A DNA stretch of 64,000 nucleotides from Candidatus Latescibacterota bacterium (lineage in GTDB: Bacteria > Latescibacterota > UBA2968 > UBA8231), in contig CBDCSU010000006.1 in assembly GCA_965221775.1 (NCBI GenBank), forward strand, positions 768,001 through 832,000, written 5' to 3'. A model generated the notes under the pieces. The model was not told the origin of the DNA and did no database searches. It saw only the letters and a list, made by a program, of their open reading frames with translations. This document shows positions 1 through 64,000 of this stretch, in pieces. The translations under genes were made by a program, and so were the position numbers. Each line of letters begins with the position of its first letter. The first letter of the stretch is position 1.

Positions 1-2
1 GC

Positions 3-668
3 GACCAGCGCATCAGCGACGAGGACCAGGTGCGGTTCACCTCGTACTTCGGCAGGCCCGTGGAGCACGTGCGCAAACAGCGCGAGCGCCGCGTCAAGGA
101 GATCTTCATCATCTCCAACGTGAAGGAGGACGGCGAGCCCATCGGCGCCCTCGGCAGCGAGCTGATCGACTTCCACTCCGACCTCTCCTACCTGCCCAAG
201 CCGGGGACGATCTCCCTGCTCTACGCCGTGGAGATCCCGCCCGCCGGCGGCGACACCCAATGGTGCGACGGCCGCGCCGCGTACGACGCCCTGCCGCCGG
301 AGCGCCAGGCCCAGGTGCGCAAGCTGCGCGCCGTGCACCGCCACCACGTGGACGAGCAGAACCCCCCCGAGCCGACGATCCATCCCGTGGTGCGGCGCCA
401 TCCCGAGACCGGGCGGCCGTCGCTCTACGTGAGCCCCCACCTGACCCACCACATCCACGGAGTCAGCGAGGAGGAGAGTCGCGCCATCCTGTCCGAGTTG
501 TATGCACACATGGACCAGCCGCGGTTCGTCTGGACCCACCAGTGGCGGGTGGGCGATCTGGTGATGTGGGACAACCGCCCCACCAGCCACCGGCGCCTGG
601 CCTTCCCGGACGATCAGCGCCGCATCATGAACCGCACCCAGATCTTCGGCGAGGAGGTGGTGGAGTGA
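3..668 (+). CDS. TauD/TfdA family Fe(II)/2-oxoglutarate dioxygenase (5' end outside window)
   Basis: HxD motif (FHSDLSY), GGDTQW, HPVVRRHPETGR and WDNRxxxH; frame is open from the window edge. Confidence 0.9.
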   Translation, partial: DQRISDEDQVRFTSYFGRPVEHVRKQRERRVKEIFIISNVKEDGEPIGALGSELIDFHSDLSYLPKPGTISLLYAVEIPPAGGDTQWCDGRAAYDALPPERQAQVRKLRAVHRHHVDEQNPPEPTIHPVVRRHPETGRPSLYVSPHLTHHIHGVSEEESRAILSELYAHMDQPRFVWTHQWRVGDLVMWDNRPTSHRRLAFPDDQRRIMNRTQIFGEEVVE

Positions 669-1393
669 AGCTCAAGGACCAGGTCATCATCGTCACCGGC
701 GGCGGCTCCGGCGCCGGCGCCGCCATCGTCGAAGGCTGCGTCCGCGAGGGAGCGCGGGTCGTGACCATGGGCCGCGACGAGGCCCGGCTGAAGGCCGCCT
801 GCGACAAGGCCGGCGAGGGAGCCCACCCCATGGCCGGCGACGTCCGCGACCGGGCCCGCGTGAAGGAGATCGTCGACTGGACCCTGACCGAGTTCGGGCG
901 CGTGGACGTGCTCGTCAACAACGCCGGCGTCAACGTCGTCGACCGCTCCCTGGAGAAGCTCTCCCCGGAGGACTGGGACCTGCAGATGGACATCAACGCC
1001 ACCGGCGCCTTCAACACCCTCCACGAAGTCCTGCCCATCATGCGCCGCCAGGGCGCCGGCCTCGTGATCGCCATCTCCTCCGTGGCCGGCACCGCCCCCG
1101 GCGTCCTCGCCGGCGCCGCCTACTCCGCCGCCAAGCACGCCATGTCCGTCGTCACCCAGACGGTGAATCTGGAGGAGGCGAAGCACGGCATCCGCGCCAG
1201 CGTCATCTCCCCCGGCGAGATCAACACCCCCATCCTCGACCAGCGGCCGGTGAAGGTCTCCGACGAGCACAAGGCGCGGATCCTGCAGTCCGAGGACATC
1301 GCCGACGTGGTCGTCTACGTGGCGGCGCTGCCGCGGCACGTGGTGATCTCCGAGTTGGTGATCAAGCCGCTGGGGCAGGGGTCCGTGGAGTGA
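665..1393 (+). CDS. SDR family oxidoreductase
   Basis: GTG overlaps upstream TGA; TGGGSGAG, NNAG and YSAAK motifs. Confidence 0.92.
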   Translation: MKLKDQVIIVTGGGSGAGAAIVEGCVREGARVVTMGRDEARLKAACDKAGEGAHPMAGDVRDRARVKEIVDWTLTEFGRVDVLVNNAGVNVVDRSLEKLSPEDWDLQMDINATGAFNTLHEVLPIMRRQGAGLVIAISSVAGTAPGVLAGAAYSAAKHAMSVVTQTVNLEEAKHGIRASVISPGEINTPILDQRPVKVSDEHKARILQSEDIADVVVYVAALPRHVVISELVIKPLGQGSVE

Positions 1394-1582
1394 GGGAGGG
1401 GCTGGAGGCCGGGATTTCTCGCCAGGGCGCCGACGGCAGAGTCGGTATTCGAGAGCTGTCAGCCCCGCCCCGATGTTCTCCAGCGGGCCCAGCAGATGCG
1501 GATCGCACCCGACATCATCGGCGGCGGCCTGTCGTAGGGCACTTCAATCCGGATCTCTTTCACGCCGCCTTGTTCGGCCGCC

Positions 1583-1643
1583 TTGCAAGTTTCACTATAT
1601 TACCTATATTCACCGAGTGCTGAAATCTGATGTTACAGTGAAA
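1583..1643 (+). promoter_or_regulatory. Putative sigma70 promoter (leaderless) with inverted repeat operator
   Basis: TTGCAA(1583)-16 nt-TATATT(1605); GTG start at 1617; inverted pair TTTCACT(1590)/AGTGAAA(1637); AT-rich patch in a GC-rich background. Confidence 0.5.
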
Positions 1644-2726
1644 TCAGCGGCCCACCGCGCCGTCGACGCGGTTCGCGAGCTGCTCCGCAACGTGCCGAGC
1701 GTGCAGGTCGAGTCCGCCAAGTATGAAGGAGACATCGGCCGCGACTACGGCGTGGACGGACTAGTCGCATTTGCCCACCGCGGCGGCAACTTCGCGCTCG
1801 TCGTCGAGGCGAAGTCCAACGGAGCCCCCCGCTTCGTCCGCTCCGGGGTCTATCAACTCGAGAGCTGCGTGGCTCGATTGCGCCGATCCGGTGAGGTAAA
1901 TGGCGGCAGGCGCCTCATTCCAATGATCGTCAGCCCCTACCTGTCTCCAGAATCCCGAGCCATCTGCCTGGACCACGACACCGCGTATCTCGATCTGGTC
2001 GGGAACGCGAGGCTCGCGTTCGACACCGTCTACATAGAGCGTGCCGTCGCGGAGAGGCCCGTCGCGGAAACCCGTGCGCTACGCTCGATCTTCACTCCGA
2101 AGGCGGCAGCGATCCTGCGAGTTCTGTTGCGCGAACCGGGACGCGCGTGGCGCGTCGCAGATCTGGCGGTGCAGGCGCAGGCGAGCTACGGCCATGTGAG
2201 TAATGTCCGCAAGGCTCTGCTGGCCCGCGAATGGATCGAGGTCGGGGATGACGGCGCTGTCCTCGTTCAACCGGACGCCCTACTGAAGACATGGCGCGCG
2301 TGCTATCGGCGCCCTGCCGGCGAGTCCATCACCGGATATACTCATCTCCATGGAAGGCAGCTCGACGAGCGGCTCCGGGGCAGGCTCAACCCGCATCCCG
2401 AGCGTCCGCGTGCCATCTACGCGCTGCACTCAGCCGCGCAGTGGCTTGCGCCTTTCGGCCGGGTCGGCACCCACGCTTTCTACGCCGACGAACCGGGCGC
2501 CGAAGCTCTGAGAGAGGCGTTGAAGCTGACGCACGCGGCCAGGGGCACGAACGTCGTGCTGCACATCCCAACGGATGAGAGCCTGTTCTACGACGCGAGC
2601 GAACCCGGACCGAACGTGTTCTGCACCAGTACCATCGTGACTTATCTCGATCTCTGGAACGGCAGCGACCGTGACCGCGAGGCGGCCGAACATCTCGCGG
2701 GCGAGTTCCTCCCATGGCTGAAGTAG
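1617..2726 (+). CDS. AbiEi-like type IV TA antitoxin / HTH transcriptional regulator
   Basis: N-terminal REase-like region (VVEAKSNG, SPYLS, YLDLVGN), central wHTH (WRVADLA...ASYGHVSNVRKAL), C-terminal YLDL..G.DR.REAAEHL; start chosen at GTG 1617. Confidence 0.65.
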   Translation: MLKSDVTVKSAAHRAVDAVRELLRNVPSVQVESAKYEGDIGRDYGVDGLVAFAHRGGNFALVVEAKSNGAPRFVRSGVYQLESCVARLRRSGEVNGGRRLIPMIVSPYLSPESRAICLDHDTAYLDLVGNARLAFDTVYIERAVAERPVAETRALRSIFTPKAAAILRVLLREPGRAWRVADLAVQAQASYGHVSNVRKALLAREWIEVGDDGAVLVQPDALLKTWRACYRRPAGESITGYTHLHGRQLDERLRGRLNPHPERPRAIYALHSAAQWLAPFGRVGTHAFYADEPGAEALREALKLTHAARGTNVVLHIPTDESLFYDASEPGPNVFCTSTIVTYLDLWNGSDRDREAAEHLAGEFLPWLK

Positions 2727-3571
2727 ACCCGCAATACGCCTCTGATTACAACGATCGCACCACGGTCGCCGTCAAGTCGGTGCTGGTCGAAATCGGGCAG
2801 ATCCTCGGCAGCTACCGGGGAAGATTCGCCGTGATCGGTGGGGCCGTCCCCTGGCTGCTGCTGAACGAGTCCGACATGCAGCACATTGGAACTCTGGACG
2901 TGGATCTCAGTCTGGATGCGGAAGCCTTGGGTGACGGCGAGTACGCCCAGCTTGTCGAGTCCCTCTTGAGTCAGGGTTACCACCAGTCCGAGAGGCGGCG
3001 CCGCTTTCAACTGGTGCGCACCGTGCCCGCCCGCGACGGCGGAGACGACATCGACATCATCGTCGACTTCCTGATGCCGCGCGACGCCACGATCGCGAAG
3101 AACACTCCTCCGCTCGTGGCCGACTTCGCGGTTCAGCGCGCCGACGGCGCGGATCTCGCCTTGAGGTTCTATCAGCTAGTCGCCATCGACGGCGACATGC
3201 CCGATGGCGGGGGCAACCGCGTCCAGATCGCCGTCGCGTCCATTCCCGCGCTGCTGGCCATGAAGGGCTACGCCATCGCGAGCCGCTTCAAACCGAAGGA
3301 CGCCTACGACATCTACTACAGCATCCGCAACTTCCCGGGCGGCATCGAGGCGCTCGTCGCGGCGACCGAGCCACTCCTCGAATACGAGACAGCGAGGACC
3401 GGCTATCTCCATGTCTCGGACAAATTCCGCCACTCGGACGATTTCGGTCCGACCAGGGTGCGGCACTTCGTCGACCGGCCCGAGATGCTCGAAGAGCGCA
3501 CCGCCGATCAATGGCAGCAGGACGCGTTCGGGCAGGTCGACGCTTGGCTCTCGGCGCTGGGCCTGAGGTGA
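2714..3571 (+). CDS. AbiEii-like nucleotidyltransferase (putative type IV TA toxin)
   Basis: VIGGAV...GTLDVDL Pol-beta NTase motif, LLAMKGYA and KDAYDIYY; overlaps the upstream gene by 13 nt. Confidence 0.7.
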   Translation: MAEVDPQYASDYNDRTTVAVKSVLVEIGQILGSYRGRFAVIGGAVPWLLLNESDMQHIGTLDVDLSLDAEALGDGEYAQLVESLLSQGYHQSERRRRFQLVRTVPARDGGDDIDIIVDFLMPRDATIAKNTPPLVADFAVQRADGADLALRFYQLVAIDGDMPDGGGNRVQIAVASIPALLAMKGYAIASRFKPKDAYDIYYSIRNFPGGIEALVAATEPLLEYETARTGYLHVSDKFRHSDDFGPTRVRHFVDRPEMLEERTADQWQQDAFGQVDAWLSALGLR

Positions 3572-3574
3572 TCC

Positions 3575-4474
3575 GTGGCCGCAGCGTCAAATGTCAGGAT
3601 CCGCTCGATGGACATCCCGACCATCGACAGGGTGTTCGGCATGGAAGACGGCTATGTGCTCAACTTCACCAACCAGACCTTCGCCGAGTTCTTTCACGAC
3701 GAGCTCGGCGTCAACATCTACGATGACCGTTGGGGGGCTCAAGGCAATAGCAAGGCGAACCGCCTTCGCTGCTACCTGCGAACAGCGGGCCGCCAGGCAG
3801 CACTCAAGGCCCTCAAGGCGCTATGGGAGTACCGCGAAGCGAGCAGCGTAACTGCCGACTATCCAGAACTCGAAGACAAGGTGCGCGCGGCCTACGTGCG
3901 AATCGTCCAGCGCCTCGGGGGCACGGAGGCGAAACCGGCGCCGACCGCCGCAGCTCAGAGAGAACAACGAGTCGATGTGGCCGTAACCTCTGCTCTCGCC
4001 GACCGCTTGGTCGAAGTCTCCACCTTGAACCCACAAGCTCGCGGCTATGCGTTCGAGGAGTTCCTGAAGGCCGTATTCGATGCCTACGGTATGGCCGCGC
4101 GCGCCTCCTTCCGTCTCAGGGGCGAGCAGATCGACGGCAGTTTCGTGCTCGCCGAACAGACCTACTTGCTCGAAGCCAGATGGAGGAACGCCAAGGTCGA
4201 TGTGGAAACCCTTCGTGCCTTCAATGGCAAGGTCGAGGAAAAGGCGAGCTGGTCGCGAGGCCTGATCATCAGCCAAAGCGGCTTCACGGAAGACGGACTG
4301 CATGCATTCGGCCGCGGCAAGCGGGTCATATGCATGGATGGACTCGACCTGCACGAAGTTCTCTCCGGCCGGCTCCACCTCGCTGATGTCATTACTCTGA
4401 AGGCTAGGCGCGCAGCAGAAACCGGCATGGCGCATGTCCCGGTGCGCGATCTCAATGTACCCGCCCTGAAATGA
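3575..4474 (+). CDS. Restriction endonuclease-like protein (AbiJ-type N-terminal domain + Mrr-like PD-(D/E)XK domain)
   Basis: GYVLNFTNQTFAEFF...GNSKANRLR N-domain; RGYAFE, EQIDGSF, YLLEARW and SGFT motifs. Confidence 0.7.
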   Translation: MAAASNVRIRSMDIPTIDRVFGMEDGYVLNFTNQTFAEFFHDELGVNIYDDRWGAQGNSKANRLRCYLRTAGRQAALKALKALWEYREASSVTADYPELEDKVRAAYVRIVQRLGGTEAKPAPTAAAQREQRVDVAVTSALADRLVEVSTLNPQARGYAFEEFLKAVFDAYGMAARASFRLRGEQIDGSFVLAEQTYLLEARWRNAKVDVETLRAFNGKVEEKASWSRGLIISQSGFTEDGLHAFGRGKRVICMDGLDLHEVLSGRLHLADVITLKARRAAETGMAHVPVRDLNVPALK

Positions 4475-4538
4475 GTTTCGTGGTAGCGCTGATCGGGCTG
4501 ACGACGGGGGCAACTCTGACCGGGTTCCGACCGCGACC

Positions 4539-4658
4539 GACGAGATCGAGCGGCATCTGGACCCGTGGAGGCAGCAACGGGTTCTCGCCGATCTCGCGAG
4601 GCCTTCCCGAATACCAGTTTCATCGCATCCACCCACAGCACCGCAGGTGCTGACGACC
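4539..4658 (+). pseudogene. Degenerate duplicate fragment of ABC/AAA ATPase Walker B-H-loop region
   Basis: With two 1-nt frame corrections it reads DEIERHLDPWRQQRVLADLA-AFPNTSFIASTHS-PQVLTT, paralleling 4842-4961. Confidence 0.7.
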
Positions 4659-5285
4659 GCGGATACGGACGGTGAGACTGATGTCCACCAAACGGGGGCA
4701 ACTCCAGAGAAGCTCTCTCTTGACCAGTTGGGCGGCGGCCATCTCATTGCGCTGGCGCTGGCGGCCGATCTGGCTCGACGGGATGGCGCAGGGAACCCGC
4801 ACCTGGATGATCCCCGCCATTCCGAGGCGATCGTCCTGATCGACGAGGTGGAACTCCACCTGCATCCGCGGTGGCAGCAGCGAATCCTGGGCGATCTGGT
4901 CCGCACCTTTCCCAACACCCAGTTCATCGTATCAACTCACAGCCCGCAGGTGCTGACCACGGTCGAACCTCACCGGATCGTGGAACTGTCTCACGACGGC
5001 GACCGTATCGTCGCCGGGACTCCCGCCGGGCCGACATTTGGAGCCGAGGCCGGGGACGTTCTCTCCGTGGTGATGGGCGTAGACGAACGGCCGCCGGAGA
5101 ACGCCTTCACAAGAGCCCTGGATCAGTATCGTCGCCTGCTCAGGGAGGAGCGGTCGGAGTCCGAAGAAGCCCTGGCCCTGCGGGCGAGCCTGGAAGAGAT
5201 GTCCCCCTACGATCCAGCCCTCGATCGTGCCGACCTTGAAATCCGTCGACGCAAGCTGTTCAGGCAGCGCGCCGAGTCCCGGTGA
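4647..5285 (+). pseudogene. C-terminal half of PtuA/AAA_21-like ABC ATPase (Walker A missing)
   Basis: Degenerate signature (QLGGG), IVLIDEVELHLHPRWQ, FIVSTHSPQ; no GxxGxGKS upstream. Confidence 0.75.
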
Positions 5286-5410
5286 AGGAGACTCGCGAAG
5301 ATATCCTGGCAGAAGATCCCCAGGAGTGGATCTGAGGCACTCAGGACCTCCACCGCGTGGTGCCGCCCGGGTCTCATGCCGCCCGGCTTGCAGTCGGGCG
5401 GTCCCCCCCC

Positions 5411-5485
5411 TTGACAATCCCCGGCCTTGCCAACAGATTCGTTGCCAACGGTCTTGTTGCCAACGGATGCGTTGGAAAGGAGAGT
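5411..5485 (+). promoter_or_regulatory. Sigma70-type promoter overlapped by 15-bp-period GTTGCCAAC repeats
   Basis: TTGACA(5411)-17 nt-CAGATT(5434); repeat units at 5426, 5441, 5456 and a degenerate unit at 5471; RBS AGGAGA at 5478. Confidence 0.6.
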
Positions 5486-5490
5486 TGGTG

Positions 5491-6750
5491 GTGCTCAAGA
5501 AAGCAGGGGCCAACTGGGTCGAGGGGGATCGATTCTTCGGCCGGGAGGTAGAACTCCAGGCCCTTTCCGAGCGGGTCGGGGACGGCACCCACACCCTGCT
5601 GACCGCGCAGCGACGGATGGGCAAGACGAGCCTGGTCCGGGAGCTGCTGCGCCGTCTGAAGCAGGAGGGCCGGTTCGAGACGGTCTTCGTCGACTTGGAG
5701 GACGCCGGCACCCCGGCGGACGCCGTCGCAGAGATCGGGGCCCGGTCGAGACCTGTGCAGGGCGTCTGGCGGCAACTCAAGTCCTGGTTGGTCAACAACT
5801 TATCCGAGGTAGGGATCGGCGCCCGGCTGGAGGAAATGCCCGCCCATGAGGTGTGGGTGAAGCTCCGGGCGGGGATCGACGCCGGGAACTGGCGCCAGAA
5901 GGGGGACGAGGTCTTCTCGGCCCTCGCCCAGAACGACCGCCCTGTCGTGCTCGCCATCGACGAGCTGCCGATCCTCGTCAACCGGCTGCTCAAGGGGACT
6001 GACCACCGCATTACTCCCGAGCGGCAGAGGGCGGTTGACGAGTTCATGGCCTGGCTCCGCAAGAACGGCCAGGCCCATCGGAACCGGGTCATCCTGATCC
6101 TCGCCGGCAGCGTCAGCCTGGAACCGATCCTGGCGCAGGCGGAGCTGAGCGCTCACGCCAACATCTACTCCCCTCTCGATCTGAAGCCCTGGGACGATGA
6201 GACGGCCGCCAACTGTCTGGCGGCGCTGGCGCAGACCTACGGCCTCGACCTGCCCCTCGATGTCTGCCGGGAGATGTGCCGCCGGCTGCGGTGCCAGATT
6301 CCCAACCACGTGCAGCAGTTCTTCGACAACCTCCGCGAGCACCTGCGCCGCGCCGGCCGGCGCGAGGCCACGATGGAAGACGTAGGGCGCGTGTACAACC
6401 AGATGCTCGGCGCCCGGGGGCAGATGGATCTGGAGCATTACGAGGGCCGGCTGAAGATGGTACTGGGGAGGACGGGCTATCGGACCGCGCTAGAGATTCT
6501 GACAGAGTCCGCCATCGGTGACGGCTTGCTGAGCGACGATACGATCAGCCGCTATCGCGAGTATCTCCAGGGTGAGTCCCGGGACGAGGCCGAGGCGGGT
6601 CCGGTCCCGTTGGAGGACGTGCTCCGTGTGCTCGAACACGACGGGTACCTGGCGCGGCATGGGGACGGCTACCGGTTCGTTTCCGGCCTGCTCGAAGACT
6701 GGTGGCGCGCCCGGCACAGCCGGCACTTCGTCCCCATCGAACAGCGATGA
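5491..6750 (+). CDS. STAND/AAA-like ATPase with C-terminal winged helix
   Basis: FFGRE, Walker A AQRRMGKTS, Walker B LAIDE, sensor ILAGS, C-terminal LEHDGYL..YRF.SGLL.DWW; RBS-supported GTG (5488 or 5491). Confidence 0.85.
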   Translation: MLKKAGANWVEGDRFFGREVELQALSERVGDGTHTLLTAQRRMGKTSLVRELLRRLKQEGRFETVFVDLEDAGTPADAVAEIGARSRPVQGVWRQLKSWLVNNLSEVGIGARLEEMPAHEVWVKLRAGIDAGNWRQKGDEVFSALAQNDRPVVLAIDELPILVNRLLKGTDHRITPERQRAVDEFMAWLRKNGQAHRNRVILILAGSVSLEPILAQAELSAHANIYSPLDLKPWDDETAANCLAALAQTYGLDLPLDVCREMCRRLRCQIPNHVQQFFDNLREHLRRAGRREATMEDVGRVYNQMLGARGQMDLEHYEGRLKMVLGRTGYRTALEILTESAIGDGLLSDDTISRYREYLQGESRDEAEAGPVPLEDVLRVLEHDGYLARHGDGYRFVSGLLEDWWRARHSRHFVPIEQR

Positions 6751-9545
6751 CCATCCCTGTCAGGAAGTACAACCCGGGGTTCCTCACCGACGAGGAACTG
6801 ACGGCCTCGTTCTGCGTTCGGAAGGCCGAGTTCGACTCCATGACCGAGATCCTCCGCGAATGCATCGGCGCCTCGAATCCGCACCAGATCGTGATCGGCC
6901 CGCGCGGAAGCGGCAAGACCAGCCTGCTCCTGCGAGTCGCGGCCGAGGTTCGCCGGGACCCGGAGCTATCTGCCCGCTTCCAACCCGTCGTCTTTGCCGA
7001 GGAGAGCTACGAAGTCGCCAGCACCGGGGAGTTCTGGCTGGAAGCCCTCGCCCGTCTGGCGGACCAAGCGCCGGCCCGGGAGGACGCTCCGGATCTGCAC
7101 CGCACCCTGGAAGACCTGCGCACCATCCAGGACGACCAAACCCTCGGCGACCGCTGCCTCGCCGCGCTTCTCGACTTCTCCGACCGCGAGGACAAGCGGC
7201 TCGTGCTGATGGTCGAGAACCTGAACTCCATGTTCCGCGACATGTCGGACCGCGACGCCGGCTGGCGGCTGCGCAAGATCCTCCAGACCGAGCCGCGCAT
7301 CATCCTGCTCGCCAGCGCCACCAGCCGCTTTGACGAGATCGACCACCCGGACCACGCCCTCTACGACTTGCTCCGTGTCCGCACGCTGGAACCGCTCGAC
7401 ACCAAGGAGTGCCAGGTGCTGTGGGAGACAGTCTCCGGCGCTCCCCCACCGCGCCAGACGATTCGGCCTCTCGAAATCCTCACCGGCGGCAACCCGCGCC
7501 TCGTGGCCATCGTAGCCAGCTTCGGAGCAGAGCTTTCCTTCCGCGCGTTGATGGACGACCTCCTCGACCTCGTGGACGAGCATACGGAGTACTTCAAGCG
7601 CCACATTGAGGCTCTCCCCCCCCAAGAGCGGCGGGTCTACCTGGCGCTGGCGGACCTGTGGAAGCCGGCCACCACGAGGGAGATCACCGAGCGCTCGCGG
7701 ATCGATACAAGCAAGTGCAGCGCCCAGCTCACCCGCCTCATCGAGCGGGGCGTAGTCCAGGTGACCGGCGGCAGCCTGCGCCGCAAGCAGTACTACCTGA
7801 CCGAGCGGCTGTACAACATCTACTACCTGCTGCGCCGCAATGGCGGTCCCGACTCTCTGATCCAGGCCCTCATCCGGTTCATGGAGTCGTTCTACTCCCG
7901 GTCCGCCCTGAGAGACATCGGCGAGAGAATCGCCCAGGAGGGGCGAGGCCTAGACGGGGAGCGGCGATCGCTGCACCGGACGGCGCTTGAAGTGCTGGTT
8001 CAGCTACCGGGTCTGGCCGGGCATCGAGAGGAGTTGCTTGCGCTCCTTTCCGAGGACGAACACGAAGAGCTGGCGGCTGCGAAGCCGCTGTTGCACAGAG
8101 CGGTCGAGCTGCAGAAACAAGACCGGCTGGTGGAGTCGCTGGCCACCTGGGACGAGGTGGTGCGGCGGTTAGGGGACGGCCGGTCACCAGACGTCTGCCA
8201 ACTGGTCGCCATAGCCCACTACTGCAGAGGGGAGGCTCTCGGAGAGCTGGGCCGATGGGAGGAAGCACTTGCGGGACATGAGGAAGCGCTGGCCGCCTAT
8301 GGGGAGGTGGAACGGCGATGGGGCGGGGATACGGAGGTGGATGTCGAGATGGTCACCGACGCTCTTCTCAGTAAGGGGGTCGCTCTCGCCCAGCTCGACA
8401 GGACGGAGGAATCGCTTGCCGTCTTTGGGGAGGTGGTGCGGCGATTCGGCGGGTGTCCTTTGCCAGAGGTCCTCGAACAGGTCGCCGCAGCCCTCTTCTG
8501 CATGGGTGTTGCCCTCGCCATCCTGAACCGACCCGAGGAGGCACTGGCCGCGTATGAGCTGGTGGAGCGGCGACTCGGAGGGAGCGACACGGAGGAACAT
8601 CTGGCGTTGCTCGCCAGGACCATCCTCAACAAGGGTGCTGCCCTCTACGAACTGGGCCGGACCCACGAATCGCTGGCTGTCTACGAGGAGGTCGTGCGCC
8701 GATTCGAGGAGAGCGAATCACCGGATAGTCTCCAGATGGTTGCCAATGCCCTTGTCAACAAGGGCGCCGCGCTTGGCGAGCTGGAGCGGCCGGAGGAAGA
8801 ACTGGCCGCCTTTGAGGAGGTGATACAGCGATTCGGTGAGAGCGGGATACCCGCCCTTGCCGAACCGTTGGCAGTGGCCTTCACCTACAAGGGGATGACA
8901 CTGGGACAACAGAACAGGACAGAGGAAGCCCTGGCTGCTCTTGAGGAAGTTGAACGGCGTTTTGGGGCAGATGACTCCCCCCCACTGCGTGCACGGGTCG
9001 AGGAGGCGCTCCTGGAGAAAGCCGAACTCCAGCTGGAATGCCGCCGATATGAGGCAGCCGCATCTACTGCTGGCCGGGTACTCGACGAGAGCAGCACGAA
9101 ATCACTGGAGAACCGCTGGCGCGGTCACGTGATACGGGCCAAGGCGAGCCTTCGCAACGGTGATCCGACCTGCTGCCGGAGGGAGATCAAGGAAGTTCTC
9201 CGGGTCCTTCCGCAGTTCAAGACCCTGCCTGAAGAGTGCTCCTACGAACTGATGCACTTCAGCATCAGGCTCGGCCTGGAGCCCATGGTCGAACTAGTCC
9301 AGGGCTCTCCATCAGCGAACCTTCTGCTGCCGTTCACCACGGCGCTGGAACAGGAACTCGGCCGCACGCCCCGGGTGGCGCAGGAGATCGCTGAGGTTGC
9401 CTGGGACATCCGCCAGAAACTGGCGACGCTGAGAAATCTGCTAGCACAATTCGGGAGTGAGGCTACTTCTGGTATGCACGCAGATGGCATCGACAGGCAT
9501 TCCACAGATTTGGGGGTGAAGGAGAATCATGGAACACAGGACTGA
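6747..9545 (+). CDS. ATPase (STAND-like) + wHTH + TPR-repeat protein
   Basis: ATGA overlap; Walker A GPRGSGKTS, atypical Walker B (LMVENL), TGGNPR, wHTH (TTREITERSRIDTSKCSAQLTRLIERG), 7 clear and 1 degenerate ~45-aa TPR-like repeats. Confidence 0.85.
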   Translation: MTIPVRKYNPGFLTDEELTASFCVRKAEFDSMTEILRECIGASNPHQIVIGPRGSGKTSLLLRVAAEVRRDPELSARFQPVVFAEESYEVASTGEFWLEALARLADQAPAREDAPDLHRTLEDLRTIQDDQTLGDRCLAALLDFSDREDKRLVLMVENLNSMFRDMSDRDAGWRLRKILQTEPRIILLASATSRFDEIDHPDHALYDLLRVRTLEPLDTKECQVLWETVSGAPPPRQTIRPLEILTGGNPRLVAIVASFGAELSFRALMDDLLDLVDEHTEYFKRHIEALPPQERRVYLALADLWKPATTREITERSRIDTSKCSAQLTRLIERGVVQVTGGSLRRKQYYLTERLYNIYYLLRRNGGPDSLIQALIRFMESFYSRSALRDIGERIAQEGRGLDGERRSLHRTALEVLVQLPGLAGHREELLALLSEDEHEELAAAKPLLHRAVELQKQDRLVESLATWDEVVRRLGDGRSPDVCQLVAIAHYCRGEALGELGRWEEALAGHEEALAAYGEVERRWGGDTEVDVEMVTDALLSKGVALAQLDRTEESLAVFGEVVRRFGGCPLPEVLEQVAAALFCMGVALAILNRPEEALAAYELVERRLGGSDTEEHLALLARTILNKGAALYELGRTHESLAVYEEVVRRFEESESPDSLQMVANALVNKGAALGELERPEEELAAFEEVIQRFGESGIPALAEPLAVAFTYKGMTLGQQNRTEEALAALEEVERRFGADDSPPLRARVEEALLEKAELQLECRRYEAAASTAGRVLDESSTKSLENRWRGHVIRAKASLRNGDPTCCRREIKEVLRVLPQFKTLPEECSYELMHFSIRLGLEPMVELVQGSPSANLLLPFTTALEQELGRTPRVAQEIAEVAWDIRQKLATLRNLLAQFGSEATSGMHADGIDRHSTDLGVKENHGTQD

Positions 9546-10611
9546 GGGGGAGACACTACTCGCCCATCTTGCCTGGAAGCTGTCCTCGCGTCACGAGGAC
9601 ATCGCGGTGGAAGCCCTTGGCTTCATCCTGAAGTCGGATTCCACACTCCGTGCGATAGAAGGGGTCTTGGAGGATGGAGGCGCGGATGTCGGGAAGATTG
9701 CCAGGATCCAGACCCAGGTCAGCGGCGATGGGGAGACGCGGCCGGACCTCGTCGGCTTTGATCAGCATGATGTGGAGTGCGTGTTGATCGAGGCGAAGTT
9801 CTGGGCCGGCCTCACGGCCAATCAGCCCAATGCGTATCTCGACAGATTGGCCCCTGGCAAAGCACTCCTGTTCGTCGCGCCTGAATCGAGGCTGGAGACG
9901 CTCTGGCCGGAGTTGCGCCGCCGGGCCGACTCTGACCGCCTGCTCTCCATCCTTGACAGGACTTCCCTCAAGAGCGCCGCGACCGATGACGGGAAGCACC
10001 TGATGATGATCAGTTGGGCGGATCTGCTCGACCGCCTCCAAGGTGCCGCCGACTCCTCCTCAAGGAACGAGATACGGCAGTTGCGGGGTCTTGTACATCG
10101 GGTGGATGACGAGAGTGGGTATCCGCCGCTCCGGCCGGAGGAGCTGGCCCCGGAGATCCCACGCCGGCTGCTCAGCCTGGAGCGCCTCATCGGCGACGCC
10201 ACGGCCCGGGCCGTGGAACAAGGATACGCGGATATCAAGGGTTTGAATGTCACCCCGTATCCGGGCGGTTACGGGCGCCCGCGCGGGTACGGACGGTATC
10301 TCTCGTTGAAGGGCGCCATCGCCTGGTTTGGCATCGGCCTCAACTGGTGGGTCCGGGGAGGATATTCGGATACCCCCCTCTGGCTTTCCTTCGGGCTATC
10401 GAAAGATGAAGGGTACAGAGCGCGCTGGCCGGACACGAGCAGGGCCCTCGAGCCGCTCAAGCGAAGGGACCCGCCCGAGTGTCTGGAAGAGAATCAGGCG
10501 CTCCTTGTCCCCATCGCCCTGCCGACTGGAGTCGAATACGACGCTGTGCTCGATGCCGTGGTTGAACGTCTCCGGGAGATCGCCGATCTCATCGACAAAC
10601 ACCGGACCTGA
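9529..10611 (+). CDS. PD-(D/E)XK superfamily nuclease
   Basis: RPDLVG...VLIEAKFWAGLT.NQP..Y motif; RBS AAGGAG; overlaps the upstream gene by 17 nt. Confidence 0.75.
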   Translation: MEHRTEGETLLAHLAWKLSSRHEDIAVEALGFILKSDSTLRAIEGVLEDGGADVGKIARIQTQVSGDGETRPDLVGFDQHDVECVLIEAKFWAGLTANQPNAYLDRLAPGKALLFVAPESRLETLWPELRRRADSDRLLSILDRTSLKSAATDDGKHLMMISWADLLDRLQGAADSSSRNEIRQLRGLVHRVDDESGYPPLRPEELAPEIPRRLLSLERLIGDATARAVEQGYADIKGLNVTPYPGGYGRPRGYGRYLSLKGAIAWFGIGLNWWVRGGYSDTPLWLSFGLSKDEGYRARWPDTSRALEPLKRRDPPECLEENQALLVPIALPTGVEYDAVLDAVVERLREIADLIDKHRT

Positions 10612-10621
10612 CCAGTCACCC

Positions 10622-11764
10622 TCACTCCCACCCCGCCTCCGCCGCCAGCACCTTCACCGCCTCCACCAGCACCTCCAGCTCCGCCTCGCTGATGTAGAAC
10701 GCCACCGAGATCCGGACGCCGCTCGGATCGGTCAGGTAGGTGGCCCGCTGCACGATCTGCCAGCGGTCCTTCAGCGCCGCCGACACCTCCCCGCCGTCCA
10801 TGCCCTCGATGGCGAAGGTCACGGTGCCGGTCTGCGAGTCCCGCCGCCGTGAGCTGTGCACCAGGACGCCGGGCACGGTGTCGAGGCTCGCCTTCAGGGC
10901 CTCCGCCTTTCGCGCCGACTCGCGCTGGATCGCCTCGACGCCGCCGATGCTCTCGATGAGGTCGATCGTCGCCGCCACGCCGGCGTAGAGGGCGTAGGAG
11001 GGGGTGCTGGTGACGTACTGGGCGGCGCCTCCCTCGGGATCGTGGGGTCGGAGGAGGGGCTTCAGGCTCTGGCGCGCCTCGTCGCTGACGTAGAGGAAAC
11101 CCGTCCCGATGGGGCCGAGCATCCACTTGTAGCAGTTCGAGGCGTAGTAGTCGCAGCCCATCTCCCGCAGGTTCACGGGGATCTGGGCCACGGCGTGGCA
11201 GCCGTCCCACAGGGTGGGGACGCCCCGCTCCCGCGCCAGCCGGCAGATCTCCGGGGCCGGCACCACCAGGCCGGTGTCGGTGGTGACGTGGCTCATGCAG
11301 ATCAGGCGCGTGCGCGGGGTCAGGGCCCGCTCGGTGTGCTCGAGGGTGACCGCGGGGTCGTGGTCGATCTCGACGGCCTTCAGGACGACGCCGTAGCGCT
11401 CCTGCAGGCCGAGGACGGCCCGGTGCGGCACGGGGTGCTCCTCGCTGGTGATCAGCACCTCCTCCCCCGGCTCCCAGGACAGGCCGCCGATGACCGCCGC
11501 GATGCCGTCGGCGGTGCTCACGGTGAGGGTGAGGTCTCCCTCCTCCGCCCCGAGGAAGGCGGCCAGCCGGGTCCGTGCCGCGTCGGCTGCCTGGCTGGTC
11601 AGGGTGTACCACTCGATGGGCGGCACATGCTCCTCGTAGAGCTGGTCGAAGCCGGCCTGCACGGCGGCGTGCACCTCCCGGGACGGCAGCCCGACGCCGC
11701 CGGTGTTGAGCTGGATCCCCCGGCTCAGGCCGGGGTAGTGGGCGCGGATCTCCTCGAGGTTCAC
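10622..11764 (-). CDS. Aminotransferase class V (cysteine desulfurase/isopenicillin N epimerase-like)
   Basis: LNTGG, EEHP, SHVT..TG, DGCH, SNCYKW (PLP lysine). Confidence 0.9.
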   Translation of the reverse strand: MNLEEIRAHYPGLSRGIQLNTGGVGLPSREVHAAVQAGFDQLYEEHVPPIEWYTLTSQAADAARTRLAAFLGAEEGDLTLTVSTADGIAAVIGGLSWEPGEEVLITSEEHPVPHRAVLGLQERYGVVLKAVEIDHDPAVTLEHTERALTPRTRLICMSHVTTDTGLVVPAPEICRLARERGVPTLWDGCHAVAQIPVNLREMGCDYYASNCYKWMLGPIGTGFLYVSDEARQSLKPLLRPHDPEGGAAQYVTSTPSYALYAGVAATIDLIESIGGVEAIQRESARKAEALKASLDTVPGVLVHSSRRRDSQTGTVTFAIEGMDGGEVSAALKDRWQIVQRATYLTDPSGVRISVAFYISEAELEVLVEAVKVLAAEAGWE

Positions 11765-11882
11765 GGCTCTTCCTCCCTGAGTGCGCCCGGCGACGGTCCG
11801 CCGGACGGGTTCTGCTGTCGTGGGGCCCGGGCGCCGGTGGGCCCGGCCGCGACCCTGCGGTGGCCCGCCGGACCGGTCACTG

Positions 11883-13341
11883 CTACCGGGCCGCCGGTGA
11901 GCCCGTGAGGCCCTCCACGGCTTCGGTCATCGCCTCCAGGACCGCCTCCAGGCAGCCCGGTGCCAGGCACGAGGGCTCCTCCTGGTAGAGGCCGAGGCCG
12001 TAGCGGTCCCGCGGCAGCAGGTAGGCCAGCTGCGGGGTCCCGGCCACGGGCGAGATCAGCACCGGCCGGCCGGGGAAGCGCCGCCGCAGCTCGGTCGCCA
12101 GCATCGCTGTAGGGCTCGGCGGCGCAGGTGATCCAGAGGGCGTCCCCCATCTCGTGGACGGTGAACCGATACGGACAGCGGTCGCCCGGGGGCAGCTCGG
12201 CGAGGCGCCGCAGCCACCGCCGGCAGCGCTCGGCGCGGGCGCCGGCGTCGCGCGCGGCCAGGGCGTCGCCGGCTTCGTCGGCTCGTGCCTGGTCGCGGGT
12301 GTGGCGGTCGAGGTCAGCCCTCAGCTGGTCCACGTCCGGCAAGTCCTTGAAGGGCAGGTCGACCTGAAAGCGGCCGACCGACCAGCGGCGCACCGCCTCG
12401 GCGCGGGGACCCGCCACGGGCGTCCACCCCCAGGTGCCGATGGTGGCGCCGGAGAGGACCGGCCCCTGGTAGGCGAAGTCGTGGCCGGGCGGACCGAGGC
12501 CGGCGAGGGCCGACAGGGCGGCGAAGCCCAGCTGCCGGCCGTTGCGGTCGGCCACCTCGGTGTCGCCGGTGAAGCCGTCGCGGGGCCCCAGTTCGCCGCA
12601 CAGGCCCTGGAAGTAGACGCAGGGGGTGCCGGTGTGGTCGCTGACCACCTGGCGGGCAGCGCCGACGAAGTCGGGGCTCAGGAGGCTGTTGTCCCAGGAT
12701 AGAGTCGTGGGGTGGCAGGCGTAGTGCACGAGGTGCAGGCGGGGGGTGCCGTCGAGGGCGGTGACCCGCGCCGCCACCACAAGGTCCTCGGCGGCCTCGC
12801 CGGGGTTGAAGCCGGTGACCCGGAGGTCCCGCTCCTCGTCATGGTAGTCGCGGTTGGCGGCCATGCCGCAGCGGCCCTCGGCGTAGGTGACCACGGCCTC
12901 GTCCAGGTCCTCCAGGGCGTCCCGGGCGAGGGAGCCGAGGGTCTCCCCGAGGCCGGCGAGGTAGGGCTCGATGAGGTCGCCCCCGGGCAGGGGGATGCGG
13001 TCGGGCGGGTAGAAGCCGGCGGCGTGGGTGTGGGAGAAGGTGACGACGACGCGGTCCCGGTCGACGCCGGCGGCGCGCACCAGGCCGGCCACCACCGCGT
13101 CGGTCTGGCCGTCGTCGAGCAGCACGTGGTCGAGCTGCACGCGCACCAGGCGCTCCCGCGGCCGGTCCACCGGCTCCAGGACGAGCACGTCCGCCATCAG
13201 CGGCCGGTGCACGCCGGTGGCGCGGTCGTGGCGGGCGGCGCCCCACATGCGGTGGTAGATGCCCACGGGCGGCGTGATGTCGCCGTGGGCGTGGCCCAGG
13301 CGCAGCACCGACGTGGGCGTGGGAACGAGCGTCGTCGACAT
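11883..13341 (-). pseudogene. Neutral/alkaline ceramidase-like hydrolase with +1 frameshift near 12105
   Basis: DITPPVG, SHTHA, YACHPT, FQG.CG; natural C-terminus (MLATELRRRF...YQEEPS) continues in another frame after AEPYS. Confidence 0.7.
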
Positions 13342-13408
13342 GGAATCCCTCCGGCTCCGGGCGGCTCAAGCTGTGGCGGCGGTTCGATCGTGGCAATAGG
13401 ATCTGAGA

Positions 13409-14248
13409 ATGCCCGCGCCCGTGGAGCACCTGATCTTCCTCATCCACCCCTGCTGCTACGAGCCGGTCGAGGCCGAGCGCATAGAGCGGGAAGGGCTGCG
13501 GCTCTTTCTCGAGCGGGAGGAGGAGGTGAAGGCGCGCTGGCTGGCCGACCTCTCCGCCGGGGGCGAGGCCACCCTCTTCGCGCAGCTCGGGGGGCCGGAG
13601 TACCTGCGCGACGCGGCGGCCGAGTCCCTCGGGGAGACGGGAGCCCTGCTGCTGCGGAGCCCCTTCCCCGAGAGCGGGCATCTGGACGAGTACTACCGCC
13701 GACTGCGGGACGAGCTGCTGGAGCACCTGGACCGCCACGATCTCACCCTCGACCGGGAGACCGTGGCCTCCGAGTTGTGGGGCGAGTCCTTCGAGGGCTG
13801 CGTCCCCGGGTACGGCGGCGCCTTCGCCCATCACCTGGGACTGCAGCGGGCGCCGCGGATGCGCTTCGAGATGACCGTGTACGACTCCCGCTTTTTGCAC
13901 CGGGCGCGCCGCCGGGAGAGCCTGGCCCTGCCCGGAAGCGATGTCGAGGCCTGGCTCTTCGAGTGCCACGACGGCACCGGCGCCGCCACCTTCCAGCCGC
14001 GCCTCACGCCCCAGTGGCTGGACCGCCGGCGCCTGTGGCTGAGGCTGAACGACCGCCGCCACCAGCTCTGCGACAAGCAGGGCCACGCCGTGTGGCCGGT
14101 CTCCCCCTGGGAGAAGGGGAAGCCCGAGGGCGAGCACAATGTCACGGTGGCGATGAAGGAGTGGATCAACCGCTGGGTGCGGGGCGTGGGCACCGGCATC
14201 GACGAGTTCCGCGCCGTCGTCGAGGCGGCGCGCCTGACGGCCCCGTGA
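13409..14248 (+). CDS. Hypothetical protein
   Basis: 279-aa ORF with host-like GC3 bias; stop overlaps the lhr start. Confidence 0.75.
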   Translation: MPAPVEHLIFLIHPCCYEPVEAERIEREGLRLFLEREEEVKARWLADLSAGGEATLFAQLGGPEYLRDAAAESLGETGALLLRSPFPESGHLDEYYRRLRDELLEHLDRHDLTLDRETVASELWGESFEGCVPGYGGAFAHHLGLQRAPRMRFEMTVYDSRFLHRARRRESLALPGSDVEAWLFECHDGTGAATFQPRLTPQWLDRRRLWLRLNDRRHQLCDKQGHAVWPVSPWEKGKPEGEHNVTVAMKEWINRWVRGVGTGIDEFRAVVEAARLTAP

Positions 14249-17200
14249 GCACCGCCTCGCCGCCCGCGGCGCAGGACGCCCTCGAGCTGTTCCACCCCCT
14301 CGTGCGCCGGTGGTTCACCGAGCGCGTCGGCGAGCCCACCGACGTGCAGGCCGCCGCCTGGCCGCGCATCGCCGGCGGCGAGCACCTGCTGGTCACCGCG
14401 CCCACCGGCTCCGGCAAGACCCTCACCGCCTTCCTGTGGGCCCTCGACCGCCTGGTCCGCGGCGACTGGCCGGAGGGGGCCACCAGCGTCCTCTACGTCT
14501 CGCCCCTGAAGGCGCTCAACAACGACATCCAGCGCAACCTCCTCGGGCCGCTGGAGGAGCTGCGGCAGCGGTTCCAGGCCGCCGGCGAGCCCTTCCCCCC
14601 CATCCGCGCCCTCACGCGCTCCGGGGACACGCCCCAGGAGGACCGGCGCCGCATGCTGCGCCAGCCGCCGGAGATCCTCATCACCACCCCGGAGTCCCTC
14701 AACCTGCTGCTCTCCTCCCAGGGGGGGCGCGGCCTGCTCACCGGCCTGCGGTGCGTCATCCTCGACGAGATCCACGGCGTCGTCGGCAGCAAGCGCGGCG
14801 TCCACCTGATCACCGCCGTGGACCGCCTCGTGCGCCTCTCGGGGGAGTTCCAGCGGATCTCCCTGTCGGCGACGGTGCGGCCCCTCGACCGGGTGGCGGC
14901 CTTCGTCGGCGGCTTCCGGCGCCTGCCGGGGCGGGGCGGCGAGCGCTACGAGCCGCGTCCCGTGGCCGTCCTGCGCTCCTCGGCTTCCAAGCGCTACGAC
15001 GTCTCCGTGCGCTTCCCGGAGGCCGCCGACGCCGAGGGCGAGAATCAGGACGACTCGATCTGGCCGGCCATGGCCGAGGCCTTCGAGGAGATCATCGCCG
15101 GCAACCGCTCGACCCTGCTCTTCGTCAACGCCCGCCGCCTGTGCGAGAAGATCACCCGCTTCCTCAACGAGGGCCGCGAGCAGCCCCTGGCCTACGCCCA
15201 TCACGGCTCCCTGTCGCGCGAGATCCGCGAGGTCGTGGAGCGCCGCCTGAAGGAGGGGGAGCTGAAGGCGATCGTGGCCACCAACTCCCTGGAGATGGGC
15301 ATCGACATCGGCGCCCTCGACGAGGTCGTCCTCGTGCAGTCGCCGCCGTCGGTCTCCTCCGCCGTGCAGCGCGCCGGCCGCGCCGGCCACCAGGTCGGCG
15401 AGGTGAGCAAGGCCACCCTCTATCCCACCCACGGCCACGACTTCCTCGAGGCGGCGGTGCTGGCGGCGCAGATCGACGCCCACGACATCGAGGAGATCGA
15501 CCCCGTCACCGGCGCCCTCGACGTCCTCGCCCAGGTGCTGATCTCCATGGCCGGCACCGAGAGCTGGGACCTGGACGAGCTCTACGACGAGGTGCGCGCC
15601 AGCTTCCCCTACCGCCACCTCGCCCGCCGCCAGTTCGACCTCGTCGTCGACATGCTCGCCGGCCGCTACGCCGGCAGCCGGGTGCGCGACCTGCGGCCCC
15701 GGGTGACCGTGGACCGTCTCGACAACACGGTGGAGGCGCGCCGGGGGGCGATGAGCCAGCTCTACATGTCGGGCGGCACGATCCCCGACCGCGGCCTCTT
15801 CAACCTGCGCCTGGAGGGCTCGGGCGCGAAGCTGGGCGAGCTGGACGAGGAGTTCGTGTGGGAGTCGTCCGAGGGGCAGTCCTTCACCCTGGGCACCCAG
15901 AACTGGACGATCCGCAAGATCACCCACAACGACGTGCTGGTGAGCCCGGCGCCGGCCCGCACCGTGGACCTGCCCTTCTGGAAGGGGGAGGGCGCCAACC
16001 GCGACTTCCACTTCTCCAGCGCCATCGGCCGCTTCCTCGAGGACGCCGAGGCCGGCCTCGAGGGCCCCGCCTTCCGGCAACGGCTCACCGACCGCCACCA
16101 CATGGACGAGACCGCCGCCGGCAGCCTCCTCGACTTCCTCGGGCGCCAGCGCGAGGCCACCGGCGCCCCCCTGCCCCACCGCCATCACCTGCTGGTGGAG
16201 CACGTCGCCTCGGCCCCGGGGGGATACATGGGCAGCCAGGTGGTGCTGCACACGTTCTGGGGCGGGCGCGTCAACCAGCCCTTCGCGCTGGCCCTCGACG
16301 CCGCCTGGGAGGAGCGCTTCGGGGGCCGCATCGAGGTCTATCCCTCCAACGACTGCATCGTCCTCGTCCTGCCGGCGGAGACCGGCTCCGAGGAGATCCT
16401 CAGCCTCGTCACCTCCGGCCGCGTGGAGGAACTGCTGCGCCAGCGGCTGGAGGCCTCCGGCTACTTCGGGGCCCGCTTCCGCGAGTGCGCCCAGCGGGCC
16501 CTGCTGCTGACCCGGCGCAGCCTGACCGAGCGCATGCCCCTGTGGCTGAGCCGCCTGCGCTCGCAGCGCCTGCTCGACACGGTGATGCGCTACGAGGACT
16601 TCCCCATCCTCGTCGAGGCCTGGCGCTCCTGCCTGCAGGACGGCTTCGACCTGCCCGCCCTGCGCCTCGTCCTCTCCGAGCTGGAGTCCGGCGCCATCGA
16701 GTGGTCGGAGTGCCGCACCCGCCGCCCGAGCCCGTTCTCGCGCTCCGTCGCCTGGGGGCAGGTCAACGAGTACATGTACGCCGGCGACGCCGCCGCCGGC
16801 CGCCAGACCTCGGAGCTGCGCTCGGACCTGCTGCGCGAGGTCGTCTTCACCCCCGGCCTGCGGCCCACCCTCCCGGCCCACGTGGTGCGGCGCTTCGAGG
16901 AGAAGCGCCAGCGCCTGCACCCGGGGTACGCGCCGTCCGAGGCGCGGGAGCTGGTCGACTGGGTCGACGAGCGCCTGCTGGTCCCGTGGTCCGAGTGGGA
17001 GGCCCTGCTCGCCGCCGCGGCGCGGGACTCGGCCGAGGCCGGGGGGGAGGAGGGATGGGTGGAGGGGGAGGAGGAAGCCTGGAGGGGGCGAATCGTGCGG
17101 GTCGAGGCCGAGGTCCTGGCCGAGCCGGTGGTGGTTGCGCGTCAGGCCCTGGGGCGCCTCGCGGTATTCCCCTGGTGGGGGGAGGCGCGGGTGAGCGGGT

Positions 17201-19095
17201 TGGATGGCGCGCCGGTGGAGGTCGAGCTGGTGGAGGCGGGCCTGGAGAGCGAGGACGCCGGGGGCCCTGGGGACGCGGAGGAGGAACGCGGGGGCTCGGG
17301 ACTGGAGATCGAGGCCGCCCGGGCTGTTGCGGATACGGCAGAGGCGCCGGAGGACCCGAACCTGGGGAGCGGAGTCGGCAGCGGCGCCGGGAACGCGGAA
17401 GACCCGGAGGGCACGGGCCTTGGGATCGAGTCCACCGATGGCGTCGGGGGCCAGGAGGGGGCACGGGAGGACGCGGGCCTGGGGCTCGGAGACGGCGAGG
17501 CTGGCGGCGACGCGGAGGAGGGACCCCGAGGCTTGGGCCTCGAGCTCGGGGCCGTCAGTGGCGACGGGACGGACGAAGAAGACGCGCGGGAGGAACTCCG
17601 CCTCGAGGCCGCTGTCACCGCCTGGCTGTCCTACTACGGCCCGGTCGACCGAGGCCGCCTGGCGGGGACCCTGGGCCTCGGCGACCCGCTGCTGGCGTCC
17701 GTACTCGACGACCTGGCCGGGGAGCAGGCCGTCGTCGTCGGTACCCTGGTCGAGGGCGCGGAGCGGGACCAGGTCTGCGAGGCGGAGAACCTCGAGTCCC
17801 TGCTGCGCATGGCCCGGGCCGACGCGACGCCGGCCTTCCAGGCCCTGCCGGTGGACCAGCTGCCCCTGTTCCTCGCCGTCTTCCAGGGCCTCCACGAGCC
17901 CGGGGATACGCCCGAAGCCCTGCGCCGCCGGCTCGAGCCTCTCCTCGGCTGCGACGCCCCCGCCGGCCTGTGGGAGACCGAGATCCTGCCGGCGCGAATG
18001 CGCGGCTACCAGACGCCGCTCCTCGACGGGGTCCTGCAGGAGAGCGGCCTGCGCTGGGTCGGCTGCGGCCGCGAGCGCCTGACCTTCTGCTTCGAGCACG
18101 ACCTCGACCTGCTCGCCGGACCCACCGCCGACGACGGCGCGGCCTCCCTCTTCCCCGACCCCCACGGCCGCTACGACTTCTCCACCCTTCTGGAACTGGC
18201 CGGCCTCGACGCTCCCGCCCTGGCCGCGGCCCTGTGGGACGGCGCCTGGTCCGGCCGCGTCGGCAACGACTCCTTCGCCGCCGTCCGCCGCGGACTGGAC
18301 ACGGGGTTCCGGCCGCCCGAGGCGCCCGCCGCCGCGGAAGGCCTCCCGCCCGGCGGCGGACTCCGGGGCCCCCGTCCGCGCGGGGGCCGCCTGTCGCGAA
18401 GGGCCGCCGGCCGCTGGCGGGGAACCACCGTCTACCCCGGAAGCTGGCAGCTCCTGCCTCGACCAGAAGCCGCCGCGGACCCGCTGGAGGAGGAGGAGCG
18501 CAACAAGGACCGCGTGCGCCTTCTCCTCGACCGCTACGGCGTCCTTTTCCGCGAACTGCTGCAACGCGAGCGGCCCACCCTGCGGTGGAAGGGGCTGTTC
18601 CGCGCCCTGCGGCTGATGGAGCTCTCCGGCGAGATCCTCGCCGGCCACTTCTTCGAGGGCGTGCCGGGGCCCCAGTTCGCCAGCCACCGCGCCTTCCGCC
18701 TGCTCTCTCGGGATCTGCCGCGGGAGGCCGTGTTCTGGCTCTCCGCCGCCGATCCGGCCTCCGCCTGCGGCCTCGGGCTGGAGGGCCTGCGCGCCTCCCT
18801 GCCGCGGCGGGTGGCGGGCACCCACCTCGTCTACCACGGGCCGCGGCTGGTGCTGGAGTCGCACCGCAACGGCCGGCGCCTGGTCTTCCACGTCGCCCCC
18901 GACGACCCGCGCCTGCCCGAGTACCTGGCGCCCCTCGACCACCTCCTCACCCGCGCCCGCCAGCCGGTGCGGCAGCTGGAGATCGAGACGGTCGACGGCG
19001 CCCCGGCGGCGTCCAGTCCCTTCGCCGACGTCCTCGGCGCCCAGTTCGACCTGAGGCGCGACCACCACAGCCTGATCCTGCTGCGCAACGTCTGA
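14245..19095 (+). CDS. lhr: Lhr family ATP-dependent DNA helicase (full-length, with C-terminal domain)
   Basis: APTGSGKT, SPLKALNND, TTPESL, DEIH, SAT, HHGSLS, QRAGRAGH, GTIPD and GELDEEFV motifs; GTG at 14245. Confidence 0.92.
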   Translation: MSTASPPAAQDALELFHPLVRRWFTERVGEPTDVQAAAWPRIAGGEHLLVTAPTGSGKTLTAFLWALDRLVRGDWPEGATSVLYVSPLKALNNDIQRNLLGPLEELRQRFQAAGEPFPPIRALTRSGDTPQEDRRRMLRQPPEILITTPESLNLLLSSQGGRGLLTGLRCVILDEIHGVVGSKRGVHLITAVDRLVRLSGEFQRISLSATVRPLDRVAAFVGGFRRLPGRGGERYEPRPVAVLRSSASKRYDVSVRFPEAADAEGENQDDSIWPAMAEAFEEIIAGNRSTLLFVNARRLCEKITRFLNEGREQPLAYAHHGSLSREIREVVERRLKEGELKAIVATNSLEMGIDIGALDEVVLVQSPPSVSSAVQRAGRAGHQVGEVSKATLYPTHGHDFLEAAVLAAQIDAHDIEEIDPVTGALDVLAQVLISMAGTESWDLDELYDEVRASFPYRHLARRQFDLVVDMLAGRYAGSRVRDLRPRVTVDRLDNTVEARRGAMSQLYMSGGTIPDRGLFNLRLEGSGAKLGELDEEFVWESSEGQSFTLGTQNWTIRKITHNDVLVSPAPARTVDLPFWKGEGANRDFHFSSAIGRFLEDAEAGLEGPAFRQRLTDRHHMDETAAGSLLDFLGRQREATGAPLPHRHHLLVEHVASAPGGYMGSQVVLHTFWGGRVNQPFALALDAAWEERFGGRIEVYPSNDCIVLVLPAETGSEEILSLVTSGRVEELLRQRLEASGYFGARFRECAQRALLLTRRSLTERMPLWLSRLRSQRLLDTVMRYEDFPILVEAWRSCLQDGFDLPALRLVLSELESGAIEWSECRTRRPSPFSRSVAWGQVNEYMYAGDAAAGRQTSELRSDLLREVVFTPGLRPTLPAHVVRRFEEKRQRLHPGYAPSEARELVDWVDERLLVPWSEWEALLAAAARDSAEAGGEEGWVEGEEEAWRGRIVRVEAEVLAEPVVVARQALGRLAVFPWWGEARVSGLDGAPVEVELVEAGLESEDAGGPGDAEEERGGSGLEIEAARAVADTAEAPEDPNLGSGVGSGAGNAEDPEGTGLGIESTDGVGGQEGAREDAGLGLGDGEAGGDAEEGPRGLGLELGAVSGDGTDEEDAREELRLEAAVTAWLSYYGPVDRGRLAGTLGLGDPLLASVLDDLAGEQAVVVGTLVEGAERDQVCEAENLESLLRMARADATPAFQALPVDQLPLFLAVFQGLHEPGDTPEALRRRLEPLLGCDAPAGLWETEILPARMRGYQTPLLDGVLQESGLRWVGCGRERLTFCFEHDLDLLAGPTADDGAASLFPDPHGRYDFSTLLELAGLDAPALAAALWDGAWSGRVGNDSFAAVRRGLDTGFRPPEAPAAAEGLPPGGGLRGPRPRGGRLSRRAAGRWRGTTVYPGSWQLLPRPEAAADPLEEEERNKDRVRLLLDRYGVLFRELLQRERPTLRWKGLFRALRLMELSGEILAGHFFEGVPGPQFASHRAFRLLSRDLPREAVFWLSAADPASACGLGLEGLRASLPRRVAGTHLVYHGPRLVLESHRNGRRLVFHVAPDDPRLPEYLAPLDHLLTRARQPVRQLEIETVDGAPAASSPFADVLGAQFDLRRDHHSLILLRNV

Positions 19096-19243
19096 CGGAA
19101 CCGGTAGGAGCCGGCCCGTCCAGTTCGTATCTTGCGCGCCCCCCGGGGCCGGACAGGCCCTGGGGTGGTTTTCTCAGCGGTCCCCGGGTCCTTTCCGGAC
19201 CCGCCCTCGTCAGGCGCGCCCCGCGCCGGAAAGGGAGCCTGTC

Positions 19244-19714
19244 ATGGCCCAGGACGTGAAGACGGCCGAGCAGATCCTGCAGGAGAAGGGCGGCGAGCTG
19301 TACTCGGTGGGGGAGGACGCCACCATTCTGGAGGCGCTGCGCCTCATGGTGGAGAACAAGGTCGGGTCCACCCTGGTGGCGGAGGGAAGCCGCCCGGTGG
19401 GCATCTACACCGAGCGGGACCTGATGCGCAACACCATCGATCCCTCCTTCGACCCGGGGACGGCCCGCATCGGGGACTACATGACCCGCGGGCTGAAGTT
19501 CGCCCCCCACACCGACAACGCCTACGAGCTGATGGACAAGTTCCTCGGCCTGCGGCTGCGCCACCTGCTCATCGACCGGGCCGGCGAGTTCATCGGACTC
19601 CTCTCCATCGGCGACGTCATCCGCAGCGCCCTGCAGGAGCGCACCCGCGAGCTGGAGGCGCTGCAGCAGGTGGTGCAGTGGGAGTACCACGAGGAATGGA
19701 AGCCGCGCCGCTGA
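19244..19714 (+). CDS. CBS domain protein
   Basis: Tandem CBS motifs (GIYTERD, RHLLI, GLLSIGD); RBS upstream. Confidence 0.9.
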   Translation: MAQDVKTAEQILQEKGGELYSVGEDATILEALRLMVENKVGSTLVAEGSRPVGIYTERDLMRNTIDPSFDPGTARIGDYMTRGLKFAPHTDNAYELMDKFLGLRLRHLLIDRAGEFIGLLSIGDVIRSALQERTRELEALQQVVQWEYHEEWKPRR

Positions 19715-19733
19715 GCGCGGGCCCCCCCTGACC

Positions 19734-20324
19734 ATGGAACTCGCCCTCATCGGCGACTCGATCCGCATGGGCTACCAGGAGACGGTCCGCCGCGCGCTGG
19801 AGCCGGGGATCCGCGTGCGCTCGCCGGAGCCCAACGGCGGGCCCTCCCGCAACGTCCTGGAGCACCTCGACGAGTGGGTGCTGGACCGGCCGCCCAACGT
19901 GGCCCACCTCAACTGCGGCCTCCACGACCTGGCGAAGGACTTCGACTCCGGCCTCGCGCGGGTGCCGCTGGAGGAGTACGGGATCAACGTGGCCCGCATT
20001 CTCGAGCGCGTGCAGGCCGCCGGCATCCGCCCCGTGTGGGCCACGATCACCCCCGTGGACGAGGTCCTCCACCACCGCAACAAGAGCTTCGACCGCTTCG
20101 AGGCCGACGTGGACGCCTACAACGCGGCCGCGCTGGAGGCCGCCGGGGCCGCGGGGGTCGCCGTGAACGACTTGTTCCGCGTGATCGAGTCCGCCGGCCG
20201 GGGGCGGCTGCTGCGCGACGACGGGGTCCACTTCACCGACGAGGGCAGCCGCCTCCTCGGCGAGGCGGTGGCCGCCTTTGTCAGGGGGCTGCCCGGCCTC
20301 GGGGCCGGGGGCGCCGATGGGTAG
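19734..20324 (+). CDS. SGNH/GDSL hydrolase
   Basis: IGDSI, NCGLHD, DGVHF. Confidence 0.9.
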   Translation: MELALIGDSIRMGYQETVRRALEPGIRVRSPEPNGGPSRNVLEHLDEWVLDRPPNVAHLNCGLHDLAKDFDSGLARVPLEEYGINVARILERVQAAGIRPVWATITPVDEVLHHRNKSFDRFEADVDAYNAAALEAAGAAGVAVNDLFRVIESAGRGRLLRDDGVHFTDEGSRLLGEAVAAFVRGLPGLGAGGADG

Positions 20325-21066
20325 GCTGGAGGGCCGCGTCGCCGTGGTCACCGGCGGGGCCACCGGCATCGGGGGAGCCTCCGCCGAGCTTTTCGCCGCC
20401 GAGGGCGCCCTGAGCGTGATCCTCGACCACAACGAGGCCGAGGGCCGGGCCACCGTCGAGCGGATCACCGCCGCCGGGGGGCGGGCCGAGGTCCACCCCC
20501 TCGACGTGCGCTCCCACGAGGAGACAGCCGGCGTCTTCGGCGAGATCGGCGACCGCCACGGCCGCGTCGATGTGCTCCTGTGCAGCGCCGGGGTCCTCGA
20601 CGGCGCCTACCGGAAGATCGCCGACCTGCCCGAGGAGGAGTGGGACATCACCCTCGACACCAACCTCAAGGGCACCTACCTGACGGTGCGCTCCGCCGCT
20701 CCCCTGCTGCGGGCGGCGGGACGTTCGGTGCTGCTCCTGGTCTCCTCCGGCGCCGGCGTGCGCGGCGCCTCCTCCTCCTATGCCTACGCCGCCAGCAAGG
20801 CGGGCATGCACGGCATGCAGTACAACTTCGAGAGCGACCTGGGGCCGGGCGGCACCCGCGTGCACGTGATCTGCCCCGGCGGCATCGCCACGCCCCTGAA
20901 GCTGCGCAACATCGCCCAGGGCGCCGAGGCCCGGGGGCAGGACCCGGAGGCCGCCGTGGCCGCGGCGCGGCGCTCCCTCGGCGACCCGGCTGGCGTCGCC
21001 AGAGTCCTCGCCTTCCTCGCCTCCGACGACGGCGAGTACGTGCGCGGCACGGTCTTCACCCGCTAG
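20317..21066 (+). CDS. SDR family oxidoreductase
   Basis: TGGATGIG, YAASK, CPG. Confidence 0.9.
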   Translation: MGRLEGRVAVVTGGATGIGGASAELFAAEGALSVILDHNEAEGRATVERITAAGGRAEVHPLDVRSHEETAGVFGEIGDRHGRVDVLLCSAGVLDGAYRKIADLPEEEWDITLDTNLKGTYLTVRSAAPLLRAAGRSVLLLVSSGAGVRGASSSYAYAASKAGMHGMQYNFESDLGPGGTRVHVICPGGIATPLKLRNIAQGAEARGQDPEAAVAAARRSLGDPAGVARVLAFLASDDGEYVRGTVFTR

Positions 21067-21072
21067 TCCGCC

Positions 21073-21960
21073 TCAGGGCACCAGCTCCTTCGACACCACC
21101 GCCCGCGTCGTCACCGGGAAGGCCCCCGGCTCGCAGCACTGGCAGATCTGCACGTCCACCGCTGCGCTGGCCAGCATGTAGGCGTCCTCGAAGCCCAGAC
21201 CGAGCCGCTGCTGCATGAGGTCGACCATCTCGCCGGCGGCGAGCCTCGCCGCGGCGGCCAGGCTGTCGCCCTCGCCGGTGGTGATCCAGTGCTCGGCGGT
21301 CTCGATCAGGGGCCGCTTCGTCTCCGCCCCCTTCACCAGCTCGACCCGCACCGTCACCTCGGCACAGATCTCCAGGCCGATGAAGGTGATCTCGCCGTCG
21401 CCCATGGCGGCGTGGACGTCGCCGAGGCCGAGAAGGGCTCCCGGCACGGCCACGGGCAGGTGCACGCGGGCGCCGGCGCCGACGTGCTTGTTGTCCATGT
21501 TGCCGCCGTGGGGTCCGGCGAAGCTCGTCGACACCGGCTCCCCCGCCGGCGCCGTGCCGACGACGCCGACCATGGGACGGACGGGAAAGCGCAGGTCTCC
21601 GAAGCGGGCCACGCCGTCGGAAACGGGGACGATGCGGGTGGCGTAGCGGCCGGCGCGCTCCGCCAGCAGCCCCTCCCCCTTCTTCACCGCCAGAAAGCCG
21701 GACTCGGCCAGCTCGACGGCTTCGATCTCCACGCACAGGCCGTCCCCCGGCTCGGCGCCGCGCACGCGCACGGGCCCGGTGGCCGGGTTCGCCCCCGCCG
21801 GGTGGGGGCGGTCGAGGAGGTCCTCGTCGGAGCGGATGGTGCCGGTGCGGGCGTCGAAGGTCTCGAAGGTGACGCGGTCGCCGGGGTCGATCTCGAGGAC
21901 CGGCTCCAGGCTCTTGTCGAAACGGTAGGCGATGCGGTCGTGGCCGAGGCGGTGGTCCAT
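21073..21960 (-). CDS. Acetamidase/formamidase family protein
   Basis: NPATGP, GGNMD, GDVHAAMGDGE. Confidence 0.9.
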   Translation of the reverse strand: MDHRLGHDRIAYRFDKSLEPVLEIDPGDRVTFETFDARTGTIRSDEDLLDRPHPAGANPATGPVRVRGAEPGDGLCVEIEAVELAESGFLAVKKGEGLLAERAGRYATRIVPVSDGVARFGDLRFPVRPMVGVVGTAPAGEPVSTSFAGPHGGNMDNKHVGAGARVHLPVAVPGALLGLGDVHAAMGDGEITFIGLEICAEVTVRVELVKGAETKRPLIETAEHWITTGEGDSLAAAARLAAGEMVDLMQQRLGLGFEDAYMLASAAVDVQICQCCEPGAFPVTTRAVVSKELVP

Positions 21961-22029
21961 GGGGATCTCCCGGGTTGGGTTGCGGCGGTGCGGCCCCTAA
22001 ACTACGTCGCTCACACGGAGAGGAACCGA

Positions 22030-23007
22030 ATGACCGTCATCGACCAGCGCGACATCGACCGCCGGATCTGGGAAGGGGAGCTGGAGGACTACGTCCCGCG
22101 GCGGCTCTACGACATGCACGTGCACATGTGGTCCGAGGCCCACGCCGGCGACGCCGAGGCGAGCGGACTGCGGCTGGAGATCGACTACCAGGACCACCTG
22201 GCCTGGGCCGAGGCCCTGTATCCGGGGCGGGAGATCCACTACCTCGTGCTGGCCACGCCGATCGTCGGCATGGACGCCCACGGCCACAACGAGTGGTTGG
22301 CGGCGCAGATGGCCGCCGACCCGCGGTCGGGCGTCAACATGATGGTCACCCCCGCCATGAGCGCCGAGTACGTCGACGCCATGGTGGAACGCCACGGCTT
22401 CGTCGGCCTCAAGCCCTACCGGACCTTCGCCCCCGACCCGGCGGAGGCGCCGATCCGGGACTTCCTGCCCGAGCCGCTCATCGAGGTGGCCCACCAGCGG
22501 GGCCTGGCGGTGACCATGCACCTGTCGAAGCGGGCGGGGCCCGCCGACTTCGAGAACCTGGCCGACCTGGAGCGCTACACCCGCGTCTACCCCGGCGTCC
22601 GCTGGATCCTCGCCCACTGCGCCCGCGGCTTCAACGCCGTCTTCCTGGAGGAGGCCATCCACTTCCTCAAGGGGCTGCCGGGGATCTGGTACGACACCTC
22701 GGCGGTGAACGACGTGTACGCCCACTACCTGCTGATGAAGCACGAGGACCGCCGCCGGGTGATGTACGGCTCCGACAACGTCGTCGCCGGGTGCGGGCGC
22801 GGGAAGTACGTGACCTACGCCGGCGCCTGGCACTTCCACGGCGGGGACCCCGCCCTGCCCCACTGCGACCCGGAGCCGACCTGGGTCATCTACGAGCAGC
22901 TGCGGCAGGAGCGGCAGGTGGCGGAGATGCTGGGGCTGACGCGGTCCGAGATCGAGGACCACTTCTGGGGGAACGCCGTGCGCTTCTTCCGGGGGCTGGG
23001 GCGGTGA
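22030..23007 (+). CDS. Amidohydrolase family protein
   Basis: DMHVH, GLKPY, ILAH, DTS, YGSD; RBS upstream. Confidence 0.85.
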   Translation: MTVIDQRDIDRRIWEGELEDYVPRRLYDMHVHMWSEAHAGDAEASGLRLEIDYQDHLAWAEALYPGREIHYLVLATPIVGMDAHGHNEWLAAQMAADPRSGVNMMVTPAMSAEYVDAMVERHGFVGLKPYRTFAPDPAEAPIRDFLPEPLIEVAHQRGLAVTMHLSKRAGPADFENLADLERYTRVYPGVRWILAHCARGFNAVFLEEAIHFLKGLPGIWYDTSAVNDVYAHYLLMKHEDRRRVMYGSDNVVAGCGRGKYVTYAGAWHFHGGDPALPHCDPEPTWVIYEQLRQERQVAEMLGLTRSEIEDHFWGNAVRFFRGLGR

Positions 23008-23282
23008 CCGCCGGCAGCAGGAGCGGCCGCCATTGCTCGCGCCGGGGGGCACGCCGGCAACCGGGGACGACAGGGGTGGGTCGCGGCTGAGCCCGCCGCC
23101 TGAGGAGGGGGCCGCGGCTGGCTCCGGGAGCCAGGCCCTGGCCTGCTCCGCCGGGCGCTATGGCGATCCCGAGGGACTTGCGCGGCGGCGAGGGTTGGGC
23201 GGTCCCCGCCGCACTTGCACGCGAGCGGGGGGTATCCGAGGCTGAATCCGCGGGACCGGACCGGCCCGCGAGGCCGGCGCGG

Positions 23283-23660
23283 CTACTCGGCCCTGGAAGC
23301 AGACTCCTGCGCCTCCGGGCCTTCCTCCGGCGGCGGGGCTTCCTCGGCGTCCTGCTCTCCGCGGCGTACCCGCTCGTACGCGGCCTCGGCGTCGCGCAAC
23401 GCCGCCGCGGCCTCGCGGATGCGCTGGCGCAGCTCGCGGACCCCGTGCTCGCTGCTGAGCTCCGCTCCCCGGCCCTCTTCGAGAAGCCGGTAGACCTTCT
23501 GCCCCAGCTCGGTGTAGAGGCGCGACAGGCGCGTCCGGGCGGCGGCCACGTCGAGCCGGGCCCGCCCGATGCGGGTCAGCTTCCCGGCCTTGTTGGCGGC
23601 GGCGGCGGCGCCGCCCTGGAACCCGCGCTTGATGGAATCCCACGTCCTGTCCATGCTCAC
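23283..23660 (-). CDS. Hypothetical coiled-coil protein
   Basis: 125-aa helical ORF overlapping the BMC gene stop. Confidence 0.7.
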   Translation of the reverse strand: MSMDRTWDSIKRGFQGGAAAAANKAGKLTRIGRARLDVAAARTRLSRLYTELGQKVYRLLEEGRGAELSSEHGVRELRQRIREAAAALRDAEAAYERVRRGEQDAEEAPPPEEGPEAQESASRAE

Positions 23661-24139
23661 TCTCCCGCCGATCCGGCGGCGCCGAGGGCCTGGCGCAACG
23701 CCTCGATCAGCTGCTCCTTGTTGGCGCGCGATACCTGCCGGCCCTTCAGGCCGACACCGGCGGTCTGGCGGGCCAGCCGCCGCAGCCGGGTGACCGGCAC
23801 CGCGTCGAGATCCTGCGGAAGCTCCGATGGCTCCGGCGGCTCCCCTTCGGGCCGGGGGTCCGGGGCCCTCCTCGGAGCGAGGGCCTCCACGTCGATCCGC
23901 GGCGACGGGATGACGTGGGCGCTGACGACCTCACCGACACGGGCGGCCGCGGCGCGGGCGGCCTCGACGGCGGTGGTCACCGACGCCGTGTCGCCCCGGA
24001 AGCTGAGGGAAACGAACCCGCCGCCGATGCGCTCGAACCCGAGCAGGCGGACATCGGCCGTCTTGGCCGCGGTATCGGCGGCTTCGACGACGCCGACCAA
24101 GCCGCGGGTCTCGATCAGTCCGATGGCCGACCCGGGCAC
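23657..24139 (-). CDS. BMC domain (microcompartment shell hexamer) protein with C-terminal extension
   Basis: AIGLIETRGL..EAADTAAKTADV, GD.ASV..AV.A, HVIPSP; Pro-rich linker and helical tail. Confidence 0.9.
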   Translation of the reverse strand: MPGSAIGLIETRGLVGVVEAADTAAKTADVRLLGFERIGGGFVSLSFRGDTASVTTAVEAARAAAARVGEVVSAHVIPSPRIDVEALAPRRAPDPRPEGEPPEPSELPQDLDAVPVTRLRRLARQTAGVGLKGRQVSRANKEQLIEALRQALGAAGSAGE

Positions 24140-24154
24140 GGGTGAAAAGAGGGG

Positions 24155-24376
24155 CTAACGCGTATCGTTGATGCTGTAGGGCAGCAGCCCGAGATAGCGG
24201 GCCCGCTTGATGGCGCGCACGATCCTGGTCTGCTGGGAGCGGGTGGCGCCGGTACGGCGGGCCGGCTCGATCTTGCCGAAGGGAGTGAGGAAGCGGGACA
24301 GCACGTCGAGCCGCTTGTAGTCGATCTCTTCGGGCTTCAGCTTGGCCGTGAACTCTTTGCGATTGACCCGGGCGAT
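24155..24376 (-). CDS. rpsR: 30S ribosomal protein S18 (C- type, probable ATC start)
   Basis: Manual translation IARVNRK...IDYKRLDVLSRFLTPFGKIEPARRTG...AIKRARYLGLLPY; RBS AGGAG 9 nt before ATC. Confidence 0.9.
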   Translation of the reverse strand: MARVNRKEFTAKLKPEEIDYKRLDVLSRFLTPFGKIEPARRTGATRSQQTRIVRAIKRARYLGLLPYSINDTR

Positions 24377-24440
24377 GGCGCTTGGCTCCTGTGCGGCGTG
24401 GAGGGGCCGCCGGCGGGAGGGCCGATGCGGCAGGTGAGCT

Positions 24441-25775
24441 TTGGAAGCTAGGGAACATGCCTCTCTCCGTCAACGATGGAGGCGGGCCTCCGGCCTCGCC
24501 CGCTGGGCCGCCTTCTGCCTGGGAATCGTCGCCCTCCTGCCCCCCGCGGCAGGCTCCCGCGGACCACTGGCCGCCGGGTTGACGGCGACGGCGGTGCTCC
24601 TCGCGGCGGGGCTGCTCCGCCGCTCCCCGGAACGGCCTCCGCGCCGCCTGCTGTGGCCCGCCGCCGCCTGGCTCGCCGGCCTGGGGATCAGCTTCGCCCT
24701 CGGCGGGTCCTCCGAGCCGGCCCCCCTGCTGCCGCCCCTGCTGGGGACGGCGGCCCTCTTCGTCGGCTGGCAGCTGCGGCGCGCGCCCGACGCCGCGGTC
24801 GCCATGGCCGGCATCGGCGCCGGTGCCGTGGCGGCCTCCCTGCACGCCGCCGCCCAGCACGCCGGTTGGGACCCGGTCCCCCGGGCCGACTTCTTTCCCG
24901 ACCGCGTGGTGGGACCCTTCGCCAACCCCAACCACCTCGCCGGCTTCCTGGCCGCGGCCCTGCCGCTGCTGCTGACCGCCGGCCTGGGCGCAGGCAGCTC
25001 CCCGGGGGGGGTCCGCTGGCGGCCGGCCCTGGGCCTGGGGCTGGCGGTCCTGCTGATCCTCGGGATCCTGCTGCTGGCGGGCAGCCGCGGGGCGCTGGCC
25101 GGCTGCCTGGCGGGGACCACCGTGGTCTTCGCCGGCTACGTCCGCGGCGCGCGGCTGGGCCGGCTCCGGGCGAGGCCCCCTGGATGGCTGCTGCTGCTGG
25201 TCGGCGCGGCGGGGGTGGCGCTGCTGCTCCGCCACGAGCCGGTCATGAGCAACCGCCAGGGGCAGACCTCGGTCGGCCAGCGGCTGAAGGCGATGCTCAA
25301 CGTGGCCGGGGATGAGGCCGACCGCGACGCTACCCTGGTGCACCGGCGGGTGCTCCGGAGCCTCGCCTGGCGCATGTTCACCGCCGACCCCTGGCTCGGC
25401 GCCGGACCCGGGCAGTTCCGGACGGCGGGCGCCCTGGCCGACGAGGCCGAGACGCGGCTGCTGGCCTCGGTGAGGGGGGGCCTGCCCCGCCACGCCCACA
25501 ACGAGCTGCTGCAGACGGCGGCCGAGTCGGGCCTGGCGGGCCTGCTGCCGCTGGTCGTCCTGCTCGCCGCGGGCGGCCTCGGCGCCCTCGGGCCCGCCTG
25601 GCGCACGGGGGATCCGGTGACCTGGGCGGCCCTCGGCGGATGCGCCGCGGTCATGGTCCACGGGCTGGTGAGCTACCCGCTGCACATGCCCGCCACGGCG
25701 GGGGCCTTCTGGGTGCTGCTCGGTGTCCTGTTCCGGCGCGGGGAGCCCCGGGGGGCGGGCGCTCGGAGCGCCTAG
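24441..25775 (+). CDS. O-antigen ligase family membrane protein (start uncertain)
   Basis: Multiple TM segments; FANPNHLAG, GSRGA, PWLGAGPGQF, HAHNELLQ. Confidence 0.85.
   Translation: MEAREHASLRQRWRRASGLARWAAFCLGIVALLPPAAGSRGPLAAGLTATAVLLAAGLLRRSPERPPRRLLWPAAAWLAGLGISFALGGSSEPAPLLPPLLGTAALFVGWQLRRAPDAAVAMAGIGAGAVAASLHAAAQHAGWDPVPRADFFPDRVVGPFANPNHLAGFLAAALPLLLTAGLGAGSSPGGVRWRPALGLGLAVLLILGILLLAGSRGALAGCLAGTTVVFAGYVRGARLGRLRARPPGWLLLLVGAAGVALLLRHEPVMSNRQGQTSVGQRLKAMLNVAGDEADRDATLVHRRVLRSLAWRMFTADPWLGAGPGQFRTAGALADEAETRLLASVRGGLPRHAHNELLQTAAESGLAGLLPLVVLLAAGGLGALGPAWRTGDPVTWAALGGCAAVMVHGLVSYPLHMPATAGAFWVLLGVLFRRGEPRGAGARSA
24445..24473 (-). promoter_or_regulatory. Sigma70 promoter for rpsR
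   Basis: TTGACG-17 nt-TAGCTT on the minus strand. Confidence 0.6.
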
Positions 25776-26584
25776 CGGCAGAAGCTGCCGAAGTCGCGGT
25801 AGTGGCGGACCGGCAGCTCGTGGTAGCGGCGGGCCAGCGCCTCCAGCCGCCGGCAGGCCAGCTCGTAGATCCGCCGGCCCTTCTCCGCCGAGGCGGCGAG
25901 GGCGTCGCCCATGATGCCGGTGCCCCCGGCGGTGTCGCGGCGGCGCTCGGCGAAGACGGCGAAGGGCAGCTCCTCGAAGGGGGCCGTCAGGGAGTCGTCG
26001 GCGGCGGCGCGGCTCATGTCGACCATGTGGGCCCGCAGATGCAGCTGCACCGCCGTCTCCCACTCGCCGCCGTGACCGACCATCTCGTCGGTGGCGCTCC
26101 ACTCCCGCATCTCCGCCTCGACGGCGTCCCACCAGCTGAAGCTGAGGGTGAAGACGTCCTCCTCGGCCAGCTGCCAGCTGACGGCGCGGCAGGGCGCGGC
26201 GTTGCCGCCGTGGCCGTTGAGGGTGACGATGCGCTCGAAGCCGTTGGCGTGGATGCTGCGGCAGACGTCGGCCACCAGGGCCTGGAAGGTCTCGAGGCCC
26301 AGGGAGATGGTGCCGGCGAAGCCCATGTTGTAGTGGGTGAACCCCGACCAGATCGGCGGCGCCACGATGACCGGGAAGTCCTCCACACGCCGCGCCACCT
26401 CGGCGGCCATGTGGAAGGGAGCGGAGATGTCGACGTCCATGGGGCAGTGGGGGCCGTGCTGCTCCACCGAGCCCACCGGCACGATCACCACCGGCGCCTG
26501 CTCCACCGCCTCCTCGAACTCGTGGCGGAGCATCTCCTGCCACATGACCTTGCGGTTGGAGCCGTCGTAGGAAACCGAGTACAT
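25772..26584 (-). CDS. Creatininase family protein
   Basis: PVGSVEQHGPH, NGHGGN, HGGEWET. Confidence 0.92.
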   Translation of the reverse strand: MYSVSYDGSNRKVMWQEMLRHEFEEAVEQAPVVIVPVGSVEQHGPHCPMDVDISAPFHMAAEVARRVEDFPVIVAPPIWSGFTHYNMGFAGTISLGLETFQALVADVCRSIHANGFERIVTLNGHGGNAAPCRAVSWQLAEEDVFTLSFSWWDAVEAEMREWSATDEMVGHGGEWETAVQLHLRAHMVDMSRAAADDSLTAPFEELPFAVFAERRRDTAGGTGIMGDALAASAEKGRRIYELACRRLEALARRYHELPVRHYRDFGSFCR

Positions 26585-26585
26585 G

Positions 26586-27761
26586 CTATTCCTCCATCTC
26601 CTCGTGCAGCCGCCTCATGGCCTCGCCGTGGGCCACTCCCTCGCGGCGCAGGGCCCTGTAGCGGTCCCGGTCGATGCCCTCCCAGCTCTTGTAGCCGCGG
26701 ATGTCGCGGCCACCCTCGGCCTCCACCGGCAACTCCCCCGCTTCGATCATGAGACCCAGGGGGTACTCCTTCTCCTGCAGCGGGAAGTGGATCACCCGCC
26801 GGCGCCGGGCCGACTCGTAGAGACCCATCATGATCTCCACCGTGATCCGCGCCTGCGCGCCGGAGCCGCGGTGCTCGTCGACCTCGCCCTCGAGCCACTG
26901 CACCAGCTCGCGCACCTGGGCGGCGTTGGTGTCGCCGCCGATCGCCTGGCCACCCTCCCCGAGGCCGAGATCGATCTCCTGCCAGCCGGCGGCGGCGGCG
27001 TTCATCAGGCGCACCCGGCCCTCGTTGACGTCCATCAGCCCCTCGGTGCCGCGGATCTGAAAGCCGCCGGCGGTGGCCCCCTCGCGCATCAGGTCGGACT
27101 GGATGAAGAGCTGCACGCCGCCGTCGAAGTGGACCAGCCCCAGGCAGGAGTCCTCGATCGCCGTGCCGCGCTCGTAGCGGTCGGTGAGGCGCTCGACGGC
27201 GCCCATCACCCACCGGGGGTGGGGATCGCCGAGGACGAAGCGCGAGCCGTCGATGGAATGGGTCCCCCAGTTCGACAGCCCGTCAGCGACCTTGTTGGTC
27301 ACCATCAGGGGCTCGCCCACGGCGCCCTGCCGCACCAGGTCGCGGGCCTTCTCCCAGCCCCTGGTGAAGCGCCGCTGGTGGCTGACCACGAGCTTCGTGC
27401 CGCTGGCCTCGCAGGCCTCCACCATGCGGTCGGCGGCACCGAGGCCGATGGCCATCGGCTTCTCGCAGATCACCGCCTTCACGCCGGCCTCGGCGGCGGC
27501 GATCGTCGGCCCCGGATGCAGCAGGTGCCAGGTGCAGACGCTGACGATGTCGGGCTTCGCCTCGGCGAGCATCTCCTCGACGCTCTCGAAGCCCCGCAGG
27601 TTCAGGTGGGGATAGACCTCCTCGATGTAGCGGGTCCGGGCCTCGGCCACGGGATCGGCCACCGCCACCACCTCGACTCCGTCGACGAGGGCATAGCCCT
27701 CCATGTGGGCCTGTCCGATGCCGCCGCAGCCGACGATGGCGGCTCTGTATTTCGCGGGCAT
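26586..27761 (-). CDS. Gfo/Idh/MocA family oxidoreductase
   Basis: GCGGIG, CEKP, HQRRF. Confidence 0.9.
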   Translation of the reverse strand: MPAKYRAAIVGCGGIGQAHMEGYALVDGVEVVAVADPVAEARTRYIEEVYPHLNLRGFESVEEMLAEAKPDIVSVCTWHLLHPGPTIAAAEAGVKAVICEKPMAIGLGAADRMVEACEASGTKLVVSHQRRFTRGWEKARDLVRQGAVGEPLMVTNKVADGLSNWGTHSIDGSRFVLGDPHPRWVMGAVERLTDRYERGTAIEDSCLGLVHFDGGVQLFIQSDLMREGATAGGFQIRGTEGLMDVNEGRVRLMNAAAAGWQEIDLGLGEGGQAIGGDTNAAQVRELVQWLEGEVDEHRGSGAQARITVEIMMGLYESARRRRVIHFPLQEKEYPLGLMIEAGELPVEAEGGRDIRGYKSWEGIDRDRYRALRREGVAHGEAMRRLHEEMEE

Positions 27762-27785
27762 GACGGGATAGTATAGACAGCGCCC

Positions 27786-28232
27786 ATGGACCCTCTCCAG
27801 AGCCGCGACGGAATCGACCTGCCCGGGGGCCTCCGCATTCCCCTCTCCGAGCTGCGGTTCTCCTTCAGCCGCAGCCCCGGACCCGGGGGGCAGCACGTGA
27901 ACAAGGTCAACACCCGCGTCGAGCTGCGCTTCGACCTGGCGGCCAGCCCCGGTCTCCCCGCCGAGTTGCGCCAGCGCGCCATGGCCCGGCTCGCAGACCG
28001 CCTCAACCGCGCCGGTCAGCTCGTGGTCGCCTCCTCCCGGCACCGGTCCCAGACCCGCAACCGCCACGACTGCATCGAGCGCTTCCAGGCGCTCATGGCC
28101 GAAGCCCTGCGTCCTCCCGGCCCCCGGCGGCGGCGCACGAGGCCGGGCCGTGCGGCGATCGCCCGCCGCCGCGAAGCCAAGATCCGCCAGTCCCGGAAGA
28201 AGAGCCTGCGCCGGCGCCCCGATTCCGAGTGA
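27786..28232 (+). CDS. arfB: Alternative ribosome rescue factor B (peptidyl-tRNA hydrolase)
   Basis: GPGGQHVNK, RSQ..NR, basic C-terminal tail. Confidence 0.92.
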   Translation: MDPLQSRDGIDLPGGLRIPLSELRFSFSRSPGPGGQHVNKVNTRVELRFDLAASPGLPAELRQRAMARLADRLNRAGQLVVASSRHRSQTRNRHDCIERFQALMAEALRPPGPRRRRTRPGRAAIARRREAKIRQSRKKSLRRRPDSE

Positions 28233-28349
28233 ACCGATTCGCTCCTTGAGGCGTCAGACCTGGGAGGGCTTGCCAATGTGCGGCTGCCCTCCCTATCGTT
28301 ACCTTAACGTTCACGTCAAGGTTGGTCCCGGACAAATTCGGAGGGCGGA

Positions 28350-29195
28350 ATGACCGCCAGCAGGTCCACGAGCACCATCGACGCCGCCGAGCTCTACTGG
28401 CGCGAGATCAAGGACAACGAGCCCCTCAGCCGCGAGCGCGAGGTCGAGCTGTTCACCCGTCTGCGCGCCGGGGACGAAAGCGCGCGGCAGCGGATCATCG
28501 AGGCCAATCTGCGCTTCGTGGTCAGCGTCGCCCGCGACTACAAGGACTACGGCCTCTCCCTGGGTGAGCTGATCTCCGAGGGCAACGTGGGCCTCCTGGA
28601 GGCGGTGAAGCGCTTCGACGAGACCCGCGGGTTCAAGTTCATCACCTACGCGGTGTGGTGGATCCGGCAGGCGATCCTCAAGGCCCTGGCCCTCCAGGGC
28701 CGCGTGGCGCGGCCCCCCATGAGCCAGATCAACGACCTGCAGAAGATCGAGCGCGAGGCCGGGCAGCTGGCCCAGAGCCTGGGCCGCTCGCCCACGAGCG
28801 CCGAGATCGCCGAGCGTGTCGACATCAGCCCCGAGCGCACCCGCAACGCCCTCGACGTGGGCCAGCACGACCTGTCCCTCGACGCGCCCGCCTACCCCGA
28901 CGAGGCGGCGCCCCTGCTGTCGGGCTACGCGGCCCCCGAGGCCGGCGCCGACGACCGCTTCGAGAAGACGGAGATGCGCGACCGCCTGTCCTCGTGCCTG
29001 AGTCAGCTCGACGAGCGCGAAGGCGAGATCGTGCGCGCCTACTTCGGCCTCGGCGACGCCGAGCCCATGACCCTCGAGCAGATCGGCGACTCCATGGGCG
29101 TCACCCGCGAGCGTGTGCGCCAACTGCGCAACCGCGCCCTGACGAAGCTGCGCGACAACTGCGGCGAGATGCTCGGCGAGTTCTCCCCCAACTGA
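28350..29195 (+). CDS. RNA polymerase sigma-70 factor (RpoD/RpoS-like, lacking region 1.1)
   Basis: [38 protein letters not shown]. Confidence 0.92.
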
Positions 29196-29202
29196 GCGGC
29201 TC

Positions 29203-29228
29203 CGTGCCTCGCCCGGCGGCGAGGCACG
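29203..29228. terminator. GC-rich hairpin between convergent genes
   Basis: CGTGCCTCGC / GCGAGGCACG perfect 10-bp inverted repeat; no U-tract. Confidence 0.45.
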
Positions 29229-29238
29229 ACTCCGTGCC

Positions 29239-31053
29239 TCAGCTGCGGCCGCCCGGCCGCGGCGCCTGCCGCGACCACAGTTCCTCCAGCCGCTCGATCG
29301 GCTCCCGGAGGGTGTCGATCGCCTCCAGCCAGAACCGGGGCGACTCCAGGTCGGCGCCGATCGACTCGCGGGCCACGTTCTCGGCCGTGTCGGAGCCCGC
29401 GCGCCGCAGGAACTCCTCGTAGCGGGGCAGGAAGGCGGCGCCCTCCTGGCGGAAGCGGGCGAAGAGCCCGCGGCTGAGGAGGAAGCCGAAGGTGTAGGGG
29501 AAGTTGTAGAAGGTCAGGCTGGTGATGTAGAAGTGCAGCTTGGAGGCCCAGAACAGGGGGTCCTCGCCGCCCTCCTCCAGGGCGTCGCCGAAGAGGCGGC
29601 GCTGGGTCTGCGCCATGAGCCCGCACAGGCGGCTGACCTCGACCTCCTCCTCCAGGCGCTCCTCGTGGAAGGCCTTCTCGAACTCGAAGCGCACCGGGAT
29701 GTCCATGAGGTAGACGGCGCCGTGGGCAGCTTCCATGTCGAGGACGCGGAGCTTGTCCTCGTCGCTCACCGCGGGATCGGAGAGGACGCCCTCGGTGAGG
29801 ATCATCTCCCCGAAGGTGGAGGCCGATTCGGCCAGGGTCATGGGGTAGTGGTGGAGGAAGGGGCGGGTTTCGCGCAGGAGGTGGTGATGGAAGGCGTGGC
29901 CGGCCTCGTGGGCGAGGGTGCGCACATCGCCGAGGCGGCCGTTGAAGGTCATGTAGACCCGCGGCTCCATGGTCAGCAGCGAGCCGGTGCAGAACGCCCC
30001 CGGCCGCTTGCCGGGCCTGGGCTCCCACTCGATCCAGCGGCGCTCGCTCATCTGCGCCGTGAACTCGCCGAGGGCGGGGTAGGCGGCGGCGAAGGCCTCC
30101 TCCACCCACGAGCGCGCCTCCTCCCAGGAGAGGGCCTTCTCCTCGCCGGCGGCGGGCAGCGGCGCCTCCAGGTCGTACCAGGCGACGCCGGGAGCGCCCA
30201 TGGCCTCGGCCTTGAAGCGGAAGACGCGGCGCGCCAGCTCGGCGCGGTCGTAGATCGCCTCGAAGAGGGCGTCGAGGGAGCGCCGGGTGATGCGCGCCTG
30301 GAAGAGGGCGGTGTCGAGGAAGTGGTCGACGCCGCGGTGGCGGTTGAGGGTGAGACGGGTCCCGGAGATGGCGTTGATCGCCGCCGCGGCCACGTCCTGA
30401 ACCGCCTCCCATGCGGCGTTGCCGCCCTCGAAGGCGGCGCGGCGCACGGCGCGGTCCGGGTGCGACATGAGAGAGCGCCGCTGCGCCATGGGCAGGCGCT
30501 GGCGGCGGCCGTCGGGCCAGGGCATGTCGAACTCGAGCTTGCCGGAGAGCGTGTCGTAGAGGCGCCCCCAGGCGTGGATGCCGTCGACGCCGAGATCGGC
30601 GGAGAGGCGCTCCTCCGCCGGACTCATGGTCCGCCGGGCCTCCTCGCGCAGCCGCCGCAGGTGGTAGACGCAGCCGTCGAAGGCGGGGCGGCCGGCGAGG
30701 CCGTCGACGGCGGCGGCGGAAGCCTGCTTGAGGCCGCGCTGCAGCTCGACCTCGAGCTTCTCGGCCTCGGCCGCGGTGCGGGCGAAGGCGGCCTCCGCCT
30801 TCTTGTAGGACTCGTCGGCGGCGTCGCCGGCGGTCAGGCACCCGAGGTAGGAGCCCAGGTGGCTCAGACGGCGGGAGAGATCCTCCACGTCGAGGAGGAC
30901 CCGCTCCCAGTCACCGGCGTTGCCGGCGTCGAGCGTGGGCAGCTCCGCGGCGCGCTGCAGCAGCGCCTGCAGCTCGTCGGCCAGGGCGCGCTCGAAGGCG
31001 TCCCTCTCGGAGCTGTCGAAGCTCGGGAAGTAGCTGGTGAGGTCCCAGTTCAT
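29239..31053 (-). CDS. M3B family oligoendopeptidase F
   Basis: MNWDL start, GKRPGAFC, HEAGH, AESAS, FYNFPY.FG. Confidence 0.92.
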   Translation of the reverse strand: MNWDLTSYFPSFDSSERDAFERALADELQALLQRAAELPTLDAGNAGDWERVLLDVEDLSRRLSHLGSYLGCLTAGDAADESYKKAEAAFARTAAEAEKLEVELQRGLKQASAAAVDGLAGRPAFDGCVYHLRRLREEARRTMSPAEERLSADLGVDGIHAWGRLYDTLSGKLEFDMPWPDGRRQRLPMAQRRSLMSHPDRAVRRAAFEGGNAAWEAVQDVAAAAINAISGTRLTLNRHRGVDHFLDTALFQARITRRSLDALFEAIYDRAELARRVFRFKAEAMGAPGVAWYDLEAPLPAAGEEKALSWEEARSWVEEAFAAAYPALGEFTAQMSERRWIEWEPRPGKRPGAFCTGSLLTMEPRVYMTFNGRLGDVRTLAHEAGHAFHHHLLRETRPFLHHYPMTLAESASTFGEMILTEGVLSDPAVSDEDKLRVLDMEAAHGAVYLMDIPVRFEFEKAFHEERLEEEVEVSRLCGLMAQTQRRLFGDALEEGGEDPLFWASKLHFYITSLTFYNFPYTFGFLLSRGLFARFRQEGAAFLPRYEEFLRRAGSDTAENVARESIGADLESPRFWLEAIDTLREPIERLEELWSRQAPRPGGRS

Positions 31054-32936
31054 GCCAGGCGCACCGACTTCAGTTCCTTGCGGGTCAGGCGGACGCCGCC
31101 GGTGCGCTGGCCGCGCACCGGGTAGTCGGCGACGGCGAAGCTCTCCTCCAGCACCCGCAGCCGCGGCTTCGGCTTGTAGACCAGCTCCACCGTGGCCTCC
31201 TCGTCGGTGGTGAGCTTGAGCAGCTTCGCCCCATCGGGCACCAGGGAATAGCTGCGGTTGAGGATGTACGAGTCGATGCGGCAGCGCTTGATGCAGGTGC
31301 CGCCCCTGGCGTCGCGGAAGACGGCGGTGAAGACCCGCTCCTTGTCGGGCAGACCGGCGTGGGCCATGCCCTTGCCGACGAAGAGCTTGTCCGGCGCGTC
31401 GACCACCGACCAGGTGCCGTCGCCGCGGATCACCAGGACGCGGTCGTAGGCAGAGACGTCGGCCACGTGGGCGCCCGTCACCTGGTGGCCCAGGTAGCCG
31501 GCGGACCGGTCGTAGCACAGCCGCAGGTCGCGCCTGGCCGCCTCGCGGGCTTCGACGCGCTCGAAGGAGGTGATCTCCGTGCGCCGCGGAAAGTCCTCCC
31601 GGCAGCGCTCGATCAGCTCCTCCACGTAGCGGATGGCGTACCCCACGATCTGCCTCAGGTCGCGGCGGATCTGCTTGAGGCGCGCCGCGAGCTCGCGCAT
31701 CTGGCGGCCGGTTCGCTCCATGTCGTAGAGGGAGATCCGCCGGATGGGGATGCGCAGCAGGGCCTCCAGGTCCTCGGGCGTGACCTCGCGGCCGATGCTC
31801 TCCCGGTGCGGCGCCAGCCCCTCGAGGACGGCCCGCTCCACCCCCTCCTGGGTGCGCTCCTCCTCGATCGCCTGGTAGATCCGGTGCTCGATGAAGATGC
31901 GTTCCAGGGTGCGGGCGTGGAGGCGGTCGGCCACCTCTCCCTCCTCGACGCGCAGCTGCGCCCGCAGGATGTCCACGAGGCGGTCGACGTTGTGCCGCAA
32001 GACCTCGGAGACCGACATGATCCGCGGCAGCTCGCCGTCGATGACGAGGAGGCTCACGGAGATCGATGTCTCACAGTCGGTGAAGGCGTAGAGAGCGTCG
32101 ACCACGTCGGCGGCGTAGACCCCGCGGGGCAGCTTGACCTCGATCTCCACCTTCTCGGCGGTGAAGTCGTGGATGGAGGCGACCTTCACCTTGTTCTTGC
32201 GCGCCGCGTCCTCGATGGAGGCGATCAGCGTCTCGGTGGTGCAGCCGTAGGGGATCTCGCGGATGACGATGCGCTTGTCGTCGGAAGCGTCGAGGCGGGC
32301 CCGCACCAGGACCCGGCCGTTGCCGTCTTCGTAGCCGGAGGCGTCCACCAGGCCGCCGATGGGGAAGTCGGGAAGGACCTGGAAAGGCTCGTCCCTCATG
32401 AACGCCACCTGCGCCTCGAGGAGCTCGATCAGGTTGTGGGGCAGGACCTTCGTCGCCATGGTCGGGGCGATGCCCTCGGCCCCCTGGGCCAGCAGCAGGG
32501 GGATGCGCACGGGCAGCACCACCGGCTCGCGGTTGCGGCCGTCGTACGAGTCGACGTACTCCGTCACCTTGGGATCGAAGATCACCTGCCGCGCCATGTC
32601 GGTGAGGCGGCATTCGATGTAGCGCGCCGCCGAGGCCATGTCGCCGGTGTGGATGTTGCCGAAGTTGCCCTGCTTGTCGATGGCCAGGTCCTTGTTGGCC
32701 AGCACGATGAGGGCCGAGAAGATCGACGCCTCGCCGTGGGGGTGGTAGCGCATGCACTGGCCCACCACGTTGGCCACCTTGTGGAAACGCCCGTCGTCGA
32801 TCTCGTGGAGGGTGTGCAGGATGCGCCGCTGCACCGGCTTGAGCCCGTCCTCCAGGTGCGGGATGGCCCGCTCCTTGATGGCGTAGGACGAGTACTCGAT
32901 GAAGTTCTTCTCGTAGATCTGCCGGATCCAGGCCAC
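31050..32936 (-). CDS. parC: DNA topoisomerase IV subunit A (GyrA/ParC family, short C-terminal domain)
   Basis: DGLKPVQRR, YHPHG, AARYIE catalytic Tyr. Confidence 0.85.
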   Translation of the reverse strand: MAWIRQIYEKNFIEYSSYAIKERAIPHLEDGLKPVQRRILHTLHEIDDGRFHKVANVVGQCMRYHPHGEASIFSALIVLANKDLAIDKQGNFGNIHTGDMASAARYIECRLTDMARQVIFDPKVTEYVDSYDGRNREPVVLPVRIPLLLAQGAEGIAPTMATKVLPHNLIELLEAQVAFMRDEPFQVLPDFPIGGLVDASGYEDGNGRVLVRARLDASDDKRIVIREIPYGCTTETLIASIEDAARKNKVKVASIHDFTAEKVEIEVKLPRGVYAADVVDALYAFTDCETSISVSLLVIDGELPRIMSVSEVLRHNVDRLVDILRAQLRVEEGEVADRLHARTLERIFIEHRIYQAIEEERTQEGVERAVLEGLAPHRESIGREVTPEDLEALLRIPIRRISLYDMERTGRQMRELAARLKQIRRDLRQIVGYAIRYVEELIERCREDFPRRTEITSFERVEAREAARRDLRLCYDRSAGYLGHQVTGAHVADVSAYDRVLVIRGDGTWSVVDAPDKLFVGKGMAHAGLPDKERVFTAVFRDARGGTCIKRCRIDSYILNRSYSLVPDGAKLLKLTTDEEATVELVYKPKPRLRVLEESFAVADYPVRGQRTGGVRLTRKELKSVRLA

Positions 32937-32948
32937 GGCGCTCTTCCC

Positions 32949-34805
32949 TCAGACCATGTGTTCCATGATGTACTCGCGGCGCTCGGGGGTGTTCTTGCCC
33001 ATGTAGAACTCCAGCGTCTGGTGCACCGTCGACATCTTGTCGATGCTCGTCTTCACCAGCTTCATCTCCCCGCCGATGAACCGCCCGAACTCCTTCGGCG
33101 AGATCTCGCCCAGCCCCTTGAAGCGGGTCACCTCGGCACCCTTCACCTCTCGCAGCGCCTGGTCCCGCTCGTTCTCGGAGTAGCAGTAGCGGGTCTGCTT
33201 CTTGTTGCGCACCCGGAAGAGGGGCGTCTCGAGGATGTAGACGTGGCCGGCCACCACCAGCTCCTCGAAGTAGGTGAGGAAGAAGGTGAGGAGCAGGTTG
33301 CGGATGTGGAAGCCGTCCACGTCGGCGTCGGTGGCCAGGACGACGCGGTTGTAGCGCAGGCCTTCGATGCCGTCCTCCACGCCGAGGGCCATCATCAGGT
33401 TGTAGAGCAGCTCGTTCTTGTAGACGGTGGCCTTGCTGCGGCCGAAGGCGTTCTGCGGTTTGCCCGTCATGACGAAGATCGCCTGCGTGTTGGGGTCGCG
33501 CGAGGAGACGATGGAGCCCGCCGCCGACTGGCCCTCGGTGATGAACAGGGTCGACTCGTCGCCGTGCTTGCGGTGGCCGAGGTGGTACTTGCAGTCGCGC
33601 AGGTTCGGGTTCTTGATCGAGATCTTCCGGGCGTTCTCCCGGGCCTCCTTCTTCACCGCGTTCAGGTCCTTGCGCAGCTTCTCGTTGTTGAGAATCCGCG
33701 CCTCCAGGGCCCCGGCCGCCTCCCGGTTCCGGTGCAGGAAGTCGGCCACCGCCTCCTTCACCTCGCTCACCATCCAGCCGCGCACGTCGGTGTTGCCCAG
33801 CTTGTTCTTCGTCTGCGACTCGAAGACCGGCTCCTTGAGGCGCACCGACACGGCGCCGGCGATGCCCTCGCGCACGTCGACGCCGTTGAAGCTCCTGCGG
33901 TAGAACTCGTTCACCCCCTTCAGCAGACCCTCGCGGAAGGCCGACTGGTGGGTGCCGCCGTCGGAGGTGTACTGGCCGTTGACGAAGGACCAGTAGGTCT
34001 CGCCGTAGCCGTCGACGTGGGTGAAGGCGAACTCGAGGTGCCGGCCGGCGTGATGGGCGGGCTCGTAGGCGACTCCCTCGTCGGAGGCGCCGACCTCGCG
34101 CTGCAGCAGGTCGAGGAGCCCCTTCTTCGAGGTGAAGGAGCGGCCGTTGAGGACCAGGGTGAGCCCGCGGTTGAGGCAGGCGTAGTTCCACAGCCGGCGC
34201 TCGACGAACTCGACGTCGTACTCGTAGCTGTTGAAGATCCCGGGGTCGGGCCGAAACTCCACCCGCGTGCCGTCGGGCTCACCGGCGGCCGATCCCCTCT
34301 TCGTCTCCTTCTTCAGCTCCCCCGACTCGAAGACCGCCTCGGCGTACTTGCCGGCCCGGTAGGAGACCACCCGGAAGCGGTGGGAGAGGGCGTTCACCGC
34401 CTTGGTGCCGACGCCGTTGAGGCCCACCGAGAACTGGTAGACGTCGTCGTTGTACTTGGCCCCCGTGTTGATCACCGAGACGCACTCCACCAGCTTGCCC
34501 AGGGGAATGCCGGAGCCGTAGTCGCGAACGCGGACGCCGCCGCCCTCGATCTCGACCTCCACCTTGCGGCCGTGGCCCATCATGAACTCGTCCACGGCGT
34601 TGTCGATCACCTCCTTGAGCAGCACGTAGATGCCGTCGTCGGGATCGGAGCCGTCGCCGAGGCGGCCGATGTACATCCCCGTCCGCAGGCGGATGTGCTC
34701 GAGGGACGAGAGCGTCTTGATCTTGCTCTCGTCGTAGCCGTTGGCGCCGTTGGCGGCGGCCTTGCGCTTGGAGGGGGTGAAGAGGTCGGGCTGCGTCGTC
34801 GTCAT
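32949..34805 (-). CDS. parE: DNA topoisomerase IV subunit B (GyrB/ParE family)
   Basis: EHIRLRTGMYIG, EVIDNAVDE, GLNGVG, ITEG.SA, DADVDG, RFKGLGE. Confidence 0.88.
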   Translation of the reverse strand: MTTTQPDLFTPSKRKAAANGANGYDESKIKTLSSLEHIRLRTGMYIGRLGDGSDPDDGIYVLLKEVIDNAVDEFMMGHGRKVEVEIEGGGVRVRDYGSGIPLGKLVECVSVINTGAKYNDDVYQFSVGLNGVGTKAVNALSHRFRVVSYRAGKYAEAVFESGELKKETKRGSAAGEPDGTRVEFRPDPGIFNSYEYDVEFVERRLWNYACLNRGLTLVLNGRSFTSKKGLLDLLQREVGASDEGVAYEPAHHAGRHLEFAFTHVDGYGETYWSFVNGQYTSDGGTHQSAFREGLLKGVNEFYRRSFNGVDVREGIAGAVSVRLKEPVFESQTKNKLGNTDVRGWMVSEVKEAVADFLHRNREAAGALEARILNNEKLRKDLNAVKKEARENARKISIKNPNLRDCKYHLGHRKHGDESTLFITEGQSAAGSIVSSRDPNTQAIFVMTGKPQNAFGRSKATVYKNELLYNLMMALGVEDGIEGLRYNRVVLATDADVDGFHIRNLLLTFFLTYFEELVVAGHVYILETPLFRVRNKKQTRYCYSENERDQALREVKGAEVTRFKGLGEISPKEFGRFIGGEMKLVKTSIDKMSTVHQTLEFYMGKNTPERREYIMEHMV

Positions 34806-34976
34806 CGCGCTCCGTGAGCTGCCCGGGAGCGGCCGGGGCGAACCTTCGCCGGGCGTGGCATGGGCCGGTCGGGGGTCGGGCCGGACGTGTGGGGGACCCG
34901 GTCCTCCGGGGGAGGGGAGAGTGCTGTCTTGCGGGGGGAGAGTGCCGCCGCTTGCGAAGATAGGGCGGCAGTTGAA

Positions 34977-36245
34977 CTAGCGCGAGGGGCGGCCGGCGCC
35001 CCGGCCTCCGTGGTGGTGCTCGCGGTGGTGCGGCGGCCCGTGGTGCTCCTGGCGGCGCCCTCCCGGACCCCGGGGCTGGCCGCGTCCACGGCCCCGCCGG
35101 CGCCCGCCTCCGCCGCGGGCCCGGACCGCGTTGAGGTCGGGCGCGTGGCCGCGCCACTGGGGCTCGATGCCCCGGGACTGGACGATGCGCTTGAGGTTGC
35201 CCAGATCGCGGTCGGTGACCAGGGTGAGGGCGATGCCGGTGCGGCCCATGCGCCCCGTGCGGCCGGTGCGGTGGGCGTAGATCTCGGGGTTGAAGGGAAA
35301 GTCGAAGTTGACCACGTGGCTGACGTTGGTGAAGTCGAGCCCGCGGCCGGCCACGTCGGTGGCGATCATGTACTTGATCTCCCGGCCCTTGAAGCGGTCG
35401 AAGATCGAGATGCGGCGGTCCTGGTCGAGGCCGCCGTGGATGTACTCCACCGAGCGCAGGGAGCGGCGGACCTTGCGGTACAGCTCTCCCCCCTTGTCGC
35501 GCGAGTTGCAGAACACGATCACCTGGTCGATCCCCTCCTCGCCGGCGAGGAAGTCGGTGAGCATGTCGACACGGTCGCCGCGCACGTGCAGGAAGTGGTG
35601 CTGCAGAGAGCTGGGGGCCCGCTGGTCGCGGTTGAGCTCGATCCGCGCCGGCTGCGTCAGGTACTTGGCGGTGAGGTTCTCGATGGCCGGCGGCATCGTC
35701 GCCGACCACAGCAGCACCGTGTGCTCCTGCAGCAGGCAGGCGAGGATGAAGTCCACGTCCTCGATGAAGCCCATGTCGAGCATCTCGTCGGCCTCGTCGA
35801 GGACGACGGTGCGCACCTGCTGCAGGTCGATGCGGGTGTTCCAGATCAGGTCGATGAGGCGGCCCGGCGTGGCCACGAGGATGTGGACGCCGTGGTTGAG
35901 CTTGCTCTTCTGCACGCCGATGTCGAAACCGCCGAAGACGGCGAAGGGCACCACGTCGGTGTGGCGCGCCACGTCGTCGATCTCCTGCACGTACTGCATG
36001 GCCAGCTCGCGGGTCGGCACGAGGACGAGGTGCTGCACGACCCGGAGCTCCGGGTCGGTCATGTGCACCAGGGGGATGGCGCAGGCCGAGGTCTTGCCCG
36101 ATCCGGTCTCGGCGAGGCCGACCACGTCGCGGCCGCCGAGGACTTTGGGGATGGCCTTCTCCTGGATGGGGGTCATCTCCTGGTAGCCCATCTCGTCGAG
36201 GGCCGACAGGATCTCGGGCTTGAGGTCCAGGTCCGTGAATTTCAA
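34977..36245 (-). CDS. DEAD-box RNA helicase
   Basis: Q motif, TGSGKT, PTRELA, DEAD, SAT, HRTGRTGR; basic tail. Confidence 0.95.
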   Translation of the reverse strand: MKFTDLDLKPEILSALDEMGYQEMTPIQEKAIPKVLGGRDVVGLAETGSGKTSACAIPLVHMTDPELRVVQHLVLVPTRELAMQYVQEIDDVARHTDVVPFAVFGGFDIGVQKSKLNHGVHILVATPGRLIDLIWNTRIDLQQVRTVVLDEADEMLDMGFIEDVDFILACLLQEHTVLLWSATMPPAIENLTAKYLTQPARIELNRDQRAPSSLQHHFLHVRGDRVDMLTDFLAGEEGIDQVIVFCNSRDKGGELYRKVRRSLRSVEYIHGGLDQDRRISIFDRFKGREIKYMIATDVAGRGLDFTNVSHVVNFDFPFNPEIYAHRTGRTGRMGRTGIALTLVTDRDLGNLKRIVQSRGIEPQWRGHAPDLNAVRARGGGGRRRGRGRGQPRGPGGRRQEHHGPPHHREHHHGGRGAGRPSR

Positions 36246-36528
36246 GGCGATGTGATTCCTTCTCGGTGGGTGCTCTCGCTCTGAGCGTCCCCGGGTGCAG
36301 GGGCGGGACGGAGCGCAGGCGGAAAGTCCGTCAGAGGATGGGGCCGCCGGCGGAACAGGAGGGCCGGCGAGGAGGGGGAAACGATCTCTAATACTATGAA
36401 ATTTCTGAAATTACGCAACCTCCGCCGGGCTCTGCCGGGGACCCGGGACGTTGCCCGCCGCAAGGGTCACCCTATCTTACGGCATCCCCCCGGTCCAACC
36501 CCTGCCATCGATATCCGCGAGTCCCGCC

Positions 36529-38049
36529 ATGGCCGACGTTCGCGTCCGTGTCGCCCCTTCTCCCACCGGCGCCCCGCACCTAGGCACGGCCTACATCGCC
36601 CTCTTCAACCGCCTCTTCGCCCGCCGCCACGGCGGCCGGTTGATCCTGCGCATCGAGGACACCGACCGCTCGCGGTCCCACCCCGACCACGAGCGCCGCC
36701 TCATCGACGCCCTGCGCTGGCTGGGGCTCGACTGGGACGAGGGCCCCATCGTGGGCGGCGCCTCCGGCCCCTACCGGCAGAGCGAGCGCCTCGACCGCTA
36801 CCGCGAGGCCGCCGAGGGCCTCGTCGAGGCCGGGCACGCCTACTACTCCTTCGCGACCCCCGCCGAGCTGGCCGCCTGGAGGGCCGAGGGACAGAGGGCC
36901 GGAGAGCCGCCCCCCCACGAGGCCGAGCGCGACGCCGACCCGGGGGACGGCCGCCGGCGTCATGCGGCCGGGGAGTCGTGCGTCCTCCGCATGAAGGTCC
37001 CGCGCGAGGGGGCCTGCGTGGTACCCGACCTGCTGCGCGGCGAGATCCGCTTCGACCACGGCGGCCTCGACGATCAGGTGCTGCTCAAGTCGGACGGCTT
37101 CCCCACCTACCACCTGGCGGTCGTCGTCGACGACCATCACATGGGGATCAGCCACGTCATCCGCGGCGAGGAGTGGATCAACTCGACGCCGAAGCACCTG
37201 CTGCTCTACGAGTGGCTCGGCTGGGAGCCGCCGGTCCACGCCCACCTGCCGCTGCTGCTCAACCCCGACCGCTCGAAGATGTCGAAGCGGCGCAACCCGA
37301 CGTCGATCGACTACTACCGCCGCGCCGGGTACCTGCCGGCGGCGGTCCTCAACTATCTCGCCCTGATGGCGTATCCCCCGGCCCGCGCCGCCGACGGCAG
37401 CGACGAGGAGAAGTTCGGCCTCGACGAGCTGGCCGCGCGTTTCGAGCTGGAGCGCGTCAACCTGGGGGGCTCGGTCTTCGACCTGGAGAAGCTCAACTGG
37501 CTCAACGGCCGCTACATCCGCGAGGACCTGACCGAGGGGGAGTTGCTCGCCGCCCTGCGGGAGTGGGCCCTCAACGACGAGACCTTCGGCCGGCTAGTGC
37601 CGCTCATGCAGCCGCGCATGGAGAGCCTGGGCGACTTCCTGCCGAGGTGCGCCTTCCTCTTCGCGCGTCGGGTGGAGGCGCGCGAAGAGGATCTGGTGCC
37701 GAAGAAGCGCACTCCCGGCGAGGTGGCTGCAACCCTGCAGTGCGCGGTGTGGGCCCTGGAGGAGGTGACGCCCTGGGGGCGGGACAGCGTGGAATCCGCC
37801 CTGCAGGCGGTCGCCGCGGCCCGGGAATGGCCGATCCGCGACCTGACGCGGCCCCTCTACGCCGCGCTCATGGGGCAACCCGTGGGGCCGCCCCTCTACG
37901 AGTCGATGGCGCTCCTCGGCGCCGACCTGACGCGGGCGCGGGTCCTCGAGGCGATCGAGGCCCTGGGCGGGCTCTCGAAGAAGAGGGCCCGCCGGCTGGA
38001 GAAGGAGTGGACGGAGGCCCGGGGCCGGGTCAGCCGCCCCGCTTCCTGA
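36529..38049 (+). CDS. gltX: Glutamate--tRNA ligase
   Basis: [30 protein letters not shown]. Confidence 0.95.
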
Positions 38050-39718
38050 TGTTGGCCCAGGCGTCGCGCAGGGTCACGGTGCGGTTGAAGACCGGCCGCG
38101 CCGGGGTGGAGTCCGGGTCGGCGCAGAAGTAGCCGAGGCGCTCGAACTGCACCGTCGTCCCCGGGGCGGCGGCGGCCAGGCCCGGCTCCAGCCAGCAGCG
38201 GGGCCGCACCTCCAGCGAGTCGGGGTTCAAGTTGTCCATCCAGTCCTCGCCGTCGGCCACGTCGAGGGGGTCCTCCACCCGGAAGAGCCGGTCGTAGAGC
38301 CGCACCTCGGCTTCGATGGCGTGCTCTGCCGAGACCCAGTGCAGGGTGGCCTTCACCTTGCGGCCGTCGGGAGCGTCACCTCCGCGGGTGGCCGGATCGT
38401 AGCTGCAGCGCAGCTCGACGACGTGACCGGCGGCGTCCTTGACCACCTCGTCGCAGGTGATGAAGTAGGCGTAGCGCAGGCGCACCTCGCGCCCGGGGGC
38501 GAGGCGGAAGAACCTGCGCGGCGGGTCCTCCATGAAGTCGTCGGCCTCGATCCACAGCTCCCGCCCGAAGGGGATGAGGCGGGTCCCGGCGGACTCGTCC
38601 TCGGGGTTGTTCACCGCTTCGAGCTGCTCGCTCTCCCCCTCCGGGTAGTTGGTGATCACCACCTTGAGGGGCCGCACCACCCCCATCGCCCTCGTCGCCA
38701 CCTTGTTGAGGTGGTCGCGGATGCAGAACTCCAGCAGCGACACGTCGATGTTGTTGTCGCGCTTGGCCACCCCCACCTCGCTCCAGAACCGGCGGATCGC
38801 CTGCGGCGGCACGCCGCGCCGGCGCATCCCCCGGAGGGTGGGCATGCGCGGGTCGTCCCACCCCGAGAGCCGGCCCGACTCGATGAGACGGGTGAGGTGG
38901 CGCTTGTGGGTGATCGTGTAGGTGAGGTTGCCGCGGGCGTACTCGATCTGCCGCGACGGGAAGATGCCGAGCTTCTCGATGTACCAGTCGTAGAGGGGGC
39001 GGTTGGCCTCGAACTCCAGGGTGCACAGGGAGTGGGTGACGCCCTCGATGGAGTCGCTCTGGCCGTGGGCCCAGTCGTACATGGGGTAGATGCACCAGCG
39101 CTCGCCGGTGCGCTGGTGGGGGGCGCGGAGGATGCGGTACATCACCGGGTCGCGCAGGACCAGGTTCGGCGAGGCCATGTCGATGCGCGCGCGCAGGACC
39201 TTCTCGCCGTCGCCGAACTCGCCGGCGCGCATGCGCGCGAAGAGATCGAGATTCTCCGCCGCCGGGCGGCCGCGGAAAGGGCTGTCCCGCCCCGGCTCGG
39301 TGAGGGTGCCGCGGGTCCGGCGGATCTCCTCGGCCGACTGGTCGTCGACGTAGGCCAGGCCTTTGCCGATCAGATCGCAGGCCCAGTCGTAGAGCTGCTC
39401 GAAGTAGTCGGAGGCGTAGAGCTCGCGCTCGCCCCAGTCGAAGCCGAGCCAGCGGATGTCCTCCATCTGGGCGTCGACGAACTCCTGCTCCTCGCGCGCC
39501 GGGTTGGTGTCGTCGAAGCGCAGGTTGCAGCGCCCGCCGAAGTCGGCGGCGATGCCGAAGTTGACGCAGATCGCCTTGCCGTGGCCCACGTGCAGGTAGC
39601 CGTTGGGCTCGGGGGGGAAGCGGGTCACCACGCGGCCGTCGCAGCGGCCGGAGGCGGTGTCCGCCGCCACCGCCTCGCGCAGGAAGTCACGGGGGCGCCC
39701 GCCGTCCTCGCTCTCCAT
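38030..39718 (-). CDS. glnS: Glutamine--tRNA ligase
   Basis: [33 protein letters not shown]. Confidence 0.96.
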
Positions 39719-39855
39719 CGGATCCTCCGTCTTGCGTCAGGGCAGGGCGCGCCGGGAGACGGGCGCCTCCTTCGTGTTGCAGAGGGGTGCCGCTGCCGTA
39801 GATTCCGGGGCTTCGCACCCGGACAAGCCGTGAAATCTATGAAGAAAAGAGAACC

Positions 39856-41082
39856 ATGGCCCTGCTCAACGAGCACTACCTGAAGCTCGCCGCCGGCTAC
39901 CTGTTCCCCGAGATCGGCCGCCGCACCGCCGCCTTCGCCGAGGCCAACCCGGGCGCCGACGTCATCCGCATGGGCATCGGCGACGTGGTGCGCGGCCTCC
40001 CCCGGCCGGTGGCCGAGGCGATGAAGGCCGCCTGCGAGGAGATGGCCCACGACGAGAGCTTCCACGGCTACCCGCCCGCCCGCGGCTACGACTTCCTCCT
40101 CGAGGCGATCGCCGGGCACGAGTTCCGGTGCCGCGGCGTCCCCGTCGACGCCGACGAGATCTTCCTCTCCGACGGCTCCAAGTGCGACTCCGCCAACATC
40201 CAGGAGATCTTCGGCCTCGACCAGAGGGTGGCCCTCACCGACCCGGTCTACCCCGTCTACTGCGACTCCAACGTCATGGCGGGGCGCACCGGCGCCGCCG
40301 ACGAGCAGGGCCGCTACGAGGGGCTCGTCTACCTGCCCTGCACGGCCGACAACGGCTTCCGCCCGCCCCTGCCCGACGGCCACGTGGACCTCGTCTACCT
40401 GTGCTCGCCGAACAACCCCACCGGCGCCGTGATGACCCGCCAGGACCTGGCCGCCTGGGTCGAGTACGCCCGCCGCGAGGGCGCCGTCCTGCTCTTCGAC
40501 GCCGCGTACGAGGCCTACGTCACCGATCCGGCGATCCCCCGGTCGATCTACGAGATCGACGGCGCCCGGGAGGTGGCCGTCGAGATGCGCTCGTTCTCCA
40601 AGACGGCGGGCTTCACCGGCGTGCGCTGCGCCTTCACCGTCGTGCCGAAGGAGCTGATGGGGTACACCGCCGCGGGCGAGGCCGTGCCCCTCCACGGGCT
40701 GTGGGACCGCCGCCAGTCGACCAAGTACAACGGCGTCTCCTATCCCGTGCAGAAGGGGGCCGCGGCCTGCTACACCCCCGAGGGCCAGGCGGCGGTGCGC
40801 GACCTCGTCGGCTTCTACCAGGAGAACGCCCGGCTCATGAAGGCCGACCTCGACGACGCCGGCTACACCGTTCACGGCGCCGACAACGCCCCCTACCTGT
40901 GGATCGCCTGCCCCGAGGGCGCCGACAGCTGGGGCTTCTTCGACCGCCTGCTGCAGGAAGCCCACGTGGTCTGCACCCCGGGGGCCGGCTTCGGCGCCGC
41001 CGGCGAGGGCTACGTGCGCCTCTCCGCCTTCCAGCAGCGCCCCCTGGTGGAGGAAGCCCTGGCCCGCATCCGCGCTCTGTAG
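39856..41082 (+). CDS. dapL: LL-diaminopimelate aminotransferase
   Basis: [33 protein letters not shown]. Confidence 0.95.
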
Positions 41083-41243
41083 CCCGGTCCGCCTGAGCGC
41101 CTTGCGAGCCAGGCGCTCGACACCCTCCTCCGGCGCGAACCTGCGCCCGAGGCACTGCCTCGATCCCGCCGCCGCCTCGCTCTCGCGCCGCTCGGGCCGC
41201 CCTCGGCCGTCCCGCGCCGTCTCCCCCGGGTGTTCACACGGGC

Positions 41244-41303
41244 TTGACAGACGCTCCAAGCCCAATTACTGTACATCGATTAAGGAAGAATTACATAATT
41301 CTT
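41244..41303 (+). promoter_or_regulatory. Sigma70 promoter and palindromic operator upstream of RHH-nadA
   Basis: TTGACA(41244)-17 nt-TACTGT(41267); perfect AAGAATTA-ca-TAATTCTT (41286-41303). Confidence 0.65.
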
Positions 41304-41333
41304 GCGGTTTCCACTCCTCCTCCAAGAGTATCC

Positions 41334-41552
41334 ATGCCCGCCGCACCAAAGCCCAAGAGCGACCGTTCCCGGCCGCGGACCTTCTCGGCCCACGACCGCG
41401 ACTTCCACATGCTGGAGGCGGTCGCCCGCTACCACGGCAGCAGCAAGAGCGCCATGATCACCGGCCTCATCCGCAAGGAGTTCTGGCGCGTCTTCCCCAA
41501 CGGCACCGAGAGCGTCCCCCCCGACGCGGGGGCGAAGGTGAGCGAGCCATGA
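41334..41552 (+). CDS. Small putative ribbon-helix-helix DNA-binding protein
   Basis: 72 aa; beta-strand-like RPRTFSA, helix, G-x-S-K-S turn, helix (LEAVARYHGSSKSAMITGLIRKE); ATGA-coupled to nadA. Confidence 0.65.
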   Translation: MPAAPKPKSDRSRPRTFSAHDRDFHMLEAVARYHGSSKSAMITGLIRKEFWRVFPNGTESVPPDAGAKVSEP

Positions 41553-42529
41553 CCCAGGTTGCCCCCCCCGCCGGCCAGACCCGCTTCGAGCACATCCCCG
41601 ACGAGGAGCTGATCGAACAGATCGACCGCCTCCGGGTGGAGAAGAACGCGGTGATCCTGGCCCACAACTACCAGATCCCGCCGATCCAGGATCTCGCCGA
41701 CGTCACCGGCGATTCCCTGGGGCTGTCGGTGGAGGCCTCGCGCACCGACGCCGACATCATCGTGTTCTGCGGCGTCCACTTCATGGCCGAGTCGGCCAAG
41801 ATCCTCAGCCCTCGCAAGCGCGTCTTCCTGCCCCACCTCGGGGCCGGCTGCGCGCTCTCCGACTCGATCACCGTGGAGAGCCTCTACGAGTGGAAGGAGC
41901 GCTACCCCGACCACGCCGTGGTCACCTACGTCAACTCCTCGGCGGAGGTGAAGGCCGAGTCCGACATCTGCTGCACCTCGGCCAACGCCGTCTCCGTGGT
42001 GCGCAGCCTCGACTCCGACCGCGTCCTGTTCACGCCCGACAAGAACCTGGCCCGCTGGGTGGCGGACCAGGTGCCCGAGAAGGAGGTCGTCGCCTACGAC
42101 GGCGTCTGCCCCACCCACGACGTGCTGCGCCACGCCACCGTCGACCGCACCCGCAAGGAGTTCCCCGAGGCCGTCATCATCGCCCATCCGGAGTGCCGCC
42201 AGGACGTGGTCGAGGCCGCCCACGAGGTCTGCTCGACGACGGGCATGCTCAACGCCGTCGGCAAGTACCCCGAGGCGCGGACCTTCATCATCGCCACCGA
42301 GGAGGGGATGATCCACCAACTGAGAAAGCGCTATCCCGGCAAGGAGTTCGTCCCCGCCGACGGCTGCATCGGCTGCCGGCTGCACTGCCCCTACATGAAG
42401 GTCACGGGGCTGCAGGACGTGTACTTCTCGCTGGCGGAGGAGCGCTTCGAGATCGACCTCGACGACGACGTCATCGAGGGGGCCCGCCTGTCTCTCGAAC
42501 GCATGATGGCGGTGCCGCGGGACAACTGA
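41549..42529 (+). CDS. nadA: Quinolinate synthase
   Basis: ILAHNYQ, GDSL, FCGVHFMAE, YVNS, CCTS.NA, AHPEC, CPYMK. Confidence 0.96.
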   Translation: MTQVAPPAGQTRFEHIPDEELIEQIDRLRVEKNAVILAHNYQIPPIQDLADVTGDSLGLSVEASRTDADIIVFCGVHFMAESAKILSPRKRVFLPHLGAGCALSDSITVESLYEWKERYPDHAVVTYVNSSAEVKAESDICCTSANAVSVVRSLDSDRVLFTPDKNLARWVADQVPEKEVVAYDGVCPTHDVLRHATVDRTRKEFPEAVIIAHPECRQDVVEAAHEVCSTTGMLNAVGKYPEARTFIIATEEGMIHQLRKRYPGKEFVPADGCIGCRLHCPYMKVTGLQDVYFSLAEERFEIDLDDDVIEGARLSLERMMAVPRDN

Positions 42530-42552
42530 GGGGCCGCCTCATCCGGGTATCG

Positions 42553-42948
42553 TCACGGTTGAGCCTTCTCCTCCATGATCTGGATCAGGTTGCCGCAGGT
42601 ATCGTCGAAGACTGCGGTAATGACAGTCCCCAGGTCGGTTGGCGGCTGCACGAATCGCACACCTTTCGCCACGAGACGCTCGTGCTCGGCTCCGACATCG
42701 TCGACCGCGAAGGAGGTATAGGGGATCCCGTCCTCCACGAGCGCCTTCCTGAACGGGCCTACTGCGGGGTGTTCAGCAGGCTCAAGCACCAACTCCGTCC
42801 CCTCCGGAGCTTCCTCGGACACCACGGTGATCCACGAGTGCCCTCCGAGAGGGATGTTGTGCTTTAGACGAAAACCAAGCGTTTCCGTGTAGAAGCGAAG
42901 TGCCTTCTGCTGATCGTCCACGACGACGCTGGTCAGGTTGATTCTCAT
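42553..42948 (-). CDS. VOC/glyoxalase family protein
   Basis: VDDQQKALRFYT, DDTCGNLIQI. Confidence 0.92.
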   Translation of the reverse strand: MRINLTSVVVDDQQKALRFYTETLGFRLKHNIPLGGHSWITVVSEEAPEGTELVLEPAEHPAVGPFRKALVEDGIPYTSFAVDDVGAEHERLVAKGVRFVQPPTDLGTVITAVFDDTCGNLIQIMEEKAQP

Positions 42949-43232
42949 TCCTCAATCTCCTCGTCTGTTGAGACCGGCCACCGCTCCCCGATGGCCTTCA
43001 GCGGCGCGCCCACGAACCAGTGGAGCTTCGACCTCCCCTCGCGCCTCGTGCGAATGAGCCCGGCGGCTTCCAGGACGTCCAGGTGTTGCGAGATCGCTTG
43101 CCGCGAGGAGCAGATGCCGTGTTTCATGGTCAGGCGCCCACAAAGCTCGAAGAGCGATTGACCCGACCGATCCACGAGTTCATCCAGGATGGCCCGCCTG
43201 GTTCGGTCAGCGATCGCTCGATAGATGTCCAC
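42945..43232 (-). CDS. ArsR/SmtB family transcriptional regulator
   Basis: AIADRTRRAIL, SRQAISQHLDVLE.AGL. Confidence 0.9.
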   Translation of the reverse strand: MDIYRAIADRTRRAILDELVDRSGQSLFELCGRLTMKHGICSSRQAISQHLDVLEAAGLIRTRREGRSKLHWFVGAPLKAIGERWPVSTDEEIEE

Positions 43233-43274
43233 ATGTCAGTCCAAGGCAGGTGTTCGCTTGCATGTCGAGGCTCG

Positions 43275-43304
43275 ATAATATGCAAGCATGGGGTTGCATG
43301 TCAA
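43275..43304 (-). promoter_or_regulatory. Promoter with ArsR-type operator
   Basis: Minus-strand TTGACA-18 nt-TATTAT; palindrome ATGCAA-N8-TTGCAT (43280-43299). Confidence 0.55.
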
Positions 43305-43392
43305 CAGTGAGCTTCGCACCGCGCCGCACGGCGACCGCGGCCGGAACCGATCCCGGCGCGGCCAGCGCGGCGGCGAGGCGCACGACCGCCTT

Positions 43393-43569
43393 CTACACGG
43401 GCGAATCCGCCGGGCCCGCCTGAGGGTCAGCCGCCGCCGGGAGGCACGAGAAGCCCCGCTCGGCGAAGTGATCGTCGAAGGCGAAGGCCTGGCGCAGCCC
43501 TGCGCGGGCCATCACCGCAAAGCTGACGCAGTCCACGAGGCTCAGCCCCCGGCGGCCGGCGAAGACCAT
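43393..43569 (-). pseudogene. VapC/PIN toxin remnant (internal deletion)
   Basis: MVF fused directly to PIN C-terminus GLSLVDCVSFAVM...AFAFDDHF.ERGF; only 58 aa. Confidence 0.75.
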
Positions 43570-43814
43570 CAGCCGCGGTAGGCTTCACCCAGACAGCGGT
43601 CATGTCCCTCGGCCCCGTCGCCGCCTCCGGAACGGAACCGGCCGGCCGCCGAGACCGCCCGGTCCGCGCGCTCGGCATCGATGGTCTCCGCCGAACGCAG
43701 CAGCAGATCCACCCCCTCGCGAATCACCGTCGCCATGGAAACCCGCCGCTCGGCGGCGATCCGCTTGACGCGCCGCGCCTGGTCTTCGGTCAGCCGGACC
43801 TGTGTTCGGACCAT
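43569..43814 (-). CDS. RHH/CopG-type antitoxin (VapB-like)
   Basis: MVRTQVRLTEDQ...RRVSMATVIREGVD, GRFRSG..D..E.HD..L; TGATG-coupled to the PIN remnant. Confidence 0.8.
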   Translation of the reverse strand: MVRTQVRLTEDQARRVKRIAAERRVSMATVIREGVDLLLRSAETIDAERADRAVSAAGRFRSGGGDGAEGHDRCLGEAYRG

Positions 43815-43985
43815 CTCGAACAGCTCCCTGTTCATCACGTGGGGCTCCATGATAGCAGATCTTCCCCTCGAAGGGACATGATCCTGGGGGAATCGACCCG
43901 TCGCCGAAGTAACAAACCGTGCTCTGAGTCGTTCTATGGGTGTGGCCACGTGGGATCCGTTCCTCCCCCGCACCAAGGAGATGGG

Positions 43986-44507
43986 ATGCACGTAGAACAG
44001 GCGCTCGAGCGATACGGTCCTCTGGTCATGAGCCTGATCTGGCGGATCAATCAGAACCGGGAGGAAACCGCCGATCTCTACCAGGAGGTATTCGTCAAGT
44101 ACCACGTCACCACCAGCGAGGCCGGTCCTCTGCAACAGCCCAAGTCGTGGCTGTGCCGCACGGCGATCAATGCCGCCATCGACTTCAGCCGCCAGCGGGC
44201 CCGCTTGTGTCCCTGGACGGAACCGGCGCAGGAACCTCACAGCCGGGAGGCGGAGGATGCGGTCGACAGGGGGCTGATGGTCGAAACGATCCGGCGCCTC
44301 GCTTTGGATCTGCCCGAACGCCGCAGAGAGGTCTTCATCCTGCGGTACTTCCAGGGCTGCTCCTTCGAGCAGATCGCCCGGATCCTGGACTGCTCGGAGG
44401 GCGCGGCTCGCGCAGCTGCCTTTCAAGCCGCCAGACAGATCCGGGAGCGGCTCTCAGCCGACGAGTCACGCGAAGCACCGAACCTCGAGAAGGAGGCCTG
44501 CAGATGA
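43986..44507 (+). CDS. ECF sigma-70 factor
   Basis: ADLYQEVFVK, SWLCRTAIN.AIDF, LPERRREVFILRY..GCSFEQIA; RBS AAGGAG. Confidence 0.9.
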   Translation: MHVEQALERYGPLVMSLIWRINQNREETADLYQEVFVKYHVTTSEAGPLQQPKSWLCRTAINAAIDFSRQRARLCPWTEPAQEPHSREAEDAVDRGLMVETIRRLALDLPERRREVFILRYFQGCSFEQIARILDCSEGAARAAAFQAARQIRERLSADESREAPNLEKEACR

Positions 44508-45238
44508 TCACGACCAGCCAGTTCCAGGAGAGACTGATCGAGTACCTCGACGGCGAGCTGCCGGAGGCCGAGCGCAGGGAGGTGGAGGAGTACCTGCGGG
44601 CCCACCCCGAGGCCGCCCGGCTCAAGGGAGACCTGGCCCTGTTGAGCGAGGCAGGCCGGTCAATCCGCGAGTCCAGCTATCCCGCGGATCTGCTCCTGGA
44701 GGCCAACCGGGCCCTGGCCGCCCGCCTGGCCGCCCGGAGCAGTGAAGCGGCTTCGTCGCGCGGAGCGGCACCGGCCTTCTCCGGCAACGGTTCGCCAGAG
44801 ATGCCTGGCTCGAGCCCGGCGCCGCACCGTCGGCGTTGGCGTCCGCGCTCCCTTGCCGCCGTCCTCGCCGGCGTGGCGATCCTGCTCGCCGGGGCCGCCA
44901 GCCAGAGGGCGGCGATCGCCGAGGTCGCCAGCAGCCTCCTGCATCGGATCAGTGTCAACCTTGACGGTGACGGCGAGATCGAGGTGACCATTGACGGCGA
45001 GCCGGTCGAGGTCAGGGAAATTGAGAGCGGTGACGGAGGGTTCATCATAGTGGTCCACGACGACGACAACGGGATCGATCATCACCTTGAAGACCTGATC
45101 CGTCGGACCATTGACGGCGAGACCGCCGAGCTCCTGTTCCCCGCCGGAAAGACGGGCGCCGGTTCGCCGGACGTACCCGCTCAGAGCTGGGGCGAGGTCA
45201 AGGAGGCCGTCGATCCGGCGGTCAAGGCCTCCCCCTGA
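44504..45238 (+). CDS. Membrane-anchored anti-sigma factor
   Basis: ATGA overlap; LIEYLDGELPEAERREVEEYL N-domain, one TM segment, acidic extracytoplasmic part ending in SWGEVK. Confidence 0.8.
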   Translation: MITTSQFQERLIEYLDGELPEAERREVEEYLRAHPEAARLKGDLALLSEAGRSIRESSYPADLLLEANRALAARLAARSSEAASSRGAAPAFSGNGSPEMPGSSPAPHRRRWRPRSLAAVLAGVAILLAGAASQRAAIAEVASSLLHRISVNLDGDGEIEVTIDGEPVEVREIESGDGGFIIVVHDDDNGIDHHLEDLIRRTIDGETAELLFPAGKTGAGSPDVPAQSWGEVKEAVDPAVKASP

Positions 45239-45345
45239 TCGGGGGAGTTCAGCCAGCCGACGCCTGACGACAGCAGAGAGTACGATTCCGGCGGGATGGG
45301 CCCTGCCTGCGTGCCAGGGCCTGTCCCGCGGTGCCGTTTGTGGCG

Positions 45346-45463
45346 CTATTCCGGAAGAACCACCTCGACCTCGGTGAACTTCTCCAGGCCCCGGTCGAAG
45401 CTCACCAGGGTCAGACCCGCGGCAGCTGCGAACGCCGCCGGGCAGGCGTCGCTCAAGGTACAC
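45346..45463 (-). pseudogene. VapC/PIN toxin remnant (large out-of-frame deletion)
   Basis: GTG-TAC-CTT start joined out of frame to SDACPAAFAAAAGLTLVSFDRGLEKF, a PIN C-terminal motif. Confidence 0.6.
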
Positions 45464-45701
45464 CCGAGTCTTCCGCCTCCAGGATGCGGCTGATGTCGTC
45501 GGAGCCCAGGTCCACCGACCCCGGACGGCTGGAGGGAACCAGGGGGAACCGCAGCCGGCGGCCGGGTCCCCTCCCCGCGTCGCGGCCTAGCTTATCCTCG
45601 AGAGCTTCCGTGACGAAGGTCTCGAGGCTCTTGCCTTGAAGGGACGCGGCAGCCTTCGCGCGGCGAAGGATGTGGTCGGGAACATCGATCCTGGCTGGCA
45701 T
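45453..45701 (-). CDS. RHH-type antitoxin (VapB-like)
   Basis: IDVPDHILRRAK.AA.LQGKSLETFVTEALE. Confidence 0.75.
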   Translation of the reverse strand: MPARIDVPDHILRRAKAAASLQGKSLETFVTEALEDKLGRDAGRGPGRRLRFPLVPSSRPGSVDLGSDDISRILEAEDSGVP

Positions 45702-45783
45702 TCCCCTAATGTACGGCACTACCGAGGGCTGCCGTCGACAAGCCGGCCGCGCCCTGGATCTCCGATCCGGACCACGAGGGAAA

Positions 45784-46341
45784 ATGACGGAAGCGAAGAG
45801 CATCTGCGTGTACTGCGGCTCCAAGTCCGGCCTCGGCAAGACCTACCTCCGCGAGGCCGAAGCGCTGGGCGGGGCCATCGCCCGGCGCAGAATGGGGCTG
45901 GTCTACGGCGGCGGCAACGTGGGGCTCATGGGGGCCGTCGCCCGATCCGCCCTGGAGGCCGGAGGCAGCGTCGTCGGCGTCATCCCGCGCACCCTCGAGG
46001 AGAGGGAGCTGGCCCAACGCGAGGTGCACGAGCTGATCGTGACCGACGACATGCACGAGCGCAAGGCGATCATGGCCCGGCGCGCCGACGCCTTCCTGGC
46101 TCTGCCGGGCGGGTACGGCACAATGGAGGAGTTGTTCGAAGCCCTGGCGTGGTCGCAGCTCGGCTTCCACGCCAAGCCCGTGGGGCTGCTCAACACGGCC
46201 GGCTACTTCGACCCCCTGGTGCGATTCCTCGACCAGGCGGTGGAGCGCGGGTTCCTGCGGCCGAAGGACCGGGCCCTGCTGCAGGTGGAGGCGGAGGCCG
46301 AGGCCCTCGTGCAAGCCCTGGCCGAGCGGGTTGGTGCGTGA
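45784..46341 (+). CDS. LOG family nucleotide phosphoribohydrolase
   Basis: VYCGS, YGGG..GLMG, MHERK, PGGYGTMEE. Confidence 0.93.
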   Translation: MTEAKSICVYCGSKSGLGKTYLREAEALGGAIARRRMGLVYGGGNVGLMGAVARSALEAGGSVVGVIPRTLEERELAQREVHELIVTDDMHERKAIMARRADAFLALPGGYGTMEELFEALAWSQLGFHAKPVGLLNTAGYFDPLVRFLDQAVERGFLRPKDRALLQVEAEAEALVQALAERVGA

Positions 46342-46347
46342 CCGGCC

Positions 46348-47661
46348 TCAGAGATAGCCGTTGATCACGTTCTCCAGCCACTCCTCGCGACCGCTGATCC
46401 TGGCGGCCTCGCCGTGCTCGTGGACGTACGCCTCCATGTCGGCCAGGGTCGCCTCGCCCCTCAGGATCCTGCGCCCGATCCCCCGCCGCCAGCCGGCGTA
46501 GCGGCGCTTCACGAAGTCGCCCACCACCCCGTCCTCGAGGATCCGCGCCGCCGTCTTCAGCCCCCGGGCGAAGGCGTCCATGCCGCCGATGTGGGCGTGG
46601 AAGAGGTCCTCCACGTCGAAGGATCCGCGCCGCACCTTGGCGTCGAAGTTGACGCCCCCCGTCCTCAGCCCGCCCTGACGCAGGATGACCATCATCGCGT
46701 AGGTCGTGCCGTAGAGGTCGGTGGGGAACTGGTCCGTGTCCCAGCCGAGGAGGAGGTCGCCGCGGTTGGCGTCGATGCTGCCGAGGCAGCCCTCGGCGGC
46801 GGCCACGGTCAGGTCGTGCTCGAAGGTGTGGCCCGCCAGGGTGGCGTGGTTGGCCTCGAGGTTGAGCTTGAAGTCGTCGAGCAGGTCGTGGGCGCGGAGG
46901 AAGCCGAGGACGGTGGCCGCGTCGTAGTCGTACTGGTGCTTGGTCGGCTCCTTCGGCTTCGGCTCGACCAGCAGCGTGCCCCGGAAGCCGATCTCCTTCT
47001 TGTAGTCGGCGGCCATGCGCAACAGCCGCGCCATCTGCTCCTGCTCCTGCTTCAGGTCGGTGTTGAGGAGATTGGAGTAGCCCTCGCGGCCTCCCCAGAA
47101 CACGTAGTTGGCGCCGCCCAGGGCCTGGGTGCACTCCATGCACTTCTTGATCTGCGCCCCGGCCCAGGCGAAGACGTGGGGGTCGGGGTTGGTGCCGGCG
47201 CCGTGGGTGAAGCGCGCGTTGGAGAAACAGTTCGACGTGCCCCACAGCAGCTTCACCCCCGTCTCCCGCTGCAGGGAGGCGGCCAGCTTCACCATGCGGT
47301 CGAGGCGTTCGTTCGTCTCCCTCAGGCTCTCCCCCTCGGGGGAGATGTCGCGGTCGTGGAAGGCCCAGAACGGCACCCCGAGCTTGGTGAAGAACTCGAA
47401 GGCGGCGCGCATCGTCTCCTCCGCCGCCTCCATGGGGTCGCTGGAGGTCTCCCAGGGCCGGTCGTAGACCGGGGAGGGTCCGAAAGGGTCGATGCCGCCC
47501 CCCTTCATGGTGTGCCAGTAGACGACGGAGAAGCGCAGGTGTTGCTCCATGGTGCGGCGGCCGACCTTCTCCGCCGGGTCGTAGTGCCGGAAAGCCAGGG
47601 GGTTGTCCGTCTCCGGCCCTTCGTACTCCACCTTTCCGATGCCCTCGAAGTACTCCTTCAT
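46348..47661 (-). CDS. xylA: Xylose isomerase (class II)
   Basis: YWHT, FHDRD, WGGREGY, EPKPKEP, GWDTDQF, NFDAK. Confidence 0.96.
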   Translation of the reverse strand: MKEYFEGIGKVEYEGPETDNPLAFRHYDPAEKVGRRTMEQHLRFSVVYWHTMKGGGIDPFGPSPVYDRPWETSSDPMEAAEETMRAAFEFFTKLGVPFWAFHDRDISPEGESLRETNERLDRMVKLAASLQRETGVKLLWGTSNCFSNARFTHGAGTNPDPHVFAWAGAQIKKCMECTQALGGANYVFWGGREGYSNLLNTDLKQEQEQMARLLRMAADYKKEIGFRGTLLVEPKPKEPTKHQYDYDAATVLGFLRAHDLLDDFKLNLEANHATLAGHTFEHDLTVAAAEGCLGSIDANRGDLLLGWDTDQFPTDLYGTTYAMMVILRQGGLRTGGVNFDAKVRRGSFDVEDLFHAHIGGMDAFARGLKTAARILEDGVVGDFVKRRYAGWRRGIGRRILRGEATLADMEAYVHEHGEAARISGREEWLENVINGYL

Positions 47662-48527
47662 GGACTGTTCTCCTCCGGTTCGGGGGTCACGTACGCCGCG
47701 GTGATGCCGCCGTCCACGTTGAAGGCGGTACCGGTGACGAAGGAGGACTCGTCCGACGCCAGGTAGAGGGCCGCGTCGGCGATCTCCCCGGCCTCCCCGA
47801 AGCGGCCCATGGGGATGTGGACGAGGCGCCGCTGCCGCTTGCTCTCGGTGTCGAGGTACTTCATCAGCAGTTCCGTGCGCAGCGGCCCCGGGCACAGGGC
47901 GTTGACGCGGATGCCCTCGCGGGCGTGGACCACGGCCAGCTCCCGCGTGAGGGCGAGGACCCCGCCCTTGCTGGCCGTGTACGCCAGCTGCGGCACCGCC
48001 GCCCCCAAGAGGGCGACGAAGGAGGCGGTGTTGATGATCGAGCCGCCGCCGGCGCGCCGCAGGGCCGGCACCCCGTGCTTGCACCCCAGGAAGACGCCCT
48101 TGAGGTTGACGGCCATCGTCAGGTCCCAGACGGCCTCCTCCGTGTCCACGGCGTCGGCGTCGGCGGCGTGGGAGATGCCGGCGTTGTTGAACAGCACGTG
48201 GAGGGCGCCGAACTCCGCCTCCGCCCGGGCGACCATGGCGGCGCAGTCACTCCCGCGCGAGACATCGGCCTTCACGAAGAGGGCCCGGCCTCCGCTGGCG
48301 GCGACCTCCTCCACGACCGCCTGCCCGGCCGCGGCGTTCACGTCGACGGCGGCGACCCGGGCTCCCTCGGCGGCGAACCTCAGGGCCGCCTGACGCCCGA
48401 TGCCGCTGCCGGCGCCCGTGATCAGGGCCACCTTGCCGCTCAGCCGGCCGGGCGCGGCCGGTCCGGCGGCGGCGTGGTCCCTCCGGGATCTTTCAGAGTC
48501 GGGATGTCGCGGGGTAGGGTGAGCCAC
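47658..48527 (-). CDS. SDR family oxidoreductase (start uncertain)
   Basis: TGAGSGIG, NNAG, YTASKG, VDGG; overlaps the xylA start. Confidence 0.88.
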   Translation of the reverse strand: MAHPTPRHPDSERSRRDHAAAGPAAPGRLSGKVALITGAGSGIGRQAALRFAAEGARVAAVDVNAAAGQAVVEEVAASGGRALFVKADVSRGSDCAAMVARAEAEFGALHVLFNNAGISHAADADAVDTEEAVWDLTMAVNLKGVFLGCKHGVPALRRAGGGSIINTASFVALLGAAVPQLAYTASKGGVLALTRELAVVHAREGIRVNALCPGPLRTELLMKYLDTESKRQRRLVHIPMGRFGEAGEIADAALYLASDESSFVTGTAFNVDGGITAAYVTPEPEENSP

Positions 48528-48662
48528 GGCGAAGCAGTGTACCGGGGGGCCGGAGGGCATGCAAGCTGGCCGCCGCATGGGCCAGGCCGTTGATTCAGCA
48601 CCGCAGGCGAGAGGGCCTGCAAGCCACCCGCCCCCATGGGCAGCCCCGGGAGAAGCACGCCA

Positions 48663-49652
48663 ATGCTGGGCATGACCCTGACCCGGTTCATCATCGAGCA
48701 GCAGCGCCAGTTCCCCGGCGTGTCCGGGCGCTTCACCGCCCTGCTGGAAGGGATCACCACCGCCGCCAAGATCATCGGCCGCGAGGTGAACAAGGCGGGC
48801 CTGGCCGAGACCATGGGCCTCACGGGGCGCATCAACGTCCACGGCGAGCAGGTGCAGAAGCTCGACGAGTTCGCCAACGTCACCATCATCCAGGCCCTCG
48901 ACCACACCGGGCTGCTGGCGGCCATGGCCTCGGAGGAGATGGAGGACTTCTACCCGATCCCGGACCCCCACGCCCGGGGCCCCTACATCCTCGTCTTCGA
49001 CCCCGTGGACGGCTCCTCGAACATCGACGTGAACGTCAGCATCGGCACCATCTTCTCCATCTACCGCCCGCCCGGCTCGGCCGCCGCCACCGCCGAGAGC
49101 TTCCTGCGGCCGGGGCGCGAGCAGCTGTGCGCCGGGTACTTCGTCTACGGGTCGAGCACGATGCTGGTCTACACCACCGGCCGCGGCGTCCACGGCTTCA
49201 CCCTGGACCCGACGATCGGCGAGTTCCTGCTCTCCCACGAGAGCATCCGCATCCCGGAGCGGGGCGCCATCTACAGCGTCAACGAGGGCAACGCCGGCGG
49301 CTGGAGCGGCGGTGTGCGCGCCTACGTGGACAGCCGCAAGGAGCAAGGCTGCTCGGCGCGCTACATCGGCTCCCTGGTCTCCGACTTCCACCGCAACCTG
49401 CTCAAGGGCGGCGTCTTCCTCTACCCGGGCGACCGCAAGTCCCCCGGGGGCAAGCTGCGCCTGCTCTACGAGGCCAGTCCCCTGGCCTTCATCGCCGAGC
49501 AGGCCGGCGGCGGCGCCTCCGACGGCCGCGGGCCGATCCTCGACCGGGTGCCCGCGACCCTGCACGAGCGGGTGCCCCTGGCCATCGGCAGCCGCCTGGA
49601 CGTGGAGGAGTTCGAGGCGGCGGTGAGCGGCGAAGACCCCCGCGGTTCCTGA
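48663..49652 (+). CDS. fbp: Fructose-1,6-bisphosphatase class 1
   Basis: DPVDGSSNID, RYIGSLVSD.HR, KLRLLYEA. Confidence 0.95.
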   Translation: MLGMTLTRFIIEQQRQFPGVSGRFTALLEGITTAAKIIGREVNKAGLAETMGLTGRINVHGEQVQKLDEFANVTIIQALDHTGLLAAMASEEMEDFYPIPDPHARGPYILVFDPVDGSSNIDVNVSIGTIFSIYRPPGSAAATAESFLRPGREQLCAGYFVYGSSTMLVYTTGRGVHGFTLDPTIGEFLLSHESIRIPERGAIYSVNEGNAGGWSGGVRAYVDSRKEQGCSARYIGSLVSDFHRNLLKGGVFLYPGDRKSPGGKLRLLYEASPLAFIAEQAGGGASDGRGPILDRVPATLHERVPLAIGSRLDVEEFEAAVSGEDPRGS

Positions 49653-49661
49653 GGAGATCCC

Positions 49662-50942
49662 ATGGAACGCGACACCGCCTTCGAGATGGCCACCTCCAGC
49701 ATCCGCTACGGCTCCGGGGTCACGGCCGAGATCGGCATGGACCTGGCCGACATGGGGGCGCGGCGGGTGCTGCTGGTGACCGACCCGAACCTGTCGCGCC
49801 TGGAGCCGGTGGCGGTGGCCCGCCAGTCGCTGGACGACGCCGGGGTCGAGCATCAGCTCTTCGACGGCGTCCACGTGGAGCCCACGGACGCCTCCTTCGG
49901 CGAGGCGGTCGACGTCGCCACGGAGGGGGGCTTCGACGCCTATGTCGCCGTGGGCGGCGGCTCCAGCATCGACACGGCGAAGGCCGCCAACCTCTACGCC
50001 ACCCATCCGCCCGAGGACTTCCTCGACTACGTGAACGCCCCCATCGGCCGCGGTCTGCCGGCGCCGGGCGCCCTGAAGCCGCTCATCGCCGTGCCGACGA
50101 CGGCGGGCACCGGCTCCGAGACGACGGGGGTGGCCATCTTCGACCTGGTGGAGATGAAGGCCAAGACCGGCATCGCCCACCGGCGGCTGCGGCCGGTGCT
50201 GGGCCTCATCGATCCGGACAACACGCGGAGCCTGCCCCCGGCGGTGGCCGCCTCCACCGGGCTCGACGTGCTCAGCCACGCCCTGGAGTCGTACACGGCC
50301 GTCCCCTACGACCGCAGGCCGCGGCCCGAGAGGCCGGTGCTGCGGCCGGCCTACCAGGGCGCCAACCCGATCAGCGACCTGTGGGCCCTGCGGGCCCTGG
50401 AGATGATGGCCGCCTTCCTTCCCCGGGCCGTGGCCGACCCCGGCGACGACGAGGCCCGCGGGCAGATGCTGCTGGCCGCGGCCTTCGCCGGCATCGGCTT
50501 CGGCAACGCCGGCGTGCACCTGCCCCACGGCATGTCGTACCCGGTGGCCGGCATGGTCCGCGACTACGTGCCGGAGGGCTACGGCCTCGACTACCCCGTC
50601 GTCCCCCACGGCATCGCCGTCATCGTCAACGCCCCGGCGGTCTTCCGCTTCACGGCGGCGGCCGATCCCGGGCGCCACCTCACGGCCGCCCGCATCCTCG
50701 GGGCCGACGTCAGCGGCGTGAGCGACGACGACGCCGGACGGGTGCTGGCCGATGCCATCGTCGGCCTCATGCGCCGCCTCGACATACCCAACGGCCTGTC
50801 CGCCCTCGGCTACGGGCGCGGCGACATCCCCGCCCTGGTGGAGGGCACCCTGCCGCAGCACCGCGTCACCAAGCTGTCGCCGCGCGAGGCCGGGGCCGAA
50901 GAGCTGGCGGCGCTCTTCGAGGACGCCCTGGCCTACTGGTAG
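49662..50942 (+). CDS. Hydroxyacid-oxoacid transhydrogenase (iron-containing ADH family)
   Basis: GGGSSID, PTTAGTGSE, GFGNAGVHLPHGMSY. Confidence 0.9.
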   Translation: MERDTAFEMATSSIRYGSGVTAEIGMDLADMGARRVLLVTDPNLSRLEPVAVARQSLDDAGVEHQLFDGVHVEPTDASFGEAVDVATEGGFDAYVAVGGGSSIDTAKAANLYATHPPEDFLDYVNAPIGRGLPAPGALKPLIAVPTTAGTGSETTGVAIFDLVEMKAKTGIAHRRLRPVLGLIDPDNTRSLPPAVAASTGLDVLSHALESYTAVPYDRRPRPERPVLRPAYQGANPISDLWALRALEMMAAFLPRAVADPGDDEARGQMLLAAAFAGIGFGNAGVHLPHGMSYPVAGMVRDYVPEGYGLDYPVVPHGIAVIVNAPAVFRFTAAADPGRHLTAARILGADVSGVSDDDAGRVLADAIVGLMRRLDIPNGLSALGYGRGDIPALVEGTLPQHRVTKLSPREAGAEELAALFEDALAYW

Positions 50943-50951
50943 GAGAAACCA

Positions 50952-52049
50952 ATGCTGCGCATCGTCGACCAAGGCATCATCTCCCACGTAGAGGGCCGCG
51001 GCGCCTACATGCCGTGGATCACGCCGCTGGCGGACGGCTCCTTCATCGCCAGCCAGCATGTGGGGTCCGACCTCGGATCCCCCGACAACCACGTGGTCGT
51101 GCTGCGCTCGGAGGACGGCCGCCGGTTCACGGAGGTCGGCTTCGCCAGCCCCGCGGGTGACGGCTACGCCTACCGGGGACCGCAGATCAGCATCGCCGGC
51201 GACGGCCCCCGCCTCGTCATGACCTGCTCGCGCTTCGAGAACGAGGGCGACGGACGGCTCTTCGACCCCGACACCGAGGAGCTGCAGCGGCCGGAGCTGT
51301 GCCTGTTCTGGTCCGACGACGGCGGCGCCTCCTGGTCGGAGCCGCAGGTCGTGCCCGTCGACCTGCCGCCGGAGCGCTACACCTGGAACGGCGCCGGCCA
51401 GCTGCTGCAGTTGGCGCCCGACCGCTGGCTGTTGCCCCTGGAGACCTGGAAGCCGAAGGGGTACGAAGGCCCGCCCGACCAGCGGACGTGGGCGATCTTC
51501 TCGGCCGACGGCGGCGCCACCTGGGGCGAGCTGACCGAGGTCGCCAACGATCCCTCGGGCAAGATCCTCTACTGGGACCTGATGAACTGCCGGCTGGCGG
51601 ACGGCCGCGTGTACGCCCTCATCTGGACCCACCTCTACGGCACCAGCGACGACATCGAGAACCACTGGGTGGTCTCCGAGGACGAAGGACGCACCTGGTC
51701 GGAGCCGCGGCCGACGAACCTGCGCGGACAGGTCTGCACCCCCGTCCCCCTGGCCGACGGCCGGGTCGCCGCCGTCTACAACTACCGCCACGAGCCCCAG
51801 GGCGTGCGCGCCGCCCTCACCGAGGACTTCTCCACCTTCGACACCGACAACGAGGTCGTCCTCTTCGACGCCGGCGCCGAGGCCACCCTCGGCAGCCCCG
51901 ACCACGACAACTTCCTCGCCGAGCACATGCTCATCGCCTTCGGCAAGCCCGGCGGCCGGCGCCTCGACGACGGAACCCTGTTGACATGGTTCTGGTGCAC
52001 CTCGGGGGGCGTCACCCACACGCGCTGGGTGCGGCTCGAGGTGGACTGA
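50952..52049 (+). CDS. Sialidase-like BNR-repeat protein
   Basis: Asp-boxes SEDGRRF, SDDGGASW, SADGGATW, SEDEGRTW. Confidence 0.8.
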   Translation: MLRIVDQGIISHVEGRGAYMPWITPLADGSFIASQHVGSDLGSPDNHVVVLRSEDGRRFTEVGFASPAGDGYAYRGPQISIAGDGPRLVMTCSRFENEGDGRLFDPDTEELQRPELCLFWSDDGGASWSEPQVVPVDLPPERYTWNGAGQLLQLAPDRWLLPLETWKPKGYEGPPDQRTWAIFSADGGATWGELTEVANDPSGKILYWDLMNCRLADGRVYALIWTHLYGTSDDIENHWVVSEDEGRTWSEPRPTNLRGQVCTPVPLADGRVAAVYNYRHEPQGVRAALTEDFSTFDTDNEVVLFDAGAEATLGSPDHDNFLAEHMLIAFGKPGGRRLDDGTLLTWFWCTSGGVTHTRWVRLEVD

Positions 52050-52071
52050 GCCACCCCGGCGCCACGCGGCC

Positions 52072-52797
52072 TCAGCGGCCGCCGTCGTTTCCCGTGTAGA
52101 CCCGCTCGCCGCGCACCAGCACCGCCTTGCCGTCCGGCGGCCCGGCGAGCTCGTCGGCGCTGCGGTAGCCGATGGTCATGCTCGTGCGCGTGCCCTCGGT
52201 GCGGTTGGGGCCGATGCGGTGGAATACCAGACTGTCGATGGCCAGCAGCCCGCCCGCCGGCATGGGCACCGGCACCGCCTGCCCGGTGACCCGCGACTCC
52301 CGGATCCAGTCCTGCTCCTCCAGCCGGTGCAGCCGCGCCTCGCCGGGCAGCAGGTGCGTGCCGGGGATGACCTGCGTGCAGCCGTTGTCGAGGGTGGTCT
52401 CCTCGAGATAGTGGATCACCGTCAGCAGCCCCCGGCTCCACTGCAGGACGTCGCGGTGGAAGTAGTCGGAGCGCGCCGAGGCGACGTTCAGGGTGGCGTG
52501 GTTGTGACGGTTGAGGACGACCTCGATGTTGGGGCCGAGAAGCGCTTCCAGCGGGTCGAGGACGGCGGCATGGGCCGCTGCTTCCCGAAAGACCGGCTCC
52601 CTGTCCCACACCTGCGACAGGCGCACCACGCGATCTTCGGAGTCGCGCACCACGGGCTCGGCCCCGGCGCGCACGTCGGCGTCGATCGCCTGGCGCAGCC
52701 GCGCCGCCAGCTCTTCCGGCAGGCGCCCGTCGAGCTTCAGGTAGCCGTTGTGCCGGAACAGCCGCACCTGCTCCGCTGTCAGCGCCGGTCCGCTCAT
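52072..52797 (-). CDS. Phytanoyl-CoA dioxygenase family protein
   Basis: F..NGY, HRD, NGC..IPGTH, H...PN.T..TR. Confidence 0.88.
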   Translation of the reverse strand: MSGPALTAEQVRLFRHNGYLKLDGRLPEELAARLRQAIDADVRAGAEPVVRDSEDRVVRLSQVWDREPVFREAAAHAAVLDPLEALLGPNIEVVLNRHNHATLNVASARSDYFHRDVLQWSRGLLTVIHYLEETTLDNGCTQVIPGTHLLPGEARLHRLEEQDWIRESRVTGQAVPVPMPAGGLLAIDSLVFHRIGPNRTEGTRTSMTIGYRSADELAGPPDGKAVLVRGERVYTGNDGGR

Positions 52798-52867
52798 GTC
52801 AGCTCCCCGGGTCTCCGTTTTCGCAGCCGTTTGCCGTCACCCCGACGGCCCCTCAAGTTCTTCCCTC

Positions 52868-54445
52868 ATGACGCGCGTGCAAAATGTGAACACCACCGAC
52901 CTGAAGGCCGCTCTCGAGTTGGGTAGCCGCTGCATGAGCGGCCTCTTCAACGCCGACGACCCGGAGGGCGTCGCCTTCTTCAGCTCCAGCCTGCGGCCCG
53001 AGGCCCGCCTCTCCTTCAGCGTCGCCCACTCCGAGTCGCACGTGCCGGGCCGCCACCTGAACGCCCTGCTCGAGGCCGAGGACGCCGCCGGCATCGAGGT
53101 CGACGAGGAGGTGGTGCGCCGCCACCGCCACGCGGCCCTGCTCTCCTACTCGGGAGCGGCGCCGCTGGCCCTCAACCGCACGGAGATCGGCGGCCCCCTG
53201 GTCTCCTTCTGTCCCCACAACCTGCGCGAGGGCTTCCACGCTCTCTACGCCCTGGCCGCCTTCCGCGGCGACGGCGAGGCGGCGGAGCTGGCCGAGCGCA
53301 GCGTCCGCTGCATCTTCGATCTGTGGTCCCCCGAAACGGGCTGGGACGAGGCCCGCCTCGAATCCCTGGGCCTGGAGCACAAGGCCTGCCAGGGCTTCGT
53401 CCACGGCGAGGCGCGCATGCTCGGCCCCCTCGTCAAGATCCACCGGACCACGGGCTCGGCCGCCGCCCTTGAGCTGGCCCTGGTGCTGCGCGACAAGCTC
53501 CTGGCCGAGGCCTTCCCCGAGGACGGGTCCTGGGACCCGGAGGGCGTCGGCACCACCCACGTGCACTCCATCACCTGCTGCCTCTCCTCCCTGGCGCAGC
53601 TGGCCGCCCACCTCGGCGACGCCGTCCTGATGCAGCGGGTGCGTGCGTTCTACGATGGCGGCCTCTGGCAGCTGCGCGACGAGATCGGCTGGACCCCGGA
53701 GTCGACCACCGAGACCGACTCCGATCACGGCGAGGCCAACAACACGGGCGACATCCTCGAGACCGCCCTGATCCTCGGCCGCCACGGCTGCGCGGCGGCC
53801 TTCGCCGACGCCGAGCGCATCCTGCGCTGCCACCTGCTGCCGAGCCAGCTCCGGGACGCCTCCTTCATCGAGGAGCCCCCCAACCCCGAGGGACTCGACG
53901 GCCTGCGGGACATGGCCGGCCGCCACCTCGGCGCCTTCGGCTTTCCCGCCCCCTACGGCCACGAGTCCGCCGGCCAGGGGCGGGCGAACCTCTCCTTCAA
54001 CATGGATATCGTCGGCGGCGCCTGCGCCTCCATCGCCGCCGCCTGCCGCGAGGTGGTCCGCGCCGACGGCACCGGCGTCCACGTCGATTTGTGGTTCGAC
54101 TGGGAGAGCGAGGCGGCCTGCGTCCAGTCGCCCTGCACGCACGACGGGCGGCTCACGGTGCGGGTCGGGCGGGCGGGGCCGTTGTGGCTGCGGCTGCCTC
54201 CCTGGCTGGAAGGTGGTCTGGCGCTGACCGGCGATGCTCCCGAGCCTCGCCGCCTCGGGGATCACCTGTTCTGGGGCGGCCTGCCCGCCGGGACCTCGGT
54301 CGAGGCGCGGGTCGATCTTCCCGATCGGGAGGTCGTGCTGTCCCCCCACCTGCACCGCCGGCCGATCCGCGCTCGCCTGCGCGGCGACTCCGTGGCCGCC
54401 ATGGACGGCTTCGGCGCCGACCTGACCTTCTTCGATCCCCTCTGA
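52868..54445 (+). CDS. (alpha/alpha)6 glycoside hydrolase-like protein (GH127-like)
   Basis: HVHS, GE.NNT.D, AERILR.HL, LRLPPW pattern. Confidence 0.6.
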   Translation: MTRVQNVNTTDLKAALELGSRCMSGLFNADDPEGVAFFSSSLRPEARLSFSVAHSESHVPGRHLNALLEAEDAAGIEVDEEVVRRHRHAALLSYSGAAPLALNRTEIGGPLVSFCPHNLREGFHALYALAAFRGDGEAAELAERSVRCIFDLWSPETGWDEARLESLGLEHKACQGFVHGEARMLGPLVKIHRTTGSAAALELALVLRDKLLAEAFPEDGSWDPEGVGTTHVHSITCCLSSLAQLAAHLGDAVLMQRVRAFYDGGLWQLRDEIGWTPESTTETDSDHGEANNTGDILETALILGRHGCAAAFADAERILRCHLLPSQLRDASFIEEPPNPEGLDGLRDMAGRHLGAFGFPAPYGHESAGQGRANLSFNMDIVGGACASIAAACREVVRADGTGVHVDLWFDWESEAACVQSPCTHDGRLTVRVGRAGPLWLRLPPWLEGGLALTGDAPEPRRLGDHLFWGGLPAGTSVEARVDLPDREVVLSPHLHRRPIRARLRGDSVAAMDGFGADLTFFDPL

Positions 54446-54542
54446 GCCGCAGGGACACGTCGACCCCATGGCCGCCGAGGCGTGTGGACGCCGAGGATGT
54501 CCCATGAGAGCCATCATTAAGGCTTCCTGTCCCCTTCGCCGG

Positions 54543-54646
54543 CCGACAGCGTGCACTTCTGCCTGCCCTTCGATTACGAGCAGTGGCGACTTGATCATCC
54601 ACGGCCTGGGGCCAAGCCGCTGGCAGATCTGAACGTGGGGGAGCCA
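54543..54646 (+). pseudogene. Probable remnant of a secreted-protein N-terminus
   Basis: Reads DSVHFCLPFDYEQWRLDHPRPGAKPLADLNVGEP and then degenerates; assignment from recall only. Confidence 0.35.
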
Positions 54647-54822
54647 CAACCGCCCCTTTCGCCAGGAGGTGGTGACCGAAGTGCCGGGGTGGTCGCCGCA
54701 GCGCGCGGGGTCGACTCCCTGGGCACGGCCTCGACGCCGCTCCACGGATTCACCGACATCGACCTCAGGCACCTAGGCGCGCACCGCGGAGAGCTCTCCA
54801 GTGTGTGGACAAAGCGCACACA

Positions 54823-55125
54823 ATGGATGAATTTCGGAGTGTGCCCGGCTTCGATTGGAACCTGGAGAAGAACCGGCAACTCGCCGAGCAGCGGGGGGTC
54901 TCATTCGAGCGCGTCGTCTCCGCGATCGAGCAAGGCGGTCTGGTGGACGTGCTGGAGCACCCCGCCCAGGAGCGGTATCCGGGACAGATGATCTATGTCG
55001 TGGACATCGAACAGTACCTCTACCTCGTGCCCTTCGTGACCGATACGGACGGCACGAGGTTCCTGAAGACGGTCATCCCCAGCCGGAAGGCGACGCGGGA
55101 CTATCGCAGGAGGCGATCATCGTGA
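54823..55125 (+). CDS. BrnT-like toxin
   Basis: FDWN.EKN..L...RGVSFE, HP...YP.Q, VPFV, FLKT.IPSRKAT; upstream palindrome TGTGTG-N9-CACACA (54802-54822). Confidence 0.8.
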   Translation: MDEFRSVPGFDWNLEKNRQLAEQRGVSFERVVSAIEQGGLVDVLEHPAQERYPGQMIYVVDIEQYLYLVPFVTDTDGTRFLKTVIPSRKATRDYRRRRSS

Positions 55126-55397
55126 GCGACCAACTGAACGCCGAAGACCAGGAGATCCTGGAGAAGTTCAACCGGGGCGAGCTGCGCCGCGGTGCCGGCG
55201 CCGACGACGAGATGGAGGCTGCGCGTCAAGCGGCCCGCAGCACCTTCAACAAGACCCGGCGGGTCAACCTGAGGGTGACCGAACGCGACTTCAACCTCGC
55301 CCACGCGCGCGCCCGGGAGGAGGGGATCCCATACCAGACGCTGCTGTCGAGCGTCATCCACAAGTACCTGGCCGGCAGATTGACGGACAGGACATAG
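55122..55397 (+). CDS. BrnA/CopG-like antitoxin
   Basis: GTGA overlap; RVNLRV..RD, EGIPYQTLLSSVIHKY. Confidence 0.82.
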   Translation: MSDQLNAEDQEILEKFNRGELRRGAGADDEMEAARQAARSTFNKTRRVNLRVTERDFNLAHARAREEGIPYQTLLSSVIHKYLAGRLTDRT

Positions 55398-55428
55398 CAC
55401 ATACCGCGAGTCCGCCCCGGGCGGGCGG

Positions 55429-56709
55429 TCAGGCGCTCGACAGGGCGGTCTTGTACACGGTGTAGTTCTTCAACACCTTCTTCACGTAGATCCGCGTCTC
55501 CTTGTAGGGGATGCGCTCCACGAAGGCGTCGGCGTCGTCCAGCGGAAGGCGCCCGACCCACTGCTTGGCGGCGGAGGGCCCGGCGTTGTAGGCGGCCAGG
55601 CCGAGCTCGAAACCGACCTCCCGGGTGCGGCCCGAGGCGAAGGAGCGCATCTGCTCGCCGAGGTAGCACGAGCCCATGCGGATCGAGACCTCCGGGTCGG
55701 CCAGCAGGCCCTTCTCGAAGTCCCCCATCCCCACCTTGGAGGCCAGGGAGCGGCCCGTTCGCGGCATGATCTGCATGACGCCCAGCGCCCCGGCATGGGA
55801 CTCGGCCTGCTCCTCGAAGTGGCTCTCCTGCCGGATGACGGCCAGCACGAGGTAGGGATCCAGCCCGGCCTCGCCGGCAGCCGTCCTCACCTGCTCCCAC
55901 GAGAAGCCGGCGCCGTCCGGGGCCGGGTGCTGGTGGTCGCCGCGGCGCCCCGGGGTCCCCCGGTATCCCATGCTGACGGCCCGCGCCGAGTAGTAGGAGC
56001 GCGGGAACTGGTCGGCAACCGTCTGGAAGAGCACTTCGGCCTCCCGCTCCAGACCCAGATGCCTGGCGCTCTTCCCGGCCCAGAAGAAACTCTGATCGAC
56101 GAGGTGCGGCTCCGAGGCGTCGACGCCAACCCTCTGGAACAGGTAGAGCGACTCCCGGTAGCGCTCGGCGCAGTACAGCATGAAGGCGGCGCTCCAGTTC
56201 GCCTGGTCGCGCATCGGACTGTCAGGGTGCTCGTCCACCAGTTGCCCGAACAGGTCGCGGGCGCGGGTGTAGTCGCCGCCGCGCTCGGCCGCCTTGGCCG
56301 CCTGCCACAGGGCCTCGTCGGCGAGTTCGTGCCCGGGGTGCTCGGCCGCCAGCCGCGCGAAGGTGACGACGGCCTCCTCGTCGCGGTGGAGGCGCACCTG
56401 GATCCCGCCCGTCTCGTAGAGGCTGTCGGGGTCGGCGGGCTGCTCATCGCGCTCCCCGGCGCCGGGCACCGCCGGAGGGAGGGAGAGGGAGTCGGTGCCG
56501 GTCCCCTGCCGCTCGGGCGAGGGACCTCTGCCGCTCGGGTCCGCCGGTTGCCGCGCCGCGGGCGCCTTCTCCGCGGCCCCGTCCGGCGACCGCAGGGCGA
56601 GGCGGGTCTCCATCAGCAGCGCCCCCGCGAGGAACACCCCGGTCAGGGCGATCCCGGTCACGGGTCCGAACTCCTGCTTCCTCTTTCTCGGTGGCCTATT
56701 CATGGTCAT
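55429..56709 (-). CDS. Lytic transglycosylase (SLT domain) with TPR-like repeats
   Basis: AVIRQES, GALGVMQIMP, AAYNAG, IPYKETR.YV; N-terminal TM segment. Confidence 0.9.
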   Translation of the reverse strand: MTMNRPPRKRKQEFGPVTGIALTGVFLAGALLMETRLALRSPDGAAEKAPAARQPADPSGRGPSPERQGTGTDSLSLPPAVPGAGERDEQPADPDSLYETGGIQVRLHRDEEAVVTFARLAAEHPGHELADEALWQAAKAAERGGDYTRARDLFGQLVDEHPDSPMRDQANWSAAFMLYCAERYRESLYLFQRVGVDASEPHLVDQSFFWAGKSARHLGLEREAEVLFQTVADQFPRSYYSARAVSMGYRGTPGRRGDHQHPAPDGAGFSWEQVRTAAGEAGLDPYLVLAVIRQESHFEEQAESHAGALGVMQIMPRTGRSLASKVGMGDFEKGLLADPEVSIRMGSCYLGEQMRSFASGRTREVGFELGLAAYNAGPSAAKQWVGRLPLDDADAFVERIPYKETRIYVKKVLKNYTVYKTALSSA

Positions 56710-56718
56710 GCTCCCCGT

Positions 56719-56886
56719 TCAAGGCTGCGGCGGGTCCCCGGGCGCCTCCTCCACCGACCCCTCCAGCTCGCGGAGGGTGTGACGGATGCTTTCGAGACAG
56801 GCCCGGATCTCGCGGTCGAGTTCCTCGAGCTGTCGATCGATCCGTTGTCGCGTCCCTGGATCTTCCTTGCCTCTCCGCCCATTCAT
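56719..56886 (-). CDS. Small coiled-coil protein (55 aa, below the ORF-track cutoff)
   Basis: RBS AGGAGAG then ATG; MNGRRGKEDPGTRQRIDRQLEELDREIRACLESIRHTLRELEG... Confidence 0.55.
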   Translation of the reverse strand: MNGRRGKEDPGTRQRIDRQLEELDREIRACLESIRHTLRELEGSVEEAPGDPPQP

Positions 56887-56942
56887 CTCTCCTGGCGTTG
56901 CCTTTCCCTCCCAGGTGGCGTTCGCTTTCCCCGGCCTGGATT

Positions 56943-56958
56943 AGCAAAGCCCATGCCT
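56943..56958 (-). promoter_or_regulatory. Putative sigma54 (-24/-12) promoter
   Basis: aGGCATGGGCTTTGCt = GG-N10-GC; AT-rich IHF-like tract at about 57005-57025. Confidence 0.55.
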
Positions 56959-57236
56959 CCCCCCTGGGGACGGCCTGAACCGTCCCTGGAAAGAGGTCTT
57001 ATCCTGCTGTTTTACAGTGAGTTAGGGAGATGTCGAGGAAGCGGATCCCGACATCGGTGGCGGCGGTGCGAGGGGGAAAATTCCGGTGGGCCGACGGTGG
57101 GCCGACGGGAAAAACCTGCCGGCGACTCAGGCGCGCCGATCAGGTCGCTGGAGCCGTCCCCGGGGCCGGGGGCGGACAGCGGCGGACCGCGGCCCCGGGG
57201 CGGAGCCAGGCCAGCCTCGTCCCCGCGACCGGGGGA

Positions 57237-58313
57237 TCACCACTTGCCGGCGCGGTACTCCGTGAGGGCGCGGTCCATCAGCCGGCGGGCCCCCGCCCGG
57301 GGCTCCTCGTCCTGGAGCTGGCGGTAGATGCCGGCGAAGATCTCCACGTCGTTCTCGATCTCGGTCTCGAAGCCGGGGACGATCTGGCGCGTGTAGTACC
57401 GGGCCAGCCCGGCGTAGGCGGCGTACGTCGTCCAGTCCAGCTCGCCGCTGGCCAGGTCGCGCGCCTCCGCCTCCCGGAACAGGTCCAGGAGCAGGTGCAT
57501 GCCCACCTCGTGGACGATGAGGCCCAGCATGTGATCGGGGTCCCCGATGGGGGTCAGGAGACTGCGGGCGTATCCCAGCCCCGTCACCCCGCGGCCCCCG
57601 GGGGCGGAGGTGAGGACGATCTCGTAGCGGCGGCCGCGGAAGCGCACGCCCGCCTTGCGCTCCCAGGTGCCGATGAGGTCGAGGGACCACAGCTCGCCGT
57701 TGAGGTGGTCGGCGACCGGCTCCAGGTCGTCCTCGACCTCGGGCCACACCCGGTCGTACCAGGCCGGGTAGCTGCGCTCGTACACCGACACGAGCTGGCG
57801 GATCGCCCGCAGGTAGCCTTCGTAGACCTCGGCGCGGCTGTAGAAGAACCCCTCGAAGTCGAAGAGCCAGTCCTTCAGGCGCTCGTGGGCGCGGTGGTAG
57901 GGGTCGCGCAGCTCGCGGTAGTCCCGGTTGCGCATGGCCTGGTCGAGGGCGTGGAGGTACTCGAACAGCTCGTGCTCGCTCTCCAGGGGCAGGTAGGCGG
58001 GCAGGAGCACGAAGAACGGGGCCAGGTCGCCGGTGACGCCCTGACCCCACTGCAGGGCCGGCGCGTGCAACTGCAGGACATGGGCGGACTCGGCGTCCAC
58101 CGTGTGGCCCCAGGCCTCGGCGTACGGGTTCGGCCAGGGGAGGCCGGCCACGGCCGTCAGGTGCAGCAGGTAGTTGGGGACCGCCTCGACGACGCAGACC
58201 GCCTCCGCCTCGCCCTCGCCGGCGAAGACGGGGCCCCCCGACGGCCGCGCCGCCGGAGCGGCGCAGCCGGCGGCGAGCAGCAGCAGCGGCGCCAGGAGAG
58301 ACCAGCGTCTCAT
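57237..58313 (-). CDS. Hypothetical lipoprotein, possible Zn-peptidase
   Basis: Lipobox LAAGC; HEVGMH motif. Confidence 0.7.
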   Translation of the reverse strand: MRRWSLLAPLLLLAAGCAAPAARPSGGPVFAGEGEAEAVCVVEAVPNYLLHLTAVAGLPWPNPYAEAWGHTVDAESAHVLQLHAPALQWGQGVTGDLAPFFVLLPAYLPLESEHELFEYLHALDQAMRNRDYRELRDPYHRAHERLKDWLFDFEGFFYSRAEVYEGYLRAIRQLVSVYERSYPAWYDRVWPEVEDDLEPVADHLNGELWSLDLIGTWERKAGVRFRGRRYEIVLTSAPGGRGVTGLGYARSLLTPIGDPDHMLGLIVHEVGMHLLLDLFREAEARDLASGELDWTTYAAYAGLARYYTRQIVPGFETEIENDVEIFAGIYRQLQDEEPRAGARRLMDRALTEYRAGKW

Positions 58314-58350
58314 TCGTTCCGCGGGGATCCCCGGGCTCCCGCCGGCGGCC

Positions 58351-59802
58351 CTACAGCAGGCCGAACTTGGCCGCCAGGCCCCAGGCGCTGATCGCTGCGA
58401 AGACCCCCAGGACCGCGGCCGACATCCAGCCGCCGGCGGCGATCAGCCAGTGGGTCCGGTGGGCCCTGGGCAGGAGCCGGTTGAGATAGAGGGCGCCGAG
58501 GCTGATGAGGAAGATCGCCAGGTTGGCCAGCAGGAAGCTGGCGATCTGGATGAGGGTGTCGAAGGGCACTCCCGTCCAGATCAGGGCCAGGGCCGCCGAC
58601 GCCACCCACAGGCAGCTCACCCTCTTGATCCCCTCGTAGCTCCACTGGCGGCGGGGCCAGATGGCGGACAGGAACTCCTGCACGACGCGGGCATAGACCT
58701 CCGGCAGGGCCTGCAGGGTGCCCCACAGGGCGGCGAGGATGCAGACGTAGTAGATCCACACCAGCGACGGATGGATCGCCCGCCACACGTGGGCCTGCTC
58801 GGTGAGCAGACTCCAGCCCTCGAAGCGGGTCTGCAGCGGGAACAGCACCGCCGCCCCCGACAGCATGAAGGCCGCCGTCACCACGAAGAGCACCACGGCG
58901 CCGGCGCCCACGTCCCAGCGCACGGGGGAGGTCAGCACCCGCAGGCGGCGCACCGACTCGGCGTCCTCGGGCAGGTGCGCCACGCGGCCGCTGGCCAGGG
59001 CCTGCTCGCGGATCGCCTCGATGCGCGGATGGTCCGTCAGGCCCCAGCGGTGCAGGCCGACCCAGTTGGAGTAGGCGAGGTAGATGAAGACGCCGCCGCC
59101 GACGTAGCCGAAGGTGGTGGCCATCATCAGCAGGGGATTGGCGCGCGCCGCCTCGGGCGCCCAGGAAGGCAGGTCCGGAATCTGTCCGAAGCTCAGGCTG
59201 CCGGCGAGGGCGGCGCCGAGGTCGGGGCGCACGATGGCGGTCCCCACGGCGGTGCCGGCCACCAGGATCAGGCAAATCAGGATCTGCTGCTTCTCCAGGC
59301 GCGAGAAGGAGAGGCGCATGCCCAGGGCCAGGGCCAGGAGGATGAAGAGGGAGGTGCCCGCGTTCTGCCAGAGGGCGGGAGAGGAGCCCTCGGGGCCCGC
59401 GAGATAGTGGACGAGGTTGCCGCAGGGCTTGGCGATCGCCACCCAGGCCATGGGCGCGCAGGACATCTCGAGGCCGACCAGCAGCAGCAGGAACCAGCCC
59501 CGGGGGCCCGGAAGCTGCACGAGGCGGTGGCCGATCAGCTCGCCGCTGACGGCGGTGTAGCGGCCGATGAGGTAGGTGACGAAGACGCCCTTGACCACGG
59601 CCGAGAGCAGCACCAGCCACAGCAGCCCGTACCCGGCCCAGGCGCCGGCGCGGACGACGACGATCGTCTCGCCGGCGCCGATGCTGACCGAGGCGACGAT
59701 CGCCGCGGGGCCGAACATGGCCAGCAGCCGCCGGACCTTGCCCGCCGACCACGGTTCCGTGAAGAGCCCCGTCGCCGGGGGGATATGGGCTTGTTCCGCC
59801 AT
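58351..59802 (-). CDS. Nramp-like (APC superfamily) transporter
   Basis: GPAAIVASVSIGAGE, GAWAGYGLLW, about 11 TM segments. Confidence 0.85.
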   Translation of the reverse strand: MAEQAHIPPATGLFTEPWSAGKVRRLLAMFGPAAIVASVSIGAGETIVVVRAGAWAGYGLLWLVLLSAVVKGVFVTYLIGRYTAVSGELIGHRLVQLPGPRGWFLLLLVGLEMSCAPMAWVAIAKPCGNLVHYLAGPEGSSPALWQNAGTSLFILLALALGMRLSFSRLEKQQILICLILVAGTAVGTAIVRPDLGAALAGSLSFGQIPDLPSWAPEAARANPLLMMATTFGYVGGGVFIYLAYSNWVGLHRWGLTDHPRIEAIREQALASGRVAHLPEDAESVRRLRVLTSPVRWDVGAGAVVLFVVTAAFMLSGAAVLFPLQTRFEGWSLLTEQAHVWRAIHPSLVWIYYVCILAALWGTLQALPEVYARVVQEFLSAIWPRRQWSYEGIKRVSCLWVASAALALIWTGVPFDTLIQIASFLLANLAIFLISLGALYLNRLLPRAHRTHWLIAAGGWMSAAVLGVFAAISAWGLAAKFGLL

Positions 59803-59927
59803 GGCCTCTATATAGGGATCGCCCCGCCCCGGGGGAAATCCGGCGGCGCGGCCCACCCTGGCGGCCACCAGGGGATGTTTGACACACCTTCCGGTGCGCG
59901 GTCTAGATTGCCGGCGTGGGTTCTCTC

Positions 59928-60548
59928 ATGGAGTCCATCCCCCCCGCTCCCGCCGAGGCCGCCGCCACCTGCCGCCTCGTCGAGCCCTCCGAAGGCTACC
60001 GCGACAGCTTCCTCGAAGGCGCCGCCGAGTTCGCCGGCGAGGGCCGTCTCGACTCCACCTACGCCGCCGGCCTGGGCTACGACCTCGTGCGGCTGGGGCG
60101 CGACCTGCCGTCCTTCGTGCGCGACCTGCGGCGCCTGGCCGAGCCCCGGCGCCGGTACGGCGGCGGCTACCCGGACCGGGTCTACTGGCTCGTCGACGGC
60201 GGCCGCTACCTCGGGCAGACGTCGATCCGGCCCGACCTGAAGTCGAGATACCTGATCACCTACGGCGGCCACGTGGGCTACAGCATCCGGCCGCGGCAGC
60301 GGCGGCGCGGTTACGGCCGCCGCATCCTGGGGCTGGCCCTTCAGCGCTGCCGCGGGCTGGGGCTCGAGCGGGTGCTGGTGACCTGCGACGAGGACAACAT
60401 CGCCTCGAAGCGGATCATCGAGGCCAACGGCGGACACTTCGAGTCGAGCCTGGTCATGGACGCCGGCGCCGCCCGCTCCGAGGGCCGCGGCGGCGGCGAG
60501 ATCCGCAAGCTGCGCTACTGGATCGACCTCTCCGAGATCCCTTCGTGA
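59928..60548 (+). CDS. GNAT family acetyltransferase
   Basis: GGHVGYSIRP..RRRGYG, VTCDEDNIAS.RIIE.NGG. Confidence 0.92.
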   Translation: MESIPPAPAEAAATCRLVEPSEGYRDSFLEGAAEFAGEGRLDSTYAAGLGYDLVRLGRDLPSFVRDLRRLAEPRRRYGGGYPDRVYWLVDGGRYLGQTSIRPDLKSRYLITYGGHVGYSIRPRQRRRGYGRRILGLALQRCRGLGLERVLVTCDEDNIASKRIIEANGGHFESSLVMDAGAARSEGRGGGEIRKLRYWIDLSEIPS

Positions 60549-61729
60549 CCGCGGGGCTGCATCGGCCCGACTACGAGGGCGGCTCCATCGTCAACCTCGC
60601 CGCCTCGGTGCTGGAGGCCTTCGGCGTCGAGCCGCCCGCCCCGCCCCTGCGCCCCGGGCTCCTGCCCCCGGAAACCCTCGCCGGACCCGGCGGCGTGGTC
60701 CTGCTGGTGATCGACGCTCTCGGCCACGCCTCCCTGCGTTCGGTCCTCGGCGACCGCACCCCGCACCTGAGGCGCCTGGCCGCGGAGACACCGGGCGGTC
60801 TGCAGCGGCTGACCTCGATCTTCCCCTCCACCACGGCCGCCGCCCTCAACAGCCTGGCCACGGCGCAGCCGCCGTCGGCCCACGGCGTCCTCGGCCACAC
60901 CCTCTGGCTGGAGGAGGTGGGCTCGATGGTCGGCATGCTCACCCTCCGCCCCCTCGGAGAGGACGAGCCGCTCTCGGAGGAAGCGGTGCGCCGCGTGCCC
61001 ACGGTCTACGAGCTCCTCGCCCGCGCCGGCGTGCCGTCGACGCTGATCACCGACGCCGCATACGAGGGCGCCCCCTTCACCAACCTGATCCAGGAGGGGG
61101 CGCGGTTCCTGGGCCACCGCAGCCTGTCGCACCTGTGCCACCTGTTGGGGCAGGCCCTCGGCGAGGCCCCGGGGAGGCGCGCCTTCTACTCCCTCTACTG
61201 GCCCGTCATCGACACCCTCTCCCACCTCTACGGACCGGACGGCGCCGAGCCGTCGGAAGCCTGCCGCCTGGAGATGGAGTTCATCGACCTGATGGTGGGC
61301 AAGGTGCACGGCCTCTGCCGGGAGCATGGCTGCTGCCTGCTCGTCACCGCCGACCACGGGCAGACCCGGGTCGATCCCGACCTCGCCTTTGTCGTCGAGG
61401 GACCGCTGCGGGAGGCCCTCTCCCGCCCGCCGGGAGGCGGCCGGCGCGCCCTCTACCTGACCGCCCGCGACCCGGAGCGCCTGCTGTCCGACGAGGGCTT
61501 GCGGGAGGCGACGGAACGGCTGCTGCCGGCGGACGAGGCCGTCGACGCCGGCTGGTTCGGCGGCCCCTGCGACGGCATCCGCTCCCGCCTCGGCGATGTG
61601 GTGGCCCTGGCGGGGCCGGGACGGCAGCTGGTCTACGACTACGGCCGCGGCAAGACCGTCCACCGCGGCAGCCACGCCGGCCTCACGGCGGAGGAGATGT
61701 ACGTGCCCCTCATGGCGGCCGCCCCCTGA
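60545..61729 (+). CDS. Alkaline phosphatase superfamily / phosphodiesterase
   Basis: LLVIDALG, SIFPSTT, D.LSH.YG, TADHG, GSHAG. Confidence 0.9.
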   Translation: MTAGLHRPDYEGGSIVNLAASVLEAFGVEPPAPPLRPGLLPPETLAGPGGVVLLVIDALGHASLRSVLGDRTPHLRRLAAETPGGLQRLTSIFPSTTAAALNSLATAQPPSAHGVLGHTLWLEEVGSMVGMLTLRPLGEDEPLSEEAVRRVPTVYELLARAGVPSTLITDAAYEGAPFTNLIQEGARFLGHRSLSHLCHLLGQALGEAPGRRAFYSLYWPVIDTLSHLYGPDGAEPSEACRLEMEFIDLMVGKVHGLCREHGCCLLVTADHGQTRVDPDLAFVVEGPLREALSRPPGGGRRALYLTARDPERLLSDEGLREATERLLPADEAVDAGWFGGPCDGIRSRLGDVVALAGPGRQLVYDYGRGKTVHRGSHAGLTAEEMYVPLMAAAP

Positions 61730-61743
61730 CCCGGCCGCCCGCG

Positions 61744-62913
61744 ATGCCCCGCCAGCCCCCGCACCTGCCGGCCTCGGAGGCCGGCCTCGACGAGGTCCTG
61801 CAGACCGGCCTGGAGGGCGGCGCCCTGCTGTTCACCACCAACCCCGGCCTCGAGGATCTCGCCGCCGCGGAGTTGTGCGAGCGCCTGGCGCCCCTCGGCC
61901 TGGCGGCGCCGGAGATCCGCCTGCAGCTCAAGCCCTGGGGCTTCGGCGGCCACCTCCTCGTGCTGCTGCCGCGGGTCGACGACGCGGTCACCGCGGCGGC
62001 CCTCGCCATGGGCACCATCCACCACGTCCTGCACCCCCTCTACGGCTTCGACCTGCCCGAGGACCCCGCCGACGGCCTCGACCACATCCACGCGCAGCTG
62101 CGCGAGCGCGGCGTCCCCGCCCTCGGGGAGGACGGCGTCGCCTCCTTCCGCGTCACCACCCGGCGCAGCGGCGAGCACCCCTTCTCCAGCATCGACGTGC
62201 AGCGGCGGGCCGGCGCCGCCCTCTTCGAGCGCTACCGGCGGGCCGTGGACCTCACCGGCTTCGACCGCGAGGTCCGCGTCGACGTGCGCGGCCAGCGCTG
62301 CCTGGTGAGCGTGCAGCTCACCCGGGACCCCCTCAGCCACCGGCAGTACCGGCTCTACAACCCGGGGGCGGCGCTGAAGGCCAACGTCGCCTGCGCCCTG
62401 CTGCGCCTGGCCGGCGTCGAGCGCGGGCGCCTGCTCGACCCCTTCTGCGGCTCGGCGACGATCCCCATCGAGGCGGCGCGCCTGCACCCGGGGCTGGAGA
62501 TCGCGGCCAGCGACTACTCCCCCCGCGCCGTGGACGGCGCCCGACGCAACCTCGAGGCCGAGGGGCTGGACGGGCGGGTCTCCCTGGCTCTCCACGACAT
62601 GACGGACCTGCCCGAGGTCCACCCGCCGGGGGGCTTCGACGCCATCGTCACCAACCCCCCCTTCGGCGTGCGCCTCGGCCGCGGCATGAACTTCCCCGCC
62701 TTCTACGCCCGCTTCCTCGACGCGGCCTCCCACCTGCTGCGCCCCGGGGGCCGCCTCGTCTTCCTGGCGTGGAAGCGGGGTCTCATCGACAAGGCGAACC
62801 GGCCCGCCCGCCGGTTCCGCCGCCTCCACGTGCGCGTCGTCGAGACGGGGGGGATCTACCCGCGGATCTACGTGATGGAGCGGCGGCGGGATGGGGTGTC
62901 TCCCGCGCAGTGA
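61744..62913 (+). CDS. THUMP-domain RNA m2G methyltransferase
   Basis: TNPGLE, THUMP-like region, DPFCGSATI, TNPPFG. Confidence 0.88.
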   Translation: MPRQPPHLPASEAGLDEVLQTGLEGGALLFTTNPGLEDLAAAELCERLAPLGLAAPEIRLQLKPWGFGGHLLVLLPRVDDAVTAAALAMGTIHHVLHPLYGFDLPEDPADGLDHIHAQLRERGVPALGEDGVASFRVTTRRSGEHPFSSIDVQRRAGAALFERYRRAVDLTGFDREVRVDVRGQRCLVSVQLTRDPLSHRQYRLYNPGAALKANVACALLRLAGVERGRLLDPFCGSATIPIEAARLHPGLEIAASDYSPRAVDGARRNLEAEGLDGRVSLALHDMTDLPEVHPPGGFDAIVTNPPFGVRLGRGMNFPAFYARFLDAASHLLRPGGRLVFLAWKRGLIDKANRPARRFRRLHVRVVETGGIYPRIYVMERRRDGVSPAQ

Positions 62914-62924
62914 GTGTCTTGGCC

Positions 62925-63878
62925 ATGCGAACCTGCCGTCCCGGCCTGCTGGTCCTGGCCACTCTCCTCGGAGTCGCCCCCGCCGCCCACGCCCACGTGG
63001 GCGACGAGATCTACCCCATCTACGAGCTGCTCGACGAGGACCTGCACCGGATCGACCTGACCGACGGCAGCACCGAGGACTGGTACGACGTCCTCGGCGA
63101 GCCGTCGCTGACGGCCGCCGACTTCTACTACCCGTACTCCAGTTACGATCCAGCAAGCTGTGACTACCGCTTCTGGCTCGCCTGGCACCGGCGCAGCGGC
63201 ACCCTCTGGGTCGCCATGGAGCGCTTCGATGACATCTACCTCAACAACTATGCGGGAGAGATTCTCGAGGCCGGGCTCCCCAAGATGTTTCGCCCTACGA
63301 TGTTCCGCTGGGATTCCTACTTCGGCTTCCTGGTCGACGGCGACCACTCCGGCGGCCGCTACCTGTTTGGACGCAACAGCTGCGACGGGTGCACGGTAGA
63401 GGAGACCAAGCTCCTCAACAACCGCCAGGCCCAGCACTGGCAGGCCATCGCCGAGACGACGGACGGCCAGCACCTGGGATATGACGGAGCCAGCGAGTGG
63501 GTCGTGAGAGAGCCGTACGCCGCGGCCGGGGGCGGCGTCCTCGGCGCGACTCCCGCCACCTCGGTCACCGAGTTGATGGTGACCCCCTTCGACGACCTCG
63601 TCTACGACGACGAGGCTGCTTCCGTAGCCTCGCAGCTGTACCCTGGCAAGGTCATCGGCTTCAACATCCGCACGATCGACAACGACGCCACCGAGTACCC
63701 CGACGGATATGGGCCAAAGGAGTACCAGTGGCTGTCCGACAGGGTGTCTACCCTCAGCTTGGCCGATCTCTTCGTCGACGGCCTGCTGGTCGGTGCAGGG
63801 GAGGACCCCTCCCGCTACGACGACATCTCCGCCGTGGAGCCGTCCTCCTGGGCGCGCATCAAGGCCGCCCTCGAGTAA
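62925..63878 (+). CDS. Secreted protein (DOMON/CBM9-like) with C-terminal AVEPSSWARIK motif
   Basis: Signal peptide ending AHA|HVG; DGDHSGG; acidic; terminal AVEPSSWARIKAALE. Confidence 0.7.
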   Translation: MRTCRPGLLVLATLLGVAPAAHAHVGDEIYPIYELLDEDLHRIDLTDGSTEDWYDVLGEPSLTAADFYYPYSSYDPASCDYRFWLAWHRRSGTLWVAMERFDDIYLNNYAGEILEAGLPKMFRPTMFRWDSYFGFLVDGDHSGGRYLFGRNSCDGCTVEETKLLNNRQAQHWQAIAETTDGQHLGYDGASEWVVREPYAAAGGGVLGATPATSVTELMVTPFDDLVYDDEAASVASQLYPGKVIGFNIRTIDNDATEYPDGYGPKEYQWLSDRVSTLSLADLFVDGLLVGAGEDPSRYDDISAVEPSSWARIKAALE

Positions 63879-63904
63879 GCTCCCCGCCGCAAAGGAGGAG
63901 CACC

Positions 63905-64000
63905 ATGCTTGCCTGCCTCGTTTCCCTGCTGACCCTGGCCCCGCTCCTGGGCCTCGCGAGCCAAGCCCACGCCCACGTCGGCGACGAAGTCTACCCCTTC
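63905..64000 (+). CDS. Start of tandem paralog of the preceding secreted protein (truncated by window)
   Basis: RBS AAGGAGG; MLACLVSLL...AHAHVGDEVYPF matches AHAHVGDEIYPI. Confidence 0.75.
   Translation, partial: MLACLVSLLTLAPLLGLASQAHAHVGDEVYPF

Follow-up and report, generated by a model that had tools for sequence, protein, structure and literature searches.

A candidate two-gene STAND-like ATPase cassette with its own operator array and a lineage-specific nuclease-like neighbour

Introduction

Paired NLRs of plants and animals consist of a sensor and a helper, for example NAIP and NLRC4. Avs (AVAST) proteins carry an effector, a STAND NTPase and a C-terminal sensor in one polypeptide, and the STAND regulators of the MalT, AfsR and LAL type combine a NOD with a TPR-like sensor. 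In Septu (PtuA–PtuB) and MADS (MAD7–MAD8; PMC13662399), one or more ATPase genes are followed by a nuclease gene. PMC13581612 gives 589 STAND clades, with non-immune STAND regulators interspersed with immune ones, and its main text makes no mention of paired or split STAND modules.

Here we describe three adjacent genes of a Candidatus Latescibacterota bacterium, A, B and C, that lie within a window of 64 kb (the whole stretch of DNA that was analysed). The original prediction read them as a three-gene defence system in which a nuclease is linked to two ATPases. We find that the two ATPase genes form a fixed, widely distributed pair behind a conserved operator array, and that the nuclease-like gene adjoins this pair in one genus only.

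The pair resembles Avs/AVAST and NLR-like proteins in the build of B, where a P-loop NOD and a winged helix precede an extended, quickly diverging TPR array of sensor-like appearance, and in its patchy, accessory distribution, with some loci in defence islands. It differs from Avs/AVAST in several respects: A–B has no fused effector; its NODs lie on two genes that form a fixed pair, with a degenerate Walker B motif (EN) in one product and TPRs in B alone; an operator array belongs to the cassette; and no PADLOC Avs or NLR model matches it. A linked pair with the sensor on one partner and a plainer NOD on the other recalls the paired NLRs of plants and animals, but A–B has no signalling or executioner domain and the likeness is one of analogy only. 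With MalT, AfsR and LAL, A–B shares the NOD and TPR-like sensor and a predicted sequence-specific binding at repeated promoter sites; it differs in consisting of two proteins, in lacking a LuxR or SARP domain and in having its own promoter as the sole target found. The order of ATPase genes and nuclease gene is that of Septu and MADS, but no component of either matches A, B or C: the match of A to the PADLOC mad8 model is weak (E 2.8e-6, 25 bits) and covers the ATPase core only, C is no conserved partner of A–B, and the strong PtuA match in the window belongs to a separate fragment at 4647-5285.

The prediction that the system is undescribed agrees with our searches. No described system in PADLOC v2.0.0 or NCBIfam r20 matched A, B or C; PADLOC returned only weak P-loop matches to mad8, PDC-S27 and PDC-S01, and NCBIfam nothing above its cut-offs. 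We found no description of such an A–B pair in the literature.

Results

Gene A (5491-6750, forward strand) starts with GTG, at 5488 or 5491, preceded by AAGGAGAG, and encodes a minimal P-loop NOD of 419 amino acids. In the structure model (pLDDT 95.5, pTM 0.93) a nucleotide-binding domain is followed by a helical domain, and residues 349-409 form a winged helix at the C-terminus. Walker A (RRMGKTS) and the aspartate and glutamate of Walker B (D157-E158) are invariant in the 24 relatives compared, in keeping with the ATPase of about 420 amino acids with a winged helix and an intact Walker B that had been proposed. Pfam matches were found to AAA_16, AAA_22, ATPase_2 and nSTAND1, with ATPase_2 at 27.0 bits (cut-off 33.2). 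The nSTAND1 matches of the module, at 24.3 and 21.7 bits, stay under the cut-off of 27.1. Among solved structures, A comes closest in sequence to the archaeal Walker-type ATPases 2qen (E 1e-7) and 2fna (E 5e-6), which resemble A in size and in their build of ATPase and winged helix, although A remains under the ATPase_2 threshold of that family.

Gene B (6747-9545, forward strand) begins within the end of A, the start of one and the stop of the other sharing ATGA at 6747-6750, and the predicted coupling of the two genes was thus confirmed. In Pfam, its product of 932 amino acids matches AAA_16, a number of TPR families and, at 29.5 bits against a cut-off of 25.6, the TrmB winged helix. The motifs follow the order of STAND proteins, with GPRGSGKT, hhhhEN, TGGxPRL (246-252; GGxPRL motif) and a TrmB-like winged helix at 293-350, then TPRs, and by this order B is a predicted STAND NTPase in the broad sense. 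An Atlas search with the conserved C-terminal tail (781-900) reached TPR-like clusters, all at scores below 0.9. ORC-type matches of B were weak and confined to the P-loop region (ORC-CDC6-like at E 2.9e-6, orc1/cdc6 and ORC4); unlike the ORC/Cdc6 initiators, B falls under the family thresholds, with PF24389 at 26.7 bits against a cut-off of 27 over residues 4-70 only and TIGR02928 at 17.6 bits against 181.

The Walker B motif of B reads LVLMVENL. Among 16 relatives E157 is invariant and N158 occurs in at least 90%, so that hhhhEN replaces hhhhDE family-wide, with Walker A retained; VENL persists in the homologue on a Clostridium plasmid despite 18% identity. The predicted protein of about 930 amino acids with an ATPase, a winged helix, TPRs and the atypical VENL was confirmed. 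When B of the window is compared with that of another locus (L112), the NOD is 75% identical and the TPR region 33% identical with indels; the NOD is conserved, and the TPR array changes quickly, with repeats added and lost. Judged by motif, and in support of the original prediction of a pair, one partner would be hydrolysis-competent and the other Walker-B-degenerate with a rapidly diverging TPR array. The Pfam matches of A and B included no effector domain, also in line with the prediction, and no LuxR or SARP DNA-binding domain.

The pairing of the two ATPases proved general. B lies directly 3' of A in 16/16 further genome loci and in 67/67 metagenome loci that leave room for it (100 nt or more), and the pair also occurs on a Clostridium plasmid. 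A and B diverge in step, with correlated pairwise identities (r 0.97, 105 pairs), and the two are the sole genes common to the loci compared; genome annotation labels them just 'ATP-binding protein' (A) and 'tetratricopeptide repeat protein' (B). Within the phylum, 38 of 168 genomes carry A, as do 2 of the 9 other members of the genus; several copies and fragments occur in single genomes, and some of the copies are decayed. A profile of A matched 1127 clusters (50% identity) at E <= 1e-30. Relatives of A were found in 2 of 72,556 plasmids and in one phage record, as a partial match, and viral contigs held no relatives of A or C (IMG/VR for A). This distribution points to an accessory cassette that has probably spread horizontally across phyla.

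Upstream of A we identified a -35-like box of the cassette promoter, TTGACA, read from the sequence at 5411-5416 of the forward strand, followed by three tandem CAAC-N6-GTTG palindromes with a period of 15 nt. They occupy 5431-5444, 5446-5459 and 5461-5474 (overall 5431-5474), and the array ends at the ribosome-binding site. The sequence TTGCCAAC occurs three times in the window, solely at this array and with a spacing of 15 nt. A consensus scan upstream of A found no complete sigma-70 promoter. The arrangement is conserved: in 81/87 A–B loci the -35 box is followed, ahead of the ribosome-binding site of A, by 2-6 tandem palindromes spaced by 15 nt. Palindrome arrays were in phase in 18 of 19 loci, many of which also have a TTGAC box at the corresponding place. 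The half-site variants CAAT/ATTG and CAGC/GCTG preserve the symmetry, and half-sites change symmetrically between sub-families. Even a genus-mate that has lost the genes (G204) retains the array. Such conservation implies that the operators are bound by a winged helix of the A–B module itself and that the cassette is autoregulated, both as predictions from sequence, although a host factor may be the binder instead.

An operator array at the promoter of its own genes, together with a winged helix of B that passes the Pfam threshold for the DNA-binding TrmB family, could also mark A–B as a STAND-type pair of signal-sensing transcription regulators in the style of MalT, AfsR or LAL, which would take its ligand through the TPR array and have no immune role. 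The absence of an effector domain would suit such a regulator, as would the many loci that lie amid metabolic genes, some of them overlapping the end of B, and the interspersion of immune and non-immune STAND regulators noted above (PMC13581612). However, the double operator occurs nowhere else in its own genome, the cassette site being unique, so that no regulon is visible. Genes downstream of A–B are unrelated between loci, an output domain of the LuxR or SARP type is absent, and the patchy distribution, the multiple and decayed copies and the low GC3 of the locus likewise speak against it. We regard a purely regulatory pair as unlikely.

Gene C (9529-10611, forward strand) starts with an ATG behind AAGGAG and shares 17 nt with the end of B, which bears out the predicted overlap with a stand-alone nuclease gene. 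The protein of 360 amino acids itself had no match in Pfam, PADLOC or NCBIfam or among PDB sequences; a profile of C found nothing in the PDB, and hhalign of this profile against the Mrr_cat protein of the window gave a probability of 1.6%, a value that is not decisive for a template of one sequence. All 90 relatives keep E28, D73, E88, K90 and Q99, and a confident structure model (pLDDT 87) places these residues on an alpha-beta-beta-beta-alpha-beta core (helix 22-33, strands 59-62, 74-77 and 83-89, helix 101-106 and strand 112-117). The invariant E, D, ExK and Q on such a core are as in the PD-(D/E)XK superfamily. Weak Pfam matches of the relatives were to PDDEXK_4 (PF14281; 50/90, best E 1.7e-4) and VRR_NUC (17/90), and the Atlas points to PDDEXK_4 too; UreE_C matched 31/90 at similar E-values, surely spuriously. 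C differs from PDDEXK_4 in that the protein of the window has no match of its own and carries an extra, uncharacterised C-terminal domain of about 170 amino acids. Longer homologues, of 410-597 amino acids, have extensions without a Pfam domain. Motif, modelled topology and the weak HMM matches mark C as a probable PD-(D/E)XK-type nuclease-like protein, and it belongs to a large family of such stand-alone proteins.

In the three-component defence system of the original prediction, the PD-(D/E)XK nuclease would be the obligate effector of A and B in trans or, in a weaker form, would act so in this lineage only. Several observations within the genus are consistent with this. C has its own ribosome-binding site besides the overlap with B; the three genes occur together in three genomes of genus g1 (G000, G209 and G211) and are jointly missing from the other six, one fragment of C excepted; and G204 lost all three in a single clean 5-kb deletion that runs from the start of A to the last ~25 codons of C. 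At a distant locus (L072), C lies near two A–B pairs in a different arrangement, and eight A and C homologue clusters have equally long longest contigs, which would suggest further contigs with all three genes. However, C adjoins A–B solely in g1. A–B was nearby in 3/79 C loci, and C occurred in 0/16 further genome A loci and 0/79 metagenome A loci, about 31 of which had enough room; a failure of this co-occurrence had been named beforehand as the finding that would count against the prediction. Eleven genomes of the phylum hold both A and C, adjacent in 3 and distant or on separate contigs in 8, and two genomes whose A is 77-79% identical (G147 and G148) have no C. Elsewhere the neighbours of C are mostly metabolic genes, and even genus-mates differ at the junction of B and C: the two genes overlap here and are separated by 100 and 43 nt in the other two genomes. 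C is thus a lineage-specific add-on with no general role as a system component, the predicted three-gene system did not hold, and we consider a three-component system improbable, also in the weaker, lineage-specific form. Genes that resemble C in size and position at other loci (354-366 amino acids after B; L115, L116 and L123) encode aldo/keto reductase and GFO oxidoreductase.

The locus lies in an island of lower GC content, 0.63-0.66 (2001-10000) against 0.70-0.76 outside, with a GC3 of 0.74-0.84 against mostly 0.93-0.99 elsewhere, as the original prediction had noted. The upstream part of the island (1473-5285) varies in gene content between genus-mates; in the window it holds, all on the forward strand, an uncharacterised gene (1473-2726), an AbiEii-like gene (2714-3571; Pfam 25.2 bits, cut-off 22.5), an Mrr_cat gene (3575-4474; E 3.7e-10) and a 5'-truncated Septu PtuA fragment (4647-5285; PADLOC E 1e-57). 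PADLOC had no match for the AbiEii-like and Mrr-like proteins at E <= 1e-5. The defence genes said to adjoin A, B and C are real, but they are weak matches or degraded.

Across loci, most neighbours of A–B are housekeeping genes. No neighbour family recurs in more than 5 of 98 A–B loci, and there is no conserved effector gene among them. A third gene upstream of A, of 565-672 amino acids, had been suspected to be conserved, and the proteins proved unrelated to one another. At E <= 1e-10 PADLOC matched only a handful of 108 immediate neighbours, as a raw count. Defence-type neighbours were PDC-M68B and HmaB in L112, PDC-S01 in L114 and a mad3-like gene in L124, and Cas3 lies near A–B in L125. 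A defence context is present and modest, and the predicted enrichment in defence islands was borne out only to that extent.

That A–B instead maintains a mobile element or acts in it like an initiator, with ORC/Cdc6- or DnaA-like ATPases acting on iteron-like repeats, is very improbable: the tandem repeats resemble iterons, B has its ORC-type matches and the cassette appears to have spread across phyla, but those matches stay under curated cut-offs in the P-loop region, no integrase, transposase or replication gene recurs beside the pair, the pair is almost missing from plasmids and phages, and the repeats sit where operators would, between -35 box and ribosome-binding site.

Discussion

We favour, at somewhat better than even odds (about 0.55), the reading that A and B form an undescribed, self-contained two-gene STAND-like cassette, most likely a sensor of the conflict or defence type, with C as a lineage-specific add-on. 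The role of A–B is possibly immune. In the mechanism that we propose, B would bind ATP and hardly hydrolyse it; ligand sensing and probably also DNA binding would fall to this subunit. Hydrolysis would be the task of A, which would reset or remodel B within a hetero-oligomer. The operators would be bound, in dimeric form, by one of the winged helices of the module, most likely the TrmB-like one of B, and the operon would stay repressed as long as the TPR array has not met its ligand. Such a cassette would most likely serve as a sensor switch for conflict or defence, like the bacterial NLR-like STANDs.

The output of this switch would be encoded neither as a fused nor as a conserved neighbouring effector. 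The lack of both an effector domain and a conserved effector gene nearby leaves a defence output unexplained. C would have joined the cassette in an ancestor of the genus and would be co-transcribed with it here through the 17-nt overlap. In this lineage it may since have taken on the role of output nuclease; alternatively, it may share the island as a solitary nuclease that works independently.

A bolder version of the sensor reading is considerably less likely. A–B could be a new class of bacterial immune receptor, NLR-like and paired, with no effector fused to it, in which a TPR sensor unable to hydrolyse ATP would form a repressor complex with a minimal catalytic helper and occupy the tandem operators of the cassette. 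Sensing of a phage protein would switch the state of this complex, and the output would be directed at DNA through the winged helices or would pass through a captured downstream effector, here the PD-(D/E)XK nuclease.

The locus also illustrates that translational coupling in one genome is insufficient to define a system. The A–B pair is common, and its conserved operator array offers a direct experimental handle. If the cassette is indeed an immune sensor, its output would be unusual because an effector domain is absent, and A–B would be a bacterial counterpart of the sensor–helper NLR pairs of plants and animals.

Gene layout and genomic context

Three genes occupy the plus strand of the window: A (5491–6750; 419 aa), with a GTG start preceded by AAGGAGAG; B (6747–9545; 932 aa), which starts within the ATGA that ends A; and C (9529–10611; 360 aa), which has AAGGAG ahead of it and starts 17 nt before the stop codon of B. 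The original prediction described this layout correctly, with A ATGA-coupled to B and C overlapping B, and its sequence observations were confirmed; its interpretation, a single split sensor/helper/effector defence system with the nuclease acting in trans, is partly supported: the pairing of the ATPases stands and the three-gene system does not. The genes lie in a less GC-biased island, as had been proposed: in the window, GC is 0.63–0.66 in the island versus 0.70–0.76 outside, and GC3 is 0.74–0.84 versus mostly 0.93–0.99. The island is flanked by an SDR gene (260–1393) and a class-V aminotransferase gene (10622–11764), and its content differs between genus-mates.

Upstream of A, the window holds an unknown gene, an AbiEii-like gene (25.2 bits against a threshold of 22.5), an Mrr_cat gene and the C-terminal half of Septu PtuA (4647–5285; PADLOC E 1e-57, model positions 254–452 of 455). 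Neither the N-terminal half nor PtuB follows this fragment, which for that reason is a relic. An equivalent fragment (83% nucleotide identity) is found upstream of A in L006, and a 28-aa trace is left in L001; both loci are from genus-mates and both are missing the AbiEii and Mrr genes. The interval between the SDR and aminotransferase genes (window 1419–10531; L222, G204:C18, 7213–9796) is a variable hot spot in the genus. In genome G204 the interval contains an operator remnant and some 2.6 kb of unrelated sequence, and contig C281 of G210 starts exactly at the aminotransferase gene.

Two other ORFs in the window deserve comment. ORF 12712–19095 encodes a large Lhr-type helicase (DEAD, WH_Lhr, DEAD_assoc), and its listed start is probably too far upstream because the domains begin near residue 540. 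ORF 47658–52019 (minus strand; 1,453 aa; low GC3 of 0.74) matches a Pfam short-chain dehydrogenase in its last 250 residues only, and could be either an over-extended ORF or a large protein whose architecture is unknown.

Paired ATPases with different Walker B motifs

Pfam assigned AAA_16 and AAA_22 to A, with ATPase_2 and nSTAND1 below threshold; for B it reported AAA_16, several TPR families and a winged helix of TrmB type that passes the threshold. The pair had been expected to match no described system, and PADLOC v2.0.0 and NCBIfam r20 returned weak P-loop matches only, the top one being mad8 (25 bits, to A). Across an alignment of 24 relatives, the Walker A motif of A (RRxGKTS) and its Walker B residues D157 and E158 are invariant. 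The model of A (115-sequence alignment; pLDDT 95.5, pTM 0.93) combines P-loop and helical domains with a winged helix at the C terminus (residues 349–409), and A is thus predicted to be a minimal NOD (nucleotide-binding domain, helical domain and winged helix). Among proteins with solved structures, the closest in sequence are a pair of archaeal Walker-type ATPases whose function is unknown.

Walker A is likewise invariant among 16 relatives of B, and Walker B takes the form hhhhEN, with E157 invariant and N158 in at least 90%; these two alignments bear out the distinction between an intact motif in A and an atypical one in B. VENL and GSPRL persist in a Clostridium plasmid homologue of B at 18% identity. 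Given what is established for P-loop ATPases, the loss of the catalytic glutamate suggests that B would bind ATP and hydrolyse it poorly. The NOD of B is 75% identical between the window and L112, another A–B locus, versus 33% in the TPR region, where repeat-sized indels occur. The C-terminal tail of B is conserved in the 16-relative alignment, and an Atlas search with it gave no useful lead.

A putative operator array precedes the cassette

The original prediction did not include the operator array upstream of A. Following a TTGACA box (5411–5416) are three perfect CAAC-N6-GTTG palindromes (5431–5444, 5446–5459 and 5461–5474), the last of which abuts the ribosome-binding site of A. All three copies of TTGCCAAC in the 64-kb window are at the array, at 15-nt spacing, and the double site occurs nowhere else in the genome. 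Of 19 genome loci, 18 have an in-phase run of two to six sites ahead of A, and for each of these no more than 1 of 500 shuffles did as well; for the exception, L126, 35 of 500 shuffles reached its run. At least two sites were found in 81, and at least three in 63, of the 87 distinct loci with enough upstream sequence. Sub-families carry site variants (CAAT/ATTG, a GTTGACAAC core and CAGC/GCTG) in which the half-sites change jointly. On the simplest reading, a cassette-encoded winged-helix protein would bind the array as dimers and repress the cassette, which is apparently autoregulated; the TrmB-like domain of B would be the better candidate for the operator binder.

A–B is a unit and C is not a general part of it

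We collected 79 genome loci via C, searched 44 of those genomes for A and fetched 16 further A loci; B lies directly after A in all 16. A metagenome scan yielded 79 more A loci, 12 of which end less than 100 nt past A, and B starts within 400 nt of A in all 67 that could be scored. A–B is one unit, as the paired-ATPase claim held. Pairwise identities of A and B give r = 0.97 (105 pairs, 15 loci), a descriptive value as the pairs are non-independent. No neighbour family was shared by more than 5 of 98 loci. At E ≤ 1e-30, the A profile retrieved 1,127 clusters (50% identity), almost all of them about 400–420 aa in length. Almost no plasmids or phages carry A, and IMG/VR contained no relatives of A or C.

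A Clostridium estertheticum plasmid also has A–B, annotated 'ATP-binding protein' and 'tetratricopeptide repeat protein'. This distant pair (L132; pCF003-70, 6941–13319; about 25% and 18% identity) has AT-rich repeats upstream of A and, behind it on the same strand, a DUF3800 gene and then a GIY-YIG nuclease gene. Loci L115 and L116, from genomes with records titled Thermoanaerobaculia and Candidatus Multivorans, share an aldo/keto reductase gene that overlaps the end of B and is 94% identical, as well as homologous flanking genes, which suggests transfer of a larger block including A–B.

The proposed linkage of the nuclease to the pair did not hold. A–B is near C in 3 of the 79 C loci: L001 and L006, which are about 80% identical with gene order unchanged, and L072 (Longimicrobiales, 2245–11053), the sole co-location outside the genus, where a C homologue (41% identity) is divergently transcribed beside two back-to-back A–B pairs, one A being reduced to fragments. 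C was found in 0 of the 16 further A loci and 0 of the 79 metagenome loci; about 31 of the latter are long enough to show it (4.5 kb or more of room). Among 168 genomes of the phylum, A occurs in 38, C in 16 and both in 11, and the two are adjacent in three of these 11, all of the same genus (G000, G209 and G211). C is not a general part of A–B.

An obligate three-gene system is improbable. Across ten genomes of the genus, A, B and C are present or absent jointly, except for a C fragment in G205, and G204 has lost all three in one 5-kb deletion, because its promoter and three operators (flanks 91–94% identical) are joined straight to the last ~25 codons of C. However, G147 and G148 carry A at 77–79% identity and no C in the genome, and C lies beside A–B in this genus only, apart from the rearranged L072. 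In line with linkage within the lineage, eight clusters of A homologues (79–93% identity) and of C homologues (58–85% identity) have longest contigs of equal size. C is a predicted PD-(D/E)XK gene attached to the cassette in one lineage.

The C family

C itself had no Pfam match. Its family is large: of 8,000 candidates scored, 943 proteins matched at E ≤ 1e-3, mostly from uncultured bacteria of many phyla according to the record titles of the fetched loci. Across 90 aligned sequences there is no variation at E28, Q63, D73, E88, K90 or Q99. Pfam found PDDEXK_4 in 50 of these 90 (best E 1.7e-4) and VRR_NUC in 17, matches that are weak on their own because UreE_C scores similarly in 31. An Atlas search with C pointed to PDDEXK_4 clusters. 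The model (pLDDT 87, pTM 0.79) has the order helix-strand-strand-strand-helix-strand, with D73 just ahead of the second strand, E88 and K90 closing the third, and a second domain at about 190–360.

Away from A–B, the neighbours of C are mostly metabolic genes. A SAM-dependent methyltransferase gene (~290 aa; Methyltransf_23/25) is near C in nine loci (L040, L041, L050, L052, L053, L057, L060, L065 and L079), directly upstream on the same strand in seven; in that sub-family the two could be a restriction-modification-like pairing. Caldilineaceae-type genomes have tandem C paralogues and longer forms of 454–597 aa (L021, L026, L036 and L075; P0042, P0120 and P0011), whose extensions contain no Pfam domain. 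Several loci have split or fragmentary copies.

Relation to defence and to known STAND systems

The defence neighbours originally cited are present in the window (AbiEii-like, Mrr_cat and part of PtuA), but PADLOC matches (E ≤ 1e-10) were limited to a handful of 108 immediate neighbours at 83 loci, as a raw count. A–B adjoins PDC-M68B and an HmaB-type methylase in L112, PDC-S01 in L114, a mad3-like ATPase in L124, Cas3 in L125 and a patatin-like protein in L117; elsewhere its neighbours include reductases, a P-type ATPase, PSD1 and DUF885. This context is suggestive of defence.

By analogy, A–B would work most like bacterial NLR-like STAND sensors. It fails tests of Avs membership, having neither a fused effector nor an Avs profile match. 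It resembles MalT/AfsR in its repeated promoter sites, to which binding is presumed, but lacks the DNA-binding domains of those regulators. Resemblance to ORC/Cdc6 is sub-threshold. We found no published description of such a pair, including in the text of PMC13581612, whose clade tables may list the clade. A–B is an undescribed, common two-gene STAND-like cassette, and the odds that it acts as a defence-type sensor are roughly even.
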